From NCBI GenBank assembly GCA_045540935.1, contig JAZQIF010000117.1, positions 875-64,874 of the forward strand: a stretch of 64,000 nt of DNA, given 5' to 3'. Under the pieces are notes generated by a model. It did not search any database. It was not told where the DNA came from and worked only from the letters and a program-made list of their open reading frames with translations. The position numbers and the translations under genes were made by a program. Shown here in pieces: positions 1-64,000 of the stretch; positions within the stretch are counted from its first letter, which is position 1, and every line of letters starts with the position of its first letter. The DNA is from Erysipelotrichaceae bacterium (GTDB taxonomy: Bacteria; Bacillota_I; Bacilli_A; Erysipelotrichales; Erysipelotrichaceae).

Positions 1-1
1 A

Positions 2-1090
2 TATCTGGATGCCTCGATCCTGATCGATGAAGGCGTCATCAAAGACGTCTTCGGACAGACAGATAAGATAAAACAGACATTTGAAGATACGGAAAGGATC
101 GATCTGGGCGGGTCTTTGGTGATGCCCGGATCTTTTGATACGCACAGCCACGGCATCCTGGGGATGAACTTCGATGATGTCTCGATAGAAGAGATGGAGA
201 AGATCTCCTATGAGTTTGCCAAGTCGGGAACGACTTCGTTTCTCGCATCCTTATCCTATGATGCGGATGAAGAAAAGATGATACGTCAGCTGTCCCGCTT
301 TGAAGAGTATGAAAGTTCCGGTTCCCGTTTTGAAGGCTTTCATCTGGAAGGACCTTTCCTTTCCCCGAAACATCTCGGGGTCGGCGATCCCGATAAGTTC
401 AAGTCGGTCGATCTTGAACAGCTGAAGCGGCTTTTGAATGCTTCCTCAAGGATACGGCAGGTCACCATCGCTTATGAACTCGATGGGGCAAAAAAAGCCG
501 GCGAACTCTTGCACGACAGAGGTATCAGAGTCATGTGCGGACATTCGGACGCAGTGCTTGAAGACCTCGATGAAAAGGTCGATGGCTTCACACACCTTTT
601 CAATGCGATGCGCGGTCTTCACCATCGCGACATCACTTTGGTCAACTGCGCTTTCATGAACAGATGGCAGGTGGAACTGATCGCCGATGGCAACCACGTC
701 AAAGAAAACGTATTGAAGCTGGTACTGAACAACATCGATCGGGATAAGATCATGCTGGTATCGGACTCCAGCATCGCCAGAGGACTGGAAGACGGCGAAT
801 ATTTGTTTCTGTCCAAACCGTGCACCAAGAAGGGGACGACCTTCATTACCTTCGACGGTCACTTCGCCGGAAGCGTGGTCTCGATCAACGATGAGATGAA
901 AGTTCTCTATAAGCTCGGTGCCAAGTACACCGACCTGCTGGCATATTCTTCCTATAACGCATTCCGATTCTATGGTCTGGACAGACGCTTCGGTACGATC
1001 GAAAAAGGCAAGTATGCCGATCTTGTCATCATGGATGATGAACTGAATATCAAAGACGTCTGTCTGAAAGGAGGACTCCTTCATGTTTGA
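2..1090 (+). CDS. nagA: N-acetylglucosamine-6-phosphate deacetylase, 5'-truncated by window edge
   Basis: The frame is open from nt 2 (YLDASILIDEGVIKDVF...IDLGGSLVMPGSFDTHSHG). It has the HxH metal motif of the amidohydrolase fold and a C-terminal GKYADLVIMD typical of NagA. The Met at 116 is internal, not the start. Confidence 0.8.
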   Translation, partial: YLDASILIDEGVIKDVFGQTDKIKQTFEDTERIDLGGSLVMPGSFDTHSHGILGMNFDDVSIEEMEKISYEFAKSGTTSFLASLSYDADEEKMIRQLSRFEEYESSGSRFEGFHLEGPFLSPKHLGVGDPDKFKSVDLEQLKRLLNASSRIRQVTIAYELDGAKKAGELLHDRGIRVMCGHSDAVLEDLDEKVDGFTHLFNAMRGLHHRDITLVNCAFMNRWQVELIADGNHVKENVLKLVLNNIDRDKIMLVSDSSIARGLEDGEYLFLSKPCTKKGTTFITFDGHFAGSVVSINDEMKVLYKLGAKYTDLLAYSSYNAFRFYGLDRRFGTIEKGKYADLVIMDDELNIKDVCLKGGLLHV

Positions 1091-1289
1091 GTTCTATCTC
1101 AGGGTAGGGATCTACTTCTTCTGTTTCCTGCTGGTGCTTTTCGGCATGAGCGCATTTGACTTCAACCGTTTCGTCAAACAGGGCAAAGTCGTACAGGCCC
1201 AGGTCTTGTATTTCGTCATATGCTGTGCCTTGAGTTATCTGATGGGCAATTTCATGATCGCTCTGATGTATCGTTTCTATAAAGGATAA
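1083..1289 (+). CDS. DUF1146 (YwzB-like) small integral membrane protein
   Basis: 68 aa with two hydrophobic segments. FDFNRFVKQGKVVQAQVLYFVI resembles the B. subtilis YwzB family as I recall it. A GGAGGA RBS lies 6 nt upstream, and the gene overlaps the nagA stop. Confidence 0.55.
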   Translation: MFEFYLRVGIYFFCFLLVLFGMSAFDFNRFVKQGKVVQAQVLYFVICCALSYLMGNFMIALMYRFYKG

Positions 1290-1293
1290 GGAA

Positions 1294-2133
1294 ATGAAAA
1301 AGATCTTTCTTCTATTGATCAGTGTCTTTCTTGTCAGCGGACTTTTTGTATGCGACATCCATGCCGATGTGGGTCCCAAACCTTCCGTAACGGTCTATGT
1401 CGACGAAGATATTCAAGGTCCCTATTTCGTTACGCTTTTGGGCGATCGGACACCCTACGGTCCCTGGACGAAAGTCGAGCCTGGTGATGCTGCGGCAGAT
1501 GCTTCTTTGAGAGATCAGGCCTTTGCCGCCTTTTCCCGCTATGGAGATAAGGACGGCTATCTGTTTCTGGGCAATCTGTCGAATGAACTGACAGGAACCG
1601 GATCCTTCGCCTGGACCTACTATCCGCCGGAAGAATTCAAGATCGCCATCTATGATGCAGGTTCAAAGACCTTCCTGGTCTCCGATCCCGTGAAAAGGAC
1701 AGCCTTCAATTCCTACTTTCATGTACATATCGAAAACGGCTCTCTGCAGGTAAAGGAAGAGTCCAATTTCGGGAAGGAACTTCTTGGCGCCATACTCAGA
1801 GCTCTGCTGACGGTGGCTGTCGAACTGGCTCTGGCTTATCTTTTCGGATATCGGGAAAAGAAACATATCGTTACGATCCTGATCGTCAACCTGATCACCC
1901 AGATCCTTTTAGGGGTCGTCATGATGCTGATCGATTATAACGGCGGGATGCTGACGTGGATGATCTTGTTCCCGATCGCCGAGCTTGCCGTGATCGTTCT
2001 TGAGATGGTCATCTATCAGATCGTGCTGCGCAAGGAGAAGAAAGGAAAGCTCATCCTGTATACGTTATTGGCCAATCTGCTTACGGCAGCTCTGACCTTT
2101 GCCTCGGAATTCTATAAATGGGCAGGCATGTAG
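1294..2133 (+). CDS. hypothetical exported protein with C-terminal polytopic membrane domain
   Basis: N-terminal signal peptide (MKKIFLLLISVFLVSGLFV), a soluble domain of about 150 aa, then about four hydrophobic helices. RBS AAGGA upstream. I recognise no family. Confidence 0.5.
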   Translation: MKKIFLLLISVFLVSGLFVCDIHADVGPKPSVTVYVDEDIQGPYFVTLLGDRTPYGPWTKVEPGDAAADASLRDQAFAAFSRYGDKDGYLFLGNLSNELTGTGSFAWTYYPPEEFKIAIYDAGSKTFLVSDPVKRTAFNSYFHVHIENGSLQVKEESNFGKELLGAILRALLTVAVELALAYLFGYREKKHIVTILIVNLITQILLGVVMMLIDYNGGMLTWMILFPIAELAVIVLEMVIYQIVLRKEKKGKLILYTLLANLLTAALTFASEFYKWAGM

Positions 2134-2148
2134 ACAGAAGGAAAATAG

Positions 2149-2157
2149 TGTTATAAT
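2149..2157 (+). promoter_or_regulatory. extended -10 promoter element (TGtTATAAT)
   Basis: TGTTATAAT lies about 30 nt upstream of the 2188 start. The same 15-mer AATAGTGTTATAATC recurs at 7846-7860. Confidence 0.45.
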
Positions 2158-2187
2158 CAATTTTGGATTCAAAGGAGGAAAAAACTT

Positions 2188-2424
2188 ATGGGATTACTGA
2201 TATCTTTATGTCTCAGTGCAGCATTCGGTTATGTTGCCGCTAATCTGATGAAGCTTGCGGGTCCTTGGTATCTATATGTGATCTTGGGCATCGCCGGCGG
2301 CTTTGTCGGCACCATCCTTTTCGATCTGATCGGCTTCTCAAGCAATTCGATCATTTCCGAAGCGATCGTTTCGATCGTCGGAGCGTGTGTCGTCATCGCG
2401 ATCTTCCGCAGACTGAGAAAATAA
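2188..2424 (+). CDS. GlsB/YeaQ/YmgE family (transglycosylase-associated) stress membrane protein
   Basis: 78 aa with a glycine-rich three-helix pattern (GIAGGFVGTILFDLIG...IVGACVVIAIFR) typical of the family. RBS AAGGAGGA. Confidence 0.75.
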   Translation: MGLLISLCLSAAFGYVAANLMKLAGPWYLYVILGIAGGFVGTILFDLIGFSSNSIISEAIVSIVGACVVIAIFRRLRK

Positions 2425-2429
2425 GGAAT

Positions 2430-2456
2430 AAGACAGTGAAAACTGTCTTTTCTTTT
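2430..2456 (+). terminator. intrinsic terminator
   Basis: AAGACAGT-gaaa-ACTGTCTT stem followed by TTCTTTT. Confidence 0.7.
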
Positions 2457-2478
2457 CCATAGAAGTTAAAATGTTGCT

Positions 2479-3321
2479 ATGAAAAACAAAAAGACCCTCG
2501 CCTCGTTCATGCTGGTACTGGCAACGCTGTTCTGGGGCTTATCTTATTCCGTTCAAAGCATCTCGGCGCAAGGTCTGGGTCCTTTCATGACCGTCTGTTT
2601 CAAAGGGGCAGGGGGCGTGTTCCTATTGCCTTTGCTGCTTTACAGAAAGACGAAGATCGATAAGGACATCCTGCTTGGCGGCTTATGGATGGGCATCTTT
2701 GCTTTTGGCGGCTGTCTTTTTCAGCAATTGGGTATCATCTATTCGACGGTCTCCAAGGCAAGTTTCATCACGGCTTTGTATATCATTTTCGTACCGATGA
2801 TGGAAGTCTTCTTAGGCAGAAAGATCAGAAAGGCGATCTGGTATTCCGCTTCGATCGCGGCACTGGGCTTATATTTCTTATGCATGAATTCGGTCTCCGG
2901 CATCAATATCGGCGATCTCTTCCTTCTGATCGGTTCGATCTTATTTGCCTTGCAGATCATCGTGATCGATCGTTATTCGCGAAAATGCGATCCGGTCGCT
3001 TTGACTTGTGTGTCACAGATCGTCGTCGCTTTGTTTGGCCTTGTTGCAGCATTGATCTATGAAAAACCGGATGTCTCTTCCTTTGAACAGATGATCCTTG
3101 TCATCCTTTATATGGTCTTCATCGGCGGTCTGATCTCGCAGCTCATACAGATCCGCTACCAGCGGGATCTGGATTCTTCGCTGGCTTCCCTGCTGATGAG
3201 CTTTGAATCGGTCTTCGGAGCTTTCTTTGGCTGGCTGATCCTTCATCAGGGCATGTCCTTAAGGGAGATCTTCGGCTGTATCCTGGTTTTTGCAGCGATC
3301 TTACTGGCAGAGATGAAATAG
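2479..3321 (+). CDS. EamA/DMT family transporter
   Basis: 280 aa and about 10 TM helices arranged as two EamA-like repeats. It starts with an N-terminal LATLFWGLSYSVQ motif. Confidence 0.8.
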   Translation: MKNKKTLASFMLVLATLFWGLSYSVQSISAQGLGPFMTVCFKGAGGVFLLPLLLYRKTKIDKDILLGGLWMGIFAFGGCLFQQLGIIYSTVSKASFITALYIIFVPMMEVFLGRKIRKAIWYSASIAALGLYFLCMNSVSGINIGDLFLLIGSILFALQIIVIDRYSRKCDPVALTCVSQIVVALFGLVAALIYEKPDVSSFEQMILVILYMVFIGGLISQLIQIRYQRDLDSSLASLLMSFESVFGAFFGWLILHQGMSLREIFGCILVFAAILLAEMK

Positions 3322-3322
3322 C

Positions 3323-3350
3323 TTGCATAATCATATATACGATATATAAT
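3323..3350 (+). promoter_or_regulatory. sigma-A type promoter of the marR-ABC operon
   Basis: -35 TTGCAT (3323-3328), 16-nt spacer, -10 TATAAT (3345-3350). Confidence 0.5.
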
Positions 3351-3354
3351 AAAA

Positions 3355-3376
3355 TAGTTAGTTTTCAAACTAATTA
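3355..3376. promoter_or_regulatory. imperfect palindrome, candidate MarR operator
   Basis: TAGTTAGTTT-tc-AAACTAATTA (one mismatch) lies immediately downstream of the -10 and upstream of marR. Its AT-rich stem plus T-run could alternatively act as a weak terminator for the EamA gene. Confidence 0.4.
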
Positions 3377-3394
3377 TTTTTTATGAGGAGCGAT

Positions 3395-3841
3395 ATGGAC
3401 AGAAGTGTGATAAAACAGATCTCGCATCTGGATCATTGCATCCATTCCCATGCCCTAGGCAGAGACAAGATGAAGAAGGTATTGAACTTCACACAGTTCC
3501 AGATCCTTTTTTATCTGCTGAATCATCAGGATGAGGATGTATGCCAGAAGGATCTGGAAAATGAGACGCATCTCAAGAAAGCTTCGATCACGGCCTGCCT
3601 GGATGCCTTGGAAGACAAGGATCTGATCTATCGGGAGGTCTGTAAGAGCGACAGGCGCAAGAATTTCATTCGGCTGAGTGAAAAGACGATGAAGTTTGCC
3701 CGCATGATGGTCGAAAGAGAAAAAGAATACAATGCACATATCATTGCCGGTATCCCCGAGGAAGAACTGGAAGTCTTCTTCAAGGTGACCGACAGGATCT
3801 TAAAGAATATCATGGAGGAAGAAGATGAAGCTGATATTTAG
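3395..3841 (+). CDS. MarR family transcriptional regulator
   Basis: Winged-helix pattern (LNFTQFQILFYLLNH...VCQKDLENETHLKKASITACLDALEDKDLIYREVCKSDRRKNFIRLSEK). The start is chosen at the ATG after AGGAG; the ATG at 3383 is also possible. The gene overlaps the downstream ABC gene. Confidence 0.8.
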   Translation: MDRSVIKQISHLDHCIHSHALGRDKMKKVLNFTQFQILFYLLNHQDEDVCQKDLENETHLKKASITACLDALEDKDLIYREVCKSDRRKNFIRLSEKTMKFARMMVEREKEYNAHIIAGIPEEELEVFFKVTDRILKNIMEEEDEADI

Positions 3842-5939
3842 ATATCTGAAGCCTTACCTGCTGACCGTTCTGGCGGTCATCGTTCTGACATTCGTGCAGG
3901 TACAGACGGAACTGACACTTCCGGATTACATGTCAGGCATCGTCACCAACGGCATACAGTATGGCGGCATCACGGAATCTTCCCCGCAGGCTCTGACCAG
4001 AGAAGATATGGACAAGGTCCTGGTCTTTCTTTCGGACTCTGACAAGGTGAAAGTATTAGACGGATTCAAGCTCATCGAGGCCGGTTCTTCGGCGAAGATC
4101 GATGATCAGGAAGTCCGTTTCACGAAGGATGTCTACATCAAGATAAACGAAGATGAAGCGATCGATGAACTGATGGTCAGACCGCTGGTCTACGCCTATA
4201 TGGCAGGACAGCAGGGCATCGATGTTTTTGGCGAAAACGCCCAAAGTCAGATCGAAGAAAGCCTCAAGGGACTTGAGGAAAACTACGCTTCGATGGTCCG
4301 CATCTACATACGGCAGTTATATGAGGATGTCGGGCTTTCGGCGGAGACGATACAGAACAATTACATTTTATCGACGGGATTAAAGATGCTGGGCATCGCA
4401 GCGATCGGTGTCGCCGTGCAGATCTTAGGCACTTATCTGTCGACCAAGACTTCTTCGAAGATCGCCGCAACGATGCGCAAGGATGTCTTTGAAAAAGTCG
4501 AGTCCTTTTCTTCGAGCGAATTTTCGAAGTTCTCGACTTCCTCTCTGATCACCCGTACCGGCAACGATATCACCAAGATACAGCAGCTGATACAGATGAT
4601 GATGCGGATGATGCTGATGTCACCGATCATGGGCATCACGGCCGTCATCAAAGTCATGCGCTATCCAAATATCTCGTGGCTGCTGATCGTGGCGATCGGT
4701 GTGATCGTCTGCGCGATGATCGTCCTGGCAGTCTTTGCCGTACCGAAGTTTGAAGTCATTCAGAAACTCACCGACCGTCTCAATTCGATCATGCGAGAAT
4801 TCCTGGACGGCATGCTGGTGATACGTGCCTTCAACTCGCAGAAGATCGAAGAAGAAAAATTCGACGACATCAACTCGACGTTCCGCAAGATCGACCGTTT
4901 CGTTTCCAATGTCATGAACATCATGGGACCGGTCATGACCTTCGTCATGAATGCGTTGACGGTCTCCATCACCTGGTTTGCCGCCAAGCAGATCGATATC
5001 GATGCGATGACGATCGGCGAGATGATGGCCTTCACCCAATATGCGATGCATGTGGTCATGTCCTTCATGTTTGTAACGGTGACTTTCTTCATGATCCCGC
5101 GTTCGATGGTCTCGGTGAAGCGTATCGAGGAAGTCCTCAATACGGTCAATATGATCAACGATCCAAAAGATCCGGTCGCTCTGCCGGAAGAAAACGGCAC
5201 TTTGGCTTTCGAACATGTCACGTTCCGCTATCCGGGTGCTGAGGAATCTGTTCTGGAAGATATCAGCTTTGAGGCAAAGCCCGGCGAGACGGTGGCTTTC
5301 ATCGGTTCGACCGGTTCGGGCAAATCGACGATCATCAAGCTCATCCCGCGTCTGTTTGATGTGACAGAAGGGAAGATCACCTATTGCGGACAGGATATCC
5401 GCGATGTCTCGCAGAAAGAGCTCCACGACCGGATCGGTCTGGCGACCCAGAAGGCGATCTTATTTACCGGTGATATCCGTTCCAATATCGAATTCGGAAG
5501 AAAGATATCGGATGAAGAGATGAGCGAAGCTTTGCGTATCTCGCAATCCGAATCCATCATCCGGGAAAAAGAAGAAGGACTCGCTGCGCCGATCACCCAG
5601 GGCGGTACCAACGTATCCGGCGGGCAGAAGCAGCGTCTTTCGATCGCCCGTGCTCTGGCAAAACAAAGGAACATCTATATCTTCGATGATTCGTTCTCAG
5701 CGCTTGACTATGCGACGGATAAGAAACTGAGAGCTGCCTTGAATGAACTGATCGAAAAGACGAAGGCGACGGTCTTCATCGTTGCCCAGAGGATCTCGAC
5801 GATCAAGAATGCCGATAAGATCATCGTCCTCAACGAAGGAAAGATCGTCGGCGAAGGAAAGCATGAGGATCTGCTCAAAGACTGCGAAGTCTATAAACAG
5901 ATCGCTTACTCCCAGCTTTCAAAGGAGGAACTTGCCTGA
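3825..5939 (+). CDS. ABC exporter half-transporter (TMD-NBD), degenerate-site subunit, with large extracytoplasmic insertion
   Basis: Walker A GSTGSGKST, signature VSGGQKQR, and Walker B IYIFDD followed by S (no catalytic Glu). About 150 aa of hydrophilic sequence sit between TM1 and TM2. Confidence 0.9.
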   Translation: MKLIFRYLKPYLLTVLAVIVLTFVQVQTELTLPDYMSGIVTNGIQYGGITESSPQALTREDMDKVLVFLSDSDKVKVLDGFKLIEAGSSAKIDDQEVRFTKDVYIKINEDEAIDELMVRPLVYAYMAGQQGIDVFGENAQSQIEESLKGLEENYASMVRIYIRQLYEDVGLSAETIQNNYILSTGLKMLGIAAIGVAVQILGTYLSTKTSSKIAATMRKDVFEKVESFSSSEFSKFSTSSLITRTGNDITKIQQLIQMMMRMMLMSPIMGITAVIKVMRYPNISWLLIVAIGVIVCAMIVLAVFAVPKFEVIQKLTDRLNSIMREFLDGMLVIRAFNSQKIEEEKFDDINSTFRKIDRFVSNVMNIMGPVMTFVMNALTVSITWFAAKQIDIDAMTIGEMMAFTQYAMHVVMSFMFVTVTFFMIPRSMVSVKRIEEVLNTVNMINDPKDPVALPEENGTLAFEHVTFRYPGAEESVLEDISFEAKPGETVAFIGSTGSGKSTIIKLIPRLFDVTEGKITYCGQDIRDVSQKELHDRIGLATQKAILFTGDIRSNIEFGRKISDEEMSEALRISQSESIIREKEEGLAAPITQGGTNVSGGQKQRLSIARALAKQRNIYIFDDSFSALDYATDKKLRAALNELIEKTKATVFIVAQRISTIKNADKIIVLNEGKIVGEGKHEDLLKDCEVYKQIAYSQLSKEELA

Positions 5940-7747
5940 TGCCACCGATGAGAATAGCAGAAAAACCAAAAGATTTTAAAGGCACCTTCAGACAGCTGGC
6001 CTCCTATATCAGACCGTATTACGCAAGGATCATCCTTTCCCTTGTACTGATGGTCACTTCCACTGTCATGTGCATCTATGGCCCGAAGCTGATCGGAAAC
6101 GTCACGACGCTGATCGCCGAAGGCATCCTGAACAAATATTCCGGGGGAAGCGGCATCGATTTTGAAAAGATCGGCAAACTGATCACGACGATCTTACTGA
6201 TCTATGGTGTGAGTGCCCTGATCGACTACTTCGTCAATCTGCTCCACGTCAATATCGCGATCAACATCTCTTATAAATTAAGGGATGATATCTCCAAGAA
6301 GATCAATAAGCTTCCTTTGAAGTATTTTGATTCCAAGACCCATGGCGATGTCCTGTCACGGGTCACCAACGACGTCGACAACATCTCCAACAATCTGACC
6401 TCGACCGTATCACAGGTATTGAACTCGATGGTCAATATCGTGGGCGTCCTGTTCATGATGATCTCGATCTCTTTCAAGCTGACTCTGGTCGCTTTAGTCG
6501 TTATCCCGCTTTCCGGTGTGTTGGCTGCCTTCATCGTGAAGAAGTCGCAGAAGCACTTCAAAGCCCATTCGAAGTATCTCGGTGAGATCAACGGCCACGT
6601 CGAGGAGATGTATTCGGGACACCTCTTAGTCAAGACGTACAACTACGAGGAAGAATCGCTGCGCCGTTTCGATGAACTCAACGATGAGTTATACAATGCG
6701 GCGTTTAAGTCGCAGTTCTATTCGGGTGTCATGCATCCGCTGACCGGTTTCTTGCAGAATGTCGGTTATGTGGCGGTCTGTCTGATCGGCGGTTTTGAAG
6801 TCATTCAGGGTCGGATGCTGATCGGTGAGATCCAGTCGTTCACGACTTATGTCAGAAGACTGCAGCAGCCGATCTCTTCGATCGCCCAGCTGATGAATAC
6901 GATACAGACGATGATCGCGGCAGCCGAAAGAGTCTTCGCTCTGCTCAATGAGACGGAGGAAGAAGCCGATGTCAAAGATCCGGTGAAGATCACCGATGAA
7001 AACGGCAATATCACGATTCAAGGCAATGTCACCTTTGAAAATGTGCGTTTCGGTTATGATCCGGACAAGATCATCATCAATGACTTCTCGATGTATGTCG
7101 CTCCGGGCAAAGACGTTGCGATCGTCGGTCCGACAGGGGCTGGCAAGACGACGCTAGTCAAGCTGCTGATGCGCTTTTATGAGCTCAACGGCGGTGCGAT
7201 CTATGTCGACTATAAGAACATCCGCGATTATTCGAGAAAAGACCTGCGTTCGATCTTCGGCATGGTCTTGCAGGATGCGTGGTTATTTGACGGCACGATC
7301 CGGGAGAACATCCGTTTCGGCAAACCGGATGCGACCGATGAAGAGATCTACGAAGCCTGCCGGCTTGCCCATGTCGACCGCTTCATCAAGACACTGGAAA
7401 ACGGCTACGACACGGTGATCTCGGAAGATACTTCCGGCATCTCACAGGGTCAGAAGCAGCTGCTTACGATCGCCAGAGCTTTCCTGAAAGATCCGAAGAT
7501 CCTGATCCTGGACGAAGCGACTTCTTCGGTCGATACCCGTACGGAACAGCTGATACAGGATTCGATGGAAGAACTGCGCAAGGGCAGGACAGCCTTTACG
7601 ATCGCCCATCGTCTTTCCACGATCCGCAATGCCGATATCATCATCGTCTTGGACAAGGGCGATGTCGTGGAAGTCGGCGACCATGAATCGCTGATGGAAA
7701 AGAAGGGTTTCTACTTCGATCTGTACAATTCGCAATTCGAAAATTAG
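5939..7747 (+). CDS. ABC exporter half-transporter (TMD-NBD), consensus-site subunit
   Basis: Walker A GPTGAGKTT, Walker B ILILDEATSSVD, and an altered signature ISQGQKQL. The TGATG stop/start overlap with the upstream partner suggests translational coupling. Confidence 0.9.
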   Translation: MPPMRIAEKPKDFKGTFRQLASYIRPYYARIILSLVLMVTSTVMCIYGPKLIGNVTTLIAEGILNKYSGGSGIDFEKIGKLITTILLIYGVSALIDYFVNLLHVNIAINISYKLRDDISKKINKLPLKYFDSKTHGDVLSRVTNDVDNISNNLTSTVSQVLNSMVNIVGVLFMMISISFKLTLVALVVIPLSGVLAAFIVKKSQKHFKAHSKYLGEINGHVEEMYSGHLLVKTYNYEEESLRRFDELNDELYNAAFKSQFYSGVMHPLTGFLQNVGYVAVCLIGGFEVIQGRMLIGEIQSFTTYVRRLQQPISSIAQLMNTIQTMIAAAERVFALLNETEEEADVKDPVKITDENGNITIQGNVTFENVRFGYDPDKIIINDFSMYVAPGKDVAIVGPTGAGKTTLVKLLMRFYELNGGAIYVDYKNIRDYSRKDLRSIFGMVLQDAWLFDGTIRENIRFGKPDATDEEIYEACRLAHVDRFIKTLENGYDTVISEDTSGISQGQKQLLTIARAFLKDPKILILDEATSSVDTRTEQLIQDSMEELRKGRTAFTIAHRLSTIRNADIIIVLDKGDVVEVGDHESLMEKKGFYFDLYNSQFEN

Positions 7748-7778
7748 GAAGTCTTCCCGTAAGGGGAGGCTTCTTTTT
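7748..7778 (+). terminator. intrinsic terminator
   Basis: 11-bp stem GAAGTCTTCCC-gtaa-GGGGAGGCTTC (two G-U pairs) followed by TTTTT. Confidence 0.75.
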
Positions 7779-7829
7779 CTAAGGAAAAGAGGACTTGTTT
7801 CACAGTTTGCGGATCATCATGTCCTTTGA

Positions 7830-7859
7830 TTGAATTGTGTCTGTCAATAGTGTTATAAT
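7830..7859 (+). promoter_or_regulatory. sigma-A type promoter with extended -10
   Basis: -35 TTGAAT (7830-7835), 18-nt spacer, TGtTATAAT (7851-7859). Confidence 0.55.
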
Positions 7860-7890
7860 CGCTATGGCTTTACGCCACTTCTTTTTCATT

Positions 7891-9666
7891 ATGAAACGCA
7901 AAACGATCACAGATTACTATAAAAAATATATCTGGCTGTTCCTTATCGGCATCGGCGCAGATATCATGGTCGACGTCTGTCAGACATTCGTGCCTGAGTT
8001 TTTAGGTGAGGTCGTTGAGATCGTTTCTCATAACAGCAATGTTCAGATATCCGATATCAGCAATATTTTATGGAACATCATCCTGATCGCTACGGCTCTG
8101 ATGGCCGGCAGAGCGATCCTTCGTTTCACCATCATGCGGGCATCGGGTCTGATCGAAGCGGGCGTCCGTCACGAGATGTTCTTGAAAGCAGAGCGTCTGT
8201 CACAGCGTTACTATCATGAAAACAAGATCGGTACCATCATGTCGTGGTTCTCTTCCGATGTCGAAGCGGTCGAAGAATTCGTCGGCTGGGGCACGATCAT
8301 GGCGGTCGATGCGATCTTCTTATCTGTGATCGCTTTATATAAGATGCTGCGTCTTGATCCGGTACTTTCTCTGATCGCCGTATTGCCGATGCTGGCACTG
8401 GTCATCTGGGGCAACCGCGTCGAGAAGGTCATGTCCGACAAGTGGGAAGAAAGACAGAAGCAGTTCGATAAACTGTACGATTTCACCCAGGAGACCTTCA
8501 CGGGGATCCGTGTCATCAAGGCTTTCGTCAAGGAAGCGCAGGAACTGGCGGCTTTCTCGAAAGTTGCCAAGGAAAACAGCGACAAGAACCTGGAGTTCGT
8601 CAAGATGTCGATCACCTTCGATATCTGCATCGAAGTGATCATCGGTATCACGATGTCGGTATTGATGGGGTGTGGCGCGTATTTTGTCTACCGCACGGCG
8701 ACAGGTCTTCCGGTGTCCGTGTTCGGGCATGTCATCACGCTTTCCGCCGGCAAGCTGACGACTTTCATCGGTTATGTCGATACGCTCATCTGGCCGATGA
8801 TCGCCATGGGTCAGATCTTACAGATGCATTCCCGTTTCAAGACATCGAGCGGCCGTATCTATGCCTTTTTGGATCAGGAGGAAGAGATACACAATGCGGA
8901 AAATGCGATCGTCTTATCCGACTGCAAGGGCAAGATCACGTTCAAGGATTTTTCCTTTGCCTATCCGGATGGCGATACCCATTCTTTGAAGAATGTCTCC
9001 TTTGAGATTCAGCCGGGCGAAATGGTCGGTCTGGTCGGCAAGATCGGTTCGGGCAAGACGACTTTAGTCAATACCTTATTGCATTTATACAACATCGAAA
9101 GAGGAAAGATCTTCATCGATGACATCGATCTGATGGATATCGATATCCAGAGCCTGCGCGATGCGATCGCTTATGTTCCGCAGGACAATTTCCTTTTCTC
9201 GGACAACATCAAAAACAACATCTCTTTTGCCAACAACAAGGCGGATATGGCCGATGTGCGCGATGCCGCCAAGTTTGCGGATGTCGATGACAATATCTTA
9301 GGCTTCACGGAAGGCTATGAGACGGTGACCGGAGAACGAGGCGTCACCTTATCAGGCGGTCAGAAACAGCGTATCTCGATCGCCCGTGCCTATATGAAGA
9401 ATGCGCCGATCATGATCATGGATGACTCGGTATCGGCCGTTGACGTCAAGACGGAAGAGACGATCTTGAACAACATCAATGAAAAGCGGAAAGGCAAGAC
9501 GACGATCATCATCGCGTCACGTGTTTCCACTGTTTCCCATATGGATAAGATCCTGGTACTCAACGAAGGAAACGTTGAAGCTTTTGATACGCCGGAAAAT
9601 CTTTTGAAGATCTCACCGACCTATCAGAAGATGGTCTTCTTACAGAAACTGGAGAGCGAACTCTAG
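7891..9666 (+). CDS. ABC exporter half-transporter, degenerate-site subunit
   Basis: Walker A GKIGSGKTT, signature LSGGQKQR, Walker B IMIMDDSVSAVD. The start is placed at MKRKTITDYYKK, downstream of the promoter at 7830-7859. The longer ORF from 7837 would begin inside that promoter. Confidence 0.85.
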   Translation: MKRKTITDYYKKYIWLFLIGIGADIMVDVCQTFVPEFLGEVVEIVSHNSNVQISDISNILWNIILIATALMAGRAILRFTIMRASGLIEAGVRHEMFLKAERLSQRYYHENKIGTIMSWFSSDVEAVEEFVGWGTIMAVDAIFLSVIALYKMLRLDPVLSLIAVLPMLALVIWGNRVEKVMSDKWEERQKQFDKLYDFTQETFTGIRVIKAFVKEAQELAAFSKVAKENSDKNLEFVKMSITFDICIEVIIGITMSVLMGCGAYFVYRTATGLPVSVFGHVITLSAGKLTTFIGYVDTLIWPMIAMGQILQMHSRFKTSSGRIYAFLDQEEEIHNAENAIVLSDCKGKITFKDFSFAYPDGDTHSLKNVSFEIQPGEMVGLVGKIGSGKTTLVNTLLHLYNIERGKIFIDDIDLMDIDIQSLRDAIAYVPQDNFLFSDNIKNNISFANNKADMADVRDAAKFADVDDNILGFTEGYETVTGERGVTLSGGQKQRISIARAYMKNAPIMIMDDSVSAVDVKTEETILNNINEKRKGKTTIIIASRVSTVSHMDKILVLNEGNVEAFDTPENLLKISPTYQKMVFLQKLESEL

Positions 9667-11427
9667 ATGAATGACGAACTTGAAAAACTAAAAGGTGACG
9701 TCAAGTTACCCTTACGCGTGATCATCAGAAGAACGCTTAAGTATATCAGCAGTGAAAAGGGCGGCTTTATCCTCTCGCTTCTTTTGCTTGGGCTGAACGT
9801 CGCACTGGATTCCATCTCGCCGTTATTCACCAGCCGCATCACCGATGAGCTCGTACAGGACAATATCAACATCAAGCTGATCCTCAATCTGGTCTTACTG
9901 TCATTTGCGCTGACCTGCATCAACCAGGCCTTCTTATATCTGAATGCCAGGACTTTGCAGAACTGCGGGCAGAGGATCATCTACCGTCTGCGTAAAGAGA
10001 TCTTCGAGCATATTGAAAACATGTCGCTGAACCAGTTCAACGAGATGCCGGTCGGATCGCTTGTCACCCGTGTCACATCCTATACGGCTTCGATGTCCGA
10101 CTTGTTTACCGGCGTCTTAGTCAGGATACTTCGTGATATCACGACCCTGGTCGGCGTCTATGTGATCATGTTCTTCATTTCGCCATCCCTGGCGACGTCC
10201 TTATTGGGTGTCGTTGCCCTGGTCTTTGCGATCTCCTATATCTTCTCCAAGGTGGTCAGAGGCTTCTTCCGTAAGGAAAGGGCCTGCATCTCCGATATCA
10301 ATACCTTCCTCAACGAGAACCTGGCCGGCATGAAGCTGACCCAGGTCTTCAACCAGGAAAAGACCAAGGAAGAACAGTTCTTAGAGAAGAATGAGGCACT
10401 TCGCAAACAGCGTTTCAACGTCATCAAAGCATTCGGTGTCTACCGTCCTTTGATCTCCTTCATCTATAACTGTTCGATCGCCTTGTGTTTCGCTCAGGGC
10501 ATACGCTATGGCTTATCGGCCGGTGAGATCGTCGCATTCTATCTGTATCTGTCCAAATTCTTCAATCCGATACAGAACCTGGCCGACCAGTTAAACGCCT
10601 TGCAGAAGGCTCTGACGGCTTCCGAAAGGATCTTCAACCTGCTCGATGTCAAACCGGATGTCCTCGACAAACCGGATGCGATCAGGATCGAAAAGTTCGA
10701 AGGAAAGATCGAATTCAAAAACGTCTGGTTCGCATACAAGGATGAAAACTGGATATTGAAGGATGTCTCCTTTGTGATCGATCCGAAGACGACCTGTGCC
10801 TTCGTCGGTGCGACCGGTGCAGGCAAGACGACCATCCTTTCTCTGATCGTCAGAAACTACGAAGTACAGAAGGGTGAGATACTGATCGACGGTATCAACA
10901 TCAACGATATCGAACTCAATTCGCTCAGAAGAGCGATCGGTCAGATGTTACAGGATGTATTCCTGTTCTCCGGCACGATCAAAGACAACATCACACTGCA
11001 CGATACTTCCTTTACGAAGGAAGAGATCGAGGAAGCCTGCCGCTATGTCAATGCCGACAGCTTCATCGAAAAGCTTCCGGACAGATACGAGGAAGAGATC
11101 ATCGAAAAAGGCGAGAACTTGTCGCAAGGTCAAAGACAGCTGCTGTCCTTTGCCAGAACGGTGATCCACAAACCGCAGATCCTCATTCTCGATGAGGCGA
11201 CGGCCAATATCGATACCGAGACCGAAGTTCTCATACAGCAGTCTTTGGAGAAGATGAAGTCCATCGGTACGATGCTGGTAGTCGCTCACAGGCTTTCCAC
11301 CATCCAGCATGCCGATCAGATCATCGTCTTACAGAATGGTGAGATCGTTGAGAAAGGTGATCATCAGCACTTGCTGAAGAATCGCGGTTATTACTATAAA
11401 CTTTATCAGCTTCAATTCGAAAACTGA
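9667..11427 (+). CDS. ABC exporter half-transporter, consensus-site subunit
   Basis: Walker A GATGAGKTT, Walker B ILILDEATANID, altered signature LSQGQRQL. The start abuts the upstream stop. Confidence 0.9.
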   Translation: MNDELEKLKGDVKLPLRVIIRRTLKYISSEKGGFILSLLLLGLNVALDSISPLFTSRITDELVQDNINIKLILNLVLLSFALTCINQAFLYLNARTLQNCGQRIIYRLRKEIFEHIENMSLNQFNEMPVGSLVTRVTSYTASMSDLFTGVLVRILRDITTLVGVYVIMFFISPSLATSLLGVVALVFAISYIFSKVVRGFFRKERACISDINTFLNENLAGMKLTQVFNQEKTKEEQFLEKNEALRKQRFNVIKAFGVYRPLISFIYNCSIALCFAQGIRYGLSAGEIVAFYLYLSKFFNPIQNLADQLNALQKALTASERIFNLLDVKPDVLDKPDAIRIEKFEGKIEFKNVWFAYKDENWILKDVSFVIDPKTTCAFVGATGAGKTTILSLIVRNYEVQKGEILIDGININDIELNSLRRAIGQMLQDVFLFSGTIKDNITLHDTSFTKEEIEEACRYVNADSFIEKLPDRYEEEIIEKGENLSQGQRQLLSFARTVIHKPQILILDEATANIDTETEVLIQQSLEKMKSIGTMLVVAHRLSTIQHADQIIVLQNGEIVEKGDHQHLLKNRGYYYKLYQLQFEN

Positions 11428-11429
11428 TC

Positions 11430-11463
11430 AGGATATTGTCAAATTTGACAATATCCTTTTTCT
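11430..11463 (+). terminator. intrinsic terminator (perfect 14-bp palindrome)
   Basis: AGGATATTGTCAAA/TTTGACAATATCCT followed by TTTTTC. Confidence 0.8.
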
Positions 11464-11566
11464 TTTGGTAAGAAGATGGGTGTCTTTCCTTGAAACAGGA
11501 AAATACATGGGGTTAAAATAAGGATATAAGGAAGCGTTTACATTGCTTTCTGAAGAAGGAGAAAAA

Positions 11567-12793
11567 ATGAAAAAGTTACTCGCATTATTACTCGCAGTAC
11601 TGATGTGCCTGTCACTTGCTGCATGTTCAAACGGCGGCGGTGAAGCACCTGCTGAGACTCCGGCTGAAGAACCTGCAGCTGAAACTGCAGCAGAAACATT
11701 CGAAGAACTGCTAGCTGCCGGTATCGCAAACGGAAACAAGCTGACGATCTATTCGACACACTCCGTTACCGTTTCCGCTCTGGAAGCGTTCATGAAGAAG
11801 TATGCTCCTGAGATCGAGTATGAGGGAACTCAGATCGGTGACACCAACCAGGTCACACAGGTCGCTCAGGAAGTCAAGGAAGGCGTTTTAGGCGCTGACA
11901 TCATCTTCATTCAGGATGGTGCACGTGTCTTGACTGACCTCGTTGAAGAAGGCTATGTCTACAACTGGTACAACCAGGAGATCAAAGACCTGGTAGGTGA
12001 TGATTGCGAACCTCTGCTTGTCTGGGATTACTGCAATAAGGTCATCATGTACAACAACGGCGCCGACAACACTTACAACGAAGGCGACATCACCAACCTC
12101 TGGTATGCGACTGACCCGGCAAACAAGGGTGCGTTCTGGATGAAGGATCCGACAACGGAAGGCGTCAACATGAACTTCTTAGTCAATCTGACTTCCGATG
12201 AGAATGCAGCAAAGCTTGAAGCAGCTTATAAAGAATACTACGGAACAGACATCGTCCTCGATGAAGATTGCCCGAATGCCGGCTATCAGTTCATCAAGAT
12301 GTTATATGCCAACGAAATGATGCTCGGTTCTTCCGACTCCACGATCGCTAAGGATATCGCGGCAGCTGAAAAACCACAGTCCGGTCTTCTGACTCTGAAC
12401 AAGTATCTGAAGTCCCGCGGCACAAGAGATGACGGTACGACTTTCAACCTCTTATATGCGAAAGATGATGTCAATCCGGTCGCCGGCTTCATTTATCCGA
12501 TCTACGGTCTGCAGGTCGCAAATGCCGACAACCCTGAACTGGCAAAGGCATTCCTGATCTGGTTATATTCACCGGAAGGCTGGTACGGCGATGGTGAAAT
12601 GACGATCGCTGATGGTTCTGTATACAAAGGTATGCAGGGCAGATACGGCGATTACTCCGGAAATACTTCCAACCCTGTCGCAGACGGTGATATGTCTGTC
12701 GTCGAATGGAAGAAGATCCTCGTCCAGGAAGATGCAGTACAGGCAGCAGAATACAGAGCTGATGTCGAAGACTTCATCCAGCTGGTCAAATAA
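11567..12793 (+). CDS. ABC importer substrate-binding lipoprotein (Fe3+/polyamine-type SBP family)
   Basis: Lipobox LSLAAC after MKKLLALLLAVLMC, followed by a low-complexity linker (GGGEAPAETPAEEPAAETAAE) and then a periplasmic-binding-protein-like domain. RBS AGGAGA upstream of 11567. Confidence 0.8.
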   Translation: MKKLLALLLAVLMCLSLAACSNGGGEAPAETPAEEPAAETAAETFEELLAAGIANGNKLTIYSTHSVTVSALEAFMKKYAPEIEYEGTQIGDTNQVTQVAQEVKEGVLGADIIFIQDGARVLTDLVEEGYVYNWYNQEIKDLVGDDCEPLLVWDYCNKVIMYNNGADNTYNEGDITNLWYATDPANKGAFWMKDPTTEGVNMNFLVNLTSDENAAKLEAAYKEYYGTDIVLDEDCPNAGYQFIKMLYANEMMLGSSDSTIAKDIAAAEKPQSGLLTLNKYLKSRGTRDDGTTFNLLYAKDDVNPVAGFIYPIYGLQVANADNPELAKAFLIWLYSPEGWYGDGEMTIADGSVYKGMQGRYGDYSGNTSNPVADGDMSVVEWKKILVQEDAVQAAEYRADVEDFIQLVK

Positions 12794-12818
12794 TCATTTC
12801 TAAAACATAATCTGTTTG

Positions 12819-12852
12819 AAAGGGGCTTGGGCGTTGGCCCGGTCCCTTTTTT
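12819..12852 (+). terminator. intercistronic hairpin plus T-tract (partial terminator/attenuator after the SBP gene)
   Basis: AAAGGG...GGGC-gttg-GCCC...CCCTTTTTT lies directly before the RBS of the permease gene. Confidence 0.45.
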
Positions 12853-12871
12853 CTTAGAAAGGAGGAAGAAA

Positions 12872-14665
12872 ATGAAAAAACGTTGGAACAGGATCAAGAC
12901 CTTTTTCAGCAAACCCTACAATATCCTTCTGATAGCGTTTCTGATCGTCCTGTCATTCCTGGTCGTCATCCCGCTGATCTCGATCGTCAGGGATACGTTC
13001 ATCGTTCATTCCGCAGAAAAATCCAGGGTCCATCAGGCAGTCGGAACTTTCACGACCTATCACTGGAAGCGTCTTTTCGGTGCCCAGTTCTCCAAGTCGC
13101 TGCTGTGGGATCCTTTGAAACATTCGATCGTGACTTCCGCCTGGGCGTGTGTCGTCTCGATCCTGATCGGCGGTTCCTTTGCCTGGCTGGTCTCCAGAAG
13201 TGACATGCGCTGGAAAAAACTGCTGACCAAGCTGTTCATCTTCCCGTACATCATGCCGAGCTGGACTTTAGGCCTTGCCTGGAAGAACTTCTTCAAGAAC
13301 ATCGAGATCACCGGATCCAACGGTATCTTCTATTCCCTGACCGGGATACAGGTACCTACCTGGTTTGCCTATGGTGAATTTCCGATCATCATCGTCACCG
13401 GCATGCATTATGCGCCATTCGCTTATATCCTGATCGGCGGTATCCTGCATAACATGGACGCAAACCTGGAAGAGGCGGCGATCATCTTAAAGACCAACCG
13501 TTTGAGGATGTTTTTACGTATCACGATCCCGATCGTCATGCCGGCAGTATTATCGACCATCATCCTGGTCTTCTCCGGTGCCATGGCATCCTTTGCCACG
13601 CCGCAGTTCCTGGGCCTGCCGGTACGATATTATGTCCTGACGACCGAATTATATGCATCGATCAACGGCACCAATCCGGGTGTCGGCTATATCCTGGCGA
13701 TGATCATGATCCTGATCTCGGTCATCATCATGTTTATCAACCAGCGCCTGATCGGTAACCGTAAGTCCTATGCGACCGTTACCGGCAAGTCGGCCAATAT
13801 CTCGATCTTCCATCTGGGTATCTGGCGTACACCGGTATCGATCTTTGCCTTCATCGTCGTCATGTGCATGTCGGTCATCCCGCTGGTGACCTTTGCACTG
13901 GAATCCTTACTGTCATACACCGGCGTCTATGATTTCAATAACCTGACACTGTCCTTCTGGATCGGTCAGGCACAGGGACACGATACCTGGCAATCGGAAT
14001 CCGGTATCCTGCGCAACGCGGAAGTCTATCGTACGTTATGGAACTCTCTGAAGCTTTCCTTCACCTGTTCGATCGGTGCCGGTACTCTGGGTTTCCTGGC
14101 CGGTTACAGTATCGTACGCAGAAGGGGAAGCATGTTATCAAGACTGGTCGAAGATCTGACCTTCATTCCGTATCTGATCCCTTCGATGGCCTTCTCAGCG
14201 ATCTACTTATCGATGTTTGCGACAAAGCACGGTATTATTCCTTCCCTGTACGGAAGCTTTGCGATACTGGCTCTGATCGGTACCATCAAGTATCTGCCGA
14301 TGGCTTCAAGAAGCGGTGTCAACTCGATGCTGCAGCTATCGCCTGAGATCGAGGAAGCCGGTATCATCATGGGCGTTCCTTGGGTCAAGCGTATGACGCG
14401 CATCATCATTCCGATCGAAAAGACGACGATCGTTTCCGGTTACCTGCTGCCGTTTATTTCCGCGATGAGAGAACTTTCACTCTTCGTCATCCTGGTCACG
14501 GCAAATAACAGAGTATTGACGACATTATTGCTGTTCTACGATGAGAAAGGTTACACGCAGTTCTCCAATGCCGTCAACCTGCTGATCATCATCGTCGTAC
14601 TGCTGATCAACTTCACGGTTGAAAAGCTGACCGGAGCTTCCATCGAAAAGGGTGTAGGAGGATAA
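12872..14665 (+). CDS. ABC importer permease, fused two-module (about 12 TM) FbpB/ThiP-like
   Basis: About 600 aa with two repeats of the binding-protein-dependent permease fold. The start is chosen at MKKRWNRIK, after AAAGGAGGA. Confidence 0.85.
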   Translation: MKKRWNRIKTFFSKPYNILLIAFLIVLSFLVVIPLISIVRDTFIVHSAEKSRVHQAVGTFTTYHWKRLFGAQFSKSLLWDPLKHSIVTSAWACVVSILIGGSFAWLVSRSDMRWKKLLTKLFIFPYIMPSWTLGLAWKNFFKNIEITGSNGIFYSLTGIQVPTWFAYGEFPIIIVTGMHYAPFAYILIGGILHNMDANLEEAAIILKTNRLRMFLRITIPIVMPAVLSTIILVFSGAMASFATPQFLGLPVRYYVLTTELYASINGTNPGVGYILAMIMILISVIIMFINQRLIGNRKSYATVTGKSANISIFHLGIWRTPVSIFAFIVVMCMSVIPLVTFALESLLSYTGVYDFNNLTLSFWIGQAQGHDTWQSESGILRNAEVYRTLWNSLKLSFTCSIGAGTLGFLAGYSIVRRRGSMLSRLVEDLTFIPYLIPSMAFSAIYLSMFATKHGIIPSLYGSFAILALIGTIKYLPMASRSGVNSMLQLSPEIEEAGIIMGVPWVKRMTRIIIPIEKTTIVSGYLLPFISAMRELSLFVILVTANNRVLTTLLLFYDEKGYTQFSNAVNLLIIIVVLLINFTVEKLTGASIEKGVGG

Positions 14666-14669
14666 AATC

Positions 14670-15782
14670 ATGCCAACAATCAAATTAGTCAATATCACAA
14701 AGAAATTCGGCAAAGGATCTTTAGCCGTCGATAAACTCAACATGGAGATCAGAAACGGCGAATTCGTCTCGCTGCTTGGTCCTTCGGGCTGCGGTAAGAC
14801 GACGACGCTTCGAATGATCGCGGGTCTTGAAACGCCGACGGAAGGCGAGATCTATTTCGATGATGAATGCGTATTCTCGGATGAAAAAGGCATCAACCTG
14901 TCTCCGGATAAGCGAAATGTCGGTTTCCTTTTCCAGAACTACGCTTTGTGGCCGCACATGACGGTCTACAAGAACATCTCGTTCGGTCTCGAGAATATGA
15001 AGTGGCCGAAAGACAAGATCGATGCACGTGTCAAAGAGATCTGCAAGACCATGCGTATCGAAGAATACATGAACCGTTATCCGGCGGAGCTCTCCGGCGG
15101 TCAGCAGCAGCGTGTCGCGATCGCCAGGACCCTGGCACCAAATCCGAAAGTCCTGCTGATGGACGAGCCGTTATCCAATCTGGATGCGAAGCTTCGTAAC
15201 GACATGCGTGCCGAGCTCAAGAGACTTCACAAGACGACCGATTCCACATTCGTCTATGTCACTCACGACCAGTCGGAAGCCATGACGCTGTCCACCAAGG
15301 TCGCTTTGATCAAGCTGGGCATCTTACAGCAGTATTGTCCGCCGCTTGAACTCTATGGCGAACCGGCAAACATCTTCTGTGCCGACTTCATGGGCAATCC
15401 GTCCATGAACTTCGTCAATGTCAAAGGTGTCAAAGACGGTGATTCTCTGTTGTTGAGCAACGATCACTTCAATGTCCGCTTCACACCGAACGACAAGATC
15501 GAACTCAAAGACGGTGACTACGTCTTAGGCATCCGTCCGGAATTCGTCAAGATCTGTGAAGACGGCATCGAGTCAAGAGTCATCTCTTCACTTCCTTCCG
15601 GCATGGAGACCACACTTTCCTTAGGTGTCGGCGATGTCACGCTTTCGGCGGTGGCTTTCGGTTCCGTCGACTTTGCGATGGATTCCGTCGAGCACTTCAA
15701 CTTCGAAGGAAACAAGTACGTGCTCTTTGACAAGGAGAGTGAGAAGAATCTGTCTTTAGGCTCACTTGAGATCGTCAGATAA
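14670..15782 (+). CDS. ABC importer ATP-binding protein (MalK/PotA/FbpC-like with C-terminal regulatory domain)
   Basis: Walker A GPSGCGKTT, signature LSGGQQQR, Walker B LLMDEPLSNLD, and a C-terminal beta-rich extension of about 130 aa. Confidence 0.9.
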   Translation: MPTIKLVNITKKFGKGSLAVDKLNMEIRNGEFVSLLGPSGCGKTTTLRMIAGLETPTEGEIYFDDECVFSDEKGINLSPDKRNVGFLFQNYALWPHMTVYKNISFGLENMKWPKDKIDARVKEICKTMRIEEYMNRYPAELSGGQQQRVAIARTLAPNPKVLLMDEPLSNLDAKLRNDMRAELKRLHKTTDSTFVYVTHDQSEAMTLSTKVALIKLGILQQYCPPLELYGEPANIFCADFMGNPSMNFVNVKGVKDGDSLLLSNDHFNVRFTPNDKIELKDGDYVLGIRPEFVKICEDGIESRVISSLPSGMETTLSLGVGDVTLSAVAFGSVDFAMDSVEHFNFEGNKYVLFDKESEKNLSLGSLEIVR

Positions 15783-16420
15783 TGGAGCCGGATTCTTTTG
15801 AAAACAAACTGAGCAGATGGGCAGGACGGTTGAGCAATATCGTCCTGCTTGGTTTTTTCTGCCTGCTGTGCTGTGTCCCGGTCATCACGATCGGCGCATC
15901 ATTCACTGCGCTTTATGAAGCGATGGGCGAATATCTGATCGATGACAACGATAAAGTCCTGCGTCCGTTTTTCCGGACGTTCAAGGAACGCTTCCTTCTT
16001 TCCACGAAGGTCTTTGCGTTACACCTCGTCTTTATCGCCATCTTCATCTGGGACCTGGTCTATTACCGTACCGGTTCATCGACCCTGGATTATATCGGCC
16101 AGGCAGCATCGTTTTCGCTTCTGATGCTTAGTGTATTTGAACTGACCTGTGTATGGATACTGATCTCGCAAGGCATGGCCTCCAAGACTTTTGAAGCCAT
16201 ATCCTCGTCTTTGAATATGGCCTTCAGCTGTCTGAAGGAATCTCTGTCTTTGCTGGGACTGACTATCGCAGCCTGCGTGATATGTGTCGTATTATTACGG
16301 CCGTTCATCCTGGTGCTTCCCGGCGTGATCGCTTTCTTACACTGGCAGATCATTCCCGAGATGCTGCAGAAGTATCGTTTCAAGATGAAACAGATGAATT
16401 ACAGAAAAGGAAACAACTGA
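15782..16420 (+). CDS. DUF624 (YesL-like) membrane protein
   Basis: N-terminal pattern SNIVLLGFFCLLCCVPVITIGASFTALYEAM...FFRTFKERF resembles B. subtilis YesL. It has about 5 TM helices. TAATG overlap with the ATPase gene. Confidence 0.6.
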   Translation: MEPDSFENKLSRWAGRLSNIVLLGFFCLLCCVPVITIGASFTALYEAMGEYLIDDNDKVLRPFFRTFKERFLLSTKVFALHLVFIAIFIWDLVYYRTGSSTLDYIGQAASFSLLMLSVFELTCVWILISQGMASKTFEAISSSLNMAFSCLKESLSLLGLTIAACVICVVLLRPFILVLPGVIAFLHWQIIPEMLQKYRFKMKQMNYRKGNN

Positions 16421-16421
16421 T

Positions 16422-17378
16422 ATGAAATACAAAAAGATCGAAAGGCTAGGCATCGAGATCTCTCCGATCGCTTTGGGGACCTGGGGGATCGGCGCTGCCG
16501 GCTGGGGCGATGTCAAAGATGAAGAATCGATCGAAACGATCCGCTATATGGTCGACCGCGGTGTCAACCTCATCGATACGGCTCCGGTCTATGGTCTTGG
16601 ACATTCCGAAGAGATCGTCGGCAAAGCCTTACAGGGCATCAGAGACAAGGTCATTCTGGTCTCCAAATGCGGCATCACCAGAAAAAAGGCGACCGGTTTT
16701 GGCAAAGATGGCCCGGTGAGGGACTCTTCGCCTGAGATGATCTTGAAACAGGTCGAAGAATCATTGGAAAGATTACAGACCGATCATCTCGATGTGCTGC
16801 TCATCCACTGGCCGGATGTCAATACGCCGTTTGAAGAGACGGCGGAAGCTTTAAAACAGCTCAAGAACGAAGGCAAGATCCGCTTCTCCGGTATCTGCAA
16901 CTTCGAAAACGAACAGATCGATGCTTTCTACAAGACCGGTGCACTCGACTTTGCCCAATACCAGTTCTCACTGCTGGAAGACAAGTGGAGTCGCAACTTA
17001 AAGAAGTATGCTGACCTGGGCATTGCGACGATGGCGTATGGAGCATTAGGCGGCGGTATCCTGACGGGAGCGTATCGGACGATGCCGGAATTCGCATCGG
17101 ATGACATGCGCCTGAACTTCTATCCGTTCTTCAAACCGGAACGTTTTGAAAAGACGATGTCGCTGCTCGATGTGATGGATCAGATCGCAAAGGATCACAA
17201 TGTTGATGTCGGGGAAGTGGCGATCAATTATACGGCGGATCTGCCTTATGTCACCACCGCCCTTGTCGGCTGCAGCAAGCCTCATCACGCAAAGATGAAC
17301 TGCGATGCTCTGGAGTGGCAGATGAGCGATGCGGAAAAGGAAACGCTGGAAAAAGCCGCAGCTGAAATACGGAATTAG
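16422..17378 (+). CDS. aldo/keto reductase
   Basis: LGTWGIG...IDTAPVYGLGHSEEIVGKAL...LLIHWPD motifs of the AKR superfamily. 318 aa. Confidence 0.85.
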   Translation: MKYKKIERLGIEISPIALGTWGIGAAGWGDVKDEESIETIRYMVDRGVNLIDTAPVYGLGHSEEIVGKALQGIRDKVILVSKCGITRKKATGFGKDGPVRDSSPEMILKQVEESLERLQTDHLDVLLIHWPDVNTPFEETAEALKQLKNEGKIRFSGICNFENEQIDAFYKTGALDFAQYQFSLLEDKWSRNLKKYADLGIATMAYGALGGGILTGAYRTMPEFASDDMRLNFYPFFKPERFEKTMSLLDVMDQIAKDHNVDVGEVAINYTADLPYVTTALVGCSKPHHAKMNCDALEWQMSDAEKETLEKAAAEIRN

Positions 17379-17401
17379 GAAGATCGCAAGATCTTCTTTT
17401 T
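17379..17401 (+). terminator. intrinsic terminator
   Basis: GAAGATC-gcaa-GATCTTC followed by TTTTT. Confidence 0.75.
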
Positions 17402-17408
17402 CGCATAT

Positions 17409-17430
17409 AAAAAAAAGAAGCTTTCGCTTC
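17409..17430 (-). terminator. intrinsic terminator of ppiB
   Basis: The minus strand reads GAAGC-gaaa-GCTTC followed by T8, immediately after the ppiB stop. Confidence 0.7.
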
Positions 17431-17913
17431 TTATAAGATCTCGATCGTTTTGATGCGCTGCGCTTCTAACGGTTTGTCACGGAAATCGGTCCGGACATTG
17501 GCTATCTCATCCACGGTCTCGATGCCCTCGTACACTTTGCCGAACGCCGCATACTGGCCATCGAGATGCGGGGCATCTTCATGCATGATGAAGAACTGTG
17601 AGGAGGCGGAGTTGGGATCCATGGTCCTGGCCATCGATAAGACGCCTCTGGTGTGTTTGAGCTCATTAACGAAACCGTTGGACAGAAATTCGCCCGGGAT
17701 CGTCTTTTCGCTGCCGCCCATGCCGGTGCCGGTCGGGTCACCGCCCTGGATCATGAAACCTTTGATGACTCTGTGAAAGATGATGCCGTCAAAGAAATGG
17801 TCCTTTATAAGACTTATAAAGTTTTCGACCGTCTTTGGTGCGACATCCGGATACAGTTCGGCTTTCATCGTTTTGCCGTTTTCCATCGTGATCTGAATCT
17901 TAATGTTTTCCAT
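17431..17913 (-). CDS. ppiB: peptidyl-prolyl cis-trans isomerase, cyclophilin type
   Basis: FHRVIKGFMIQGGDP...GTGMGG...SMAR...NSASSQFFI are cyclophilin signature blocks. Confidence 0.9.
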   Translation of the reverse strand: MENIKIQITMENGKTMKAELYPDVAPKTVENFISLIKDHFFDGIIFHRVIKGFMIQGGDPTGTGMGGSEKTIPGEFLSNGFVNELKHTRGVLSMARTMDPNSASSQFFIMHEDAPHLDGQYAAFGKVYEGIETVDEIANVRTDFRDKPLEAQRIKTIEIL

Positions 17914-17988
17914 AGTATAAACCTCGTATCATCATTCTAACATTTTGCGCTATAATATGTTCAAATAAATCTGATATGGAGGTACACG

Positions 17989-19338
17989 ATGAACAGATAT
18001 GTTGAAGAAGTAATTGCTTACGTGGAAAACAAATATGCTCACCAGCCGGAATTCGTCCAGACCGTTGAAGAAGTGTTCACCTCCATCGCCCCGGTCGTCG
18101 ACAGACATCCGGAGTATGAAAAAGCGGACCTTTTAAGACGGATGGTCGAACCCGAAAGGATGTTTCGATTCCGTGTCGTATGGACGGATGATCAAGGAAA
18201 TACCAGGACCAATGTCGGCTATCGCTGCCAGTTCAATGGGGCGATCGGACCTTACAAAGGGGGTCTTCGTTTCCGCGACAACGTCAATGAAAGCCTGATC
18301 AAGTTTTTAGGCTTTGAACAGACTTTCAAGAATTCGCTGACCGGCCAGCCGATCGGCGGGGCAAAAGGCGGCTCGGATTTTGATCCGTCAGGCAAGTCCG
18401 ACAGTGAGATCATGCGCTTCTGTCAGAGCTTCATGACTGCCCTTTATCGTTATATCGGACCGGATATCGATGTTCCGGCCGGCGATATCGGTGTCGGCTC
18501 CAGAGAGATCGGCTATCTCTATGGCCAGTATCGAAGACTCAAAGGGACGTTTGAAAACGGAGTACTGACCGGCAAGGGATTGAGCTATGGCGGTTCCCTG
18601 ATCCGTCCGGAAGCGACCGGCTATGGTGCGATCTACTATCTGCAGGAAGTCCTGAAACATGAAAATGACAGCATCGCCGGCAAAAGGATCGCTGTCTCCG
18701 GTTATGGCAATGTCTCCTGGGGCATCATGAAAAAGGCAGCCCAGCTCGATGCCAAGGTCACCTACATGTCCGGTTCTGCCGGTTACATCCATGATCCGGA
18801 AGGCATCTCGACACCGGAAAAACTACAGTTCATCCTGGATCTTCGGGCATCCAATTCAAAGGATCTGAAGTCTTATGCTGACAGATTCGGCTGCGAGTTC
18901 TATCCGAAGCAGACCTTCTGGGGAGCGGATGATGTCGATATCTATATGCCTGCCGCAACGCAGAACGAAGTCGGCATGGAAGAAGCGAAAAAGATCGTCG
19001 CTTCAGGCGTCAAATATTATCTGGAAGTCTCCAATATGCCGACCTCCAACGAAGCGATACAGTATATGAAGGATCACGGCATCATCGTAGCGCCGTCCAA
19101 GGCCGTCAATGCCGGCGGTGTCGGTGTCTCGGCACTGGAGATGTCACAGAACTCCGAACGTCTCTCATGGACGGAAGAAGAAGTCGACGAAAGACTCAAG
19201 CGGATGATGAAAAACATCTATGACAAATCCGTCGAAGCAGCGGAGCGTTACGGCCTGGGTTATGATCTGATCGCCGGAGGCAATATCGCCGGTTTTGAAA
19301 AAGTCGCGGAAGCGATGATGGAGCAAGGTTTGTTTTAA
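17989..19338 (+). CDS. gdhA: NADP-specific glutamate dehydrogenase
   Basis: 449 aa. It has the GGAKGGSDFDP catalytic-lysine block, the GDIGVG motif and the SGYGNV dinucleotide fold. Confidence 0.92.
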   Translation: MNRYVEEVIAYVENKYAHQPEFVQTVEEVFTSIAPVVDRHPEYEKADLLRRMVEPERMFRFRVVWTDDQGNTRTNVGYRCQFNGAIGPYKGGLRFRDNVNESLIKFLGFEQTFKNSLTGQPIGGAKGGSDFDPSGKSDSEIMRFCQSFMTALYRYIGPDIDVPAGDIGVGSREIGYLYGQYRRLKGTFENGVLTGKGLSYGGSLIRPEATGYGAIYYLQEVLKHENDSIAGKRIAVSGYGNVSWGIMKKAAQLDAKVTYMSGSAGYIHDPEGISTPEKLQFILDLRASNSKDLKSYADRFGCEFYPKQTFWGADDVDIYMPAATQNEVGMEEAKKIVASGVKYYLEVSNMPTSNEAIQYMKDHGIIVAPSKAVNAGGVGVSALEMSQNSERLSWTEEEVDERLKRMMKNIYDKSVEAAERYGLGYDLIAGGNIAGFEKVAEAMMEQGLF

Positions 19339-19757
19339 TGGAAACACTCAGCGAATATATCGAGCACTATTACACCAAAGAGAATTACAACTGTTCCGAA
19401 GCCATCATCCAGGCTGCCAATGCCTGCTATGATCTGGGCATCAGCAGGGAAGACATGAAAATGTTCGGAGGTTTCGGTTCGGGCATCTATGCGGGACTGG
19501 TCTGCGGGTCGCTTGTGGCCGGCGCAGCCGTCTTATCCAAGATGGTGGTCAAGGAAAAAGCGAGAGAAGAACAGGACAGCGTCCGCCCGGTCATCAACGG
19601 ATTTGTCCGGAATTTCCGACAGATCCTCGAGGGGACAAACTGTGCGGAGCTCAGACCGAAGTACTATACGAAGGAAGCCTCCTGTCTCAAGACCGTGATG
19701 CTGGCGGGGGAAGCCTTACAGATGAGCATCGAAAAATTGAAGGAAGAGAGTATGTGA
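19338..19757 (+). CDS. C_GCAxxG_C_C family protein (putative redox-active)
   Basis: Conserved Cys pattern: NCSEAI...GLVCGSLVAG...NCAEL...CLKTV. TAATG overlap with gdhA. Confidence 0.55.
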   Translation: METLSEYIEHYYTKENYNCSEAIIQAANACYDLGISREDMKMFGGFGSGIYAGLVCGSLVAGAAVLSKMVVKEKAREEQDSVRPVINGFVRNFRQILEGTNCAELRPKYYTKEASCLKTVMLAGEALQMSIEKLKEESM

Positions 19758-19772
19758 AGACATACTCTTTTT
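19747..19772 (+). terminator. intrinsic terminator
   Basis: 9-bp stem AGAGTATGT-gaag-ACATACTCT plus TTTT. It overlaps the stop codon at 19755-19757. Confidence 0.75.
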
Positions 19773-19808
19773 GTATAATAGAATCAGATATGAGAAGGAG
19801 ATCATCCT

Positions 19809-21143
19809 ATGAAACTCAATTATAAACGTACTTTTCTGGTGGGCCTGGCGTTCCTTTCGATCTGCGCTTTCTGGCAGATGTACGACAATGTCGTGCCATT
19901 GATCCTGACCAATACTTTTCATCTGAACGAGACCTATTCCGGCGCCATCATGGCTGCCGATAATATCCTGGCACTCTTCCTTCTGCCGTTTTTCGGTTCG
20001 CTTTCCGATAAGACCGAAACGAAGATCGGCAAGCGCATGCCTTACATCCTTTTTGGTACCGGGGCAGCTGTCATATTGATGAACATTCTGCCGTTTCTCG
20101 ACAATGGATATTTCCGTGAACCAAATCAGTTCAAACTGATCAGCTTCGTCATCGTACTGGGCTTATTGCTGGTAGCGATGGGTACCTACCGTTCTCCGGC
20201 TGTCGCTCTGATGCCGGATGTCACACCGAAACCATTGCGCTCGAAAGCCAATGCCATCATCAACCTGATGGGTGCCATCGGTGGTATCATCTATCTGGCG
20301 ATCGCTGCACTTTTATATCCGAATTCCAAGACAGTCGGCGCAGCTCATGTCGATTATCAGATCTTATTCGTTGTCGTCTCCTCGATCATGTTTCTGGCAG
20401 TCGGTCTGCTCTATCTGTTCGTCAAGGAACCGCAGCTGGTCTATGAAAACAAGATCCTGGAAGCCGAACATCCGGAATGGAACCTTTCCGAAGATGACGG
20501 TTCCGGACATGAAAAACTGCCGGATGATGTCAAACGTTCCCTGTATTTCTTACTGGCGTCGATCGCCTTATGGTTCATCGGCTATAACGGCGTCACGACT
20601 TGGTTTACGACCTATGTCTCCGTCGTCATGGGACAGGGGCTGGGCGGTGCATCCACCTGTCTGCTGGTCGCGACTGCCGGTGCCATCGTTTCCTATATCC
20701 CGATCGGCAGCCTGGCTTCAAAGATCGGACGCAAGCGCACGATCAAAGGCGGCATCGTCCTTCTTTCACTGATGTTTGCCTTAGGCTTTGTGCTTACGAA
20801 CATCTTCAAGTCGATCAACTTCATCATGTACGTCTCTTTCGCACTGGTCGGTCTGGCCTGGGCAGCGATCAATGTCAACTCGCTTCCGATGGTCGTCGAG
20901 ATGTGCAAGGGTTCCGATATCGGAAAATTTACCGGCTATTACTATACGGCATCCATGGCTGCCCAGATCGTCACACCGATCTTAGCGGGCACCTTGATGC
21001 GTCTGATCTCCTATAAGATCTTATTCATCTATTCGGCATTCTTCGTCTTACTGTCCTTCGTGACGATGTCACAGGTCAGACACGGTGACCAGAAGGTCGA
21101 AGCAAAAAAAGGCCTGGAAGCCTTTGAAAACATGGATGACTGA
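19809..21143 (+). CDS. MFS transporter (SLC45/GPH-like)
   Basis: 444 aa, about 12 TM helices, with the DKTETKIGKRMPY loop motif after TM2. Confidence 0.75.
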   Translation: MKLNYKRTFLVGLAFLSICAFWQMYDNVVPLILTNTFHLNETYSGAIMAADNILALFLLPFFGSLSDKTETKIGKRMPYILFGTGAAVILMNILPFLDNGYFREPNQFKLISFVIVLGLLLVAMGTYRSPAVALMPDVTPKPLRSKANAIINLMGAIGGIIYLAIAALLYPNSKTVGAAHVDYQILFVVVSSIMFLAVGLLYLFVKEPQLVYENKILEAEHPEWNLSEDDGSGHEKLPDDVKRSLYFLLASIALWFIGYNGVTTWFTTYVSVVMGQGLGGASTCLLVATAGAIVSYIPIGSLASKIGRKRTIKGGIVLLSLMFALGFVLTNIFKSINFIMYVSFALVGLAWAAINVNSLPMVVEMCKGSDIGKFTGYYYTASMAAQIVTPILAGTLMRLISYKILFIYSAFFVLLSFVTMSQVRHGDQKVEAKKGLEAFENMDD

Positions 21144-21149
21144 TCATTG

Positions 21150-21172
21150 ACCGGGAAATATCCCGGTTTTTT
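21150..21172 (+). terminator. intrinsic terminator
   Basis: ACCGGGA-aata-TCCCGGT followed by TTTTT. Confidence 0.75.
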
Positions 21173-21672
21173 CATTTATACAGAAGCTCTTCTTTTCTGA
21201 AGAAAGCCTTGTGCTTCAGCAGGAAAGAACCAAACAGCTCGCCCAGGACATAGGACCCCAGGAATTCGCCTGCAGCGATATAGATCATCAGCAAGCCGAT
21301 GGGAAGTTCGACCCCGTAACAGCAGCGCAGGATGAAAGGAATGATCAGGCTATTGGCAATGATCGAAGGGACCGGCACCAGCCAGCGCTCATGACGAAAC
21401 TTATAGCCAAAATACGCCCCGACCAGAGTGGCCAGCGAGCCGAAAAGCGTATCCATGAACAAGGCTCCGCTGAAGAGGTTGCCTAAAAGACAGCCGATGA
21501 AAAGGCCTGGTATCGCGGCACTTGTAAACATCGGCAGGATATTGAGCGCTTCGGCGATCCTGACCTGTACCGCCGAAAAAGAGATCGGCGAGAATACGAT
21601 CGTAAGCGCGGCATACAGGGCTGCAATGACGGAAGCCATAGCGATGTAATAGATCCTTGAACGGGAATGCAT
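21172..21672 (-). CDS. queT: queuosine-precursor transporter QueT (ECF S-component-like)
   Basis: IAALYAALTIVFSPISFSAVQVRIAEALNILP and the following glycine-rich helices match the QueT family as I remember it. The start could instead be the internal Met at 21639. Confidence 0.65.
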   Translation of the reverse strand: MHSRSRIYYIAMASVIAALYAALTIVFSPISFSAVQVRIAEALNILPMFTSAAIPGLFIGCLLGNLFSGALFMDTLFGSLATLVGAYFGYKFRHERWLVPVPSIIANSLIIPFILRCCYGVELPIGLLMIYIAAGEFLGSYVLGELFGSFLLKHKAFFRKEELLYK

Positions 21673-21706
21673 ACTTCTTAATCATACCACCCGGGAACCC
21701 TGACCA

Positions 21707-21715
21707 TGATACAAT
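21707..21715 (+). promoter_or_regulatory. extended -10 element (TGaTACAAT) for arcA
   Basis: Lies about 20 nt upstream of the arcA ATG. No good -35 element is visible. Confidence 0.4.
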
Positions 21716-21735
21716 GTAGGTGAGGTTTTTAGTAT

Positions 21736-22950
21736 ATGCATAATGAGATCAATGTATTCAGTGAGATCGCTCCTTTGAAGACTGTGCTTCTGCACCGGCC
21801 GGGAAAGGAGCTTTTGAATCTGACTCCGGATACCCTGCAGCAGCTTCTTTTCGATGACATCCCGTTTCTGAAGGTCGCTGCCGGGGAACACGATATCTTC
21901 GCCAGGATATTGAAAGACAACGGGGCGCAGGTCCTGTATCTGGAAGACCTGATGAGGGAAGTACTGGATGAGCAGGAAGTCAAAGAGAAGTTCATCCGTC
22001 AGTTCATCGAAGAGGGCTGTGCGGACCGCAGGTATCATGAGGCTTTGTTTTCCTATCTGAATTCTCTGGACAACAACATGGAACTGGTCCTTCGTTCCAT
22101 GGAAGGCATCAAATACAAACAGATCGATGCCGGTGTGAAGGAATCGCTGTCCGATCTGGCCGGCGAAAACAACAACATGCTGATGGCACCGATGCCCAAT
22201 CTTTATTTCACCAGGGATCCTTTTGCGGTGGTCGGCAACGGCGTGAGTCTGAACCGGATGTATTTCGAGACCCGCAGAAGGGAGACCATTTATGGCGAAT
22301 ACATCTTCAGGTATCATCCGCGCTTCAAAGATGCGAAATTGTATTATGACCGCTATGCGCCATATCACATCGAAGGCGGCGATATCCTCAATCTCAACGA
22401 AGAGACGATCGCCATCGGCATCTCACAAAGGACCGAAGCCAATGCCATAGAATTCCTGGCCAAGCACATCTTCCGTGATGAAGAAAGTCCTTTGAAGAGG
22501 ATCCTGGCCTTTTCGATACCGAAGGATCGTTCCTTCATGCATCTGGATACGGTCTTCACCCAGATCGACTATGACAAATTCACCATCCATCCTTTGATCA
22601 ATGACCGGCTGAGAGTCTTTTCTCTGGAAAGGAAGGATGACGATACGTTCAATATCTCCAGGATCGATGAAGATCTCGATAAGATCCTGGCAAGACAGCT
22701 GAAACTGGAAAGGTGCGAACTCATACGCTGCGGAGGCGACGATCATATCGCTTCGCAAAGGGAACAGTGGAACGATGGTTCCAATACGCTTTGTATCGCA
22801 CCGGGAAAGATCTTAGTCTATGAGCGCAATGAGATCACCAATAAACTGCTGGAATCCTACGGCGTCGAGGTCCTGACCATGCCGAGCTCCGAACTTTCAA
22901 GGGGACGCGGCGGACCGCGATGCATGTCAATGCCGTTAGTAAGGAAATAA
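21736..22950 (+). CDS. arcA: arginine deiminase
   Basis: N-terminal INVFSEIAPLKTVLLHRPG, FTRDPF, and a C-terminal GGPRCMSMPL containing the catalytic Cys. Confidence 0.92.
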   Translation: MHNEINVFSEIAPLKTVLLHRPGKELLNLTPDTLQQLLFDDIPFLKVAAGEHDIFARILKDNGAQVLYLEDLMREVLDEQEVKEKFIRQFIEEGCADRRYHEALFSYLNSLDNNMELVLRSMEGIKYKQIDAGVKESLSDLAGENNNMLMAPMPNLYFTRDPFAVVGNGVSLNRMYFETRRRETIYGEYIFRYHPRFKDAKLYYDRYAPYHIEGGDILNLNEETIAIGISQRTEANAIEFLAKHIFRDEESPLKRILAFSIPKDRSFMHLDTVFTQIDYDKFTIHPLINDRLRVFSLERKDDDTFNISRIDEDLDKILARQLKLERCELIRCGGDDHIASQREQWNDGSNTLCIAPGKILVYERNEITNKLLESYGVEVLTMPSSELSRGRGGPRCMSMPLVRK

Positions 22951-22960
22951 GGGGGTAACT

Positions 22961-23965
22961 ATGGAACTGAAAGGCAGAAGTTTTCTTAAATTACTGGATT
23001 ATTCAACGGAAGAGATCGAATATCTTCTCGATCTCTCCGCGCGATTCAAAAAGCTGAAAAAGGAAGGAAAGCCACACCGTTATCTGGAAGGAAAAAACAT
23101 CGTCCTGCTGTTTGAAAAGACATCGACCAGGACCAGATGTTCCTTTGAAACGGCGGGTCATGATCTGGGCATGGGCGTCACGTATCTGGATGCCCAATCC
23201 TCGCAGATGGGTCACAAGGAATCGATCGCCGATACCGCCAGAGTCTTGGGCAGGATCTACGACTGCATCGAATACCGCGGCTATGGCCAGGACATCGTCG
23301 AAAAGCTTGCCGAGTATTCCGGCGTTCCGGTATTCAACGGCCTGACCGACGAATTCCATCCGACGCAGATGCTGGCAGATGTCTTGACGGTCAAGGAACA
23401 CTTCGGTGACTACAAGGGCAGAAAGCTCGTCTTCATGGGCGATGCGAGAAACAACGTCGCCAATTCTCTGATGGTGGTTTGTGCAAAGCTGGGGATCGAT
23501 TTCGTTGCCTGCGCACCGAAAGAGAACTTCCCGGAAGAAGGACTCGTCAATACCTGTAAAAAGATCGCGGAAGAAAATCATTGCCAGATCTCTTTGATCA
23601 GCGATGTTAAAGAAGCTTTGAAGGATGCCGATGTCATCTATACGGACATCTGGGTATCGATGGGTGAACCGAAAGAATTATGGGCAAAACGTATCGAACT
23701 GTTGAGTCCTTACCAGGTCGATAAACAAGCCATGTCCTACGCGAAGAAGGATGCGATCTTCTTACATTGTCTGCCGTCTTTCCATGATCTCAACACCAAG
23801 GTCGGTCAGCAGATCTATGAACAGTTCGGTCTCAAAGAGATGGAAGTGACCGACGAAGTCTTTGAATCGGAACAGTCCAAAGTCTTCGACGAAGCGGAGA
23901 ACCGCATGCATACGATCAAGGCAGTCATCTATTCCGCCTTGGCAGATAAGGATGAGACCGTATAG
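22961..23965 (+). CDS. arcB: ornithine carbamoyltransferase (catabolic context)
   Basis: STRTRCSFE, HPTQ and HCLP motifs. 334 aa. Confidence 0.92.
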   Translation: MELKGRSFLKLLDYSTEEIEYLLDLSARFKKLKKEGKPHRYLEGKNIVLLFEKTSTRTRCSFETAGHDLGMGVTYLDAQSSQMGHKESIADTARVLGRIYDCIEYRGYGQDIVEKLAEYSGVPVFNGLTDEFHPTQMLADVLTVKEHFGDYKGRKLVFMGDARNNVANSLMVVCAKLGIDFVACAPKENFPEEGLVNTCKKIAEENHCQISLISDVKEALKDADVIYTDIWVSMGEPKELWAKRIELLSPYQVDKQAMSYAKKDAIFLHCLPSFHDLNTKVGQQIYEQFGLKEMEVTDEVFESEQSKVFDEAENRMHTIKAVIYSALADKDETV

Positions 23966-24881
23966 AAAGATCGTCATCTCTTTAGGCGGCAATGCCTTGG
24001 GCTATGACCCAAAGAAGCAGACAGAGAATATACGGAAAGCCGTCATACCGATCGTCGATCTTATCGAAGAAGGCCATGATGTCGTTATATGTCACGGCAA
24101 CGGTCCGCAGGTCGGACTGATCGACGAGGCATTTGAAAATTCAAAGAAACATAACGATACGCCTTTCATGCCGCTGTGTGAATGCGGCGCGATGTCGCAG
24201 GGCTACATCGGCTATGAGCTTGAACAGGCCCTGAACAACGAGTTAAGAAGGCGGAATATCGCAAAGACCTGTGTGACGATACTGAGCGAAACGCTGGTCG
24301 ATGAAAATGATGAGGCCTTTGCCGATCCGCACAAGCCGATCGGACGCTATTGCAGCCTTCAGGAGAAACTGCTTCTGGAAAAAGAAAGAGGCTATCTCTT
24401 CAAGATGATACAGGGCAAAGGTTACCGGCGTCTTGTCGCTTCCCCGAAACCCAGGAAGATCTTGCAGACCGAAGCGATCGCAAAGCTCATGAAAGAACAC
24501 ATCGTCATCTGCGGCGGGGGAGGCGGTATCCCGGTCATCGAAAAAGACGGCATGCTTCAAGGTGTGGATGCCGTCGTGGATAAGGACTTAAGTTCCGCTC
24601 TGATCGCCTCAGACATCGATGCCGATCTTCTGATGATCCTGATGGAAGAAGACTATGTCTGTCTTGATTTCGGCAAGGAAAGTCAGAGGGATCTCAAGCG
24701 GGTAAGTGTGAAGCAACTAGAGACATATCTGCAAGAAGGACAGTTTCCTGCCGGAAGCATGTATCCCAAGGTCAGAGCCTGCATCGATTTTGTCAGAGAG
24801 GACAAAGAAGCGATCATCACGTCGCTTGATCTCGCCCTTGTTTCACTTACGGAAGATAAGGGGACCCATATCACAAAATAA
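23952..24881 (+). CDS. arcC: carbamate kinase
   Basis: MRPYRKIVISLGGNALG...CHGNGPQVG. The start is chosen at 23952 and overlaps the arcB stop by 14 nt. The upstream extension from 23862 lies inside arcB in another frame. Confidence 0.88.
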   Translation: MRPYRKIVISLGGNALGYDPKKQTENIRKAVIPIVDLIEEGHDVVICHGNGPQVGLIDEAFENSKKHNDTPFMPLCECGAMSQGYIGYELEQALNNELRRRNIAKTCVTILSETLVDENDEAFADPHKPIGRYCSLQEKLLLEKERGYLFKMIQGKGYRRLVASPKPRKILQTEAIAKLMKEHIVICGGGGGIPVIEKDGMLQGVDAVVDKDLSSALIASDIDADLLMILMEEDYVCLDFGKESQRDLKRVSVKQLETYLQEGQFPAGSMYPKVRACIDFVREDKEAIITSLDLALVSLTEDKGTHITK

Positions 24882-24913
24882 AAAAGAGAAATGTCATTGC
24901 GACATTTCTTTTT
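24879..24913. terminator. bidirectional intrinsic terminator between convergent genes
   Basis: A-run, GAAATGTC-attgc-GACATTTC, T-run. Confidence 0.75.
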
Positions 24914-25997
24914 AGTCGAGTGCTTTGTCCAGTGTGGAAACGAAATCCTGTACGTTAGTGATGATGGATTTCGCCGACAGTGATCCGCGGTCCGCCAGCT
25001 TGTTGGCGGTGAATTCGGAGATATCGACACAATAGAAATAGACCTGACGCATCTTTCCGTATCGGTCGATGCGGTAGGACGGGGTCATGTTGCCTACGGC
25101 GATCGAGTGTAACATCGTTGCCATACAGATGACGGTCGTGGCTTCCCGGATCTGATCGCGCATCGCTTCCTGGGCCTCGTAGACATCGCCATAGACGCAA
25201 GGTAGTGGACCATCATCCCTGATCGATCCGCCCAGGACATATGGGATATGGTTCTTCTCGCAGGCATAGATGATGCCGTTATCGATCTTTTCTTCTTCGA
25301 TGAACTTCGCAACACTGCCATATCTCCTTACGGCATTGAGCGTATCGAGATGATTGTAGTGGCCGTTCGGCATGGATTGCTGGGTGTAGATGTCCTGACC
25401 TAAGGCAGTCTTTAAGTAGGAACCTTCCAGGTCATGAGTAGCCAGGGCGTTGCCGGCCAGCAAGGCATGGACATAGCCTTTTTTGACCAGTGAGGCAAAG
25501 GCATCTTTGGAGTCCTTATCGAAGGCGACGGCCGGTCCTAAGACCCAGACGATCTTGCCGTGCTTCTTGTCGTGTTTCAGGACTTCATAGAGCTCATCGT
25601 AGTCCTTGGAGAAGGCTGTCTCTCTGCTGCGGTTGAGACGGAAGGCGAAGACGTCGTTTTCGTTTTCGGTCTCTTTGAAACCGTTGGCGTGGACATAGAT
25701 GCCTTCTTCGCAGTTCTCGCTGCGGCCGCAGATGATCAGATCATCTTTGACGATATTGCGGAATTCGATGACTTTGACCTCACCTTCCCTGTATGCCGCG
25801 ACGCAGTCCATGCGGCTTTCTTTGGCCAGCAGCCATTTTCCGTCGATCTTGAAGTATTCCGGGAAGATCGACATGGCATGATAGCCTTCCGGGGCGACTT
25901 TATCTTTTTCCGCTCTTACGAGTTTTACATCCGGAGCATCGATAAACTTGTCTTGTGTAAAATCAGGTTCATAGTATTGGCGTAATTGAAAATTCAT
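24912..25997 (-). CDS. TIGR00300-like protein (LOR/SDH-related; AgrE/ArgZ C-domain and archaeal-type ornithine cyclodeaminase-like)
   Basis: The blocks VLGPAV...GYVHALLAGNALATHD...GGSIRDDGPLP...MATMLHSIAVGNM match my recollection of the TIGR00300 family core. The assignment is from memory and needs an HMM check. Confidence 0.5.
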   Translation of the reverse strand: MNFQLRQYYEPDFTQDKFIDAPDVKLVRAEKDKVAPEGYHAMSIFPEYFKIDGKWLLAKESRMDCVAAYREGEVKVIEFRNIVKDDLIICGRSENCEEGIYVHANGFKETENENDVFAFRLNRSRETAFSKDYDELYEVLKHDKKHGKIVWVLGPAVAFDKDSKDAFASLVKKGYVHALLAGNALATHDLEGSYLKTALGQDIYTQQSMPNGHYNHLDTLNAVRRYGSVAKFIEEEKIDNGIIYACEKNHIPYVLGGSIRDDGPLPCVYGDVYEAQEAMRDQIREATTVICMATMLHSIAVGNMTPSYRIDRYGKMRQVYFYCVDISEFTANKLADRGSLSAKSIITNVQDFVSTLDKALD

Positions 25998-26025
25998 AAT
26001 GGTCCTCTTCTCTACTCAAAGGATA

Positions 26026-26039
26026 TCACATCGATGTGA
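26026..26039. promoter_or_regulatory. perfect 14-bp palindrome TCACATCGATGTGA upstream of the TIGR00300-like gene
   Basis: Lies about 30 nt upstream of the minus-strand start at 25997. The half-sites are TGTGA/TCACA-like. Confidence 0.3.
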
Positions 26040-26048
26040 CAAAGAAGT

Positions 26049-26071
26049 TAAAAAAAGGATCTTATCGATCC
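26049..26071 (-). terminator. intrinsic terminator of the Nudix-GtrA operon
   Basis: The minus strand reads GGATC-gataa-GATCC followed by T7. It overlaps the GtrA stop. Confidence 0.65.
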
Positions 26072-26460
26072 TGATGCAGCGTGTCTTTGAACACGTAGTA
26101 TTTCTGATAGAAGAACTCGGTCACCAGATTCACCAGCATGTTGAGTATCGTGACCAGATAATCGTTCATATGTAATGTGCCGGTCAGATAGTTTCCGATG
26201 TAGGTGGAAAGCGGTGTGAAGACCAGGTAATAGACAAAGACCTTGGCCATCGCGACCGGAACGTTGGATGCCGACTTGAACGTGAAGTTGCGGTTGAGTG
26301 TGAAGTTCCAAAGGACCGACAGGATCAGCGAGATCAGATAGCTTGGCCACCATGGCAGATGGACAAGATCATGAAGCAAGGCAAAGCTGCCTAACTGTAT
26401 GATGCCTGCCGAGAGCGAAAACAGAGTGAATTTGATGGTCTGCAGAAGATCTTTATTCAT
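26062..26460 (-). CDS. GtrA family membrane protein
   Basis: Four TM helices and the NFTLNRNFTFK motif. The start is chosen at MNKDLL; the ORF is open to 26484. Confidence 0.75.
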   Translation of the reverse strand: MNKDLLQTIKFTLFSLSAGIIQLGSFALLHDLVHLPWWPSYLISLILSVLWNFTLNRNFTFKSASNVPVAMAKVFVYYLVFTPLSTYIGNYLTGTLHMNDYLVTILNMLVNLVTEFFYQKYYVFKDTLHQDR

Positions 26461-26866
26461 GATGTCCCCCTTGAAGATAGGCATTTGCCTTAGCCAGCAC
26501 TTCTTTCATGTTGTCAAAGCTCAGGATATCCATCGCTTCTTCGTATGGAAGCAATCGGATCTCATCGACTTCCTCCGGCTGTTTTACCGGCGTCTGGTCC
26601 CTGTAATATCCAAGGAAATAGACGGAAGTCTTTAAGATGCCGTTGGGCATGACGTACTTGAGATCTTCCCGGAACCCGGGATCCAGCATGATATCGATGC
26701 CGGTCTCTTCCTTGATCTCACGGACGGCTGCTTCCAAAAGTGTCTCTTCATTTTCCAGGTGTCCTTTCGGGAAACCGTAGTTGCCATGGAAATCTTTGAT
26801 GACAAGATAAAGGATCGTATCGTTTTGTTTGGTATAGGTGATCGCACCTGCGGATATTTCAGACAT
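26453..26866 (-). CDS. NUDIX hydrolase
   Basis: Nudix box GFPKGHLENEETLLEAAVREIKEETG. Confidence 0.8.
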   Translation of the reverse strand: MSEISAGAITYTKQNDTILYLVIKDFHGNYGFPKGHLENEETLLEAAVREIKEETGIDIMLDPGFREDLKYVMPNGILKTSVYFLGYYRDQTPVKQPEEVDEIRLLPYEEAMDILSFDNMKEVLAKANAYLQGGHHE

Positions 26867-26968
26867 ACCTTGATTATAGTCTTTTTGAAAAATAAAGCCA
26901 AAAGTAAAATCGATGTCAAATCAATGCATAGCTTTAATATTTGTTTAAGATTGATTTAAAATAGGGAT

Positions 26969-27838
26969 ATGAAGCTTTTATTGCTGATCAATGCGCGTTC
27001 CGGATTGAAGAACTCCAAGGCAAACCTCTTGAAGGTCATCGACATTTTCTGTGCCCATGGCTATGAGGTGAGTGCCTATGTCACGCAGAAACACAACGAC
27101 GCCTACGAATATCTGGTGAAGAACAGAGTGAAATATGATGTAGTCTGTGTTTTCGGCGGCGATGGGACGATGAACGAAGTCAGCAATGCCCTGATGCGCA
27201 AGGAACATAAACCCTTGCTGGGCTATTTCCCAAGCGGGACGATGAATGACTTCGGTTCCAACTTCGATCTCGGGAATGATTTCGTGAAGATCGCGGAGAG
27301 GATCTGCGAAGGAAACATACGGGAATTCGATGTCGGAAAGATGAACGACCGCTATTTCAACTATGTGGCAGCCTTCGGTGCGATGTGCGATGTGCCGTTC
27401 ACGACCAACAGTGATGCCAAGGAAGCCTGGGGAAATATCGCCTACATCATGGAAGGCATCTCCAAGCTGCCGGAAGTCAAGATGCACAAGGTCCGCTATA
27501 CGATCGGCAGCCGCACCTATAAAAAGGATGTGCTCTTCGGTCTGATCTACTCAGGAAACCGGGTGGCCGGGATGGAACTGGAAGACAAGAAACGTTCCAG
27601 GATCGATGACGGCATGTTCAATGTGCTGATCGTCGATTATGTGCCGACCATTTTCAATGCGCCGGACTTACTGTCGACGATACTTCAGCAGGACAAGTTC
27701 ATCCACCGCTATCGATGCAAGGCCATCACCCTGGAATTTGAAGATGATGTGGCCTGGACGCTGGATGGCGAAGAGGCAAAGGTCAAAGACAAAGCGGAGA
27801 TCATCATAACAAATAAAGCACTCAGGATACTTGCCTGA
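26969..27838 (+). CDS. diacylglycerol/lipid kinase family protein (YegS/DagK-like)
   Basis: LLLINARSG...VVCVFGGDGTMNEV...GTMNDF motifs. Confidence 0.8.
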   Translation: MKLLLLINARSGLKNSKANLLKVIDIFCAHGYEVSAYVTQKHNDAYEYLVKNRVKYDVVCVFGGDGTMNEVSNALMRKEHKPLLGYFPSGTMNDFGSNFDLGNDFVKIAERICEGNIREFDVGKMNDRYFNYVAAFGAMCDVPFTTNSDAKEAWGNIAYIMEGISKLPEVKMHKVRYTIGSRTYKKDVLFGLIYSGNRVAGMELEDKKRSRIDDGMFNVLIVDYVPTIFNAPDLLSTILQQDKFIHRYRCKAITLEFEDDVAWTLDGEEAKVKDKAEIIITNKALRILA

Positions 27839-27871
27839 GCGCTTTTCATATCAATGTCTGTATATCGTCTC

Positions 27872-28552
27872 TTATTTGAGCAGACCGGTCAGAAGACCTA
27901 AGAGCTCAGTACCGTTGGACTGCTGCTGGGTCGGCTTGCTTCCGCCAAGCAGGGAACCTAATAATTCAAGGCCTGTGTTGGAGGACTGCTGCTGCTGGCT
28001 GCTTCCGCCGAGCAGGGAGCCTAATAAACCGGCTGCCGGGTTGGAGTTGACGTTGGAGACACTGCCGCCGCCAAGAAGACCCGCGATGTCGGAAAGATCG
28101 ATACCGTCAGAGAGATCGACTTTATTGGACTGCGGTTTTGCGGCAGTAGCTGTAGTAGCGGTGGATAAGCTGTTGAGAAGAGCCGGAGCGATCGCATTGA
28201 GGACGCTGTTGACTTCTTTTGAAGACAGACCTGTCTCTTTTGCCAGAGAGCTGATGACACTGTTCTGGTTCTTGCCTAAAATGTGAGCGATGATCTTTGC
28301 GCCGTCAGTTGAGTCAGCGTTGGAGATCTGCTGGGAGACTGTCTGTGTGCTGGTATGCTGGCTGAGAGCACCTAACAGGGAAGAAGCGCCTTCCTTCTTG
28401 GATGCGTTCTTTGTCAGGTAAGTGATCAGAAGAGGAACAGCCATCATCAGCAGTTTGGAAATGGAGCCGGATGAGACACCGGTCTTTTTGGAAGTCGCAT
28501 TGACGGAATCATTGGATGTCATTGCGCCGAGTAATAATTGTAAAAGATTCAT
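27872..28552 (-). CDS. DUF937 domain protein with C-terminal low-complexity repeats
   Basis: N-terminal LLQLLLGAM...KLLMMAVPLLITYL and ...SLLGALS blocks resemble DUF937. RBS AAGGAG upstream. Confidence 0.6.
   Translation of the reverse strand: MNLLQLLLGAMTSNDSVNATSKKTGVSSGSISKLLMMAVPLLITYLTKNASKKEGASSLLGALSQHTSTQTVSQQISNADSTDGAKIIAHILGKNQNSVISSLAKETGLSSKEVNSVLNAIAPALLNSLSTATTATAAKPQSNKVDLSDGIDLSDIAGLLGGGSVSNVNSNPAAGLLGSLLGGSSQQQQSSNTGLELLGSLLGGSKPTQQQSNGTELLGLLTGLLK
27917..28028. repeat. in-frame tandem 63-bp coding repeat (2 copies) inside the DUF937 gene
   Basis: gcttccgccaagcagggaacctaataa (from 27938) matches gcttccgccgagcagggagcctaataa (from 28001). Both encode LLGSLLGGS...QQQ units. 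Confidence 0.7.
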
Positions 28553-28704
28553 TATTCATTCTCCTTACTTTATTAATTCCATTTTACATCTTTTTTATTC
28601 TTCATTTTAATCAAATCTTTTTTACATTGTTACAAGCATTCTTTTTGAAAGATCATCATACATATTGAAACCTAATTGAACATAAAAAGTGATACTATTT
28701 TATT

Positions 28705-30441
28705 ATGTTCAAATTACTGAAGAAATATACCAAAGACGGCTGGTGGGCGGCCCTGCTGGGGCCGGTGTTCACCGCCTTGGAAGTTGCGGTCGATGCCCTG
28801 ATCCCGCTGGTGATGTCGGATATCATCGATAAAGGTATCTACGGCATGAACGGTGACATGGAATACATCTGGCAAAGAGGTGTCTACATGGTCATCCTGG
28901 CCCTGCTTGGCGCTTTGTTTGGCGCTCTGTCGGGACTTTTCTCTTCGATCGCTTCGACCAGATTCATCCGCAATATCCGTTTTGCGATGTTCTCCAAGAT
29001 CCAGGAATACAGCTTCGAGAATATCGAAAAGTATCCGGTACCGACGGTCGTCATGCGTCTGACGGCAGACATGCGTATGTTACGTATGGCCTATGTTTCG
29101 ATCGTCCGAATGCTGATACGAGCACCGATCAACCTGGTATTGTCGGCGTACTTCGTCTTCACGATGAATGCATCGTTAGCCAGCATATTCGCTGTCACGA
29201 TCCCGATCCTGGGCGTCGGTCTCATCATCATCTACACCAAGGCGCATCCGCGTTTCCGTCAGATGATGCTGAAGTTCGATGCGTTGGATGCAAACCTCGA
29301 AGAGAATATCGAAGGCATCCGTGTCGTCAAGACCTTCGTCAGAGAAGGCTATGAGACGGAGAAATTCGACAGGTCTTCGGAAAGTGTCATGAAGGCTCAG
29401 CGTTTTGCCGAAAAGATCGTCATCCTGAACCGTCCGTTTTTTGAGCTGGTCATGTATGCCTGCATGGTGATCATCGCCTGGGCAGGCGGCAAGGATGTCA
29501 TCGCCGGAACGATGAGCACCGGTAATTTCATGGCTTACATCTCCTATATCCGGGCGATCTTATTTGCCTTATTGATGATCTCCAATGTCTTCTTGCAGGT
29601 CGTCATGGCTCAGGCTTCGGTCGACCGTGCCAACGAGATCCTCGACGAGAGACCGAAAGTCACTGATGAAACTGCCGATCCGGAACTCAAGGTGGAGGAT
29701 GGTTCCATTGAATTTAAGAATGTCGCCTTCAAATATTCCGATGATGCGGAAAAAGACGTACTGAGCGATATCGATCTGTCGATCCGCTCGGGTGAAGTCA
29801 TCGGAATCTTAGGTCCGACCGGTTCATCCAAGTCCACACTGGTGCAGCTCATCCCGCGTCTTTATGATGTCGACCGCGGCGAAGTGCTGGTCGGCGGACA
29901 CAATGTCAAAGAATACAAGCTCGATCATCTGAGAGAAGCCGTAGCGATGGTCTTACAGAAGAACACGTTATTCTCCGGAACGATCGAAGAAAATATGAAA
30001 TGGGGCAACCCGGAGGCGACCCACGAAGAGATCGTCGAAGCCTGCAAGTATGCGCAGGCGGATGATTTCATTTCGCAGATGCCGAAAAAATATGAGACCG
30101 ATCTCGGACAGGGCGGTGTCAATGTTTCCGGCGGTCAGAAGCAGAGGCTCTGTATCGCCAGGGCACTTCTCAAACATCCGAAGATCATCATCCTGGATGA
30201 CTCGACCAGTGCGGTCGATACCGATACGGATCATCGCATCCAGCTGGCTTTAAAAGAAAAGCTCGGCGGCATGACGACGATCATCATCGCCCAGCGTGTG
30301 GCTTCCGTCAAAGAGGCGGACCGCATCATCATCATGAGCGAAGGAAAGATCCAGGATATCGGCAACCATGAGGACCTCATGGCAAGGAACGAAGTCTACC
30401 GCGATCTTTACAATACACAGATGGAAGGAGCACTGGAATAA
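28705..30441 (+). CDS. ABC exporter half-transporter, degenerate-site subunit
   Basis: Noncanonical Walker A GPTGSSKST, signature VSGGQKQR, Walker B IIILDDSTSAVD (no catalytic Glu). Confidence 0.9.
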   Translation: MFKLLKKYTKDGWWAALLGPVFTALEVAVDALIPLVMSDIIDKGIYGMNGDMEYIWQRGVYMVILALLGALFGALSGLFSSIASTRFIRNIRFAMFSKIQEYSFENIEKYPVPTVVMRLTADMRMLRMAYVSIVRMLIRAPINLVLSAYFVFTMNASLASIFAVTIPILGVGLIIIYTKAHPRFRQMMLKFDALDANLEENIEGIRVVKTFVREGYETEKFDRSSESVMKAQRFAEKIVILNRPFFELVMYACMVIIAWAGGKDVIAGTMSTGNFMAYISYIRAILFALLMISNVFLQVVMAQASVDRANEILDERPKVTDETADPELKVEDGSIEFKNVAFKYSDDAEKDVLSDIDLSIRSGEVIGILGPTGSSKSTLVQLIPRLYDVDRGEVLVGGHNVKEYKLDHLREAVAMVLQKNTLFSGTIEENMKWGNPEATHEEIVEACKYAQADDFISQMPKKYETDLGQGGVNVSGGQKQRLCIARALLKHPKIIILDDSTSAVDTDTDHRIQLALKEKLGGMTTIIIAQRVASVKEADRIIIMSEGKIQDIGNHEDLMARNEVYRDLYNTQMEGALE

Positions 30442-32330
30442 TGGCAGAAAATGGTTACAGACAGCTTCGTACATCGAAGGCAGATGATGTGCTGGGCACC
30501 ATCGGCAAGTGCTTCTCCTATATCGGCAAGCGCTACCGCCTGGCGTTCAGTGCGGCGATCGTTTTCACGATCCTTTCTTCTCTGACCGGTGTCATCTCGT
30601 CCTATCTGTTCACACCGATCTTAAATAACTATGTCGTCCCGTATATCGGACAGCAGAACCCCGATCTGAGCGGTTTCAGGAGGATGTTATTGGTGATGAT
30701 CAGCGTCTATGCGATCGGTCTGATCTCTTCCTACAGCTTCTCGAAACTGATGTCGATCGTTTCGACCGGTGTCCTCGACGATATGCGCAAAGACCTTTTC
30801 CGGGTCATGGAAAAACTGCCGGTGCGTTTCTTTGATTCAAGAACGCATGGCGAAGTCATGAACTACTACACCAACGACATCGATACCATCAGACCGATGC
30901 TGGCGGATGGCTTCCCGACGCTGATCACGACGATGATCACGCTGATCGGCTGTTACGCGTTCATGTTTTCACTCAATGTACGTCTCACGCTGATCATGGT
31001 GGTCGTGCTGGTCATCATGTTCCTGGCGACCTACATCCTGGCGAAGGGCTCACGCAAGACTTTTGCCGGCTTACAGAGACAGATCTCCAACATCAACGGT
31101 TATACCCAAGAGATGTTCTCCGGCCAGAAGGTCATCAAGGTCTTCAATCACGAAAAAGAGACGATCGAAGGTTTCAAAGCTTTCAATGAGAAGCTCTATG
31201 ATTATTCGCTTCGTTCCAATGCCTATGCCTCGATGCTGATGCCGATCAACGGCAACCTGGGCTATATCGCTTATGCGATCGTTGCGGTCGTCGGCGGACG
31301 CATGTGCATCGACGGCCAGATGAGGATCGGCGATCTCGCATCCTTCCTGCTGTTCGTAAGACAGTTTGCCGGACCGATCTCCAACCTCTCCCAGCAGTTC
31401 AACGGCATCATGATGTCGCTGGCCGGTGCCGAGAGAGTCTTCGATCTGATGGACAAGGAAGCGGAACTTGACTATGGCATCATCGAACTGGTCAATGTGG
31501 AAGAAGGCAAGGAGGAACTCGTCGAGACCAATGAAAAGACTTCCCGCTGGGCGTGGAAGATCCCGATCGATCCTCCGAAATACGTAGAACTTAAAGGTGA
31601 CATCCGTCTGAACAATGTCACGTTCCGTTACACGGAAGGCAAGGACATCTTAAAAGATATCTCCTTATATGCTAATCCGGGTCAGAAGATCGCATTCGTC
31701 GGTTCGACCGGTGCAGGCAAGACGACGATCACCAACCTGATCAACCGCTTTTATGATGTGGAAGACCAGGAAGGCATGATCACTTTCGACGGCATCCCGA
31801 TCAAGGAGATCAGGAAAGATGATCTCAGGCGTTCTGTCGGTGTCGTTTTACAGGATACCAATCTTTTCTCCGGCACGATCATGGACAATATCCGTTACGG
31901 ACGGCTCGATGCGACTGATGAAGAATGCATCGCGGCTGCCAGGATCTCCAACGCCAACTCGTTCATCGAACGTCTGCCGCACGGCTACCAGACGATGCTG
32001 TCGGCCAACGGTTCCAACCTCTCGCAGGGGCAGAGGCAGCTGCTCAATATCGCCAGATGTGCTGTTGCCGATCCGCCGGTCATGGTCCTGGATGAAGCGA
32101 CTTCGTCCATCGATACCCATACCGAGAAGCTGATCGAGAAGGGTATGGATGAGCTCATGAAGGGCAGAACGACCTTCGTCATCGCCCATCGTCTTTCGAC
32201 GGTCCGCAATGCCAATGCGATCATCGTCCTGGAACACGGGCAGATCGTCGAACGCGGCGACCACGAATCGCTGATCGCGCAGAAGGGCAGATATTATCAG
32301 CTGTATACCGGTAAGGCGCAGCTTGATTAA
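30441..32330 (+). CDS. ABC exporter half-transporter, consensus-site subunit
   Basis: Walker A GSTGAGKTT, Walker B VMVLDEATSSID, altered signature LSQGQRQL. TAATG overlap with its partner. Confidence 0.9.
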   Translation: MAENGYRQLRTSKADDVLGTIGKCFSYIGKRYRLAFSAAIVFTILSSLTGVISSYLFTPILNNYVVPYIGQQNPDLSGFRRMLLVMISVYAIGLISSYSFSKLMSIVSTGVLDDMRKDLFRVMEKLPVRFFDSRTHGEVMNYYTNDIDTIRPMLADGFPTLITTMITLIGCYAFMFSLNVRLTLIMVVVLVIMFLATYILAKGSRKTFAGLQRQISNINGYTQEMFSGQKVIKVFNHEKETIEGFKAFNEKLYDYSLRSNAYASMLMPINGNLGYIAYAIVAVVGGRMCIDGQMRIGDLASFLLFVRQFAGPISNLSQQFNGIMMSLAGAERVFDLMDKEAELDYGIIELVNVEEGKEELVETNEKTSRWAWKIPIDPPKYVELKGDIRLNNVTFRYTEGKDILKDISLYANPGQKIAFVGSTGAGKTTITNLINRFYDVEDQEGMITFDGIPIKEIRKDDLRRSVGVVLQDTNLFSGTIMDNIRYGRLDATDEECIAAARISNANSFIERLPHGYQTMLSANGSNLSQGQRQLLNIARCAVADPPVMVLDEATSSIDTHTEKLIEKGMDELMKGRTTFVIAHRLSTVRNANAIIVLEHGQIVERGDHESLIAQKGRYYQLYTGKAQLD

Positions 32331-32337
32331 AAGTTAG

Positions 32338-32365
32338 TTGAATCTGCGCGAAAAAGATGTAAAAT
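32338..32365 (+). promoter_or_regulatory. promoter of tRNA-Pro
   Basis: -35 TTGAAT, 16-nt spacer, -10 TAAAAT, about 25 nt upstream of the tRNA 5' end. Confidence 0.45.
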
Positions 32366-32391
32366 AGAATATGCACAAAAGAATATGACTT

Positions 32392-32468
32392 CAGGATGTA
32401 GCTCAGCTTGGTGGAGCGCTTGCTTCGGGTGTAAGAGGTCAAGGGTTCGAATCCCTTCATCCTGACCA
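32392..32468 (+). tRNA. tRNA-Pro (anticodon CGG), CCA encoded
   Basis: Hand-folded cloverleaf. Acceptor CAGGATG/CATCCTG. D arm GCTC-AGCTTGGTG-GAGC. Anticodon arm CTTGC-TTCGGGT-GTAAG. T arm AAGGG-TTCGAAT-CCCTT. Discriminator A plus CCA. 77 nt. Confidence 0.9.
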
Positions 32469-32521
32469 TATTCTTTTTTGTTTTGTATAATAGAAATGTA
32501 TATAAAAATGGAGATGAAAAT

Positions 32522-33364
32522 ATGTCAAAGACCGGTTTAGTCTTAGAGGGCGGCGGGCTTCGCGGCGTATTCACCGGCGGAGTCATCGACTGTTTTCTGG
32601 ATAAAAATATAAAATTCGATTATGTGGTCGGTGTTTCGGCAGGTTCCTGCAACCTGTTTGCGTATGTGGGAAAACGCAGAGGCTATGCCCGTGCCTGCAT
32701 GATACAGAAAGACCGTTCCAATTCGTTCTGGGGCGTTCCGCAGATGATCGAGTCCCACAAGTTCGTCGATCTCGATAAGATCTTTTATGAGTACACGGAA
32801 CAGTATGGTTTCGATTTCGATACCTTTATCAATAACCCGCAGGATTGGGAGATGGTAGTCTCCAATATCCTGACCGGTCAGGCGGAGTACATGCATACCG
32901 ATGACATCGAGACATCCAGGCTCATCGGCAAGGCATCCTGCTCGATGCCGGGTCTTACCGAACCGGTAGCGATCGGTGACCAGTTATATATGGATGGCGG
33001 GATCTGTGATTCGATCCCGGTACAGAGAGCTTTGGATCAGGGCTGCGACAAGCTGGTCGTGATCCTGACCCGCAAGAAGGGCAACTATTCCCACATCAAT
33101 GAGGCCACTCTGGCGCTGTTCCGAAGGATCTATGGAAAGTATCCGAACTTCCTGAAGGCTTTGGAGAACCGTACAAAACTCTATCGCGATCAGGTCGGAC
33201 TTGCCGAGGAACTCGAACGGCAGGGCAAAGCTATCATCATCCGTCCTTCCATGAAGGAAGTCAGCAGACTCGAGTCCAATGAAGACGAACTGCTGATGTC
33301 CTATTACCACGGCTATACCAAGGCCAAAGAATACATCGATCGTATCTCTCAGCTGAAAGAATGA
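32522..33364 (+). CDS. patatin-like phospholipase
   Basis: Oxyanion GGGLRG, nucleophile elbow GVSAGS, and the catalytic Asp in MDGGICD. The start is chosen at MSKTGLVLEGGG. Confidence 0.85.
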   Translation: MSKTGLVLEGGGLRGVFTGGVIDCFLDKNIKFDYVVGVSAGSCNLFAYVGKRRGYARACMIQKDRSNSFWGVPQMIESHKFVDLDKIFYEYTEQYGFDFDTFINNPQDWEMVVSNILTGQAEYMHTDDIETSRLIGKASCSMPGLTEPVAIGDQLYMDGGICDSIPVQRALDQGCDKLVVILTRKKGNYSHINEATLALFRRIYGKYPNFLKALENRTKLYRDQVGLAEELERQGKAIIIRPSMKEVSRLESNEDELLMSYYHGYTKAKEYIDRISQLKE

Positions 33365-34335
33365 AAAAAGAAAGAAGCACATTTCCGATATTCCTGTATG
33401 CCGCAGCTTTCATGCTGACACTTTTGCTGGTGCTGGGGATCCTGACTTCTTTCAAGACCGGAATATCGCTTTTTAATAAGGAGGTAATGGCTGTTTTGTC
33501 TTCGATCTTCATGATTTCCTTATTCATCCTGGGCATCCTTGCTCTGTCAGTTTTTCTTGCGGCCATCTTCATGGGCAAAAAGACGCCTTCTTCAGGCGGC
33601 AGTACCCTGATCAAAGACGGCACGCTTCGTTATGACGGCAAAGACGAAAAAGGCAGAAAGAAAAAAGTCACGATCGATATCTCAAAGATCGATAAGTTCC
33701 TTACGGAGTATTCCGAATTGTATATGATCAAAGACACCAGGCTCTTCAAGGAAGACAAGAAGGCCAGGGCAAATGCCAATACGCTGATGGTCATGCTGCC
33801 GGACGAGAAAAAGATGTCTTTGTATGAACTGTCAAAATCAGACAAGGAACTCTATGATCAGATCTGCCGCTTCTTAGACCGCATCAAAAACAAGGACAGC
33901 ATCGATCTCTCTTTCCGCATGCGCAAGTATGCGGCGGAAGAAGACCTCGTCTTATCCGGCCAGCAGACGGCAGAAAAGCTGAAGCTCCTTGCCAGAAAAG
34001 TCAAAGCCCGCGAAGTCAAGGAAAAGGTCAATGATACGGCCGATCGCATCATCAGAAATCAGGAATACATCTACGACAATTCCGATAAGCTGAGAAAGCT
34101 CTATGACCACTATCTGCCGATGCTCATACAGATCGTGTCGGATTACATCACGATGGAGGGGCACGATAAAAAACTGGTGGATCTTTCTTCTTCCAAGGGG
34201 CGTCTGATGGATACACTCAAGCTGATCGATTCGGTCTTTGTCTCCTTTGAAAAAGATGAGGATCCCGAGGGTCTTGACCTTCTGGATGCCGATGTCGTAA
34301 AAGTAAACGCTTTACTTGAGAAAAACGGAAAATAA
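33361..34335 (+). CDS. membrane-anchored coiled-coil protein, XpaC-like (5-bromo-4-chloroindolyl phosphate hydrolysis protein family)
   Basis: Two N-terminal TM helices. The C-terminal LRKLYDHYLPMLIQIVSDYITME...DLLDADV pattern resembles XpaC/PF10112 from memory. ATGA overlap with the patatin gene. Confidence 0.4.
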   Translation: MKKERSTFPIFLYAAAFMLTLLLVLGILTSFKTGISLFNKEVMAVLSSIFMISLFILGILALSVFLAAIFMGKKTPSSGGSTLIKDGTLRYDGKDEKGRKKKVTIDISKIDKFLTEYSELYMIKDTRLFKEDKKARANANTLMVMLPDEKKMSLYELSKSDKELYDQICRFLDRIKNKDSIDLSFRMRKYAAEEDLVLSGQQTAEKLKLLARKVKAREVKEKVNDTADRIIRNQEYIYDNSDKLRKLYDHYLPMLIQIVSDYITMEGHDKKLVDLSSSKGRLMDTLKLIDSVFVSFEKDEDPEGLDLLDADVVKVNALLEKNGK

Positions 34336-34342
34336 AGTGATG

Positions 34343-34370
34343 AAAAAGTGACGATTTATGTCGCTTTTTT
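34343..34370 (+). terminator. intrinsic terminator
   Basis: AAAAGTGAC-gatttat-GTCGCTTTT stem with a T-run. Confidence 0.6.
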
Positions 34371-34420
34371 ATTTAAGAAATATATAATGGATTTTAGTTT
34401 CGAAAAAAGGAGATTTAACT

Positions 34421-35839
34421 ATGATCGGAAAACAGACCAAGATCATCTGTACCCTCGGACCTGCTTCGGACAGTTATGAGACGATCCTGAAGATGGCCCA
34501 GGAGGGAATGAATATCGTCCGACTGAACTTTTCCCATGGCACGCATGACGAACATCTTGCCAGGATCAATACAGTCAGAAAAGTAGAGAAAGAAAACGGG
34601 ATCAACCTGGGTATCATGCTGGATACCAAGGGACCGGAGATCCGTTTAGGTACATTCAAGAATGATGTCGAGACTTACCAGAAGGGTGAGATCGTTACGA
34701 TACAAAGAGAAGACATCGAAGGAACTCACGATCGTTTCACGATCCAGTGCAAGGAGATCTTCGACGATGTCGTCCCGGGCAACTACATCTTAGTCAATGA
34801 CGGCAAACAGAAACTGACCGTCTTGGAGAATGATGGCAAAGAGATCAAGGCGAGAGTCGAGGTCAACGGCCAGCTGGCTTCCAAGAAGGGCTGCAATGTG
34901 CCGGGCGTCAAACTGTCGATGCCATTCGTTTCTTTGAAGGATGACGAAGATATCCGTTTCGGATGCAACAATGATGTCGATTTCATCGCCGCTTCCTTCG
35001 TCAGAAGAGCGGAAGATGTCATGAAGATCCGTAAGATCATCACCGAGATGGGTAAGCCGAAGATCCAGATCATCGCCAAGATCGAAAACCAGGAAGGTTT
35101 CGATAACCTCGATGAGATCTTAGAGGCGGCAGATGGCGTCATGGTCGCCAGAGGTGACTTGGGCGTCGAAGTCGAAACGGCTTTCGTTCCGATCTACCAG
35201 AAGAAGATCATCGAACTGGCCAACAAGAAAGGCAAGGCCGTCATCACGGCGACCCACATGCTGGACTCCATGACTTCCAATCCGCGCTGTACCAGAGCGG
35301 AAGCGTCCGATGTTTCCAATGCGGTGCTCGACGGAAGCGATGCGGTCATGTTATCGGCAGAAACGGCAGCGGGAGAATATCCGGTGGAAGCTGTCTCGAC
35401 GATGGCCAAGATCGCTGCGGCGACCGAACAGATCATCCCTTACAGAGAGAACCTCGAACATGCCAAGGTTTCCAACAACAAGACCATTCAGGATGCCATC
35501 GGTATCGCGATCTCCGATGCGACTCTGACTCTGGATATCGCGGCGATCGTCGTCTTCACACAGGGAGGCACCACCGCCAGACGTATCTCGAAGTATCGTC
35601 CGCCGGTACCAATCTTCGCAGTCACGTTCACCAAGTCCACCCAGGGCAAGCTGGAAGTTTACTGGGGCGTCAAGCCGATCTTCTCTTACGTTCAGAACAA
35701 CATGACCAACGACGACGAACTAGCTTCTTCCGTCGTGAAATCCTATGGCATCAAGCCGGGTTCCCAGATCATCCTTTCCGCCGGTTATCCGACAGGCGAG
35801 GGTTCTGCCAACTTCATGAAGATCATCACCGTCAAATAG
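34421..35839 (+). CDS. pyk: pyruvate kinase
   Basis: KIICTLGPAS...MNIVRLNFSHG...MVARGDLGVE...TQMLxSM-like blocks. 472 aa. Confidence 0.93.
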   Translation: MIGKQTKIICTLGPASDSYETILKMAQEGMNIVRLNFSHGTHDEHLARINTVRKVEKENGINLGIMLDTKGPEIRLGTFKNDVETYQKGEIVTIQREDIEGTHDRFTIQCKEIFDDVVPGNYILVNDGKQKLTVLENDGKEIKARVEVNGQLASKKGCNVPGVKLSMPFVSLKDDEDIRFGCNNDVDFIAASFVRRAEDVMKIRKIITEMGKPKIQIIAKIENQEGFDNLDEILEAADGVMVARGDLGVEVETAFVPIYQKKIIELANKKGKAVITATHMLDSMTSNPRCTRAEASDVSNAVLDGSDAVMLSAETAAGEYPVEAVSTMAKIAAATEQIIPYRENLEHAKVSNNKTIQDAIGIAISDATLTLDIAAIVVFTQGGTTARRISKYRPPVPIFAVTFTKSTQGKLEVYWGVKPIFSYVQNNMTNDDELASSVVKSYGIKPGSQIILSAGYPTGEGSANFMKIITVK

Positions 35840-35843
35840 TTTC

Positions 35844-35871
35844 AAAAGCCATATTGAAGTATGGCTTTTTT
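35844..35871 (+). terminator. intrinsic terminator
   Basis: AGCCATA-ttgaag-TATGGCT followed by TTTTT. Confidence 0.8.
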
Positions 35872-35915
35872 CATGCGGGTGATAGAATAAAGGTAAGGAG
35901 AGTTTTAGATAATAT

Positions 35916-37109
35916 ATGAAAATTGGTGTTTATTATGCCGTTCCAGCTACGGCAGCTGCCGAGATCGCCAATGGCGGTAATTTCCCTTGGCTGAAGAAGC
36001 TGAGCGAGGAAACGGGTTTTGAATTTGAAGTGACCGATGTCGATCACATCAATGACTATGATATGGTCGTCGATTTCATCGGCGGCGGCGGTACGGAAGG
36101 CATCTTCAAGAGAGATATGGACAAGCTTCCGCAGCCTTACTTCCTTTTAACGACCGGAGCCAACAACTCCCTGGCAGCTTCCATGGAGATCCTTTCCTAC
36201 CTGCGTCAGAACGACCTTCCGGGTGAGATCATCCACGGCAGCGATGACTTCGTCGTATCCAGGATCAAAGAACTCGCGCAGGTCTTCAAGGCTAAGAAGA
36301 GACTTGACGGTTTCAAGGTCGCCAGAGTCGGCGAACCTTCCGACTGGCTGATCTCCTCCAGTGTCGATGCGAAGGAGTCCAAAGAATACAACAACATCGA
36401 GATCATCGATGTCACGATGGAAGAGTTCTTTGAAGAGATCGCAAAGAAAGAATATGTTGAAAACGAATATACGAAGCTCATCAAGTCCAAGGGCTATGAC
36501 GAACATGAGATCGAAGAAGCTTTATACATCTACGGTGCTTTAAGAAGGATCGTCGATAAGTATGAACTCAACGGCATCACTGTCAGATGTTTCGATCTTC
36601 TTGATACCGTTCATTCCACAGGCTGTGCCGCTCTGGCCATCCTGAATGCGGCGGGTATCTACGCATCCTGCGAAGGCGATGTCCCGGCGCTGTTATCGAT
36701 GGCTGTCATCGGTGAACTTTCCGAAAAGCCGGTCTTCATGGCCAATCCTTCCAGGATCGATACCGACAACAACGAGATCATCTTTGCCCATTGCACACTT
36801 CCGATCAACATGCCTTCCAGCTTCGAGATCATGACCCACTTTGAGTCACAGATCGGTGTCGCGTTCCGCGGCAAGCTGAAAGAAGGTCCGGTCACGGTCT
36901 TCAAGTGTGACGGTCTGCTGAATGAATTCTTCGTATCCAAGGCAGAACTTCTGGAGAACTTGAGCTTATTCAACCTCTGCCGTACGCAGATCCGTCTCAA
37001 GATGGATCATCCGGTCTCTTACTTCCTGACCGAATCGATCGGCAACCACCATCTGATCGTGGAAGGCGATTACGCCAAACTGGTCGAAGAATTTTTCAAG
37101 TGGTTATAA
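35916..37109 (+). CDS. uncharacterised FucI/AraA-like sugar isomerase superfamily protein
   Basis: The central block VRCFDLLDTVHSTGCAALAILNAAGIYASCEGDVPALLSM...FAHC resembles the catalytic domain of the L-fucose/L-arabinose isomerase-like family (COG2407-type). The assignment is tentative. Confidence 0.4.
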   Translation: MKIGVYYAVPATAAAEIANGGNFPWLKKLSEETGFEFEVTDVDHINDYDMVVDFIGGGGTEGIFKRDMDKLPQPYFLLTTGANNSLAASMEILSYLRQNDLPGEIIHGSDDFVVSRIKELAQVFKAKKRLDGFKVARVGEPSDWLISSSVDAKESKEYNNIEIIDVTMEEFFEEIAKKEYVENEYTKLIKSKGYDEHEIEEALYIYGALRRIVDKYELNGITVRCFDLLDTVHSTGCAALAILNAAGIYASCEGDVPALLSMAVIGELSEKPVFMANPSRIDTDNNEIIFAHCTLPINMPSSFEIMTHFESQIGVAFRGKLKEGPVTVFKCDGLLNEFFVSKAELLENLSLFNLCRTQIRLKMDHPVSYFLTESIGNHHLIVEGDYAKLVEEFFKWL

Positions 37110-37130
37110 AGCTGCTTAGGGAGAAAGAAA

Positions 37131-37568
37131 ATGTCGAATGAAGAACTGATCGCACTGGCCTTCGAAGCCAGAGAGAAAGCATACGCCCCGTATTCCAACT
37201 GGAAAGTCGGAGCAGCCCTGCTGTGCAAAGACGGTACGGTCTACAAAGGATGCAATATCGAAAACAGCGGTTTCACTTCGACCATCTGCGCCGAACGGAC
37301 AGCCTTTTTCAAGGCGATCTCCGAGGGCGTATATGACTTTGAAAAGATCGCGATCGTCGGCGGCGATGCCGACAGGGGCTCAGAGGGTTACTGCACGCCT
37401 TGCGGTGTCTGCCGGCAGGTGATGTCCGAGTTCTGCAAGCCGGATGAGTTCAGGATCATCTGTGCCAAGTCGGAAAACGAATACCACGAATTCACGCTCA
37501 GACAGATGCTACCGGAATGTAACTTCATCGCGGAAGCGGATGACGGTTACGGATTCAAAGCCAACTGA
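37131..37568 (+). CDS. cdd: cytidine deaminase
   Basis: Zinc motifs CAERTAF and CTPCGVCRQ. 145 aa. No terminator separates it from the upstream FucI-like gene. Confidence 0.88.
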   Translation: MSNEELIALAFEAREKAYAPYSNWKVGAALLCKDGTVYKGCNIENSGFTSTICAERTAFFKAISEGVYDFEKIAIVGGDADRGSEGYCTPCGVCRQVMSEFCKPDEFRIICAKSENEYHEFTLRQMLPECNFIAEADDGYGFKAN

Positions 37569-37573
37569 ACATG

Positions 37574-37614
37574 AAAAAAGATCATGCGCTCCAAATGGGA
37601 CACATGATCTTTTC
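37574..37614. terminator. bidirectional terminator between cdd and the nucleoside hydrolase gene
   Basis: A-run, AGATCATG, 16-nt loop, CATGATCT, T-run. Confidence 0.65.
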
Positions 37615-37616
37615 TT

Positions 37617-38600
37617 TTACGCTTCTTTTAACTGTTCCAGAAGGATCTGATGGACTTTGGCAGAGTCCATATGGTAGATGACTTCGACTTTGGAATCGTT
37701 ATTGAACATCCCCCTGCGGTCTATTACCATCTGGCCGTCCGCCATACCGCCTGAGATATCGATATTGACGATGTCTCTTCTTTTTTCCGTGATGACCGAA
37801 GGGTCGATCAAAGGAGCGACCGCCGCATAGTCGTAGATGCAGCAGTCCTCAAGTCCGCCATGGAATAACAGGTCGCATCTTCGTATATAGCCGTCGAGCT
37901 CTTCGGCGATAAAGCTTGCCGCCGGTGTATTGAGGTCAGCGATATCCTGAATGTCCTTTCGGGTATAGGTGGCACCTTCCTCGCAGGCTTCGATCGGACA
38001 GACGATGCAATGTGCACCGCTGGATAAGACGATCTGGGCAGCTTCCGGATCATCGTAGAAGTTGGCTTCGGCAAGCGGTGTGCGGTTTCCGATATACAAG
38101 CCGCCGCCCATGATGTAGATGGTACCGATGTTTTCGACGATCTTCGGCTCAAGACGCAAGGCCATGCCAAGATTTGTCAATGGACCGACAGCACAGATGT
38201 CGATCTTTTCTTCACTGTTTTTCAGTGTTTCGATCAGATAGGAACAGGCGTGTTTTTCTTCAACTTTGCGCTCAGGAAGCGGCAGTGGGAATTCCTTCTC
38301 GTGGATCAGCACTTCCTTGCCGTCGACTTCCATGCGGATGCGTTCCATCAGCGTGTTGTAGTCTCTTCCTTTGATGAGATCTCTGACCATCGGACTTTCA
38401 CACCCCTTATAGACCGGGATGTCCTTGCCACAAAGGTGGGAAACTTTCAGGGCATTATTGACGACGTCATCCGCCGGGATATTTCCTTTGACACAGGTGA
38501 TGGCGATCACTTCCAGGTCTTTTTCTTTCAATAAGGCGATCAGCGCCACCGCGTCATCGCAGCCGATATCACAGTCAAATATGATCTTATTATGTTTCAT
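37617..38600 (-). CDS. nucleoside hydrolase (IUNH family)
   Basis: N-terminal DCDIGCDDAVAL (DxDxxxDD calcium/ribose motif). 327 aa. Confidence 0.85.
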   Translation of the reverse strand: MKHNKIIFDCDIGCDDAVALIALLKEKDLEVIAITCVKGNIPADDVVNNALKVSHLCGKDIPVYKGCESPMVRDLIKGRDYNTLMERIRMEVDGKEVLIHEKEFPLPLPERKVEEKHACSYLIETLKNSEEKIDICAVGPLTNLGMALRLEPKIVENIGTIYIMGGGLYIGNRTPLAEANFYDDPEAAQIVLSSGAHCIVCPIEACEEGATYTRKDIQDIADLNTPAASFIAEELDGYIRRCDLLFHGGLEDCCIYDYAAVAPLIDPSVITEKRRDIVNIDISGGMADGQMVIDRRGMFNNDSKVEVIYHMDSAKVHQILLEQLKEA

Positions 38601-38632
38601 CGTATTTACCTCGCTTTCAGTATAGCAGATTA

Positions 38633-38662
38633 TTGACTATGGCAATTTGAGCGTGATAAATT
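38633..38662 (+). promoter_or_regulatory. promoter of the hydrolase/deaminase/phosphorylase operon
   Basis: -35 TTGACT (38633-38638), 18-nt spacer, extended -10 TGaTAAATT (38654-38662). Confidence 0.5.
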
Positions 38663-38729
38663 GAAATTGTAAAGTTGCTTCTGTAGAAGTATAAGAGTGA
38701 ATGCAAATTCATATCAACGAAGTTAGTTG

Positions 38730-38756
38730 GCCGGCTTTCAAAGCTGGCTTATTTTG
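38730..38756 (+). terminator. terminator-like hairpin inside the 5' leader (candidate attenuator)
   Basis: GCCGGC-tttcaaa-GCTGGC followed by TTATTTTG. It ends 26 nt before the 38782 start codon. Confidence 0.4.
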
Positions 38757-38781
38757 TCTATAGGGTGCATAAGGAGCTTAT

Positions 38782-39534
38782 ATGAAAGACAATTTCAAAG
38801 TGAGCCTTTGCTGCCCGATCCCGAGGGTCGGTTTCGGGATAGGAGAAAGGCATTGCGAAGATGCGATCTTCCAGATGGAAGGCTATCTTTCTTCATGCAA
38901 AGGAGACATCATCGTCTTCCCCGAAGGCTATATCCCTTCCGATAAGACAGAAGAAGTGGTGCGGCTGGCTCATAAATACGATAAGTGGATCATCACGGGC
39001 TGCGAGGATGATCCTCCCCGCAAAAACTTATATACGCTTCTCATTTCGCCGGAGAACGGCTTGCTTTATTGCCATCAGAAGACAGCACTGACCGATGGTG
39101 ACCGTAAAAACGGAGCGATCGCCGGAGACAAGATCCATGCGATCGATTCGCCATTCGGAAAGATCGGCATCGTCTTGTGTTATGAGATCCATTTTCCGGA
39201 AGTGGCCAGGATCGAATGCATCGAAGGTGCCCGCATCCTGTTCAATACGATCGGTACCGGCATGTGGCATGAGCAGCAGTTTTCTGAATGGACTGCGATC
39301 GCCAGGGCCAGAGCGATCGAAAACCGCTGCTTCGTCGTGGGATGTACCCATTTCTGTGATCCGATCCCGCTGGTCTTTGCCTATGATCCGCATGGCCGGA
39401 CATTATTGTTGAAAAGAAATGAAGAAGGCCTGTTCGATGTGGATATCGATATGGCTCTGATCGATGAGAGAGATTATTTCAAGGACAGAAATCCGAAAGC
39501 ATACACCAAGATCTGTGAGGAGGAGATATTATGA
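38782..39534 (+). CDS. carbon-nitrogen hydrolase (nitrilase superfamily)
   Basis: The Glu-Lys-Cys triad is visible: VFPEGY, YCHQKTAL, IVLCYEIHFPE. 250 aa. RBS AAGGAG. Confidence 0.8.
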   Translation: MKDNFKVSLCCPIPRVGFGIGERHCEDAIFQMEGYLSSCKGDIIVFPEGYIPSDKTEEVVRLAHKYDKWIITGCEDDPPRKNLYTLLISPENGLLYCHQKTALTDGDRKNGAIAGDKIHAIDSPFGKIGIVLCYEIHFPEVARIECIEGARILFNTIGTGMWHEQQFSEWTAIARARAIENRCFVVGCTHFCDPIPLVFAYDPHGRTLLLKRNEEGLFDVDIDMALIDERDYFKDRNPKAYTKICEEEIL

Positions 39535-40868
39535 GCGATTTTCTGATCAGAAATGCCGATGTGGCGAATTTTGACGATCTGACGACGTCACGAAAGGGCA
39601 TCCTTATCAAAGATGGAAGGTTTGAAAAGATCGCCGATGCCATCGATCCGGCTTTATACCCGGATGCGCAAGTCATCGATGCGAAGGGGATGCTGGCGAT
39701 GCCGGGCTTTACCGATTGCCATTCCCATGTCTATCAGACTTTCATCAAGGGACCGCTGGATGACCTGGTGATCACCGAATGGCTGGTAAGACTCTTCACA
39801 TTCGAAGAGTATATGACCGATGAAGATTACTATTATGCGACACTTCTCTCCTGTCTCTCGGCGATGCGTTTTGGTACGACGACGATCAACGAGATGGGCG
39901 GCTATGAACATATGGATGCGACGCTTCAGGCTTTTGAAGATGCCGGCATCCGGGTGACGTTTGGCATCTCGACGACCGACATCCCGGAAAACGAAGTGAC
40001 ACCGATCATTTCCGTCGAAGAAGCGATCGCCAGAAGTGAGGAAGTCTATCGTAAGTGCCATGGCCGCAATCACGGCCTGATGAAAGCTTCGGTCGCCCCG
40101 GCAGGCCTGCCGGCAGTGTCAGGTGAGATGGCTAAGGCTTTGAAGGCCTGGGCAAATGAAAGAGGACTCATCTATCACACCCACCTTGGTGAAGGAAAGA
40201 TGGAGACCGAAAGAGTCGCGAAGGAATACGGGCTTGGCGGCGAGGCGGAAGCCTTGGAATCGCTGGGCATATTGGATGAGAAGACCCTGCTGGCGCATTC
40301 GATCTGGCTCTCCGACCACGAGATCGACATCATCGCCAAAAGCGGTGCCATTCCGGTCCATTGTCCGAATACCAACATGAAGATCTCTGACGGCATCCCG
40401 AAGATCGCGCAGATGCTTGAAAAGGGCATCCCGGTCGCGATGGGCTGTGATGGCGAAGCTTCAAGCGGTACCAAGGATATGGTCAGAGAAGGAAAGGCCG
40501 GTTCCTATCTGCAGAAGGCAGTGACTTTGGATCCGACCGTGATGGATGCCGGTACGACTTTCAAAATGATGACGGTCAATGGCGCAAAGGCTCTCGGTTA
40601 TGATGACCTGGGTCTGATCAAAGAGGGTTATCAGGCAGACCTGATCTTAGTCAACATGGAAGATGATCTTTCTTTGACGGACCGCGACCACAGGATCGGC
40701 AATCTTCTCTATGCCGGTACCGGACACGCCGTCGATACGGTCTTTGTGGCCGGACAGCTCAAAGTGAGGAATAAAAAACTCGTCGATTTCGATGAAGAGT
40801 TCATATTGCGTAAATGCAACGACCTGATCCATGACCTCAATGTCAGGACAGGCTATGTAAAGGAGTAA
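39531..40868 (+). CDS. amidohydrolase of the ATZ/TRZ (MtaD/SsnA/guanine-cytosine deaminase-like) group
   Basis: MPGFTDCHSHVYQ (HxH), YHTHLGE, LLAHSIW, HCPNTNMKISDG, MGCDGEASS. ATGA overlap with the upstream gene. Confidence 0.8.
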   Translation: MSDFLIRNADVANFDDLTTSRKGILIKDGRFEKIADAIDPALYPDAQVIDAKGMLAMPGFTDCHSHVYQTFIKGPLDDLVITEWLVRLFTFEEYMTDEDYYYATLLSCLSAMRFGTTTINEMGGYEHMDATLQAFEDAGIRVTFGISTTDIPENEVTPIISVEEAIARSEEVYRKCHGRNHGLMKASVAPAGLPAVSGEMAKALKAWANERGLIYHTHLGEGKMETERVAKEYGLGGEAEALESLGILDEKTLLAHSIWLSDHEIDIIAKSGAIPVHCPNTNMKISDGIPKIAQMLEKGIPVAMGCDGEASSGTKDMVREGKAGSYLQKAVTLDPTVMDAGTTFKMMTVNGAKALGYDDLGLIKEGYQADLILVNMEDDLSLTDRDHRIGNLLYAGTGHAVDTVFVAGQLKVRNKKLVDFDEEFILRKCNDLIHDLNVRTGYVKE

Positions 40869-40870
40869 GG

Positions 40871-41704
40871 ATGAAAGTACGGGAAAAGAAATATCTGGAT
40901 TCCAAGGGAAGATTGTATTTCACCGGATTAAAGGAAGGTGATATCGCAAAGACTGTCCTGATGCCCGGTGATCTGGCAAGATCGAAGGTCATTGCCGACT
41001 GTTTCAAAGAAGCCCATTTCGTCAACGGACAAAGGACCTATTACACCTATAGCGGCGTGACTGAGAAGGATGTGCCGATCTCGGTCATCTCTTCCGGCAT
41101 GGGACCTCTGGCGGTCTCGACGGTCGCCGAGGAGTGTTCACAGATCGGCATGAAGTATCTGATCCGTGTGGGTACCGGTGCTGCCTTATTGACGGATTAT
41201 CGGCCGGGACGCATCATCATTGCGACAGGCTGCGTCAGAGGGGACGGAAACTCCTACGAGTATGTACCTGCCGAGTATCCGGCGATCGCCGATCCGTATG
41301 TGACGATGGCCCTCATCAAGGCGTGCAAGGAATTCGGCGAAGATCCGATCATCGGCCTATACCGGGCTCATGATTCCTATTACCGCGAGACTTCTACGGC
41401 AATGATCGATACCTATGAAAGGATGAAACCGTGGGTCGATGCCGGCGTAAAGATGGTGGAGAATGAATCGGCGACTCTGTTCACTGTCGGTCCGCAGCTG
41501 GGACTTCGCTGCGGTTCGATCTGCGTATCGCACACTTCGATGGTCGAAGATACCATCTACTATACCGGTCCGAAGTCGGAAGAAGCTTATCCGGAAGCGT
41601 TCGAGGATGATTTCATGGACAAGCGGATCAAGGTCTGCTCAAAGATCGCCGTACGGGCAGCCGAGATCATCGATGAGATGGAAAAGAAAGGAGTCATACG
41701 CTGA
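40871..41704 (+). CDS. PNP/UDP (NP-I) family nucleoside phosphorylase, paralogue 1
   Basis: Aligns by eye to E. coli Udp blocks: PGDLAR, SSGMGPLAVSTVAEE, IRVGTGAA, GCVRGDGNS, EYPAIAD, VENESATLFTV. Confidence 0.75.
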   Translation: MKVREKKYLDSKGRLYFTGLKEGDIAKTVLMPGDLARSKVIADCFKEAHFVNGQRTYYTYSGVTEKDVPISVISSGMGPLAVSTVAEECSQIGMKYLIRVGTGAALLTDYRPGRIIIATGCVRGDGNSYEYVPAEYPAIADPYVTMALIKACKEFGEDPIIGLYRAHDSYYRETSTAMIDTYERMKPWVDAGVKMVENESATLFTVGPQLGLRCGSICVSHTSMVEDTIYYTGPKSEEAYPEAFEDDFMDKRIKVCSKIAVRAAEIIDEMEKKGVIR

Positions 41705-42507
41705 TGACAGAAAAGATCAAAAACGGTTTTGACTCGATCCCCCAGCTGGAAAAAGACGGGACCGTCCATCATTTAGGCATTGACCATTCGCAGATCGGGG
41801 AAGGGGTCATCCTGACTTCCAATCTGGAGCGTGTGGAGCTCATCAAAAATCGTTTCGATGAGGCGAAACGGGAAGCGTTCCACAGAGAATACATCACCTA
41901 TACCGGGACTTTTGATGGCGTAAGGATGTCGGCCATGTCGATCGGCAACGGCTGCATGCCGACCGAGATCGCTGTGGAAGAACTGCGTCATGTCGGATGC
42001 AAGCGCATGATCAAAGTTGGCTCCTGCTACGCCATCGATCCGGATATCAAACCGGGCACGATCTTCGTCCCGACCGGGGCTTGCCGCTGTGAGGGGGCGA
42101 CACTCGAATATGTCAATATCCAATACCCGGCAGTCAGTGACCTGCAGACTTTCTTTGCCTTGTTACAAAGTGCGAAAGAAAAAGGTGCCGAGGTAAAGAC
42201 CGGCATCATCCGTACCCATGACGGATTGTTTCTGGAATCACCGTTTGCCCATGAGGGAGTCAGGGAAAGGATCGTCCCGTGGCAGAAAGTCGGTGTTTCT
42301 TGCGTGGACAACGAGTGTGCGACGATGTTTACGGTCGCCTCGATCTTGCAGATGCAGGCCGGCTGCATCTATGTGGTGACCGACAACCTTGAAACAGGCG
42401 AAGCGATGGATTATGAAAAGGATTATGAAAACAAGATCATCGAGATCATCGATATCGCTATTTCTGCCATGGCGAAGCTGATCAGGGGAGAGGAATATGA
42501 AATATAA
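41704..42507 (+). CDS. PNP/UDP (NP-I) family nucleoside phosphorylase, paralogue 2 (divergent)
   Basis: SIGNGCMPTEIAVEE, IKVGSCYA (Lys where paralogues 1 and 3 have Arg), GACRCEGAT, QYPAVSD, VDNECATMFTV. TGATG overlap with paralogue 1. Confidence 0.7.
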   Translation: MTEKIKNGFDSIPQLEKDGTVHHLGIDHSQIGEGVILTSNLERVELIKNRFDEAKREAFHREYITYTGTFDGVRMSAMSIGNGCMPTEIAVEELRHVGCKRMIKVGSCYAIDPDIKPGTIFVPTGACRCEGATLEYVNIQYPAVSDLQTFFALLQSAKEKGAEVKTGIIRTHDGLFLESPFAHEGVRERIVPWQKVGVSCVDNECATMFTVASILQMQAGCIYVVTDNLETGEAMDYEKDYENKIIEIIDIAISAMAKLIRGEEYEI

Positions 42508-43306
42508 GTCGGCAAAGCTCGTCAATGAGAAAGGAAAGATGTGGCACATCGGCTTAGATGAGAATGATTGCGGAAAGCATTTCATTTTACCTGCCGATCC
42601 GGCAAGATGCGAGATGGTGGCAAAGCATTTCGATACTGCCGAACTCAAAGCCATAGCCAGAGGAAATCCCACCTATACCGGGACCTATCACGATGTTCCG
42701 GTCTCGGTCATGTGTACCGGCATGGGTTCCATGGCGGTCTCGGTCGCCGTGGAGGAACTCAAACACTTAGGCGTGAAGACGATGATCCGCATGGGGACCT
42801 GCGGTTCTTTGCAGGCAAATCTGCCGGAGAACTGTTTCGTGATCGCGACCGGAGCGATACGCGGGGAAGGAGCTTCGAAAGAATACATCCCTTTGGAATA
42901 TCCGGCAGTTGCCGATGTCGATGTAGTCTGCGCCTTGCGCAAGGCTTGCGAAGAATATGGCGTGAAGCCATATCTTGGCATCGTGCGGAGTCATGACTCT
43001 TTCTATATCGAATCGCCAGGCGCTCATGAAGGATATCTAGAAAGGATACAGCCGTGGACCGATGCGGGTGCTCTGGCGGTAGAAAACGAGTCTTCGGCCT
43101 TATTTACGGTCGCTTCTTTGCTGGGCGGCATCCGGGCAGGAACGATCCTTCTTTGCGGAGGTTACCTCGGAAGCAGCTATGGAAGCATGTCGACTTCCAA
43201 TAAGGACGGCTATGCGCAGAAAGTGGACTTGATGTCAAAGATCACCTTACGGGCGATCGAGATCATTGATGGATTGGATGATCTTAAAGACATACGGGAA
43301 GTTTAG
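42497..43306 (+). CDS. PNP/UDP (NP-I) family nucleoside phosphorylase, paralogue 3
   Basis: PADPAR, CTGMGSMAVSVAVEE, IRMGTCGS, GAIRGEGAS, EYPAVAD, VENESSALFTV. 11-nt overlap with paralogue 2. Confidence 0.75.
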   Translation: MKYKSAKLVNEKGKMWHIGLDENDCGKHFILPADPARCEMVAKHFDTAELKAIARGNPTYTGTYHDVPVSVMCTGMGSMAVSVAVEELKHLGVKTMIRMGTCGSLQANLPENCFVIATGAIRGEGASKEYIPLEYPAVADVDVVCALRKACEEYGVKPYLGIVRSHDSFYIESPGAHEGYLERIQPWTDAGALAVENESSALFTVASLLGGIRAGTILLCGGYLGSSYGSMSTSNKDGYAQKVDLMSKITLRAIEIIDGLDDLKDIREV

Positions 43307-43948
43307 ATGAAACATATCGATCTGAAAGCTTTCCTTGTACGTTTTGCGATCAGCTTCTTTGCCTCGGCGATCTCCAGTTTCGGTATCGGCTGCTACTATA
43401 ACTGCGGTTTCGGGACCGATCCGATCTCGATCTTCGTCGACGGACTGCATGGTCATTTTGGTCTGTCCTATGGAACGATCTCGACCATCTGCAACGTCAT
43501 ACAGACGATCTTCATCTTCATTTTCATAAGGAAGTATCTGGGTCCCGGTACGCTTCTGGGCGTATTGACCGGCGGTCCTTTGATCGATCTCTCGGAGATC
43601 ATGATGCGAAACCTTTTCCAGGCAGATCAGACGGCATTGACTGTCAGGATACTCATCCTGATCGTCGCTCTGATCACGACAGGGATCGGTTATGGCATGG
43701 GCATCGGGGCAGAAATGGGTGTCGGCTGTTTTCAGTTTTTGCCTTTGTTTCTGAGCGAGAAGACACCGCTTGAGCTCAAGTATACGCAAGTCATCACGGA
43801 CGCTTTATTTTTCTTCACCGGTCTTCTTTTGGGCGGGGTGGTCGGCATCGGATCGATCGTTTCGGTCCTTGCGACAGGTTATTTTCTCGACATCGGTCTG
43901 AAGCTGACGGAGCATCTGAACAAGGATGTCGGACCGTGGTATTTATGA
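43307..43948 (+). CDS. YczE/YitT-like small polytopic membrane protein (putative transporter)
   Basis: 213 aa, about 6 TM helices, with an N-terminal FGIGCYYNCGFGTDPISIF motif. The start abuts the stop of paralogue 3. Confidence 0.45.
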   Translation: MKHIDLKAFLVRFAISFFASAISSFGIGCYYNCGFGTDPISIFVDGLHGHFGLSYGTISTICNVIQTIFIFIFIRKYLGPGTLLGVLTGGPLIDLSEIMMRNLFQADQTALTVRILILIVALITTGIGYGMGIGAEMGVGCFQFLPLFLSEKTPLELKYTQVITDALFFFTGLLLGGVVGIGSIVSVLATGYFLDIGLKLTEHLNKDVGPWYL

Positions 43949-43987
43949 ACATTTTGTGCATAATTTCGGATACCCGTCTCTGAATTG

Positions 43988-43996
43988 TGTTATACT
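43988..43996 (+). promoter_or_regulatory. extended -10 element TGtTATACT
   Basis: It precedes the structured RNA region. No clear -35 element at canonical spacing. Confidence 0.4.
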
Positions 43997-44022
43997 GAAT
44001 CTGAACTTGAAAACACAGTAAG

Positions 44023-44119
44023 AACTCCCCATGATCTGACTGCTTTATTTTGGTATAAGCCGACTGCGCATATCTGGTCGGATTATATAGAAGGAGCAGG
44101 TGCGAGCTTATGGGGAGTT
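44023..44119 (+). ncRNA. candidate structured RNA (leader or sRNA): 97-nt rod-like hairpin
   Basis: P1 is AACTCCCCAT (44023-44032) paired with ATGGGGAGTT (44110-44119). P2 is CTGCT (44040-44044) paired with AGCAG (44095-44099). The apical hairpin is GTATAA.CCGAC (44053-44064) paired with GTCGG.TTATAT (44077-44088). The element lies between a promoter-like element and a strong terminator. Confidence 0.35.
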
Positions 44120-44155
44120 TGTCTTGTATCTGCTTCTTTGTATGAGACATATTTC

Positions 44156-44184
44156 ACAGGTACTGCTGAAGGTACCTGTTTTTA
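44156..44184 (+). terminator. intrinsic terminator closing the structured RNA
   Basis: ACAGGTAC-tgctgaag-GTACCTGT followed by TTTTTAT. Confidence 0.75.
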
Positions 44185-44227
44185 TATTTCAGAGGCTTAT
44201 TTGAAAACGTCTAAGACAAAAAGCTAC

Positions 44228-44257
44228 TTGTAACCGTCAAATAAGAGATGTTAAAAT
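44228..44257 (+). promoter_or_regulatory. second promoter directly upstream of the BMP ABC operon
   Basis: -35 TTGTAA (44228-44233), 18-nt spacer, extended -10 TGtTAAAAT (44249-44257). Confidence 0.45.
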
Positions 44258-44358
44258 TTATTTAGATATGTGTATATGGAAGACAGAATATATCCGATAA
44301 GATAGAAGGCGTTTTTTATGTATGCAGATCTGTTTTTTCAAGAAAGAAGGAGAAAAAA

Positions 44359-45543
44359 ATGAAGAAATTTCTTACGTTAGCTCTCGCTTTGCTTCTTACG
44401 ATGTGCTTATTCGGCTGCGCTAAGAAGGAAGGCGGCAATGAAGGCGAAGCAACTCCTGCAGCAAGCGATGAACATTACGATGTCGTATTCCTTGCTGACC
44501 TGGGTTCCATCTATGATGGCGGCTTCAACGAGCACTCATTCTATGGTATCAAGGACTATTGTGAAGAGAACGGCCTGAAGTACACGTACTTACAGCCTGC
44601 AGGTTCCGATGATGCTTCCAGAACGACGATCTTCGAACAGGCAGTCAACCAGATGTCTGCAGATGTCTTAGTCGCTGTCGGCTTCTTATGGGATGCTGCA
44701 CTCTGCCAGGAGATCCCGAATTATCCGGATGTCAAAGTCATCTTCGTCGATGCCGATGACCTCTACAACATCGACTACAACTATGACGGTGTCGATGATT
44801 CCCTGCCTCATCAGGACAACCTGGCGATGATCACATTCGCTGAGCAGGACTGCGGTTACATGGCCGGTTACGCTGTCGTCAAAGACGGTTACAGAAACCT
44901 GGCATTCATGGGTGGTATGGCTGTTCCGGCTGTCGTCAGATTCGGTTACGGCTTCATCGAAGGTGCGGAAGATGCTGCTGAAGAACTCGGTTTGGCTGAA
45001 GGCTCCATCGATATGAAATACTTCTATACCGGTACATTCGATGCTTCTCCGGATATCGTTACCAGAGCTTCCGAATGGTACACCAACGGTACAGAGATCA
45101 TCTTCTCCTGCGGCGGTACGATCGTCAACTCCGTTATCCAGGCTGCTAAGGATGGCGAAAACAGAAAGATCGTCGGTGTCGATACCGATGAATACTTCAC
45201 AAGAGCTGCTGACGGTGCTGAAAACGAACCATTATTCGTCACTTCCGCTATGAAGGATCTGGAAGTCACGATCTACAGAGCTGTCAAGGCTGCTTACGCC
45301 GGCGGTTCCGAATGGTCCAACTACACGAGCCAGGGCCTGATCCGTTTAGGTGCTAAGGAAGACGGTGCTATCCTTGCTCCGTACAGAGCTGAAAACTGGA
45401 ACACATTCACAGAAGAAGATTACAATGCTGTCAAGCAGCAGGTCATCGCTGTTCATGATACATTACCGACCGAAGTCGATGGTGTCAACGGTGCTCCTGT
45501 CGACGGCTACAAGTACGTCAACGTTACTTACTTCGAACAGTAA
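44359..45543 (+). CDS. BMP-family (PnrA/TmpC-like) nucleoside-binding ABC lipoprotein
   Basis: Lipobox LFGC after MKKFLTLALALLLTMC. The blocks FLADLGSIYDGGFNE...VGF...GVDTDEY are typical of the basic membrane protein family. Confidence 0.85.
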   Translation: MKKFLTLALALLLTMCLFGCAKKEGGNEGEATPAASDEHYDVVFLADLGSIYDGGFNEHSFYGIKDYCEENGLKYTYLQPAGSDDASRTTIFEQAVNQMSADVLVAVGFLWDAALCQEIPNYPDVKVIFVDADDLYNIDYNYDGVDDSLPHQDNLAMITFAEQDCGYMAGYAVVKDGYRNLAFMGGMAVPAVVRFGYGFIEGAEDAAEELGLAEGSIDMKYFYTGTFDASPDIVTRASEWYTNGTEIIFSCGGTIVNSVIQAAKDGENRKIVGVDTDEYFTRAADGAENEPLFVTSAMKDLEVTIYRAVKAAYAGGSEWSNYTSQGLIRLGAKEDGAILAPYRAENWNTFTEEDYNAVKQQVIAVHDTLPTEVDGVNGAPVDGYKYVNVTYFEQ

Positions 45544-45566
45544 TATCATTTATCACTGAATTGTCT

Positions 45567-45591
45567 AGGGAGGTGCGTTATACACCTCCCT
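45567..45591 (+). terminator. intercistronic hairpin (partial terminator/mRNA stabiliser) after the SBP gene
   Basis: Perfect 9-bp stem AGGGAGGTG-cgttata-CACCTCCCT followed by an interrupted T-tract, TACGTTTATTT. Confidence 0.5.
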
Positions 45592-45620
45592 TACGTTTAT
45601 TTGACGAAAGGATAAGTATT

Positions 45621-47159
45621 ATGGAAACTGCGGAAAACATTATTGAATTCCGTCACATAACCAAAAGGTTCCCGGGCATCATCGCCTGCAACGATATCAG
45701 CCTGGACATCCGCAAAGGAGAGATCCATGCCCTGCTTGGTGAAAACGGCGCGGGTAAATCCACTTTGATGAGTGTTCTTTTTGGTATGTATACGCCTGAA
45801 GAAGGCAGTATCGCGATCAGGGGGAAAGAAGTCAAGATCACCAATCCGCGTGTCGCAACTGAGCTGGGTATCGGTATGGTGCACCAGCACTTCAAACTCG
45901 TGCAGAACTATTCCGTTCTTCAGAATATCGTATTAGGTTCTGAAACTTTAAAGGGACCGTTCCTCGATATGGACAGCTGCCGTAAGAAAGTCGTCGAACT
46001 TTCACAGAAATACGGTCTGGCAGTCGATCCGGATGCCCTTATCGAAAACATTACAGTCGGTCAGCAGCAGCGCTGTGAGATCCTGAAGATGCTTTACAGA
46101 GATGCCGAGATCCTGATCTTCGATGAACCGACTGCCGTATTAACTCCGCAAGAGATCGATGAACTCATGGAGATCATGAAAGGCCTGGCAAAAGAAGGCC
46201 ACACGATCCTGTTCATCTCACATAAACTCGAAGAGATCAAACGGGTCTCCGACAGAGTCACCGTCTTAAGAAGAGGCAAGCTGATCGAAACGCTCAACGC
46301 CGCCGATACGACGACGACACAGATGGGCGAACTGATGGTCGGCAGGGAAGTTTCCTTCCATGTCGATAAGAAGCCGGCTGAACCGAAAGAAGAAGTATTG
46401 AAAGTCGAACATCTCACGATGATCAACGACGAGACCAAGAAAAAGGTCGTCAATGATGTCTCCTTCTCTGTCAGGAAGGGCGAGATCCTGGCGATCGCCG
46501 GAATCGACGGAAACGGGCAGAGCGAACTGATCTACGGACTCACCGGCATCATGCCGATCGAGGAAGGAAAGATCACGATCAACAAAGAAGACTACACCAA
46601 GAAGTCGATCCGCGAGAGGAATCTCGTGATGTCACATGTTCCGGAAGACCGTCATAAATACGGTCTGATCCTGGATTATCCGCTGTCCTACAACCTGGCT
46701 TTGAAGAACTACTTCAAACCGGAATTCGTTTCCAAGACAGGTTTCCTGAATTTCCACAAATTCGATACCTATGCCGATGAACTGATCGACCGCTTCGATA
46801 TCCGTTCCGGACAGGGTAAGATCACGATGGCCAGATCGATGTCCGGCGGCAACCAGCAGAAAGCGATCGTTGCCAGAGAGATCGACCAGAATGCTGATGT
46901 CTTAGTGGCGGTCCAGCCGACCAGAGGTCTTGATGTCGGCGCCATCGAATTCATTCACAAACAGCTGGTCGAACAAAGAGACAAAGGCAAGGCCGTCTTA
47001 CTGATGTCGTTTGAACTTGATGAGGTCATGGATGTTGCAGACCGTGTGATCGTCATGTTCGAAGGCGAGATCATGGGTGATCTCGATCCGAAGAAAGTAT
47101 CGGTCGAGGAGATGGGCTTATACATGGCCGGTGTCAAGAGAGAGGAGAAAAGCGCATGA
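45621..47159 (+). CDS. ABC importer ATP-binding protein with duplicated NBDs (sugar/nucleoside CUT2 type)
   Basis: First NBD: GENGAGKST, Walker B ILIFDEPTAVL. Second NBD: GIDGNGQSE, LSGGNQQK-like signature SMSGGNQQK. The start is chosen at METAENI, after AAAGGA. Confidence 0.9.
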   Translation: METAENIIEFRHITKRFPGIIACNDISLDIRKGEIHALLGENGAGKSTLMSVLFGMYTPEEGSIAIRGKEVKITNPRVATELGIGMVHQHFKLVQNYSVLQNIVLGSETLKGPFLDMDSCRKKVVELSQKYGLAVDPDALIENITVGQQQRCEILKMLYRDAEILIFDEPTAVLTPQEIDELMEIMKGLAKEGHTILFISHKLEEIKRVSDRVTVLRRGKLIETLNAADTTTTQMGELMVGREVSFHVDKKPAEPKEEVLKVEHLTMINDETKKKVVNDVSFSVRKGEILAIAGIDGNGQSELIYGLTGIMPIEEGKITINKEDYTKKSIRERNLVMSHVPEDRHKYGLILDYPLSYNLALKNYFKPEFVSKTGFLNFHKFDTYADELIDRFDIRSGQGKITMARSMSGGNQQKAIVAREIDQNADVLVAVQPTRGLDVGAIEFIHKQLVEQRDKGKAVLLMSFELDEVMDVADRVIVMFEGEIMGDLDPKKVSVEEMGLYMAGVKREEKSA

Positions 47160-48280
47160 CAGTGAAAGCTAAAAGGAAATTCGATATCACGCGTTATACA
47201 TCTCTTCTGTCATCCCTGGTCGCCGTTGTCGGCGGTCTGATCATCGCATTCGTCGTTCTGATGCTGACAAATCCTTCCAAGGGTCTTTCGGCGTTCACGA
47301 CACTGATCACCGGCGGTTTCCAGCTGGGCGGTCTGAAAAACTTAGGAACTTTATTCTACTTTGCGACACCGATCCTTTGTACCGGTGTTGCGATGTGTGT
47401 CGCTTTCCAGGCCGGTATCTTCAATATCGGCGGACCTGGCCAGTATTCGGTCGGTGCTCTGGCAGCGATCTTAACATCCTTGTATTTCTCAAAGGATCTT
47501 CCGGCACCTCTGACCTGGATCGTTCCTTTGATCGTCGCAACCATTGCCGGTGCTTTATGGGCTCTCATCCCGGGCATCTTAAAGGCATACTTCAACGTCA
47601 ACGTCGTCATCGGTACCATCATGTTCAACTACATCGAGATGTACTACATGATGCACTGGATCAATGACTACTGCTATGATGCGATGAAAGGTCAGACAAA
47701 GGCCATCCCGGCACAATGCAAACTGCCGCAGGCCTTCATGCCTGCGATCACCGCAAACAAGACGGCCGATATCGGCATCATCATCGCAATATTGGTCGCG
47801 GTCTGTGCCTGGGTCCTGCTGGAAAAAACGAAACTGGGTTATGAACTGAAAGCCTGCGGTAAGAATGCCGAAGCTTCCAGATATGCGGGTATCAAGTCCA
47901 AGAGGAACATCATGATCTCGATCTTACTGTCCGGTGCGCTTTGCGGACTGGGCGGCGGTCTGACGCACTTATCGGCTTCCGGTACGTATATCACGATGAA
48001 GGAACAGCTGGCTGCCGAAGGCTTCAACGGTATCGCGGTCTGCTGTCTTGCGAATAACTCACCGTTAGGTGCCATTTTAGGTGCCTTGTTCCTGGCGTTC
48101 TTAACAGTCGGCGGCAACTATATGCAGATCTTCGGTTTCCAGAGAGAGATCGTTTCCGTCATCACGTCCGTCATCATCTATTTCGCGGCATTCTCTTTGT
48201 TCTTGAAGCAGATGCTGGAAAAGATGCTGATCCGCCAGACCAAGGAAATAAACAAAGTCACAGGAGAGGAGCTCAAATAG
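47156..48280 (+). CDS. ABC importer permease (BMP/CUT2 system)
   Basis: 374 aa, about 9-10 TM helices. ATGA overlap with the ATPase gene. Confidence 0.85.
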   Translation: MTVKAKRKFDITRYTSLLSSLVAVVGGLIIAFVVLMLTNPSKGLSAFTTLITGGFQLGGLKNLGTLFYFATPILCTGVAMCVAFQAGIFNIGGPGQYSVGALAAILTSLYFSKDLPAPLTWIVPLIVATIAGALWALIPGILKAYFNVNVVIGTIMFNYIEMYYMMHWINDYCYDAMKGQTKAIPAQCKLPQAFMPAITANKTADIGIIIAILVAVCAWVLLEKTKLGYELKACGKNAEASRYAGIKSKRNIMISILLSGALCGLGGGLTHLSASGTYITMKEQLAAEGFNGIAVCCLANNSPLGAILGALFLAFLTVGGNYMQIFGFQREIVSVITSVIIYFAAFSLFLKQMLEKMLIRQTKEINKVTGEELK

Positions 48281-48281
48281 T

Positions 48282-49238
48282 ATGGAAATGTTGTATTTTA
48301 TCGCACGCTATTTCATGTATTTCTTCATTCCGCTCCTGGTCGTTTCCATCAGCGGCATGTTCTCTGAACGAAGCGGTGTCATCCATATGGGTCTGGATTC
48401 CGTCATGGTATGGTCCTGTATGTGGGGCGTGCTTTGTCTGCAATGGCTCGATGGGGTCGTAGCCGGCCAGCTGCGTCTGATCATCGCTCTGTTATTTGCC
48501 GGGGTCATGGGCGTCTTGCTGACACTGCTATTGGCAGTGGCGGCAGTCAACTTAAATGCCGATCAGACGATCGTCGGTATGGCCATGAATACCTTTGCGC
48601 CGGCCTTCTGTATCTTCTTTGCCAGAGTCTTACAGAACGGTTCGGAGCACCTGTCCATCCGCAATGACTTCCTGATCGAACGTATCCCGGTACTTGCCGA
48701 TATCCCGATCATCGGTCCGATGTTCTTCACGAGAACGTATATCACCAACTTTATCGGAATCGTGATCTTCATTATTTCGGCGATCATCCTCAACAAGACG
48801 AGATTCGGTCTTCGTATGTGTGCATGCGGTGAGAATCCGCAGGCTGCCGAATCTTTGGGTGTCAACGTACAGAAGTACAGATATGCCGCTTTGATCATTG
48901 CCGGTTTCATCGGCGGTATGGGCGGTCTGATGTACATCATTCCGGTCGCGACTCACTATTCGCAGACTGTCGGCGGTTACGGTTATCTGGCGATGTCCGT
49001 TCTGATCTTTGGTCAGTGGCGTTCCATTCCGCTTCTGGGAGCGGCAGCGTTCTTCGCTTTCTGCAAGACGATCGCCAATGCCTATTCCGGTATCCCGCTT
49101 CTTGCCAATCTGGGACTTCCGGCTGCCTTCTATAAGAGCCTTCCGTTCATCGTCACACTGATCGCTTTGGCCATCACGTCGAAACACGACCATGCGCCGA
49201 AAGCTTCCGGTCAGCCGTACGATAAATCGATGCGCTGA
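48282..49238 (+). CDS. ABC importer permease (BMP/CUT2 system)
   Basis: 318 aa polytopic protein. The start is 1 nt after the upstream stop. RBS GGAGAGGAG. Confidence 0.85.
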   Translation: MEMLYFIARYFMYFFIPLLVVSISGMFSERSGVIHMGLDSVMVWSCMWGVLCLQWLDGVVAGQLRLIIALLFAGVMGVLLTLLLAVAAVNLNADQTIVGMAMNTFAPAFCIFFARVLQNGSEHLSIRNDFLIERIPVLADIPIIGPMFFTRTYITNFIGIVIFIISAIILNKTRFGLRMCACGENPQAAESLGVNVQKYRYAALIIAGFIGGMGGLMYIIPVATHYSQTVGGYGYLAMSVLIFGQWRSIPLLGAAAFFAFCKTIANAYSGIPLLANLGLPAAFYKSLPFIVTLIALAITSKHDHAPKASGQPYDKSMR

Positions 49239-49253
49239 TCCATACGGATATCT

Positions 49254-49291
49254 CCGCAGTCTCATCGGCGATGATGGGACTGCGGTTTTTT
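49254..49291 (+). terminator. intrinsic terminator of the BMP ABC operon
   Basis: CCGCAGTC, 16-nt loop, GACTGCGG, followed by TTTTTT. Confidence 0.75.
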
Positions 49292-49375
49292 AACGCAAGC
49301 CTGAATTCATCTCCGCCTTTACACTTTGAAAGAGGACGGGGACTTCTTCGGGCTTGCGTTAAAAACATTCAGATA

Positions 49376-49408
49376 AGCCGGAGCGATCCGGCTTTTCTCT
49401 GTTTTGTG
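49376..49408 (+). terminator. second terminator about 100 nt downstream
   Basis: AGCCGGA-gcga-TCCGGCT followed by TTTCTCTGTTTTG. Confidence 0.55.
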
Positions 49409-49548
49409 TTATCATCGATTTAGAACGAAGAGAAATCTTGTGCTGCCGGCTTTGATGTTGTTTTGAGCGGCTGTGTTTTAAAGCAGGCGTATGATCATGG
49501 CCGGGGCATCTTTTCCTGACATAATGATCGATAAAAAAGAGGTGTTTT

Positions 49549-50319
49549 ATGACGAAAAAGAAGAAAAGATCCGGCATTTGGAAGATCGTACTTGCCATAC
49601 TGGCACTTTTTCTCGTGCTATGCGCAGGCAGCGTCTTTTATCTTTACAACAAGATCAATGATGTCGGCAAATACCAGGATAAGTTTTCTTATGACTATAA
49701 GACACTGATCGCTGAGAATGAAGGCCATGAGTTCAAAGACTGCATCTTCTATGACAGGGACGCGATGGTCTTTGAGTATACGGTACCGATGTATTACCTC
49801 TATGAGATCATCAACGAAGACTCGATGGCAAAGAAACTCGGTCTGCCGGAAGAACTCGAGATCGCCAAGGTGGGCATCGAGCCTCGTTTTGAAGATAAGC
49901 AGATCGATATCTATCTTTCTGTCAAATATCGCAATCTTATCAATACCTGTCTGCTGATAAAGACGGATCTCTCCGTTTCGGATGACAGAAGGCAGGCACA
50001 GCTTTCTTTCAATGACTTCTTCGTCATCGATGAAAATGTGACGGAACACCTGCGGGAAAGCGTACAGCTGGAAAAAGGAACGGTTTTATTCACACACCGT
50101 TTCCCGGTCTTCGTGCCGTATTACCGGATGCCGGATTATCGGCCGGAACATATCCACGATCTGACTTATGATGGGGAAAATATCTGTGCAAAATATGACA
50201 TTGCCGGGGCAATGAAGGACTATCTTGCGGAAACCGAATACAACGAAGATCCTTTCGATGTCTGCATGGAAAAGATCGATCTGGAAGTGCGCATGAACTC
50301 AATAGCTCACAGCAACTAA
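49549..50319 (+). CDS. hypothetical N-terminally membrane-anchored protein
   Basis: MTKKKKRSGIWKIVLAILALFLVLCAG anchor. RBS AAGAGG. I recognise no family. Confidence 0.4.
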   Translation: MTKKKKRSGIWKIVLAILALFLVLCAGSVFYLYNKINDVGKYQDKFSYDYKTLIAENEGHEFKDCIFYDRDAMVFEYTVPMYYLYEIINEDSMAKKLGLPEELEIAKVGIEPRFEDKQIDIYLSVKYRNLINTCLLIKTDLSVSDDRRQAQLSFNDFFVIDENVTEHLRESVQLEKGTVLFTHRFPVFVPYYRMPDYRPEHIHDLTYDGENICAKYDIAGAMKDYLAETEYNEDPFDVCMEKIDLEVRMNSIAHSN

Positions 50320-50355
50320 TGTATAATAGGGATTGTAAATGAGGAGTATTATCGC

Positions 50356-50868
50356 ATGAAAACACTGGTCGCTTATTTTTCGCATATCGGAGAAAATCTT
50401 CAGGACAACGAGATCGTTGAACTGAAAAAGGGAAATACGGAAGTCGTCGCGGAAAAGATCGCCGCTCTGACCGGCGCAGATCTTTACAAGATCGAAGAAG
50501 ACGAACCGTATCCTTTCAAGTATGATGACTGTCTGAAAAGAGCGAGAAGAGAAGATGAAAACAACGAACATCCGGCCATGAAAGGCGGTGTCCGTCTCAA
50601 CATGGATGAATATGATCAGATCTACATCGGTTTCCCGATCTGGTATCGCACGTATCCAAGAGTCGTCGCCACATTCCTGGAGTCCTATGATTTTTCCGGC
50701 AAGATCGTTTATCCGTTCTGCACCAACGATGAAGGTACCTTCGGTATCTCTTTGCTTGAGATGCAGGGCGTATTGAAGGGCGCCGAGATCACCGATGGTC
50801 TGGCCATACGCGGTGTCAATGTCAATGATTCCGACGGACGCATCCGTTCTTTCGTAGGTCTGTTATGA
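50356..50868 (+). CDS. flavodoxin-like protein (Flavodoxin_4 type)
   Basis: MKTLVAYFSHIGEN...YIGFPIWYRTYP...YPFCTNDEG pattern. 170 aa. Confidence 0.7.
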   Translation: MKTLVAYFSHIGENLQDNEIVELKKGNTEVVAEKIAALTGADLYKIEEDEPYPFKYDDCLKRARREDENNEHPAMKGGVRLNMDEYDQIYIGFPIWYRTYPRVVATFLESYDFSGKIVYPFCTNDEGTFGISLLEMQGVLKGAEITDGLAIRGVNVNDSDGRIRSFVGLL

Positions 50869-51695
50869 AAAGGAAAGACGCTGTTTTACTGAACGATCCC
50901 GATCCGTTTCATTCGATCGTTCCTTACGTCATGCCGAAGCGCACGGAGGCGGAAGTATCCACTGAAGTGACCTTCGACATCACGAAGCTTCTTGAATTCA
51001 TCAAAAAGCACAACGAGGAATACGGGACCAACTACAAACTTTTCCATTGCATCTGCATGGCGGTCGCCAAGACGATCTATCACCGTCCGAAGATGAATAT
51101 CTTCGTCGCCGGCCGCAAGTTCTGGCAAAGGAATGACATCACCCTGTCTTTCGTTGCCAAACAGAAATTCGCCGATGAAGCACAGGAAACTCTGATGACC
51201 TTGAAGGTCACACCGGACATGGACCTCGATCAGGTATCGAAGATCATCCTGGGTGACGTGAAAAAGGCAAGAAGTTCCGGCACCAATTCGCTGGATAAGA
51301 CGATGGACCTGGTCGGAAAACTTCCGAGATTCGTTCTGGAGATCTTCTTCTGGATCCTTTCGAGGATGGAATACCATGGCATTTATCCGCAGGATCTGGC
51401 CAAAGGCGATCCCAATTATACGACCTGTCTTTTATCCAACCTGGGTTCGATCGGCGCCGATAACTGCTATCACCATCTGTCCAACTTCGGCACCAATTCG
51501 ATGATGGGCACCATCGGTACGATGTACAAGGAAGATGGAAGAGACAAGGTGAATATGACCATCACCCTTGATGAAAGGATCGCGGATGGCTTCTATTTTG
51601 CCAAATCGCTGAAATTAATGAAATATATCCTGGAGGATCCGGAAATGCTGATGTCAAAGGTCGACGATCCGGTCCCGGAAGATATCGCAAAGTAG
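50865..51695 (+). CDS. stand-alone 2-oxoacid dehydrogenase E2 / CAT-like acyltransferase catalytic-domain protein with His-to-Glu change
   Basis: C-terminal TLDERIADGFYFAKSLKLMKYILEDP aligns to the E2 motif DHRxxDG, and TCLLSNLGSIG aligns to the E2 TISNLG block. There is no lipoyl domain. ATGA overlap with the flavodoxin gene. Confidence 0.65.
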   Translation: MKRKDAVLLNDPDPFHSIVPYVMPKRTEAEVSTEVTFDITKLLEFIKKHNEEYGTNYKLFHCICMAVAKTIYHRPKMNIFVAGRKFWQRNDITLSFVAKQKFADEAQETLMTLKVTPDMDLDQVSKIILGDVKKARSSGTNSLDKTMDLVGKLPRFVLEIFFWILSRMEYHGIYPQDLAKGDPNYTTCLLSNLGSIGADNCYHHLSNFGTNSMMGTIGTMYKEDGRDKVNMTITLDERIADGFYFAKSLKLMKYILEDPEMLMSKVDDPVPEDIAK

Positions 51696-51719
51696 CCGCT
51701 GCAAGCGGCTTTTGTTTTG
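51694..51719 (+). terminator. intrinsic terminator
   Basis: AGCCGCT-gca-AGCGGCT followed by TTTGTTTTG. Confidence 0.65.
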
Positions 51720-51796
51720 TTAGGGAGTTTTATTATTCAAGACGGACGATTTCCGCTATAATGAAAGAGGTTACATTTAAGGAGATTTTGTATCAT

Positions 51797-53203
51797 ATGA
51801 CAAAGATCGAGAAAGAAAAGCGTGAGCTGGAACGTCTGGAGAAAGCGGAAGCTTTTCACAATCACAAACACTACTTTGCGATACTGATCGTCGTGTTGAG
51901 TATCGTCTACATCGTCGATGAGCTGGCTTCTTCCGTAAGAGGTGTCGTAGAAGTCCAGACCATCCGCGATCTGTTCAACGTCGTCTATCCGTCTTCGGAT
52001 TATGACAAGGCAACGGCAACGCTGGGTTTCGTCACGATGGCCGGCTATCTGTCTTATCTGATCTCGCCGTTCTACAAGTCACTGGCTGACCGCTGGGGCA
52101 GAAAACCGTTTTTGATCATCAACACCTTGGGTATGGGTGTCGGCATGCTGCTGTGCATCATATCGAAGTCGGTCGCGATCTACATCATCGGTACGGTCGT
52201 ACTGACATTCTTTACGCCGAACGATGTACAGGTCATCTATATCATGGAATGTGCTCCGACAGAGCACCGCGCAAAGCTGTGTTCGATCACCAAGGGTCTG
52301 GCACTGATCTCGGTATCTTCACTGGGACTTTTCGTCAAGCTCTTCGTCAACGATGCCGTACCTAGCACCTGGCGCAACGTCTTCATCATTCCGATCATCC
52401 TGGCTTTCCTGATCGGCTTTGCGGCGATCTACTTCGTATCCGAGACTCCTGTCTTTACGCAGAGAAGACTCAAATATTTGAGAAGCACGGAAGAAGAAAG
52501 GATGGAAGCCATCAAAGAAGAACGTGCCAATGAAGAAAAAGAGAAAGAAAAGGCCGTTTCCGTCTGGGATGCCTTCAAATATATCCTCGGTCACAAACAG
52601 ACCAGAGCCGTCGCTTTGGTCGCACTGCTGATGATGTTCTCGACCGGTTATACCGGCAAGTACCAGCCGATGCTGGAAGCAGGAAGATACAACGGTGTCA
52701 TGACGACCGATGCGATCAACATCATTTTGATGTTCTATCCTCTGATCAACGGTGTCTTCACGATCCTGGGCGGTTTCATCACCGATGCCTTAGGCCGTAA
52801 GAAGTCCGCTCTGATCCTCGGCTTATGGGCTGCGGTGGGCCTGGGCATCTTCGCGTATGGCTGCATCCGTCCTTTGAATCCGTGGATCATGGGTCTTGCC
52901 TATGGTATCTCGATCGCCGGCTTATGGTCGATCTCCGATATGATCTTCTTTGTCATCACGTCCGAGTCCACACCGACGCAGATGCGTGCTTCCGTTGTCG
53001 GATCCATGCAGCTGATCGGCATGTTCGGTGTCGGTTTCAATATGGTCTACAACAACGTCGTTACGATGCTGGCCGGTTCTACCAACCTGCCGGTGGTCTT
53101 AACGATCGCATATCTGCCTTTGATGGCCATCGCACTCATCATCATGATGCTGCGCGTCAAAGAGACCAAGGGCGTCGATCTGGAGAATGTCCAGGTAGAT
53201 TAA
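51797..53203 (+). CDS. MFS transporter
   Basis: About 12 TM helices, the LADRWGRKP motif after TM2, and a charged central loop (EEERMEAIKEERANEEKEKEK). The start is chosen at MTKIEKEK, after AAGGAG; the ORF is open from 51761. Confidence 0.75.
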   Translation: MTKIEKEKRELERLEKAEAFHNHKHYFAILIVVLSIVYIVDELASSVRGVVEVQTIRDLFNVVYPSSDYDKATATLGFVTMAGYLSYLISPFYKSLADRWGRKPFLIINTLGMGVGMLLCIISKSVAIYIIGTVVLTFFTPNDVQVIYIMECAPTEHRAKLCSITKGLALISVSSLGLFVKLFVNDAVPSTWRNVFIIPIILAFLIGFAAIYFVSETPVFTQRRLKYLRSTEEERMEAIKEERANEEKEKEKAVSVWDAFKYILGHKQTRAVALVALLMMFSTGYTGKYQPMLEAGRYNGVMTTDAINIILMFYPLINGVFTILGGFITDALGRKKSALILGLWAAVGLGIFAYGCIRPLNPWIMGLAYGISIAGLWSISDMIFFVITSESTPTQMRASVVGSMQLIGMFGVGFNMVYNNVVTMLAGSTNLPVVLTIAYLPLMAIALIIMMLRVKETKGVDLENVQVD

Positions 53204-53204
53204 G

Positions 53205-54164
53205 ATGTTCTGGGTATTACTGGTACTTATCATCCTGCTGCTCATCGCTTTAGCAGCAGGATTTGTCATCTTCAATTCGGTCTTTCTTTACAACGACCAG
53301 AACAAAGGGGATACGACTTCGGCTTTAGATCCCGATTCCATCGATTCACCGACCGATCTGATGCGGCCGACGGCGGCGAGATATTATGCGTATCGGGCAC
53401 CGATGATCGAGAAGTTCGACAAACTCGATTTCAAGGAACTTTCGATCACTTCTTTTGATGACCTCAAACTGTACGGCTATCTGATCGAAGGCGATCCGAA
53501 GGAAGTCGTCATCTGTGTCCATGGCTACAAATCTTCGATGCAGGAAGACTTTGCGGATCGTGTCAACATCTATCTCAAGAGAGGTTCGACCATCCTTCTT
53601 CTCAACGATCGGGCACATGGCAAGTCGGAAGGCAAGTATCTCGGCTTCTCTGAGCACGACAAGCGTGACGTGGCCAAGTGGGTCGATCTGATCAACGAGA
53701 TGTATGATGAACCTAACATCTATTTACATGGCGTCTCCATGGGCGGAGCGACGGTCATCCATTGTGCAGATTCGGGCTTAAAGAACGTAAAAGGCATCAT
53801 CGATGACTGCGGATTCGACTCTATCGTTGGCATCTCCAAATATCTGATCAAAGATGTCTATCATATGCCGTACTTCCCGTTCGGGTATCTGGCCTGGTTC
53901 TGGTCGATGATCATTACCGGTGTCAGCTTCAACACTTCGATGGGCGAAGAGTGCGTGGCACACACCGATATTCCGATCCTGTTCATCCATGGCAAGGAAG
54001 ATCACTTCGTTCCTTGTTTCATGTCGGAAAAGATGTACGAAGCCTGTGTTTCGCCAAAGGAACTGCACCTGATCGAAGGGTGTGGTCATGCGGCAGCTTA
54101 CATGATGGCGACGGAAGAATATGAACAGGCAGTCTATCGTCTGATGAACGGAGGTTTCAAATGA
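53205..54164 (+). CDS. membrane-anchored alpha/beta hydrolase
   Basis: N-terminal TM helix, HGYKSS, the nucleophile elbow GVSMGG, and a C-terminal GCGHAAAY His block. Confidence 0.75.
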   Translation: MFWVLLVLIILLLIALAAGFVIFNSVFLYNDQNKGDTTSALDPDSIDSPTDLMRPTAARYYAYRAPMIEKFDKLDFKELSITSFDDLKLYGYLIEGDPKEVVICVHGYKSSMQEDFADRVNIYLKRGSTILLLNDRAHGKSEGKYLGFSEHDKRDVAKWVDLINEMYDEPNIYLHGVSMGGATVIHCADSGLKNVKGIIDDCGFDSIVGISKYLIKDVYHMPYFPFGYLAWFWSMIITGVSFNTSMGEECVAHTDIPILFIHGKEDHFVPCFMSEKMYEACVSPKELHLIEGCGHAAAYMMATEEYEQAVYRLMNGGFK

Positions 54165-55939
54165 GATACCTGGGTGTCGATTACTATCCCGAACAGTGGG
54201 GAATGGAACATGTCGATGAAGATCTTAAGGACATAAAAGAGCTCGGTGCCAATCTGATCCGCATCGGCGATTTCTGCTGGGACCGCTTTGAACCGAAGGA
54301 TGGGGAATATGATTTCTCTTTCTTCGATGAAGTCATCGATAAGGCAAAGGCACATGATCTCAAAGTCATGATGTGCGTGCCGACCGCTACGATGCCGGCC
54401 TGGCTCCATCAGGCACATCCCGAGGTCATGAATGTCGACGAAAAAGGATATGCCCAGCCATACGGCGCCAGAAGAGGCTATTGTTATGGCAACGAATATT
54501 ACATTTCAAAGGCCGTCGCTCTGGCCGAAAAGCTGGCCGATCACTACAAGGATGAAGAAGCCATCGTCGCCTGGCAGGTCGACAACGAACTCGGGCACGA
54601 AGGTTCCGATGTCTGCTATTGCGACAGCTGTCAGAAAAGATTCACTTCTTATCTCGAAGAAAAATACAGAGATATCGATGAACTCAATGAGCGCTGGGGC
54701 ACCTGTTTCTGGAGCCAGACCTATTCGGATTTCAAACAGATCCCGCTTCCAAGGCCTGCCTTCACTCCACACAATCCCTCACTGCGTCTGGAATACTATC
54801 GTTTCCGCAACAAGACGGCCGTCGATTATATCAAAGCGCTTCGCGATGCAGTAAAACGATTCGATAAGAATCATCCGGTCACCCATGACTTTGAAGGCGG
54901 CATCATCAACAAAGCCTTCTCGCCGTTCGAGGTGGCGAAGTGTCTGGATTTTGTCTCCTACAACAACTATCCGGTCTGGGGCGGTCAGAAAGCGCCGTTA
55001 AGCGAAGAGGAACTTGCCTTCAGCGTGGATTTCGCCAGAGGTTTCAAAGGTGAAAAGTTCTGGGTCACCGAATCGATCATGGGTCAGCAGGGACACAACG
55101 ATATCGGCTATGCGCCAAAACCGGAAGAAGCGAAAAAGTGGGCACTGAGTTCACTGGATCAGGGCGTGGAAAGTCTGATCTTCTTCCGATACCGCGGTTA
55201 CATCAAAGGTGCCGAACAGTTCTGTTTCGGTATCGTCGATGCCGACAACGTGAAACGCAGGAAATACTACGAGACCAGATCGTTTTTTGAAGAGGCGAAG
55301 GCAAAGCCTGTCGTCGAGCCGAAAGGCGATGTCTGCATCGTCTATGACTACGATTCCAAATCGTCGATGGCCATTCAAAGGCAGTCCGATGTCTTCTCTT
55401 ACGAAAAAGAATGCGTGAAGTTCTATTCGCAGTTTTATAAGCGCGGGATCGTCTGCGACATCGTCGATTCTTCCAAGGATCTTTCAAGCTATAAGGTGGC
55501 AGTCCTGCCGTACATGATCATCATGTCCGATGACTTCAAAAAGAAGCTGAAAGACTATGTGGCCAATGGCGGCATCGCGATACTCACTGCCCGCAGCGCC
55601 TGGAAAGATACCGATAATAATCTTGTTTTCGGCAAGCGGCTTCCGGTAGATCTTGAGGATCTTTGCGGCTGTCTGATCGAAGAACATGAGTCACTGCTGG
55701 AAGGACAGAAGACTGTCTGCCGCTTTGGTGAAAATATCGGTTTTGGCAGTGTCTTTGAAGAATCGCTCAAGCCGACTACGGCAAAAGAACTGATCTCTTA
55801 CAAAGATGATCCGTACGGCGATTATGCGGCAGCTACCGTTCAGGAATACGGAAAGGGCAGATGTTATTATCTGGGTTCCTCTTTCGATGAAACGATCCTG
55901 AATCTGCTGTTTGATGATGTATTGAAGGAGCTCTGCTGA
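54161..55939 (+). CDS. glycoside hydrolase family 42 beta-galactosidase
   Basis: YLGVDYYPEQW, the WQVDNELGHEG acid/base Glu, and the CYCDSC zinc cluster. At 592 aa it is shorter than my recollection of typical GH42 enzymes. Confidence 0.85.
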   Translation: MRYLGVDYYPEQWGMEHVDEDLKDIKELGANLIRIGDFCWDRFEPKDGEYDFSFFDEVIDKAKAHDLKVMMCVPTATMPAWLHQAHPEVMNVDEKGYAQPYGARRGYCYGNEYYISKAVALAEKLADHYKDEEAIVAWQVDNELGHEGSDVCYCDSCQKRFTSYLEEKYRDIDELNERWGTCFWSQTYSDFKQIPLPRPAFTPHNPSLRLEYYRFRNKTAVDYIKALRDAVKRFDKNHPVTHDFEGGIINKAFSPFEVAKCLDFVSYNNYPVWGGQKAPLSEEELAFSVDFARGFKGEKFWVTESIMGQQGHNDIGYAPKPEEAKKWALSSLDQGVESLIFFRYRGYIKGAEQFCFGIVDADNVKRRKYYETRSFFEEAKAKPVVEPKGDVCIVYDYDSKSSMAIQRQSDVFSYEKECVKFYSQFYKRGIVCDIVDSSKDLSSYKVAVLPYMIIMSDDFKKKLKDYVANGGIAILTARSAWKDTDNNLVFGKRLPVDLEDLCGCLIEEHESLLEGQKTVCRFGENIGFGSVFEESLKPTTAKELISYKDDPYGDYAAATVQEYGKGRCYYLGSSFDETILNLLFDDVLKELC

Positions 55940-55990
55940 AGGGCTTCTTTTACTGTTGAGTTTTCATATAATAAAGGCAGGAGAAGCAGT

Positions 55991-57415
55991 ATGTTTAAGA
56001 ATATTGAAGAAGCTAAAAAGTATATCAAAGAAAACGACGTCGCTTTCATCGATCTGAAGCTCGTCGATCTCAGAGGACGTTTCCGTCATCTCTCCATTCC
56101 GGCATCGCGTCTCACGGAAGAGCTGATGAAAGACGGCATCGGTTTTGATGCCTCCAACTACGGCTATGCCAGAGTTGAGAAGTCCGATATGGTCTTTTAT
56201 CCGGATCTTTCCTCGGCATACCTTGAACCGTTTGCCAGGGCAAAGACGCTGTCGATGATGGCAAACGTCTACTGCATCGCAGAAAAGAATTATCTGTTTG
56301 AACAGTATCCGCGCAATGTCATCAAGGCAGCCGTCGATCTGATGAAGAAGGAAGGCGTCGCCGATGAGATGATCATCGGACCGGAATATGAATTTTCGAT
56401 CTTCGATTCCATGAAATACAAGATCGCCCCGGATGAGGTATCGGAAAAACTGGTCAGTTATGAATCCGAGTGGTCTTCGGATATGCAGGGAAGCGATGGT
56501 TACCGCACACTGCCGAAAGGCGGCTACCATTACGACCTTCCAAGCGACATCAACTTCGATCTGAGAAATGAGATCTGTCAGAAGATGAAGGACTGCGGCA
56601 TCAATGTGAAGTATCATCATCACGAAGTCGGCGGCAGCGGCCAGATGGAGATCGAAGTGGAACTTGCCGAAGTCTGCAAGCTCGCCGATCAGACGATGCT
56701 AAGCAAATATCTGATCCGCAATACGGCCAAAGAGTTTGGCAAGACGGCGACCTTCTTGCCCAAACCGATCGCTTCGGAAGCGGGCAACGGCATGCACGTA
56801 CACATGATCCTGAAGAAAGACGGAAAGAACGTCTTCTATGAAAAAGGAAACTACGCCGATCTTTCGAAAACGGCGATGTATTTCATCGGCGGGTTATTGA
56901 AACACGTGCGTTCCTTATGCGCTCTGACCGATCCGTCCACCAACTCGTATCGCAGACTCGTCCCGGGCTTTGAAGCACCGGTCACGATCGGCTACGCATC
57001 TGCCAACCGCAGTGCGGTCATCCGCATCCCGTCCTACGCCAAGAGTGAGGATGTCGTCCGCTTCGAACTGCGCAATCCGGATGCGACCTGCAACCCTTAC
57101 TTCGCCTATGCGGCGATACTGATGGCGGGGCTTGACGGCATCCGCAACAAGATCGATCCGAAAGATCACAACTGGGGACCGTTCGATTTCAATCTCTACA
57201 AGCTTTCCGATGAGGAGAAGGCAAAGCTCGAACATCTGCCGGCTTCTTTGCCGGAAGCCATCGAAGCTTTGAAAGAAGACCATGACTATCTGCTGGTCGA
57301 CGGCGTCTTTACTGAAGAGCTTGTGAACAACTGGATCAAGGTGATCGAGAAGGAACATGACGAGATCGAGAAGATCCCGCATCCTGCCGAATTCCGCCTT
57401 TACTATGATCTCTAG
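55991..57415 (+). CDS. glnA: glutamine synthetase, type I
   Basis: GPEYEF, HHHEVGGSGQMEI, KPIASEAGNGMHVH, NSYRRLVPGFEAP and the ASANRSAVIRIP blocks. Confidence 0.92.
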   Translation: MFKNIEEAKKYIKENDVAFIDLKLVDLRGRFRHLSIPASRLTEELMKDGIGFDASNYGYARVEKSDMVFYPDLSSAYLEPFARAKTLSMMANVYCIAEKNYLFEQYPRNVIKAAVDLMKKEGVADEMIIGPEYEFSIFDSMKYKIAPDEVSEKLVSYESEWSSDMQGSDGYRTLPKGGYHYDLPSDINFDLRNEICQKMKDCGINVKYHHHEVGGSGQMEIEVELAEVCKLADQTMLSKYLIRNTAKEFGKTATFLPKPIASEAGNGMHVHMILKKDGKNVFYEKGNYADLSKTAMYFIGGLLKHVRSLCALTDPSTNSYRRLVPGFEAPVTIGYASANRSAVIRIPSYAKSEDVVRFELRNPDATCNPYFAYAAILMAGLDGIRNKIDPKDHNWGPFDFNLYKLSDEEKAKLEHLPASLPEAIEALKEDHDYLLVDGVFTEELVNNWIKVIEKEHDEIEKIPHPAEFRLYYDL

Positions 57416-57476
57416 GAGCGGATCGCGGGAAGTCTTGTTATAATAATTAAGAATTATTTTTTCGGAGGAACAGATT

Positions 57477-59447
57477 ATGGAACGTGAACGTCCTGTATTT
57501 CCAAAACGCGCCGTCGTTACCGGCGGCATGCCTTATGGCAATAAAACACTTCATTTCGGTCATGTCGGCGGAATGTTCGTACATGCCGACGTCTTTGCGC
57601 GTTTCTTACGAGACCGCATCGGCAAAGACAACGTCGTCTTTGTATCCGGCACGGACTGCTACGGCTCACCGATCGCCGAAGGCTATCGCAAGAGAGTCGA
57701 AGCGGAAGGCTACCAGGGCAGCATCGAAGATTACGTCAGAGAAAACCATGAAGCACAGGAAAAGACTTTGAAAGACTACAAGATCTCTTTGAATCTTTTC
57801 GGTGCGTCGGGTCTTGGCGATACCAAAGAAGTCCACGAAGAAGAGACCGATGAATTCATCCGTACTTTATATAAGAACGGCTGGCTGGAAAAACTGGTCA
57901 CCAAACAGTTCTATGATCCGAAATATCACTGCTTCCTCAACGGACGTCAGGTCGTCGGCAAATGTCCGATCGAACACTGCCAGTCCGAGAAGGGCTATGC
58001 CGATGAGTGCGATCTCGGCCACCAGTATATGCCGGAAGAGCTCATCGATCCAAAATCCACACTGTCCGGCGAGACGCCGGAGATGCGCGATGTCACCAAC
58101 TGGTACTTCAAGCTGACGGAATTCAATGATCTGTTAAAAGAGTACGTCGAAGATATCAAGAAGAAAAAGAATGTGAGAAGGATCGTTGCCGAAACGATGG
58201 AAGAATCTCTCGGTGCGCCGGTCATCTACATCCAGGAGAAGTTCCTGGAGCAGTACAAGGCCATCGAGAATGAACTTCCGCCGCACAGCAACTCCGATCT
58301 GGAAAACATCAAGGGTTCCTTCATCGTCACTTTCGACAAGCTGGAACTCCGCGAGAAGGCCTGCCCGATCCTGACGAGAGCCAATATCCACTACCGTACC
58401 GGCAAGACATTGGTCCCGTTAAGACTGACGGGAAATATCGAATGGGGCGTCAAAGCGCCGAAGCTTGAAGATGAGGAAGACCTCACCGTCTGGGTATGGC
58501 CGGAATCTCTTTGGGCTCCGATCTCCTTCACCAAGGCATATTTCAAGAGGCTCGGCATGCCGGAAGACGAATGGAAGAAATACTGGTGTGACAAGGAAGC
58601 GGCAGTCTTCCAGTTCATCGGCCAGGACAACATCTACTTCTATGGCGTTGCCCAGATGCCTTTATGGATGGCACAGCAGGGTTCCAAGGATCTCAGCATC
58701 CATCCGAAAGACGGAGAACTGCAGCTGACGACTCTGGTCGCCAACCACCACATCCTGTTCTTGGATAAGAAGGCTTCCTCTTCCGGTTCGATCAAACCGC
58801 CGATGGCTGCTGACTTATTGAACTACTATACGGCCGACCAGCTCAGAGCCCATTTCATCTCTCTGGCTTTAGGCAACAAGTCGGTCTCCTTCATGCCGCA
58901 GCCGCTCAATCCGGAAGCCAACACCAATGAACCGGATCCGGTCCTGGCGCAGGGCAACCTTTATACCAATGTCCTCAACCGTCTGGTCAGAGGCTGTTTC
59001 TATTCGGCACAGAAGTACTTCGACGGCAAGCTGCCGTATGGAGAAGTCTCCGAGCAGTACAAGCAGATCGCCGAACGTACGATCCTGAACTATGAAAGCC
59101 ACATGTATCGTTTCGAACTCCACCAGGTGATGAACGATCTGGATTCCTATATCCGTAACGCTTCCAAGTTCTGGTCCAAGAATTCCAATGATGAGGCAAA
59201 CATCAGACAGACTCTGATCGATGCCTTCTATATGGTCAGAGTGGCTGCTGTCTTATCCCACCCGGTCGTACCGGATGGCTGTGAGAAGATCTGTGACTAT
59301 CTCAATGTCGATCCTGACAAGTTCTTCAGCTGGGATCACATCTTTGAAGATATCTACGCTCTGATCGCTGACAAAGAAGATCATCAGCTCAAGACGCTGA
59401 AGGAGAAAGAAGACTTCTATGTCAAACATCCAAGTCAATTTAAATAA
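57477..59447 (+). CDS. metG: methionine--tRNA ligase (no C-terminal EMAP/Trbp111 domain), atypical KMSKS
   Basis: The HIGH motif reads [17 protein letters not shown] matches the MetRS GTDEHG(T)PI block. A zinc-knuckle-like [11 protein letters not shown]...ECDLGH is present. The KMSKS position reads KASSS. Confidence 0.8.
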
Positions 59448-60525
59448 GATAAGAAAAGAGATCGAATCCGTCGGCATCACCGACAACATCGCTTTATCGA
59501 AAGATGAAGCCGCTGTCGTGATCATCGATCAGGTGAAGATCCCCAATACGCTGGAATACAAGTCGATCGGTGATCTGGAGTCCGCCTACCAGGCGATCAA
59601 AAAGCTGGAAGTCCGCGGTGCTCCGGCCATCGGCATATTCGCCGGCTATGCGATGTACGTCCTATCCAGAAAGGATGCAGGTCTTTCCTTTGAAGATTTC
59701 TACAGGAATTTCAAGGCAAACAAGGAATATCTCAATTCCTCCCGTCCGACGGCTGTCAATCTTTCCTGGGCACTGAACCGCATGGAGAAGACTGTCATCG
59801 ACAATAAAGAGAAAGAAGTTTCTTACATCGTTGAGAAACTGAAAGAAGAAGCGCTCGCCATCCACAACGAAGATATCGAGATGTGCTGCCGGATCTGCGA
59901 ATACGGTCTCTCACTTCTCAAAGACGGCGATGGCGTATTGACGCATTGCAATGCCGGACCGCTGGCAACTTCCTATGGCACGGCACAGGGTCCCTTCCTT
60001 CTTGCCAAGGCAAGAGGCATGAACATCCGCGTCTTTGCGGATGAGACCAGGCCTCTGCTGCAGGGAGCGAGACTGACATCCTTTGAACTGTCGAGAGCCG
60101 GCGTCGATGTGACACTGATCTGCGACAATATGGCTTCGATCGTCATGAAAAACGGCTGGATCAATGCCTGCTTTGTCGGCTGCGACCGCATCGCTGCCAA
60201 TGGCGATGTGGCAAACAAGATCGGCACATCCGGTGTAGCCATTCTGGCGAAACACTTTGGCATCCCGGTCTACTCTCTGGGACCGACCTCGACGATCGAT
60301 ATGAACTGCAAAGACGGCGATCATATAAAGATCGAGCTGCGTGACCCGGATGAGATCAAAAACATGTGGTACGCAAAACCGATGGCACCTGCAGAGGTCA
60401 AATGTTACAACCCGTCCTTCGACGTGACCGATCATACATTACTGAGCGGTATCGTGACGGAAAAAGGCATCGTCTATCCGCCATTCGATGTAAATCTGAA
60501 AAAACTGTTCGATGAGGATCATTAG
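59419..60525 (+). CDS. mtnA: S-methyl-5-thioribose-1-phosphate isomerase (eIF-2B alpha/beta/delta-like)
   Basis: [52 protein letters not shown]. 29-nt overlap with metG. Confidence 0.85.
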
Positions 60526-60940
60526 ATTAACGATCTATTATGTATTGCAGATGACCTGGGGCATCATTCAGAACGTCCTGGGTCTTTTCGTATGGCTCTA
60601 TGTGCTTCTGACCGATCCGAAAGAAGAACGCCATTTCTTCTATGGCGCTCTGGTGACCCGCTGGAACAGCAAGGCCTCGATGTCTTTGGGCATGTTTCTT
60701 TTCTTGGGAACGGATGATGAACGGGTGATCGTCCATGAGTACGGCCATTCCATTCAATCACTGATCTTAGGACCGTTCTATCTTCCGATCATCGGCATCC
60801 CGTCCTTTATTTGGGCGAATTCACCGCACTTCATCGCAAACAGAAAAAAAGGAAGATATCGCTATACTTCCTTCTATCCGGAGAAGTGGGCAAATCATCT
60901 GGGAAGGATGTTTACCGGCAAGTCTCCGATCACGTATTGA
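60512..60940 (+). CDS. hypothetical small membrane protein with HExxH motif
   Basis: Three predicted TM segments and [12 protein letters not shown]. There is no clear RBS, so the start is uncertain; an alternative Met is at 60551. Confidence 0.4.
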
Positions 60941-61616
60941 GGATATGGGCGATCCCTTTGGCCAGACGCAGGTCGGGGTCCTTGAAGTGATTGCCTTCAT
61001 TCATCTCATATACGACTTTCGTCTTTTCACCAAGCTCATCGCTGATCGTCTGCGTCATATCGCCAACGGATGCCATGAGCTTGTTTTTGGTGTGGGATTC
61101 TTTGTCACCCAGGGACAGGTAGATACTGTCGACGTTTGGAGAGAGGGTGTTTTTCCGCGTGAATTCCAGGAAGCCCGGATACCATAAGGAACCGGAGGCC
61201 GAAACGATCTTACGGAAAGTATCTGTTTTATAAGCACTGAATAAGGCAAAGAGTCCGGCCAGCGAATAGCCGGCGATGGCATCATAGGAAGATACGACAT
61301 CTTCTTCCCGAAGTCTTTCTTTTACACAAGGAAGGATATGATCGAGCAGCTTTGCCAGATGCAGATCGGCTTTTCCGGCAAAAGGCTTCGTGCCTTTGAA
61401 TACCGGCTCGCAAGACCAGGGTGAAAGATCGTCGTTCCAGTCATCTACATTCACGCAGATCAGAATAAAGTCTTCATCGCATATCTCTTTCAACGTATGA
61501 AATAGAGCTTCGCTTTCCTTAGAGTCGCTGTTCACAAAGATGAAGGGGACCTCTCTTTTTTTCAGATCAGGAAGAAAGACCTCCGTATTCCACTTATCGA
61601 GCTGTATCTGTTTCAT
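60930..61616 (-). CDS. alpha/beta hydrolase, putative esterase family
   Basis: Nucleophile elbow IAGYSLAG. 228 aa. Overlaps the upstream M20 gene stop by 4 nt. Confidence 0.65.
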   Translation of the reverse strand: MKQIQLDKWNTEVFLPDLKKREVPFIFVNSDSKESEALFHTLKEICDEDFILICVNVDDWNDDLSPWSCEPVFKGTKPFAGKADLHLAKLLDHILPCVKERLREEDVVSSYDAIAGYSLAGLFALFSAYKTDTFRKIVSASGSLWYPGFLEFTRKNTLSPNVDSIYLSLGDKESHTKNKLMASVGDMTQTISDELGEKTKVVYEMNEGNHFKDPDLRLAKGIAHILNT

Positions 61617-63052
61617 CGGCTTTCCTGCAAATAAATGACTTCTTTGTAGTAATCGACAGCTGACGGAAGGGTGTCGATATTCAGGTTCTCGTCGATGGCA
61701 TGCATCTTCGAGAGCTGGTCTTTGGAGACGTTGACCGGTTCAAAGCGGACGCAGGCATCCACATATTTGTCCCAGAAACGCGAATCCGTGCCGCCTGTCA
61801 CGACGTATGGAAGCACGCAGACGCCGGGGAAGACCGTCTCGATGGCTTTCTTGCATAAGGCGAATTGCGGACCGTTGAGATCCAGAGAACCGGTCGGATC
61901 GCTGCAGTTGATTTCTTCGACTTCCAGGTCGTATTTCGAAGCGATCTGTCGGATCAGATCGAGGGATTCCTTTCTGCCCTGGAAAGGAATGAAGCGAAGA
62001 TTGGCGGTGACATAGGCTTCCTGCGGGATGACGTTGCAGGCATCGGAGCCTTTCTGCATGGTGAAGCACATCGTCGTCTGTAACATCGCTGCACCCTGCG
62101 CAGAGATGGCCGGCATGACTTTCTTTAAGAGCGGTTTGAACAGCCACAGGTTGGCAAAGACCATCTTCAGAAGAAAGGAATCACAATATGGGGCAAGGTT
62201 TTTCAGCATCCCTTCGACAGCCGGTGTGAACTGGACCTTGAAAGGCGACTTCTTCTCGATCTCTGCTTCAAATTTCGCAAGTCGGGCGATCGGGGTATTT
62301 CTGCCCGGGGAAGAAGAGTGGCCGCCATGGCCTTTGGCGGTGATCTTGATATCGCCATAGCCTTTTTCAAAGATGCCGACGACGGCGAAGTTTCCTTTGA
62401 CTCCGGAGATCGGATCTTCGGTGATCGTGCCGCCCTCATCACAGACCATGTAAGGTCTTATGTTTTGATCAGTGAACCATTTTACGAGCTTGGAGGCTCC
62501 GTTTCCTCCGATCTCTTCGGTGCAGCTGGAACCTAAGTAGATATCACAGTCCGGCACATAGCCTTCTTTGATCAGTTCTTCGGCCGCTTCATAGAAGGCG
62601 AAGACGCCGCATTTGACATCGAAGCTTCCGCGTCCGTGGATCCTGCCGTCGATGATCTTTCCTTCAAACGGCGGATAGGTCCACTCGCCTTCGGCAGGGA
62701 CGACATCGAGGTGCGAGATCAATACGATCGGCTGCTTGGATGGATCTTTTCCTTTGTAGCGGACCAAGAGGTTGCCGTCGATATCATATTTTTCGCAATG
62801 GCTGAAGACATTGGGGAAGAGTTCTTCCATGACTTTGTGCAGCTTTCTGAATTTTTCCGGTTCTTCTATGCCCCGATGAGACACAGTCTCGACCTGTATC
62901 ATCTTCTGAAGTTTCAGGGCATAGTCGTTATATCGCTTCTCATCCTTCGATCCGTGATAGACGGATGTCTTTTTGGGAATGGAAAGAGTATGGAAAAAAG
63001 CGATCAGCAGCAGGCACAGTATGATGACAAATACGATAAGCAGGATCTTCAT
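61613..63052 (-). CDS. M20/M25/M40 family metallopeptidase with N-terminal membrane anchor
   Basis: ISHLDVVP, GRGSFDVKC and SCTEEIGG metal-ligand blocks. N-terminal MKILLIVFVIILCLLLIAFF. RBS GAGAGG. Confidence 0.8.
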   Translation of the reverse strand: MKILLIVFVIILCLLLIAFFHTLSIPKKTSVYHGSKDEKRYNDYALKLQKMIQVETVSHRGIEEPEKFRKLHKVMEELFPNVFSHCEKYDIDGNLLVRYKGKDPSKQPIVLISHLDVVPAEGEWTYPPFEGKIIDGRIHGRGSFDVKCGVFAFYEAAEELIKEGYVPDCDIYLGSSCTEEIGGNGASKLVKWFTDQNIRPYMVCDEGGTITEDPISGVKGNFAVVGIFEKGYGDIKITAKGHGGHSSSPGRNTPIARLAKFEAEIEKKSPFKVQFTPAVEGMLKNLAPYCDSFLLKMVFANLWLFKPLLKKVMPAISAQGAAMLQTTMCFTMQKGSDACNVIPQEAYVTANLRFIPFQGRKESLDLIRQIASKYDLEVEEINCSDPTGSLDLNGPQFALCKKAIETVFPGVCVLPYVVTGGTDSRFWDKYVDACVRFEPVNVSKDQLSKMHAIDENLNIDTLPSAVDYYKEVIYLQESR

Positions 63053-63098
63053 AAGGAATACCTCTCTTTAAATCCATTATAGATGTTGCAAGAATGAT

Positions 63099-63127
63099 TT
63101 GAAATTGAACAATAAAAATGATAATAT
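63099..63127 (+). promoter_or_regulatory. promoter of tRNA-Arg
   Basis: -35 TTGAAA (63099-63104), 17-nt spacer, extended -10 TGaTAATAT (63119-63127). The tRNA begins 10 nt downstream. Confidence 0.55.
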
Positions 63128-63136
63128 ACTTATGCT

Positions 63137-63213
63137 GTCCATGTAGCTCAGTTGGATAGAGCATCCGCCTTCTAAGCGGACGGTCGGGAGTTCGAGTCTC
63201 TCCATGGACGCCA
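63137..63213 (+). tRNA. tRNA-Arg (anticodon TCT), CCA encoded
   Basis: Hand-folded cloverleaf. Acceptor GTCCATG/CATGGAC. D arm GCTC-AGTTGGATA-GAGC. Anticodon arm TCCGC-CTTCTAA-GCGGA. T arm GGGAG-TTCGAGT-CTCTC. Discriminator G plus CCA. 77 nt. Confidence 0.9.
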
Positions 63214-63225
63214 TCTTTGTGAAAC

Positions 63226-63247
63226 ACATCCGAAAGGATGTTTTTTT
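63226..63247 (+). terminator. intrinsic terminator after tRNA-Arg
   Basis: ACATCC-gaaa-GGATGT followed by T7. Confidence 0.7.
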
Positions 63248-63390
63248 ATATATTAAGAAATTCAATGCGTCCTGGTTAATATCCTGAATACAGGGTACCG
63301 GTATGATTGGCTGTGAGTGCACTATGAAAAGATCCTGACTTTCTTCAGACAATTTTGAAAGATAGATGGTTTTATTTTCAGATAAGAGAT

Positions 63391-63579
63391 TTACTGTTTT
63401 GTGAAATGATAAGAGTCTGCTTCATACATGTCGTTTAAGCAGAAAGGACACATGATCTTGTATTCTTCAGATACAGGAGGAAGATTCTTGAGTTTTTCAA
63501 GCGTAGACACCGGGACTTCCTCTTGATAGCCGCATGTTTCGCATTTCATCAATACAGTCTTTTCGATATTGTCTGTCAT
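63391..63579 (-). CDS. small zinc-ribbon protein (hypothetical)
   Basis: 62 aa with CETCG...CPFC (two CxxC pairs). A near-ideal RBS, AAGGAG, lies 6 nt upstream of the ATG. Confidence 0.45.
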   Translation of the reverse strand: MTDNIEKTVLMKCETCGYQEEVPVSTLEKLKNLPPVSEEYKIMCPFCLNDMYEADSYHFTKQ

Positions 63580-64000
63580 TTCTTACTCCTTCCAAAGGGT
63601 TATAGGTATAAACATAATAGAAACTGTTTCCGCATTCATCGCATTTGAAGATATCTCTGTTGTAGGTATCAGCCATCTGGGTACGGAATTTGAGTTTATC
63701 GAGTTTGGCTTTCAGTTCTTCTTTGCGTTTTTCCTTGTTTCGATAGGTCTTCTTTTCACTTCCAAGCAGCTTATGGATCTCATCTAAGAGTTCCTGGCGC
63801 TTGGGATGATAGAAACCGTAATAGCGGACCATACGGAAATGTTTATCGGGGATATGGATGATCATCTTCTGTAACAGGTCAAGACCGAACTCTTTCACTT
63901 CGATCCTTTCTTGTGTTTTATGATCTTCATAATACCAGGTGATGTCGTCGGAATCCTTATTGTAGTATAGGATCCTTGATTCCGCCATGGCGGGACGCGA
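63497..64000 (-). mobile_element. IS91-family (Y2/rolling-circle) transposase, C-terminal part; the ORF runs off the window
   Basis: DDITWYYEDHKTQERIEVKEFGLDLLQKMIIHIPDKHFRMVRYYGFY matches the IS91/Y2_Tnp pattern (V.F.YKDY...EFIRRFLLHVLPKGFHRIRHYG). It is followed by a C-terminal FKCDECG zinc motif. The frame is open to nt 64000. Confidence 0.5.

Follow-up and report, generated by a model that had tools for sequence, protein, structure and literature searches.

A gene cluster of ruminant-gut Firmicutes that looks like an undescribed nucleoside import and breakdown system with atypical enzymes and a new regulatory RNA

What chemistry would bring a nitrilase-family enzyme and a deaminase-like amidohydrolase together with three nucleoside phosphorylases and an importer? 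The question is raised by a locus of an Erysipelotrichaceae bacterium, located in a window of 64,000 nucleotides (contig JAZQIF010000117.1), the whole stretch of DNA analyzed here. A preliminary description had read it as an undescribed nucleoside-related locus encoding four steps: uptake, glycosidic-bond cleavage, deamination, and C–N hydrolysis by the nitrilase. That interpretation is partly supported. The gene set is conserved, our literature search found no paper describing it, and the first three steps are consistently co-encoded, whereas the nitrilase lies outside the conserved core. The cluster looks like an undescribed nucleoside import and breakdown system with atypical enzymes and a new regulatory RNA.

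The underlying observations are likewise confirmed in part. As had been claimed, the first operon consists of six overlapping or abutting genes on the forward strand, and their junctions agree exactly: NIT, a nitrilase-superfamily C–N hydrolase (38782–39534; CN_hydrolase, PF00795, 83 bits); AMH, a deaminase-like ATZ/TRZ-type amidohydrolase (39531–40868; Amidohydro_1), in which the HxH, HTHLGE, and DGEASS motifs are found; three NP-I phosphorylase paralogues of family PNP_UDP_1, namely PNP1 (40871–41704), PNP2 (41704–42507), and PNP3 (42497–43306); and, as the last gene, a YczE-like/DUF6198 polytopic membrane protein (43307–43948). A consensus scan recovered the proposed promoter as a promoter-like site at 38633–38662 (TTGACT, an 18-nt spacer, and an extended −10 TG-n-TAAATT), and nine related leaders share its TTGAC and TGnTAAAtT boxes. 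The second operon, also on the forward strand, has a promoter-like site found by consensus scan at 44228–44257, with a cTTGTA box, a ~17-nt spacer, and a TGnTAnAAT box that are kept in 13 related leaders. It encodes a BMP/PnrA-family substrate-binding lipoprotein (44359–45543; PF02608, 90 bits), an ABC transporter ATPase with two ATP-binding cassettes (45561–47159), and two BPD_transp_2 permeases (47156–48280 and 48282–49238), and is closed by a strong intrinsic terminator at 49254–49285 (14-bp stem with 8 G–C pairs, then a T-run). An IUNH-family nucleoside hydrolase (37617–38600; IU_nuc_hydro, PF01156, E = 7.5e-78, full length) is transcribed divergently on the reverse strand. The canonical cytidine deaminase gene cdd (37131–37568, forward strand; TIGR01354, 135.2 bits versus a cutoff of 113.65) is a neighbor outside the core cassette. 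The family assignments made earlier hold throughout, and no cassette enzyme reaches an NCBIfam equivalog cutoff; by that measure, none has a named salvage enzyme as its orthologue.

Conservation of the cassette, which the preliminary description had left to be checked, is borne out: the set is rare but recurs in 28 of 185,579 species genomes, mostly Erysipelotrichaceae and Oscillospiraceae of the ruminant gut. Ruminococcaceae bacterium Marseille-P2935 is a cultured carrier. The core, shared by at least 28 species of two families, comprises the ATZ/TRZ deaminase, the three NP-I phosphorylase paralogues, the DUF6198 membrane protein, and the BMP-type ABC importer. The IUNH hydrolase is its usual companion, found in most loci; its gene is divergent in Erysipelotrichaceae and lies downstream of the permeases in Oscillospiraceae. 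Many loci are adjoined by cdd, often together with deoC and with PNPx, a near-canonical uridine phosphorylase bearing the usual Glu-Met-Glu (E-M-E) ribose motif, so pyrimidines would already be covered. One locus (L027) has a carboxylesterase gene within its cassette, which may be a further deacylating accessory.

AMH is predicted to be a metal-dependent deaminase of the MTA/adenosine-deaminase branch. Of the solved structures, the MTA/SAH deaminase 4f0r matches it best (E = 1.8e-52), and AMH scores 283–291 bits against the NCBIfam models for DadD and "N-ethylammeline chlorohydrolase", for which the cutoffs are 522–609. The metal and catalytic residues and the equivalents of Trp75 and Glu84 are conserved, GCDGEASS is invariant, and AMH keeps the residues at the positions where Tm0936 contacts ribose. 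At the position of Tm0936 His173 in MTA/SAH deaminases, which we take to be the adenine N3 contact, AMH has Ala; an adenosine-type substrate is therefore not secure. Arg136 and Arg148, presumably the residues of Tm0936 that bind the SAH carboxylate, are replaced by small or hydrophobic residues.

The three phosphorylases are only 31–41% identical pairwise and, judged by alignment, are ancient NP-I paralogues whose phosphate sites are intact; all three keep the phosphate-binding Arg residues, with Lys at the Arg91 position of PNP2. In each, Asn replaces the canonical Met, giving Glu-Asn-Glu (E-N-E) in PNP1 and PNP3 and D-N-E in PNP2. Met is near-universal in the background and E-N-E is limited to small clades, and the substitution could point to an unusual sugar or base. 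None of the three paralogues has the uracil-binding Gln166, Arg168, or Arg223. PNP1, whose orthologues are 75–96% identical, has a long C-terminal insert and Phe at the position of EcUP His8 (Phe or Tyr across PNP1 proteins), a residue that a subunit presumably lends to its partner's site, where it binds the 5′-OH. PNP2, which adjoins PNP1 in every locus, has lost the GDP motif and has an Asp in alignment with DeoD Asp204, the residue that protonates the purine. PNP3 has otherwise canonical phosphate and ribose residues and is the paralogue nearest the uridine phosphorylase of S. pyogenes (SpUP, 3qpb). Each of the three has SpUP as its closest solved relative (E = 1e-37 to 1e-48), but SpUP has the canonical E-M-E, and PNP1 and PNP3 diverge from it beyond approximately residue 220. 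Extra PNP1′/PNP2′ pairs display complementary loss, of donated residues versus the subunit's own active-site residues, which suggests heteromeric phosphorylases. A PNP1–PNP2 heteromer is probable, with PNP3 acting separately.

In the BMP lipoprotein, the GGFN, RFGYG, GVDTD, and SAMK motifs are retained; they match the aromatic cradle and the Asp and Lys that bind ribose (PMC13325309). The solved relatives of this protein are all nucleoside binders. By these motifs, the importer has the nucleoside-binding scaffold of its family. The membrane protein scores 69 bits against NF052291 (cutoff 205) and matches PF02588 weakly; PF19700 is assigned in related loci, and the gene is kept in all complete loci. 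We infer that it functions in nucleobase or nucleoside transport. The best NCBIfam equivalogs for the IUNH hydrolase, UriH, RihA, and RihC, are matched at 174–186 bits against cutoffs of 382–450.

The first operon is preceded by a conserved structured leader of ~90 nt (38669–38759, forward strand) that the preliminary description had missed. Three short hairpins (P1, P2, and P3) are followed by an intrinsic terminator hairpin (38729–38749) and a U-run. Among 20 distinct copies, 17 of which form the seed alignment, 60 of 91 seed positions are invariant, and the junctions between hairpins are heavily conserved. The element always sits at the 5′ end of the cassette, irrespective of which gene leads. 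Five pairs, in P1, P2, and the terminator, have compensatory changes; nine of 500 shuffles reached five pairs, and none of the slid controls did. An antiterminator pairing is possible in 17 of 17 seed sequences, without covariation, and is only partly maintained in the divergent copy of locus L019. The leader is a candidate attenuator or riboswitch. P1 is also a perfect palindrome, and a promoter-like site on the reverse strand overlaps P2; because the P2 loop varies in length, the spacer of that site would span 17 to 20 nt. Like purine riboswitches and PyrR sites, the terminating riboswitches and attenuators of nucleoside and purine operons, the cassette leader places a conserved structure and an intrinsic terminator ahead of a nucleoside operon. 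It differs from them in its three short hairpins and heavily conserved junctions, in matching none of 4227 Rfam families even at E ≤ 5, and in being limited to one Erysipelotrichaceae group; the Oscillospiraceae versions have a GntR gene instead. The importer operon had also been credited with an RNA element of its own, which did not hold up: RNAalifold gave no consensus structure for 13 related leaders, and the 17 invariant columns of 175 correspond to the promoter-like box and the RBS. A hairpin at 44156–44179 was rejected as such an element; it lies in a ~260-nt insert common to only three loci.

Our analysis makes it probable, though only modestly so, that the locus is a two-operon module by which Firmicutes of the ruminant gut import nucleosides and harvest their pentose and nitrogen. 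Nucleosides would be imported, AMH would deaminate a 6-aminopurine-type (adenosine-like) nucleoside, and the phosphorylases, a PNP1/PNP2 heteromer and PNP3 apart, would free the base and a pentose-1-phosphate destined for central metabolism. The hydrolase would take nucleosides not handled by the phosphorylases, and the DUF6198 protein would move the released base. The leader RNA would terminate first-operon transcription unless a signal, ligand or protein, prevents termination. An ordinary pyrimidine route (deoC-cdd-udp) is often encoded alongside, and the module complements it; canonical or modified nucleosides of purine type are therefore the module's most likely substrates. Use of a pentose-1-phosphate needs a phosphopentomutase or a kinase, and neither is encoded in the bacterial locus. 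The pair of E-N-E phosphorylase and His173-less deaminase recurs in archaeal nucleoside-to-pentose-phosphate operons; in one of these (L048), it is accompanied by an IUNH hydrolase, a ribokinase, a ribose-1-phosphate-kinase-like PfkB, and an aldolase. There are two precedents: a haloarchaeal protein annotated as a uridine phosphorylase is a guanosine phosphorylase (PMC9700705), and an evolved T. kodakarensis strain is reported to consume nucleosides and to grow on the ribose while bases accumulate in the medium (PMC12628685).

The same families could also serve ordinary salvage, with a divergent adenosine deaminase, uridine phosphorylase, and PNP working on the eight canonical nucleosides as homo-oligomers and with the leader being a protein-binding site or DNA operator. 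Every family is a standard salvage family, the cdd, udp, and deoC context is ordinary, the phosphate-binding Arg residues are kept (apart from the Lys of PNP2), and the palindromic P1 and the reverse-strand site would suit an operator. We nevertheless consider this unlikely: E-N-E is confined to small clades against an E-M-E background, the neighboring genes already include a canonical uridine phosphorylase, the complementary degeneration of PNP1′/PNP2′ is hard to square with homo-oligomers, and the compensatory changes and the variable reverse-strand spacer also count against it. A more specialized reading, offered in the preliminary description as an alternative, is that imported 5′-methylthioadenosine or 5′-deoxyadenosine, by-products of SAM, are converted by AMH to an inosine analogue and by PNP1/PNP2 to hypoxanthine and a 5-substituted ribose-1-phosphate. 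The best named matches of AMH (5′-deoxyadenosine deaminase and MTA/SAH deaminase), the replaced Arg residues, the aromatic residue of PNP1 at the His8 position, and the purine-type Asp of PNP2 are all consistent with it, and a deaminase-then-phosphorylase order is documented (PMC6302742). The genome also encodes a true MtnA equivalog (59419–60525), as had been noted; its gene does not belong to the locus, to which it is tied only by lying on the same contig, ~10 kb beyond and behind β-galactosidase, glnA, and metG. AMH lacks the His173 equivalent and falls far below the DadD and MtaD cutoffs, the deoC-cdd-udp neighbors and the archaeal ribokinase and R1P-kinase-like genes point to ordinary ribose, and a high-capacity importer with up to six phosphorylase paralogues seems excessive for trace by-products. 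We regard this route as improbable.

The reading closest to the original proposal, an obligatory four-step pathway in which the nitrilase hydrolyzes a C–N bond in the base or side chain of a modified or non-canonical nucleoside, is the least likely of the three. The atypical features of AMH and the phosphorylases fit a nonstandard substrate, and the carboxylesterase of L027 might be a second deacylating function. In the loci that have it, NIT heads the operon behind the leader, and its 4-nt overlap with AMH suggests that the two are translationally coupled. Its catalytic residues, reported earlier as intact, are invariant in 29 homologues (Glu48, Lys100, Cys133, and Glu135), and its clade is sharply bounded, with members down to 44% identity sitting in the cassette wherever contigs were inspected. 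An integral nitrilase step is not supported by distribution: across the 28 species loci, NIT is present in 11, absent in 13, and undetermined in 4, and the 13 lacking it, among the 24 with the region covered, have no room for the gene and no tblastn trace. They include L014, whose PNP1 is 93% identical to that of the window. The AMH clade is ~3 times larger than the NIT clade, and distant NIT homologues (~37–44% identity) occur outside the cassette; the two that were inspected have a GNAT acetyltransferase or an APH kinase as neighbor, and one (P0070) is a GNAT–nitrilase fusion. A Foldseek search with the AF2 model (pLDDT 94.8) returned amidases, N-carbamoylputrescine amidohydrolase, and Nit2 (TM ~0.8, 15–21% identity) and assigned NIT to no characterized branch. 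On this distribution, the nitrilase is an optional add-on, accessory to the core, and we propose that it widens or finishes the chemistry in some strains.

The favored module, for nucleoside uptake and stripping, has several partial parallels. In P. aeruginosa, an MTA deaminase is followed by methylthioinosine (MTI) phosphorylase, as DadD is in M. jannaschii (PMC6302742). The cassette shares this order, and AMH lies on the same amidohydrolase superfamily branch, but AMH has no counterpart of His173 and scores below the equivalog cutoffs, and the cassette carries an importer and has no tie to methionine-salvage genes. The MTI phosphorylase of P. aeruginosa is a trimer of the PNP type, whereas the cassette phosphorylases are UP-like hexamer-type proteins. 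In the archaeal nucleoside degradation and pentose bisphosphate pathways, UP-like NP-I enzymes send ribose-1-phosphate to carbon metabolism (PMC9700705; PMC12628685), and the archaeal locus L048 joins an E-N-E phosphorylase and an AMH-like deaminase to the IUNH, ribokinase, PfkB, and aldolase genes named above. The bacterial cassette differs in lacking an R1P kinase, R15P isomerase, and Rubisco, and the haloarchaeal paper (PMC9700705) mentions no "deaminase". The deo and dra-nupC-pdp operons with BMP/PnrA importers likewise provide uptake, deamination, and phosphorolysis to pentose-1-phosphate by means of NP-I phosphorylases, a Bmp binding protein, and a CUT2-type ABC transporter, and a canonical deoC-cdd-udp operon physically adjoins many cassette loci. 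The cassette departs from them in using an ATZ/TRZ amidohydrolase rather than Add or Cdd and in having no internal deoB or deoC. Its divergent phosphorylase paralogues number three to five and bear E-N-E instead of E-M-E, and it adds the DUF6198 membrane protein, an optional nitrilase, and a leader RNA without an Rfam match.

The ORF map of the window reproduces the gene coordinates of the preliminary description, which had placed an IUNH-family nucleoside hydrolase gene (37617-38600, minus strand) divergently from six plus-strand genes. The nitrilase gene, NIT (38782-39534), overlaps the ATZ/TRZ amidohydrolase gene, AMH (39531-40868), by 4 nt; a 2-nt gap separates AMH from the first NP-I phosphorylase gene, PNP1 (40871-41704), which overlaps its paralogue PNP2 (41704-42507) by 1 nt. 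PNP2 overlaps PNP3 (42497-43306) by 11 nt, and PNP3 abuts a YczE-like gene (43307-43948), the last of the six. Pfam and NCBIfam place the six products in the CN_hydrolase, Amidohydro_1, PNP_UDP_1 (three proteins) and YczE/DUF6198-type membrane protein families, and every motif that had been quoted was found in the translations. Downstream of the YczE-like gene, a 410-nt spacer precedes genes for a Bmp binding protein (SBP), a double-cassette ABC ATPase and two permeases (together BMP-ABC). All catalytic proteins of the cassette fall short of every curated NCBIfam equivalog cutoff, and the cassette proteins carry only generic names in public records.

Several other features of the region were recorded. 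The segment between the two operons (43949-44220) contains a stretch of ~260 nt with a terminator-like hairpin (44156-44179), which is present only in the window and in two of the compared loci, L009 and L014; the inter-operon spacer of other loci is about 150 nt and lacks it. Three sizeable flanking ORFs (33361-34335, 35916-37109 and 49549-50319) have no Pfam match, and that at 35916-37109 weakly resembles sulfoquinovose isomerase (65.6 bits; cutoff, 700). MtnA, encoded at 59419-60525, is a true equivalog (TIGR00512, 381.7 bits; cutoff, 279); its gene lies directly 3' of metG (57477-59447), overlapping the metG 3' end. The next ORF, of 142 aa, matches no family, and mtnA is the only methionine-salvage gene seen in the window.

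A scan with PNP1 against one genome per species recovered 28 loci among 185,579 species. The carriers are nearly all ruminant-gut MAGs of the Erysipelotrichaceae and Oscillospiraceae; one cultured isolate, Ruminococcaceae bacterium Marseille-P2935, is also a carrier. When all cassette proteins were mapped onto the 28 loci by tblastn, AMH, PNP1, PNP2, PNP3, the DUF6198 protein and the BMP-ABC genes were found to co-occur, usually together with the IUNH gene. The core of the cassette is conserved in both families. A literature search returned nothing relevant on this gene combination, on DUF6198 or on heteromeric nucleoside phosphorylases. The locus is genuine and conserved but rare, and it is undescribed. 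The original observation was largely correct; one part that did not stand is the fourth step, given to the nitrilase.

NIT is a member of the nitrilase superfamily. It matches PF00795 at 83.4 bits (gathering score 23.2), its AF2 model (pLDDT 94.8) has the superfamily alpha-beta-beta-alpha fold with Foldseek TM of about 0.8 to many members, and the catalytic Glu-Lys-Cys and second Glu are intact, with E48, K100, C133 and E135 invariant in 29 homologues. It scores far below the cutoffs of all NCBIfam equivalogs of the superfamily, and its sequence matches in the PDB reach an E-value no lower than 1e-11. Structural matches, which are 15-21% identical, are distributed evenly among several branches; placement of NIT in a characterized branch by structure was dropped when no branch stood out, and no reaction can be assigned to NIT because the model resembles several branches equally. 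Its clade is small, about 96 clusters, with a sharp edge at which E-values jump from 1e-37 to 1e-12. The same cassette surrounds NIT homologues at 58% identity (an Erysipelotrichaceae MAG), at 50% (an Oscillospiraceae MAG in which an inserted GntR gene separates PNP2 from PNP3) and at 44% (a third contig). Two distant homologues that were inspected (42-44% identity) lie outside the cassette, beside a GNAT acetyltransferase or an APH kinase. Among Lachnospiraceae relatives outside the cassette (about 37-42% identity), one (L005:9488-10702) adjoins a GNAT acetyltransferase gene and another, P0070, is fused to such a domain.

Across the 28 loci, NIT is present in 11 and absent from 13, and the remaining 4 are short contigs that are uninformative. 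The absence is real, because in L014, a locus with a 93% identical PNP1, the gap between the IUNH gene and AMH is only 283 bp and tblastn finds no trace of NIT at E <= 1e-3. The AMH clade, at 314 clusters (E <= 1e-60), is about three times the size of the NIT clade. Given this patchy distribution and the larger AMH clade, NIT is an accessory gene and not a pathway step common to all carriers, and the proposed four-step pathway with C-N bond hydrolysis by the nitrilase fails on this point. A cassette without a nitrilase, in L027, has a type-B carboxylesterase gene (PF00135, 278 bits; L027:12413-13942) inserted between the GntR gene and PNP3, which may be an alternative deacylating accessory.

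The three cassette phosphorylases are 31-41% identical to each other and 61-83% identical to their own orthologues; by sequence comparison, they are ancient paralogues. The best solved match of all three is the S. pyogenes uridine phosphorylase 3qpb. Phosphate-site residues Arg30, Arg48, Arg91 and Thr94 (E. coli Udp numbering) are present in PNP1 and PNP3; in PNP2, Lys takes the place of Arg91 and Ser that of Thr94. The uracil-binding residues of E. coli Udp, Gln166, Arg168 and Arg223, are absent from all three, which score 150.7, 160.8 and 199.9 bits against a TIGR01718 cutoff of 280.3. Their uridine phosphorylase-like sequence does not imply that uridine is the substrate, because a protein annotated as a uridine phosphorylase can act as a guanosine phosphorylase, as found in studies of archaeal nucleoside degradation (PMC9700705). 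Scores against deoD models are all far below the cutoffs; an Asp in PNP2 (VVTDN) aligns with the catalytic Asp204 of DeoD, and PNP1 and PNP3 have none. PNPx, a phosphorylase adjoining many loci, was considered as DeoD-like and dropped, since NCBIfam identifies it as a near-canonical uridine phosphorylase. All cassette paralogues and their orthologues carry the ribose motif E-N-E or D-N-E. Whereas Udp, DeoD, SpUP and PNPx have an E-M-E motif of the Glu196-Met197-Glu198 type, the cassette phosphorylases have Glu/Asp-Asn-Glu. Among the 150 nearest representatives, drawn from 1.84 billion proteins, E/D-N-E occurs in 12, all at the top of the list, and E-M-E or D-M-E in 79.

The arrangement of the phosphorylase genes bears on their quaternary structure. 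PNP1 adjoins PNP2 in every locus, and PNP3 can be separated from the two by a GntR gene, an esterase gene or transporter genes. Four loci carry an extra pair, PNP1'/PNP2' (L019:6376-7856, L021:6974-8454, L022:7046-8526 and L026:19140-20647), so that L021 and L022 have six NP-I genes within 20 kb. His8 and Arg48 are the two residues that a subunit donates to its partner's site; in Udp, His8 extends into the site of the partner subunit. The His8 position is Phe or Tyr in PNP1. In PNP1', the subunit's own phosphate and ribose residues are retained, His8 is lost and the Arg48 position is occupied by Gly or Ser; loss of Arg48 function is not certain, because a basic residue lies one position upstream. 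PNP2' retains His8 and Arg48, and its own Arg30 is replaced by Lys, Met or Glu and its Thr94 by Glu or Ala; in L019 and L021, the Asn of its ribose motif is lost too. This complementary degeneration is, we infer, what would be expected of a heterodimer with one working site of two. It suggests that each extra pair forms an NP-I phosphorylase that is an obligate heteromer, one subunit being a pseudo-enzyme; PNP1 and PNP2 probably also act as a heteromer. The literature search found no reports of heteromeric NP-I enzymes. To our knowledge, no earlier case for heteromeric NP-I nucleoside phosphorylases that include pseudo-enzyme subunits has been made from sequence.

A structured leader RNA of ~90 nt (38669-38759, plus strand), which was not part of the preliminary description, lies between a promoter-like site (38633-38662) that is conserved in related loci and the first start codon. 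It was found as 20 distinct sequences. Each locus has a single copy, which invariably occupies the 5' end of the cassette, be the first gene NIT, AMH, PNP3-like or PNP1'. The fold consists of three hairpins followed by an intrinsic terminator hairpin with a U-run. Compensatory changes occur in five pairs, with P1, P2 and the terminator each represented, and 98.5% of cells are paired in an alignment that was fitted to the model and thereby favors structure; in slid controls, 29-49% of cells are paired and no pair is compensatory, and 9 of 500 shuffles reach five. For P1 and P2, such changes can be seen in the raw sequences as well. An invariant 5' AAAGUUG can pair with the 5' arm of the terminator in all 17 seed sequences. 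This pairing, which could act as an antiterminator, shows no covariation and, judged from the alignment, is maintained only in part in L019. No Rfam family matches the leader at the gathering score or at E <= 5. No known riboswitch was found upstream of either operon: these Rfam scans gave only two tRNAs and chance-level matches, and the tRNA genes (32392-32465 and 63137-63210) are the only gathering-score matches in the window. The leader is a candidate new riboswitch or attenuator. It is confined to one group of Erysipelotrichaceae, with L024/L001 lacking it, and Oscillospiraceae cassettes have a GntR gene inside the operon instead. The BMP operon, to which an RNA element had been ascribed, has a conserved promoter-like box of its own, but RNAalifold finds no conserved structure there. 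A minus-strand promoter-like site (38688-38717; TTGATA, 18-nt spacer, TATACT) overlaps P2 of the leader and is a candidate promoter for the IUNH gene. An explanation of the leader as this divergent promoter is doubtful; spacer lengths in related loci range from 17 to 20 nt, and several of these loci have TGTACT as the -10 element.

The importer and the hydrolase are both of nucleoside-handling families. The IUNH protein matches PF01156 at 262.6 bits over profile positions 1-296 of 297 and has the N-terminal Ca-binding motif DxDxxxDD (FDCDIGCDDA); it reaches no NCBIfam equivalog cutoff. SBP is divergent within the Bmp family; all of its solved relatives are nucleoside binders, and its GGFN, RFGYG, GVDTD and SAMK motifs align with those of Lbp (7x0r) and 4pev. 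In the BMP/PnrA family, Phe27 and Phe176 (BmpA numbering) form an aromatic cradle and Asp225 and Lys242 engage the ribose (PMC13325309). SBP appears to keep both the cradle and the ribose-binding Asp and Lys, a motif-level match in which the BmpA residues are mapped through the motifs.

The solved structures nearest to AMH are MTA/SAH deaminases (4f0r, E = 1.8e-52), and AMH is also close to the DadD model. Equivalents of the Tm0936 metal and catalytic residues H55, H57, H200, E203, H228 and D279 are conserved in 7 cassette orthologues, and those of Trp75 and Glu84, which we take to be ribose contacts in Tm0936, are kept in all cassette AMH orthologues aligned. The metal-Asp motif is an invariant GCDGEASS. 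The position of Tm0936 His173, in the PH[SA]PY loop and presumably an adenine contact, is Ala within an invariant VAPAGLPA loop, and AMH lacks equivalents of two Tm0936 Arg residues that we assume bind the SAH carboxylate. All NCBIfam equivalog cutoffs are missed (DadD, 282.9 bits versus 522; PRK06038, 291.2 versus 609; MtaD/SAH, 145 versus 779).

The same enzyme pair recurs in other lineages. A search with an outlying representative uncovered a second E-N-E clade that includes archaeal Infirmifilum proteins. Its loci (L048:5973-10914, L049:4976-12990 and L050:3593-9122) encode an E-N-E phosphorylase together with additional PNP paralogues and an Amidohydro_1 protein of ~440 aa. Identity between these amidohydrolases and the window's AMH is only 28-34%; where the His173 loop would lie, they have, as AMH does, a P-[A/V]-G-[L/I/F]-P loop. 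The pairing of an E-N-E phosphorylase with a His173-less deaminase is therefore old and widespread.

The best-supported reading of the locus is a nucleoside uptake and breakdown module. Nucleosides would be imported, an adenosine-like nucleoside would be deaminated, and phosphorolysis would yield the base and pentose-1-phosphate; IUNH would provide a hydrolytic side route, and the DUF6198 protein would move bases. The cassette is adjoined by a canonical cytidine deaminase gene and, in many loci, by genes for a near-canonical uridine phosphorylase and deoC. Given these neighbors, the cassette probably covers something else, most simply purine-type nucleosides. A non-canonical substrate is left open, given the atypical base and ribose pockets. 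The MTA/5'-deoxyadenosine route raised at the outset finds some support at the level of residues, yet the genomic context speaks against it and mtnA is unlinked to the cassette. The idea of a deoxynucleoside specialization came from the adjacent deoC, from an NDT-family gene (PF05014, 72 bits) inserted between the DUF6198 and BMP genes in one locus (L013:8738-9343) and from a "DeoC" Pfam match in the archaeal locus; it is kept as a less likely reading and no longer as the lead, since the archaeal match is a class I FBP aldolase whose neighbors are ribokinase and R1P-kinase-like genes.

Beyond the module reading, three features are novel: the pairing of an E-N-E phosphorylase with a His173-less deaminase, the probable heteromers among the phosphorylases and the orphan leader RNA. 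Taken jointly, they could describe an unrecognized enzyme system, made up of an obligate-heteromer NP-I phosphorylase, a His173-less deaminase subfamily and a riboswitch class and acting on a non-canonical nucleoside; we consider this tentative and rather unlikely. On such a reading, some paralogous subunits would be catalytically dead and only donate residues to a neighbor's site, a new ATZ/TRZ deaminase subfamily would partner phosphorylases in Bacteria and Archaea, and the Erysipelotrichaceae riboswitch class would sense a nucleoside or base. The substrate might be, for example, a nucleoside with a modified base or sugar from rumen RNA/DNA turnover, with the optional nitrilase or esterase stripping a side group from a subset of substrates.

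Nucleic acid turnover is a large flux of carbon and nitrogen in the rumen and gut, and the enzymes for it in uncultured Firmicutes are annotated only generically. The atypical deaminase-phosphorylase pairing common to Bacteria and Archaea offers a testable handle on specificity. If the leader is a riboswitch, its ligand would name the substrate. Nucleoside phosphorylases and deaminases with new specificities are also of use as biocatalysts in the synthesis of nucleoside analogues.

The gene order in the archaeal locus is IUNH, PNP, AMH, class I FBP aldolase and PfkB kinase; the kinase matches ribose-1-phosphate kinase best, and a true ribokinase is encoded next door. Two other second-clade loci have an ECF transporter in place of the BMP system. 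The archaeal context of the pair points to ribose harvest from nucleosides, which is likewise the role of the archaeal nucleoside degradation pathways described in PMC9700705 and PMC12628685.

Follow-up and report, generated by a model that had tools for sequence, protein, structure and literature searches.

Complementary active-site residues in adjacent NP-I phosphorylase genes suggest a heteromeric nucleoside phosphorylase in a gut Erysipelotrichaceae bacterium

Comparison with described NP-I phosphorylases

NP-I phosphorylases are drug targets and workhorse biocatalysts for the synthesis of nucleoside analogues, and all characterised members known to us are, as in the textbooks, homo-oligomers. 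A precedent for an impaired uridine phosphorylase (UP) paralogue exists in Schistosoma mansoni, which has an active isoform (SmUPa) and an inactive one (SmUPb); these are eukaryotic dimeric enzymes, and we know of no report that they form an obligate heteromer. Outside the NP-I fold, to which they are unrelated, the tRNA deaminase Tad2/Tad3 and the editosome RNase III pairs are paralogous hetero-oligomers in which one partner is degenerate or only one is competent. Their logic, in which a homo-oligomer with an interface-shared site is duplicated and complementary loss leaves a catalytic and a donor or structural subunit, resembles what is proposed here. For the NP-I (PNP_UDP_1) family itself, no description of a heteromeric enzyme with complementary subunits was found in the searchable literature; the preliminary description of this locus had likewise known of none. 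The UP pocket is formed by one monomer, with a histidine (ribose 5'-OH) and an arginine (phosphate) contributed by the neighbouring monomer (PMC7271239). In the E. coli Udp numbering used throughout, the cis residues are Gly26, Arg30, Arg91, Thr94, and Glu198, and the trans residues are His8 and Arg48.

The window (the whole 64,000-nucleotide stretch analysed) contains three + strand open reading frames encoding P1 (40871-41704, 277 aa), P2 (41704-42507, 267 aa), and P3 (42497-43306, 269 aa), which are 35-40% identical pairwise. The P1 stop and P2 start codons have one base in common (TGATG), and P2 and P3 overlap by 11 nt. The reading of these as three tandem, overlapping NP-I genes was exact in its coordinates and is supported by PF01048 (PNP_UDP_1) scores of 82.6, 98.1, and 120.2 bits for P1, P2, and P3, respectively, against a gathering score of 25.1. 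Residue mapping was applied to all three, together with AF2 modelling for P1 and P2 and tree placement for P3. The P1 and P2 protomer models (pLDDT 92.4 and 92.9) both have 3qpb as best Foldseek match, and the top 50 matches are all uridine phosphorylases (TM 0.74-0.92); these confident models place P1 and P2 as hexameric-UP-like protomers. P1-P3 nonetheless score below every NCBIfam cutoff, including the equivalog cutoff of 280.3 for uridine phosphorylase (TIGR01718/NF008383; 150.7, 160.8, and 199.9 bits) and the cutoffs of 230-338 for the DeoD-type families (62-112 bits).

The closest described enzyme is the UP-2 of S. pyogenes (3qpb), which is the best match to P1-P3 by sequence (E 1e-37 to 1e-48) and by fold (TM 0.80-0.89), and shares with them the α/β protomer, the phosphate residues, and the donation of His and Arg across the dimer. 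However, 3qpb assembles as a homohexamer and has FYGQH and E-M-E motifs, whereas in the window proteins that Gln is missing and Met197 is replaced by Asn, and the window genes include a complementary two-gene pair. Neither mark of UP-2, the FYGQH(E/S)P base loop or the E-M-E ribose motif, occurs in P1-P3; both are carried by a separate, true UP-2-type paralogue next to cdd in the sibling genomes L008-L012 and L028 (FYGQHSPET, EME).

E. coli Udp, whose reference sequence was identical to PDB 1k3f, agrees with P1-P3 in fold and in the roles of residues 8, 26, 30, 48, 91, 94, and 198. In contrast to Udp, Met197 is replaced by Asn in P1-P3, and Glu49, which coordinates the K+ ion at the interface, has Thr as its counterpart in P1 and Gly in P3. 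With E. coli DeoD (1pr0), P2 shares a VGSC motif (Ser90 equivalent) and an Asp aligned with the catalytic Asp204, and P3 shares Arg-Gly at positions 48-49, although fold searches with the P1 and P2 models place uridine phosphorylases first. By sequence alignment only, the DeoD Asp204/Ser90 columns correspond to Asp227/Ser107 in P2, Thr222/Thr102 in P1, and Gly222/Thr101 in P3. A phage-defence reading was also considered and rejected, since PADLOC found no match to anti-phage PNP-domain effectors (ATP nucleosidases) and the gene context is metabolic.

Active-site residues of P1, P2, and P3

The motifs quoted in the preliminary description are all present and align to Udp as it had them. The Arg30 equivalents are R37, R43, and R37 and those of Arg48 are R55, R61, and R55 in P1, P2, and P3, respectively; E-M-E is replaced by ENE, DNE, and ENE, and the GQER segment by YYRETS, LFLESP, and FYIESP. 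Its view of the pockets as non-canonical likewise held, as the uracil-binding residues Gln166 and Arg168, which tell UP from PNP (PMC7271239), are absent from P1-P3 under either alignment used (HMMER or MAFFT). The base-loop segments read YYRETST, LFLESPF, and FYIESPG, and because this specificity loop aligns differently in the two programs, substrates are not firmly assignable.

The cis site of P1 is canonical (G33-D34, R37, R99, T102, and E197-N198-E199). At the position of the trans-donated His8, which is His in all uridine phosphorylases, P1 has Phe17 (codon 40919-40921); R55 is kept, followed by Thr rather than Glu. Phe17 had been overlooked in the preliminary description. P2 shows the reverse pattern: its trans-donated set is intact (H23 and R61-E62, invariant across the family), and its cis site is altered, with S39-N40 for Gly26-Asp27, K104 for Arg91, S107 for Thr94, and D202-N203-E204, although R43 is kept. 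The Lys substitution and the loss of the PGD motif in P2 had been noted before and are borne out by the alignment. P3 has a complete cis and trans set (H17, A33-D34, R37, R55, R98, T101, and E196-N197-E198). Considering only the phosphate residues (Gly26, Arg30, Arg91, and Thr/Ser94 in cis; Arg48 in trans), the set is complete in P1 and P3, and P2 keeps Arg30, Ser94, and Arg48 with changes at Ser26 and Lys91. Each subunit of a homo-oligomer has to supply both cis and trans residues, and judging by their sequences neither P1, with Phe17, nor P2, with its altered cis site, would do so.

As a pseudoenzyme the P2 of the window is a borderline case: it keeps Arg30, Ser94, and Glu198 and differs only by G26S, D27N, and R91K. 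The T94S change was at first a candidate for degeneration, which was rejected because DeoD has Ser at the same position. With Arg30, Ser94 (as in DeoD), and Glu198 in place, the window P2 could be an active enzyme alone. The second genes of sister-lineage pairs A-F clearly have the character of pseudoenzymes: in place of R30 they have Q, E, M, D, L, or K, and T94 has given way to various residues.

Since every needed residue is present in P3, it is most likely self-sufficient and forms its own homo-oligomer. This bears on the earlier proposal of one mixed hexamer of P1, P2, and P3. In its favour, overlaps of 1 and 11 nt couple the translation of the three genes in the window and its close relatives, and each of the long contigs sampled carries P3 along with the pair. 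Nevertheless, P3 lacks any complementary degeneration, its cis and trans set being complete; in Oscillospiraceae, L001/L002, and L026, a GntR gene or a stretch of 0.8-5.6 kb lies between it and the pair; and contigs L022 and L024 have the pair and no P3. A three-subunit complex is thus very unlikely, and the heteromer hypothesis survives for P1 and P2 only. The overlapping stop and start codons, which had been offered as evidence for a heteromer, argue little by themselves, as the operon as a whole is as compact as the phosphorylase junctions.

Gene pairing, covariation, and phylogeny across the family

The pattern was followed in 203 classifiable non-redundant proteins from about 110 related loci. 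First-class (P1-like) proteins keep G26, R30, R91, G93, and E198 in 57/57 cases, and their donated positions vary (F, H, R, S, Y, A, N, or K at His8; R, G, K, or S at Arg48). Second-class (P2-like) proteins keep His8, Arg48, and Glu49 in all 63 cases, and R30, R91, T94, and the E-M-E motif vary widely. Not one of the 203 proteins is altered in both the cis and trans sets. A simpler claim, that P1 universally lacks His8, was rejected: among the 78 P1 orthologues 26 have His8, the position being F in 43, H in 26, and Y in 6, so that the loss is confined to some lineages. The claim was therefore recast, with the donated residues unconstrained in the P1 class and invariant in the P2 class.

Every second-class gene with enough upstream sequence is directly preceded by a PNP gene (54/54; gap -11 to +25 nt), and first-class genes lie directly upstream of a second-class gene in 51/51 cases; most loci were retrieved by P2-class similarity, so the latter count is biased and the former is not. 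Canonical solitary uridine phosphorylases have no such pairing. Additionally, two distant proteins picked by signature only as cis-dead and trans-intact, P0337 and P0332, each turned out to be encoded by the downstream member of a tight gene pair, as predicted from the signature. The first genes of the clade are monophyletic (bootstrap 100), as are the second genes (99), which indicates that the pair arose once and was then duplicated as a unit; P3 is sister to the first-gene clade. Furthermore, the first gene has Arg at position 48 exactly when the second gene has Arg at position 30, in 58/58 unique pairs (both residues are Arg in 34 and neither in 24). These covariation and adjacency counts are raw and ignore kinship; cis-dead partners may have arisen independently only some three to six times. 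The covariation favours a heteromer, because the first-gene Arg48 and the second-gene Arg30 share a pocket only in the heterodimer.

These data bear most directly on the alternative that the three proteins are independent homo-oligomeric phosphorylases of different base or sugar specificities, co-expressed in one catabolic operon. There are reasons to consider it: E. coli itself has DeoD, XapA, and Udp side by side; multi-phosphorylase loci are common, with six such genes in L026; and Arg30, Arg48, and Glu198 are kept in P1, P2, and P3, and the back wall of the base pocket is distinct in each (Ser-His-Thr in P1; Thr-Asp-Asn, whose Asp aligns with DeoD Asp204, in P2; and Gly-Gly-Tyr in P3). To our knowledge, characterised NP-I enzymes are also homomeric. 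However, independence would leave unexplained the drift of donor residues in the P1 class against their invariance in the P2 class, even where the P2 site is destroyed, as well as the absence of doubly altered proteins, the constant pairing of the classes, and the perfect tracking of P1 Arg48 with P2 Arg30. As homomers, moreover, P1 of the window would present Phe at every 5'-OH position, and the first genes of pair A would lack the phosphate Arg48 altogether. This alternative is therefore unlikely.

Similarly, P2 might be a free-standing non-catalytic protein, such as a nucleoside sensor or regulator, that forms no catalytic dimer with P1. The progressive loss of catalytic residues in the P2 class is pseudoenzyme-like, but in a free protein nothing would favour retention of precisely the two residues that act only across the interface (63/63), nor would its partner have cause to covary at Arg48 with its Arg30, and this reading has very little to recommend it. 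Nor is P2 decaying, given its dN/dS of 0.047 and the invariance of its altered residues (S/A26, N27, and K91) in 97/97 sequences. All three genes are under strong purifying selection relative to their closest orthologues (dN/dS 0.04-0.06), and because the phosphorylase arrangement also recurs across dozens of genomes, it is not due to chance.

Proposed enzyme, gene neighbourhood, and significance

Given the observed sequences, fold, residue patterns, gene adjacency, phylogeny, and covariation, P1 and P2 are probably the two subunits of one nucleoside phosphorylase, associated through the canonical NP-I catalytic dimer interface and likely arranged as (P1·P2)3; the physical association, its stoichiometry, the activity of each site, and the substrates are what we infer from them. 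Support for the P1-P2 part of the original heteromer idea, with its specialised subunit, thus comes from cis/trans complementarity, adjacency, mirrored phylogeny, and covariation of Arg48 with Arg30. The obligate heteromer, most likely a trimer of heterodimers, would have two non-equivalent sites, each built mostly from the cis residues of one subunit, with the partner giving His8 (ribose 5'-OH) and Arg48 (phosphate). Site 1, composed of the P1 cis residues plus His23 and Arg61 of P2, would have the full catalytic set and be the main phosphorolytic site. Site 2, composed of Ser39-Asn40, Arg43, Lys104, and Ser107 of P2 plus Phe17 and Arg55 of P1, would be remodelled: the 5'-OH contact would be lost, and the site may have another specificity or be regulatory. 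Because both arginines are kept, site 2 probably still binds an anion. In the sister lineages, site 2 would be fully decayed and the second subunit would serve only as a donor of His and Arg.

The neighbouring genes suggest a metabolic setting. Two nucleotides upstream of P1 is the stop codon of a 445 aa amidohydrolase (39531-40868, + strand; profile matches and neighbourhood comparison), which belongs to an unnamed family nearest to MTA/SAH/5'-deoxyadenosine deaminases and is the steadiest genomic neighbour of P1-P2 type pairs among the loci compared. Its start overlaps by 4 nt the stop of a 250 aa CN_hydrolase of the nitrilase superfamily (38782-39534, +; profile match), which is found in the Erysipelotrichaceae and Oscillospiraceae versions of the cluster. 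A reductive pyrimidine pathway (dihydropyrimidinase and β-ureidopropionase) was considered for these two genes and rejected for the amidohydrolase, which belongs to the deaminase/chlorohydrolase rather than the hydantoinase type. Directly against the P3 stop codon (gap 0) is a gene for a 213 aa YczE/DUF6198-type membrane protein (43307-43948, +; profile match), kept in most cluster versions. Further downstream, ORFs and profile matches identify a Bmp/PnrA-type nucleoside ABC transporter (44359-49238, +), with a binding protein (44359-45543), an ATPase (45561-47159), and two permeases (47156-48280 and 48282-49238).

A promoter-like site 5' of the CN_hydrolase gene (38633-38662, +; consensus match only) is a candidate operon start. 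A weak terminator-like hairpin lies between the YczE-like and transporter genes (44156-44179, +), and a strong one with a 14 bp stem and T-run lies at the 3' end of the transporter operon (49254-49285, +). A search of 34000-50000 for riboswitch or leader RNAs gave two sub-threshold chance matches only. Accessory nucleoside-catabolism genes occupy 35916-38600 on both strands and encode an uncharacterised isomerase-like protein (35916-37109, +), a cytidine deaminase (37131-37568, +), and an inosine-uridine-type nucleoside hydrolase (37617-38600, -). The genuine phosphopentomutase and ribokinase within the L026/L029 versions of the cluster, and the retained phosphate-binding residues, support phosphorolysis of pentose nucleosides. 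In this ruminant-gut Erysipelotrichaceae bacterium, the phosphorylases, together with the deaminase-type amidohydrolase, CN-hydrolase, membrane protein, and Bmp importer, would scavenge nucleosides and convert them to pentose-1-phosphate.

More tentatively, at somewhat less than even chances, gut Firmicutes, human-gut lineages among them, may harbour an unrecognised, fairly widespread class of obligate heteromeric NP-I phosphorylases in which the catalytic subunit needs the trans His and Arg of a paralogous donor, the site of the donor ranges from remodelled to dead, and site 2 of the window has a function of its own. That site, where Phe occupies the ribose-5' position, Lys stands at position 91, and the phosphate loop has Ser-Asn, might process 5'-modified or deaminated nucleosides from the linked amidohydrolase, or act as an allosteric sensor of nucleosides or anions.

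If this interpretation is true, these enzymes would clearly illustrate how a homomer becomes a heteromer when an active site shared across the interface undergoes complementary losses, with the intermediate and end states both preserved in extant genomes. Expression of a P1-class or P2-class gene alone may then give little or no activity. The automatic labels "uridine phosphorylase" and "nucleoside phosphorylase" for these genes are misleading. Because the uracil-recognition residues are absent and the genes always occur together with those of a nucleoside importer and of an uncharacterised amidohydrolase of the deaminase type, the clade probably marks an undescribed route of nucleoside salvage in rumen and human-gut bacteria.

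The P1-P3 genes and their operon

P1 (40871-41704; 277 aa), P2 (41704-42507; 267 aa) and P3 (42497-43306; 269 aa) are adjacent open reading frames on the + strand. As read from the DNA, P1 and P2 have one base in common (TGATG) and P2 and P3 overlap by 11 nt, which bears out the preliminary description of three tandem, overlapping phosphorylase genes. The operon is compact: a promoter-like site near 38633 is followed by genes for a CN-hydrolase, an amidohydrolase (overlapping the former by 4 nt and ending 2 nt upstream of P1), P1, P2, P3, a YczE/DUF6198 membrane protein (gap of 0 after P3) and a Bmp/PnrA-type nucleoside ABC transporter, with a strong terminator at 49254 as its end. Genes for an isomerase-like protein of uncharacterised type and a cytidine deaminase precede the operon, as does a nucleoside hydrolase gene in the reverse orientation. 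For the amidohydrolase, the closest relatives are MTA/SAH/5'-deoxyadenosine deaminases (4f0r, E = 2e-52); its scores lie under every NCBIfam cutoff. In the best-supported reading, the locus as a whole acts in the import, deamination and phosphorolysis of nucleosides. No riboswitch was found around the locus, and the defence-system models searched gave no match. The genomes closest to this one are Erysipelotrichaceae MAGs from the ruminant gut, and the remainder of the window is ordinary chromosome; the arginine deiminase pathway genes at 21736-25997 (ADI and ornithine carbamoyltransferase, with an ArgZ-like protein encoded on the other strand) are ordinary metabolism, unrelated to the phosphorylase finding.

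The CN_hydrolase gene (38782-39534, + strand) is translationally coupled to the amidohydrolase gene, and its product, whose Pfam match starts no earlier than model position 59, may by analogy be comparable to MtnU/ω-amidase of methionine salvage. The YczE/DUF6198-type gene (43307-43948, + strand) abuts the P3 stop codon and accompanies the phosphorylase pair in most cluster versions across families; its product may transport nucleobases or nucleosides. The isomerase-like protein (35916-37109, + strand; 397 aa) has no Pfam domain or PDB sequence match and a weak NCBIfam match to sulfoquinovose isomerase SftI (65 bits versus a cutoff of 700). Every sibling Erysipelotrichaceae locus keeps the gene for the isomerase-like protein upstream of cdd, and in L030, an unrelated locus, a homologue with 42% identity (3954-5165) is flanked by PNP genes. 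The protein seems to represent a family, so far uncharacterised, whose genes are linked to nucleoside-phosphorylase clusters. In sibling genomes, a separate gene directly after cdd encodes a canonical UP-2-type uridine phosphorylase (FYGQH(S/K)PET, EME; L008 5010-5762; L009 1620-2366; L010 3996-4742; L011 5124-5870; L012 1602-2354; L028 3279-4028). Only 48 nt (37568-37617) follow cdd in the window, as in loci L005-L007, and an ordinary uridine phosphorylase is thus missing from this locus.

P1-P3 belong to a well-known superfamily and are unremarkable members of it. All match PF01048 (PNP_UDP_1) far over the gathering score and share 35-40% identity. Their top NCBIfam model is uridine phosphorylase TIGR01718 (151-200 bits, the cutoff being 280), with still lower scores for DeoD models, and among solved structures the S. 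pyogenes 'UP-2' uridine phosphorylase (3qpb) is closest in sequence. Similarly, 3qpb and other hexameric uridine phosphorylases are the nearest folds to the AF2 models of P1 and P2 (pLDDT 92.4 and 92.9, respectively; pTM 0.91). All three genes are under strong purifying selection (dN/dS versus L005 of 0.040, 0.047 and 0.062 for P1, P2 and P3), amino-acid change in P2 being approximately 1.7-3 times that in P1.

Active-site residues of P1, P2 and P3

The uridine phosphorylase pocket is built by one monomer, and a His that binds the ribose 5'-OH and a phosphate-binding Arg come from the neighbouring monomer (PMC7271239). In E. coli Udp numbering, the residues donated in trans are His8 and Arg48, and those acting in cis are Gly26, Arg30, Arg91 and Thr94 for phosphate and Met197 and Glu198 for ribose. 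The Udp and DeoD reference sequences used for numbering were checked and are identical to 1k3f and 1pr0. All motifs quoted in the preliminary description were found and align to E. coli Udp as claimed, and its non-canonical pocket residues are real: the Gln/Arg pair is absent from P1-P3 and Asn replaces Met197 in all three, which thus lack the features that define uridine phosphorylase.

P1 has a perfect cis set (G33-D34, R37, R99, T102, E199), and in its trans set Phe17 occupies the His8 position, a substitution absent from the earlier account, and Arg55 is followed by Thr. P2 has an altered cis set (S39-N40, K104, S107, D202) and a perfect trans set (H23, R61-E62). Both sets are complete in P3. 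Position 8 is Phe in 43, His in 26 and Tyr in 6 of 78 P1 orthologues; a provisional statement that P1 never has His8 was dropped on this larger sample. His8, Arg48, Ser/Ala26, Asn27 and Lys91 are present in 97 of 97 P2 sequences. The residues that P1 would donate are therefore unconstrained, and those that P2 would donate are invariant. The main rival explanation, in which P1, P2 and P3 are three independent homomers, leaves this complementary conservation unexplained.

In the sequence alignment, P2 has 'VGSC' (Ser90 equivalent) in common with DeoD, and an Asp of P2 falls opposite DeoD Asp204, where P1 has Ser-His-Thr and P3 Gly-Gly-Tyr. Given these differences, the sites probably differ in base preference, the alignment of the base loop being ambiguous.

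Pairing, phylogeny and covariation across the family

Comparison loci came from a genome scan (17 loci), from contigs of divergent P1, P2 and P3 homologues, and from a metagenome scan (80 loci) seeded with second-gene proteins, so that sampling is centred on P2-like proteins. Every PNP-like ORF was sorted by rule: cis intact if Arg30, Arg91, Thr/Ser94 and Glu198 were all present, and trans intact if both His8 and Arg48 were. Without correction for kinship, the 203 classifiable non-redundant proteins comprised 83 canonical, 57 first-class (cis intact, trans altered, like P1) and 63 second-class (cis altered, trans intact, like P2) members. None of the 203 was altered in both sets, a lack that independent homomers would not explain. 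His8-Arg48-Glu49 is kept in all 63 second-class proteins.

Where at least 800 nt of sequence lay upstream of a second-class gene, a PNP gene directly preceded it (gap -11 to +25 nt) in all 54 cases; 48 of these partners are first-class, five are His-type P1 and one is partial. Every first-class gene with room downstream (51/51) has a second-class gene after it. Genes of the canonical EME-type uridine phosphorylases are solitary or 60-200 nt from a DeoD-like gene. Strict adjacency of the pair is likewise unaccounted for by three homomers. In metagenome locus L039, a P1 orthologue (3168-4001) is broken into two ORFs (3168-3557 and 3558-4001), either by a frameshift or by an assembly error.

Judged by residues, several lineages have a second gene whose own site is plainly dead, namely the related pairs A-D of the same clade and, outside it, pairs E and F. 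In place of Arg30 they have Q, E, M, D, L or K; DC, AR, DF or EA stands at positions 93-94; and E-M-E becomes DGE, DRE or EGV. The first genes of these pairs lack Arg48, which has changed to G, S or K. Pair A modules are common in L057-L080 (human-gut and other metagenome contigs), and two-gene complementarity is therefore not confined to rumen bacteria. In their first gene, Arg48 is changed to Gly and position 8 varies; the second, usually overlapping by 1-4 nt, has its own site destroyed (R30→Q/E/M/D/L, 93-94→DC/AR/DF/EA, EME→DGE/DRE) and His8-Arg48-Glu49 intact. The cis/trans complementarity holds in two pairs outside the Asn197 clade (L030 5195-6768; L032 321-1801), with second genes reading VEGQ…KGG…ELD and VESQ…YGT…EGV, which suggests that donor-only subunits arose independently in NP-I.

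In a neighbour-joining tree (257 columns, 100 bootstraps), first genes (P1 and pairs A-D) and second genes (P2 and pairs A-D) are each monophyletic (support 100 and 99), and P3 is sister to the first-gene clade. The two subtrees mirror each other, with longer second-gene branches. The separate clades and mirrored topology indicate that the pair of this clade arose once and was later duplicated as a unit, as would be expected of interacting partners and not of independent enzymes; three homomers leave the mirroring unexplained.

Presence of Arg48 in the first gene coincides with that of Arg30 in the second in every one of 58 unique pairs (34 both, 24 neither, 0 discordant; Fisher's test p ≈ 8e-17, uncorrected for phylogeny). 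Only with the first protein as dimer partner of the second would the two residues meet in one phosphate pocket. This covariation, which the homomer explanation also fails to address, is the most direct sequence evidence for a putative hetero-interface. Since both arginines are kept in the window, its P2 site is probably remodelled rather than dead and still binds phosphate or another anion.

An exhaustive representative search found the clade to be rare (27 representatives at E ≤ 1e-30 among 1.84 billion) and also gave distant proteins with a cis-dead, trans-intact signature. These were predicted to be second genes of tight pairs, which was true for both looked up: P0337 lies 5 nt downstream of a PNP gene, and P0332 overlaps its upstream PNP gene by 4 nt and has an amidohydrolase downstream. 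Both upstream partners have an intact cis site and Arg48→Lys.

A predicted P1·P2 heteromer

The best-supported reading of these sequences is an obligate P1·P2 heteromer with two sites, probably a trimer of heterodimers. Site one would be a fully canonical composite of the P1 pocket with His23 and Arg61 of P2, and site two would be remodelled, combining the P2 pocket with Phe17 and Arg55 of P1. P3 is best read as a self-sufficient paralogue. The heteromeric phosphorylase proposed initially is thus supported for P1 and P2 by complementarity, adjacency, phylogeny and covariation, and probably does not extend to P3, whose two residue sets are complete.

As to chemistry, the L026/L029 versions of the cluster include a genuine phosphopentomutase (530 bits versus a cutoff of 256) and a ribokinase, which by analogy supports pentose-1-phosphate as product, and hence true phosphorolysis. 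In L026/L029, which come from the same organism type, a single locus holds six PNP_UDP_1 genes (two pairs and two singles) together with phosphopentomutase, ribokinase, amidohydrolase, nucleoside hydrolase and Bmp transporter genes, and bacterial microcompartment shell genes directly adjoin it.

The searchable literature, coverage of which was incomplete, yielded no account either of this cluster or of any NP-I/PNP_UDP_1 enzyme that is heteromeric. What is new is the inferred quaternary logic, in which a catalytic subunit would be combined with a paralogous donor subunit, with gradations that end in a pure pseudo-subunit. This logic is directly testable.
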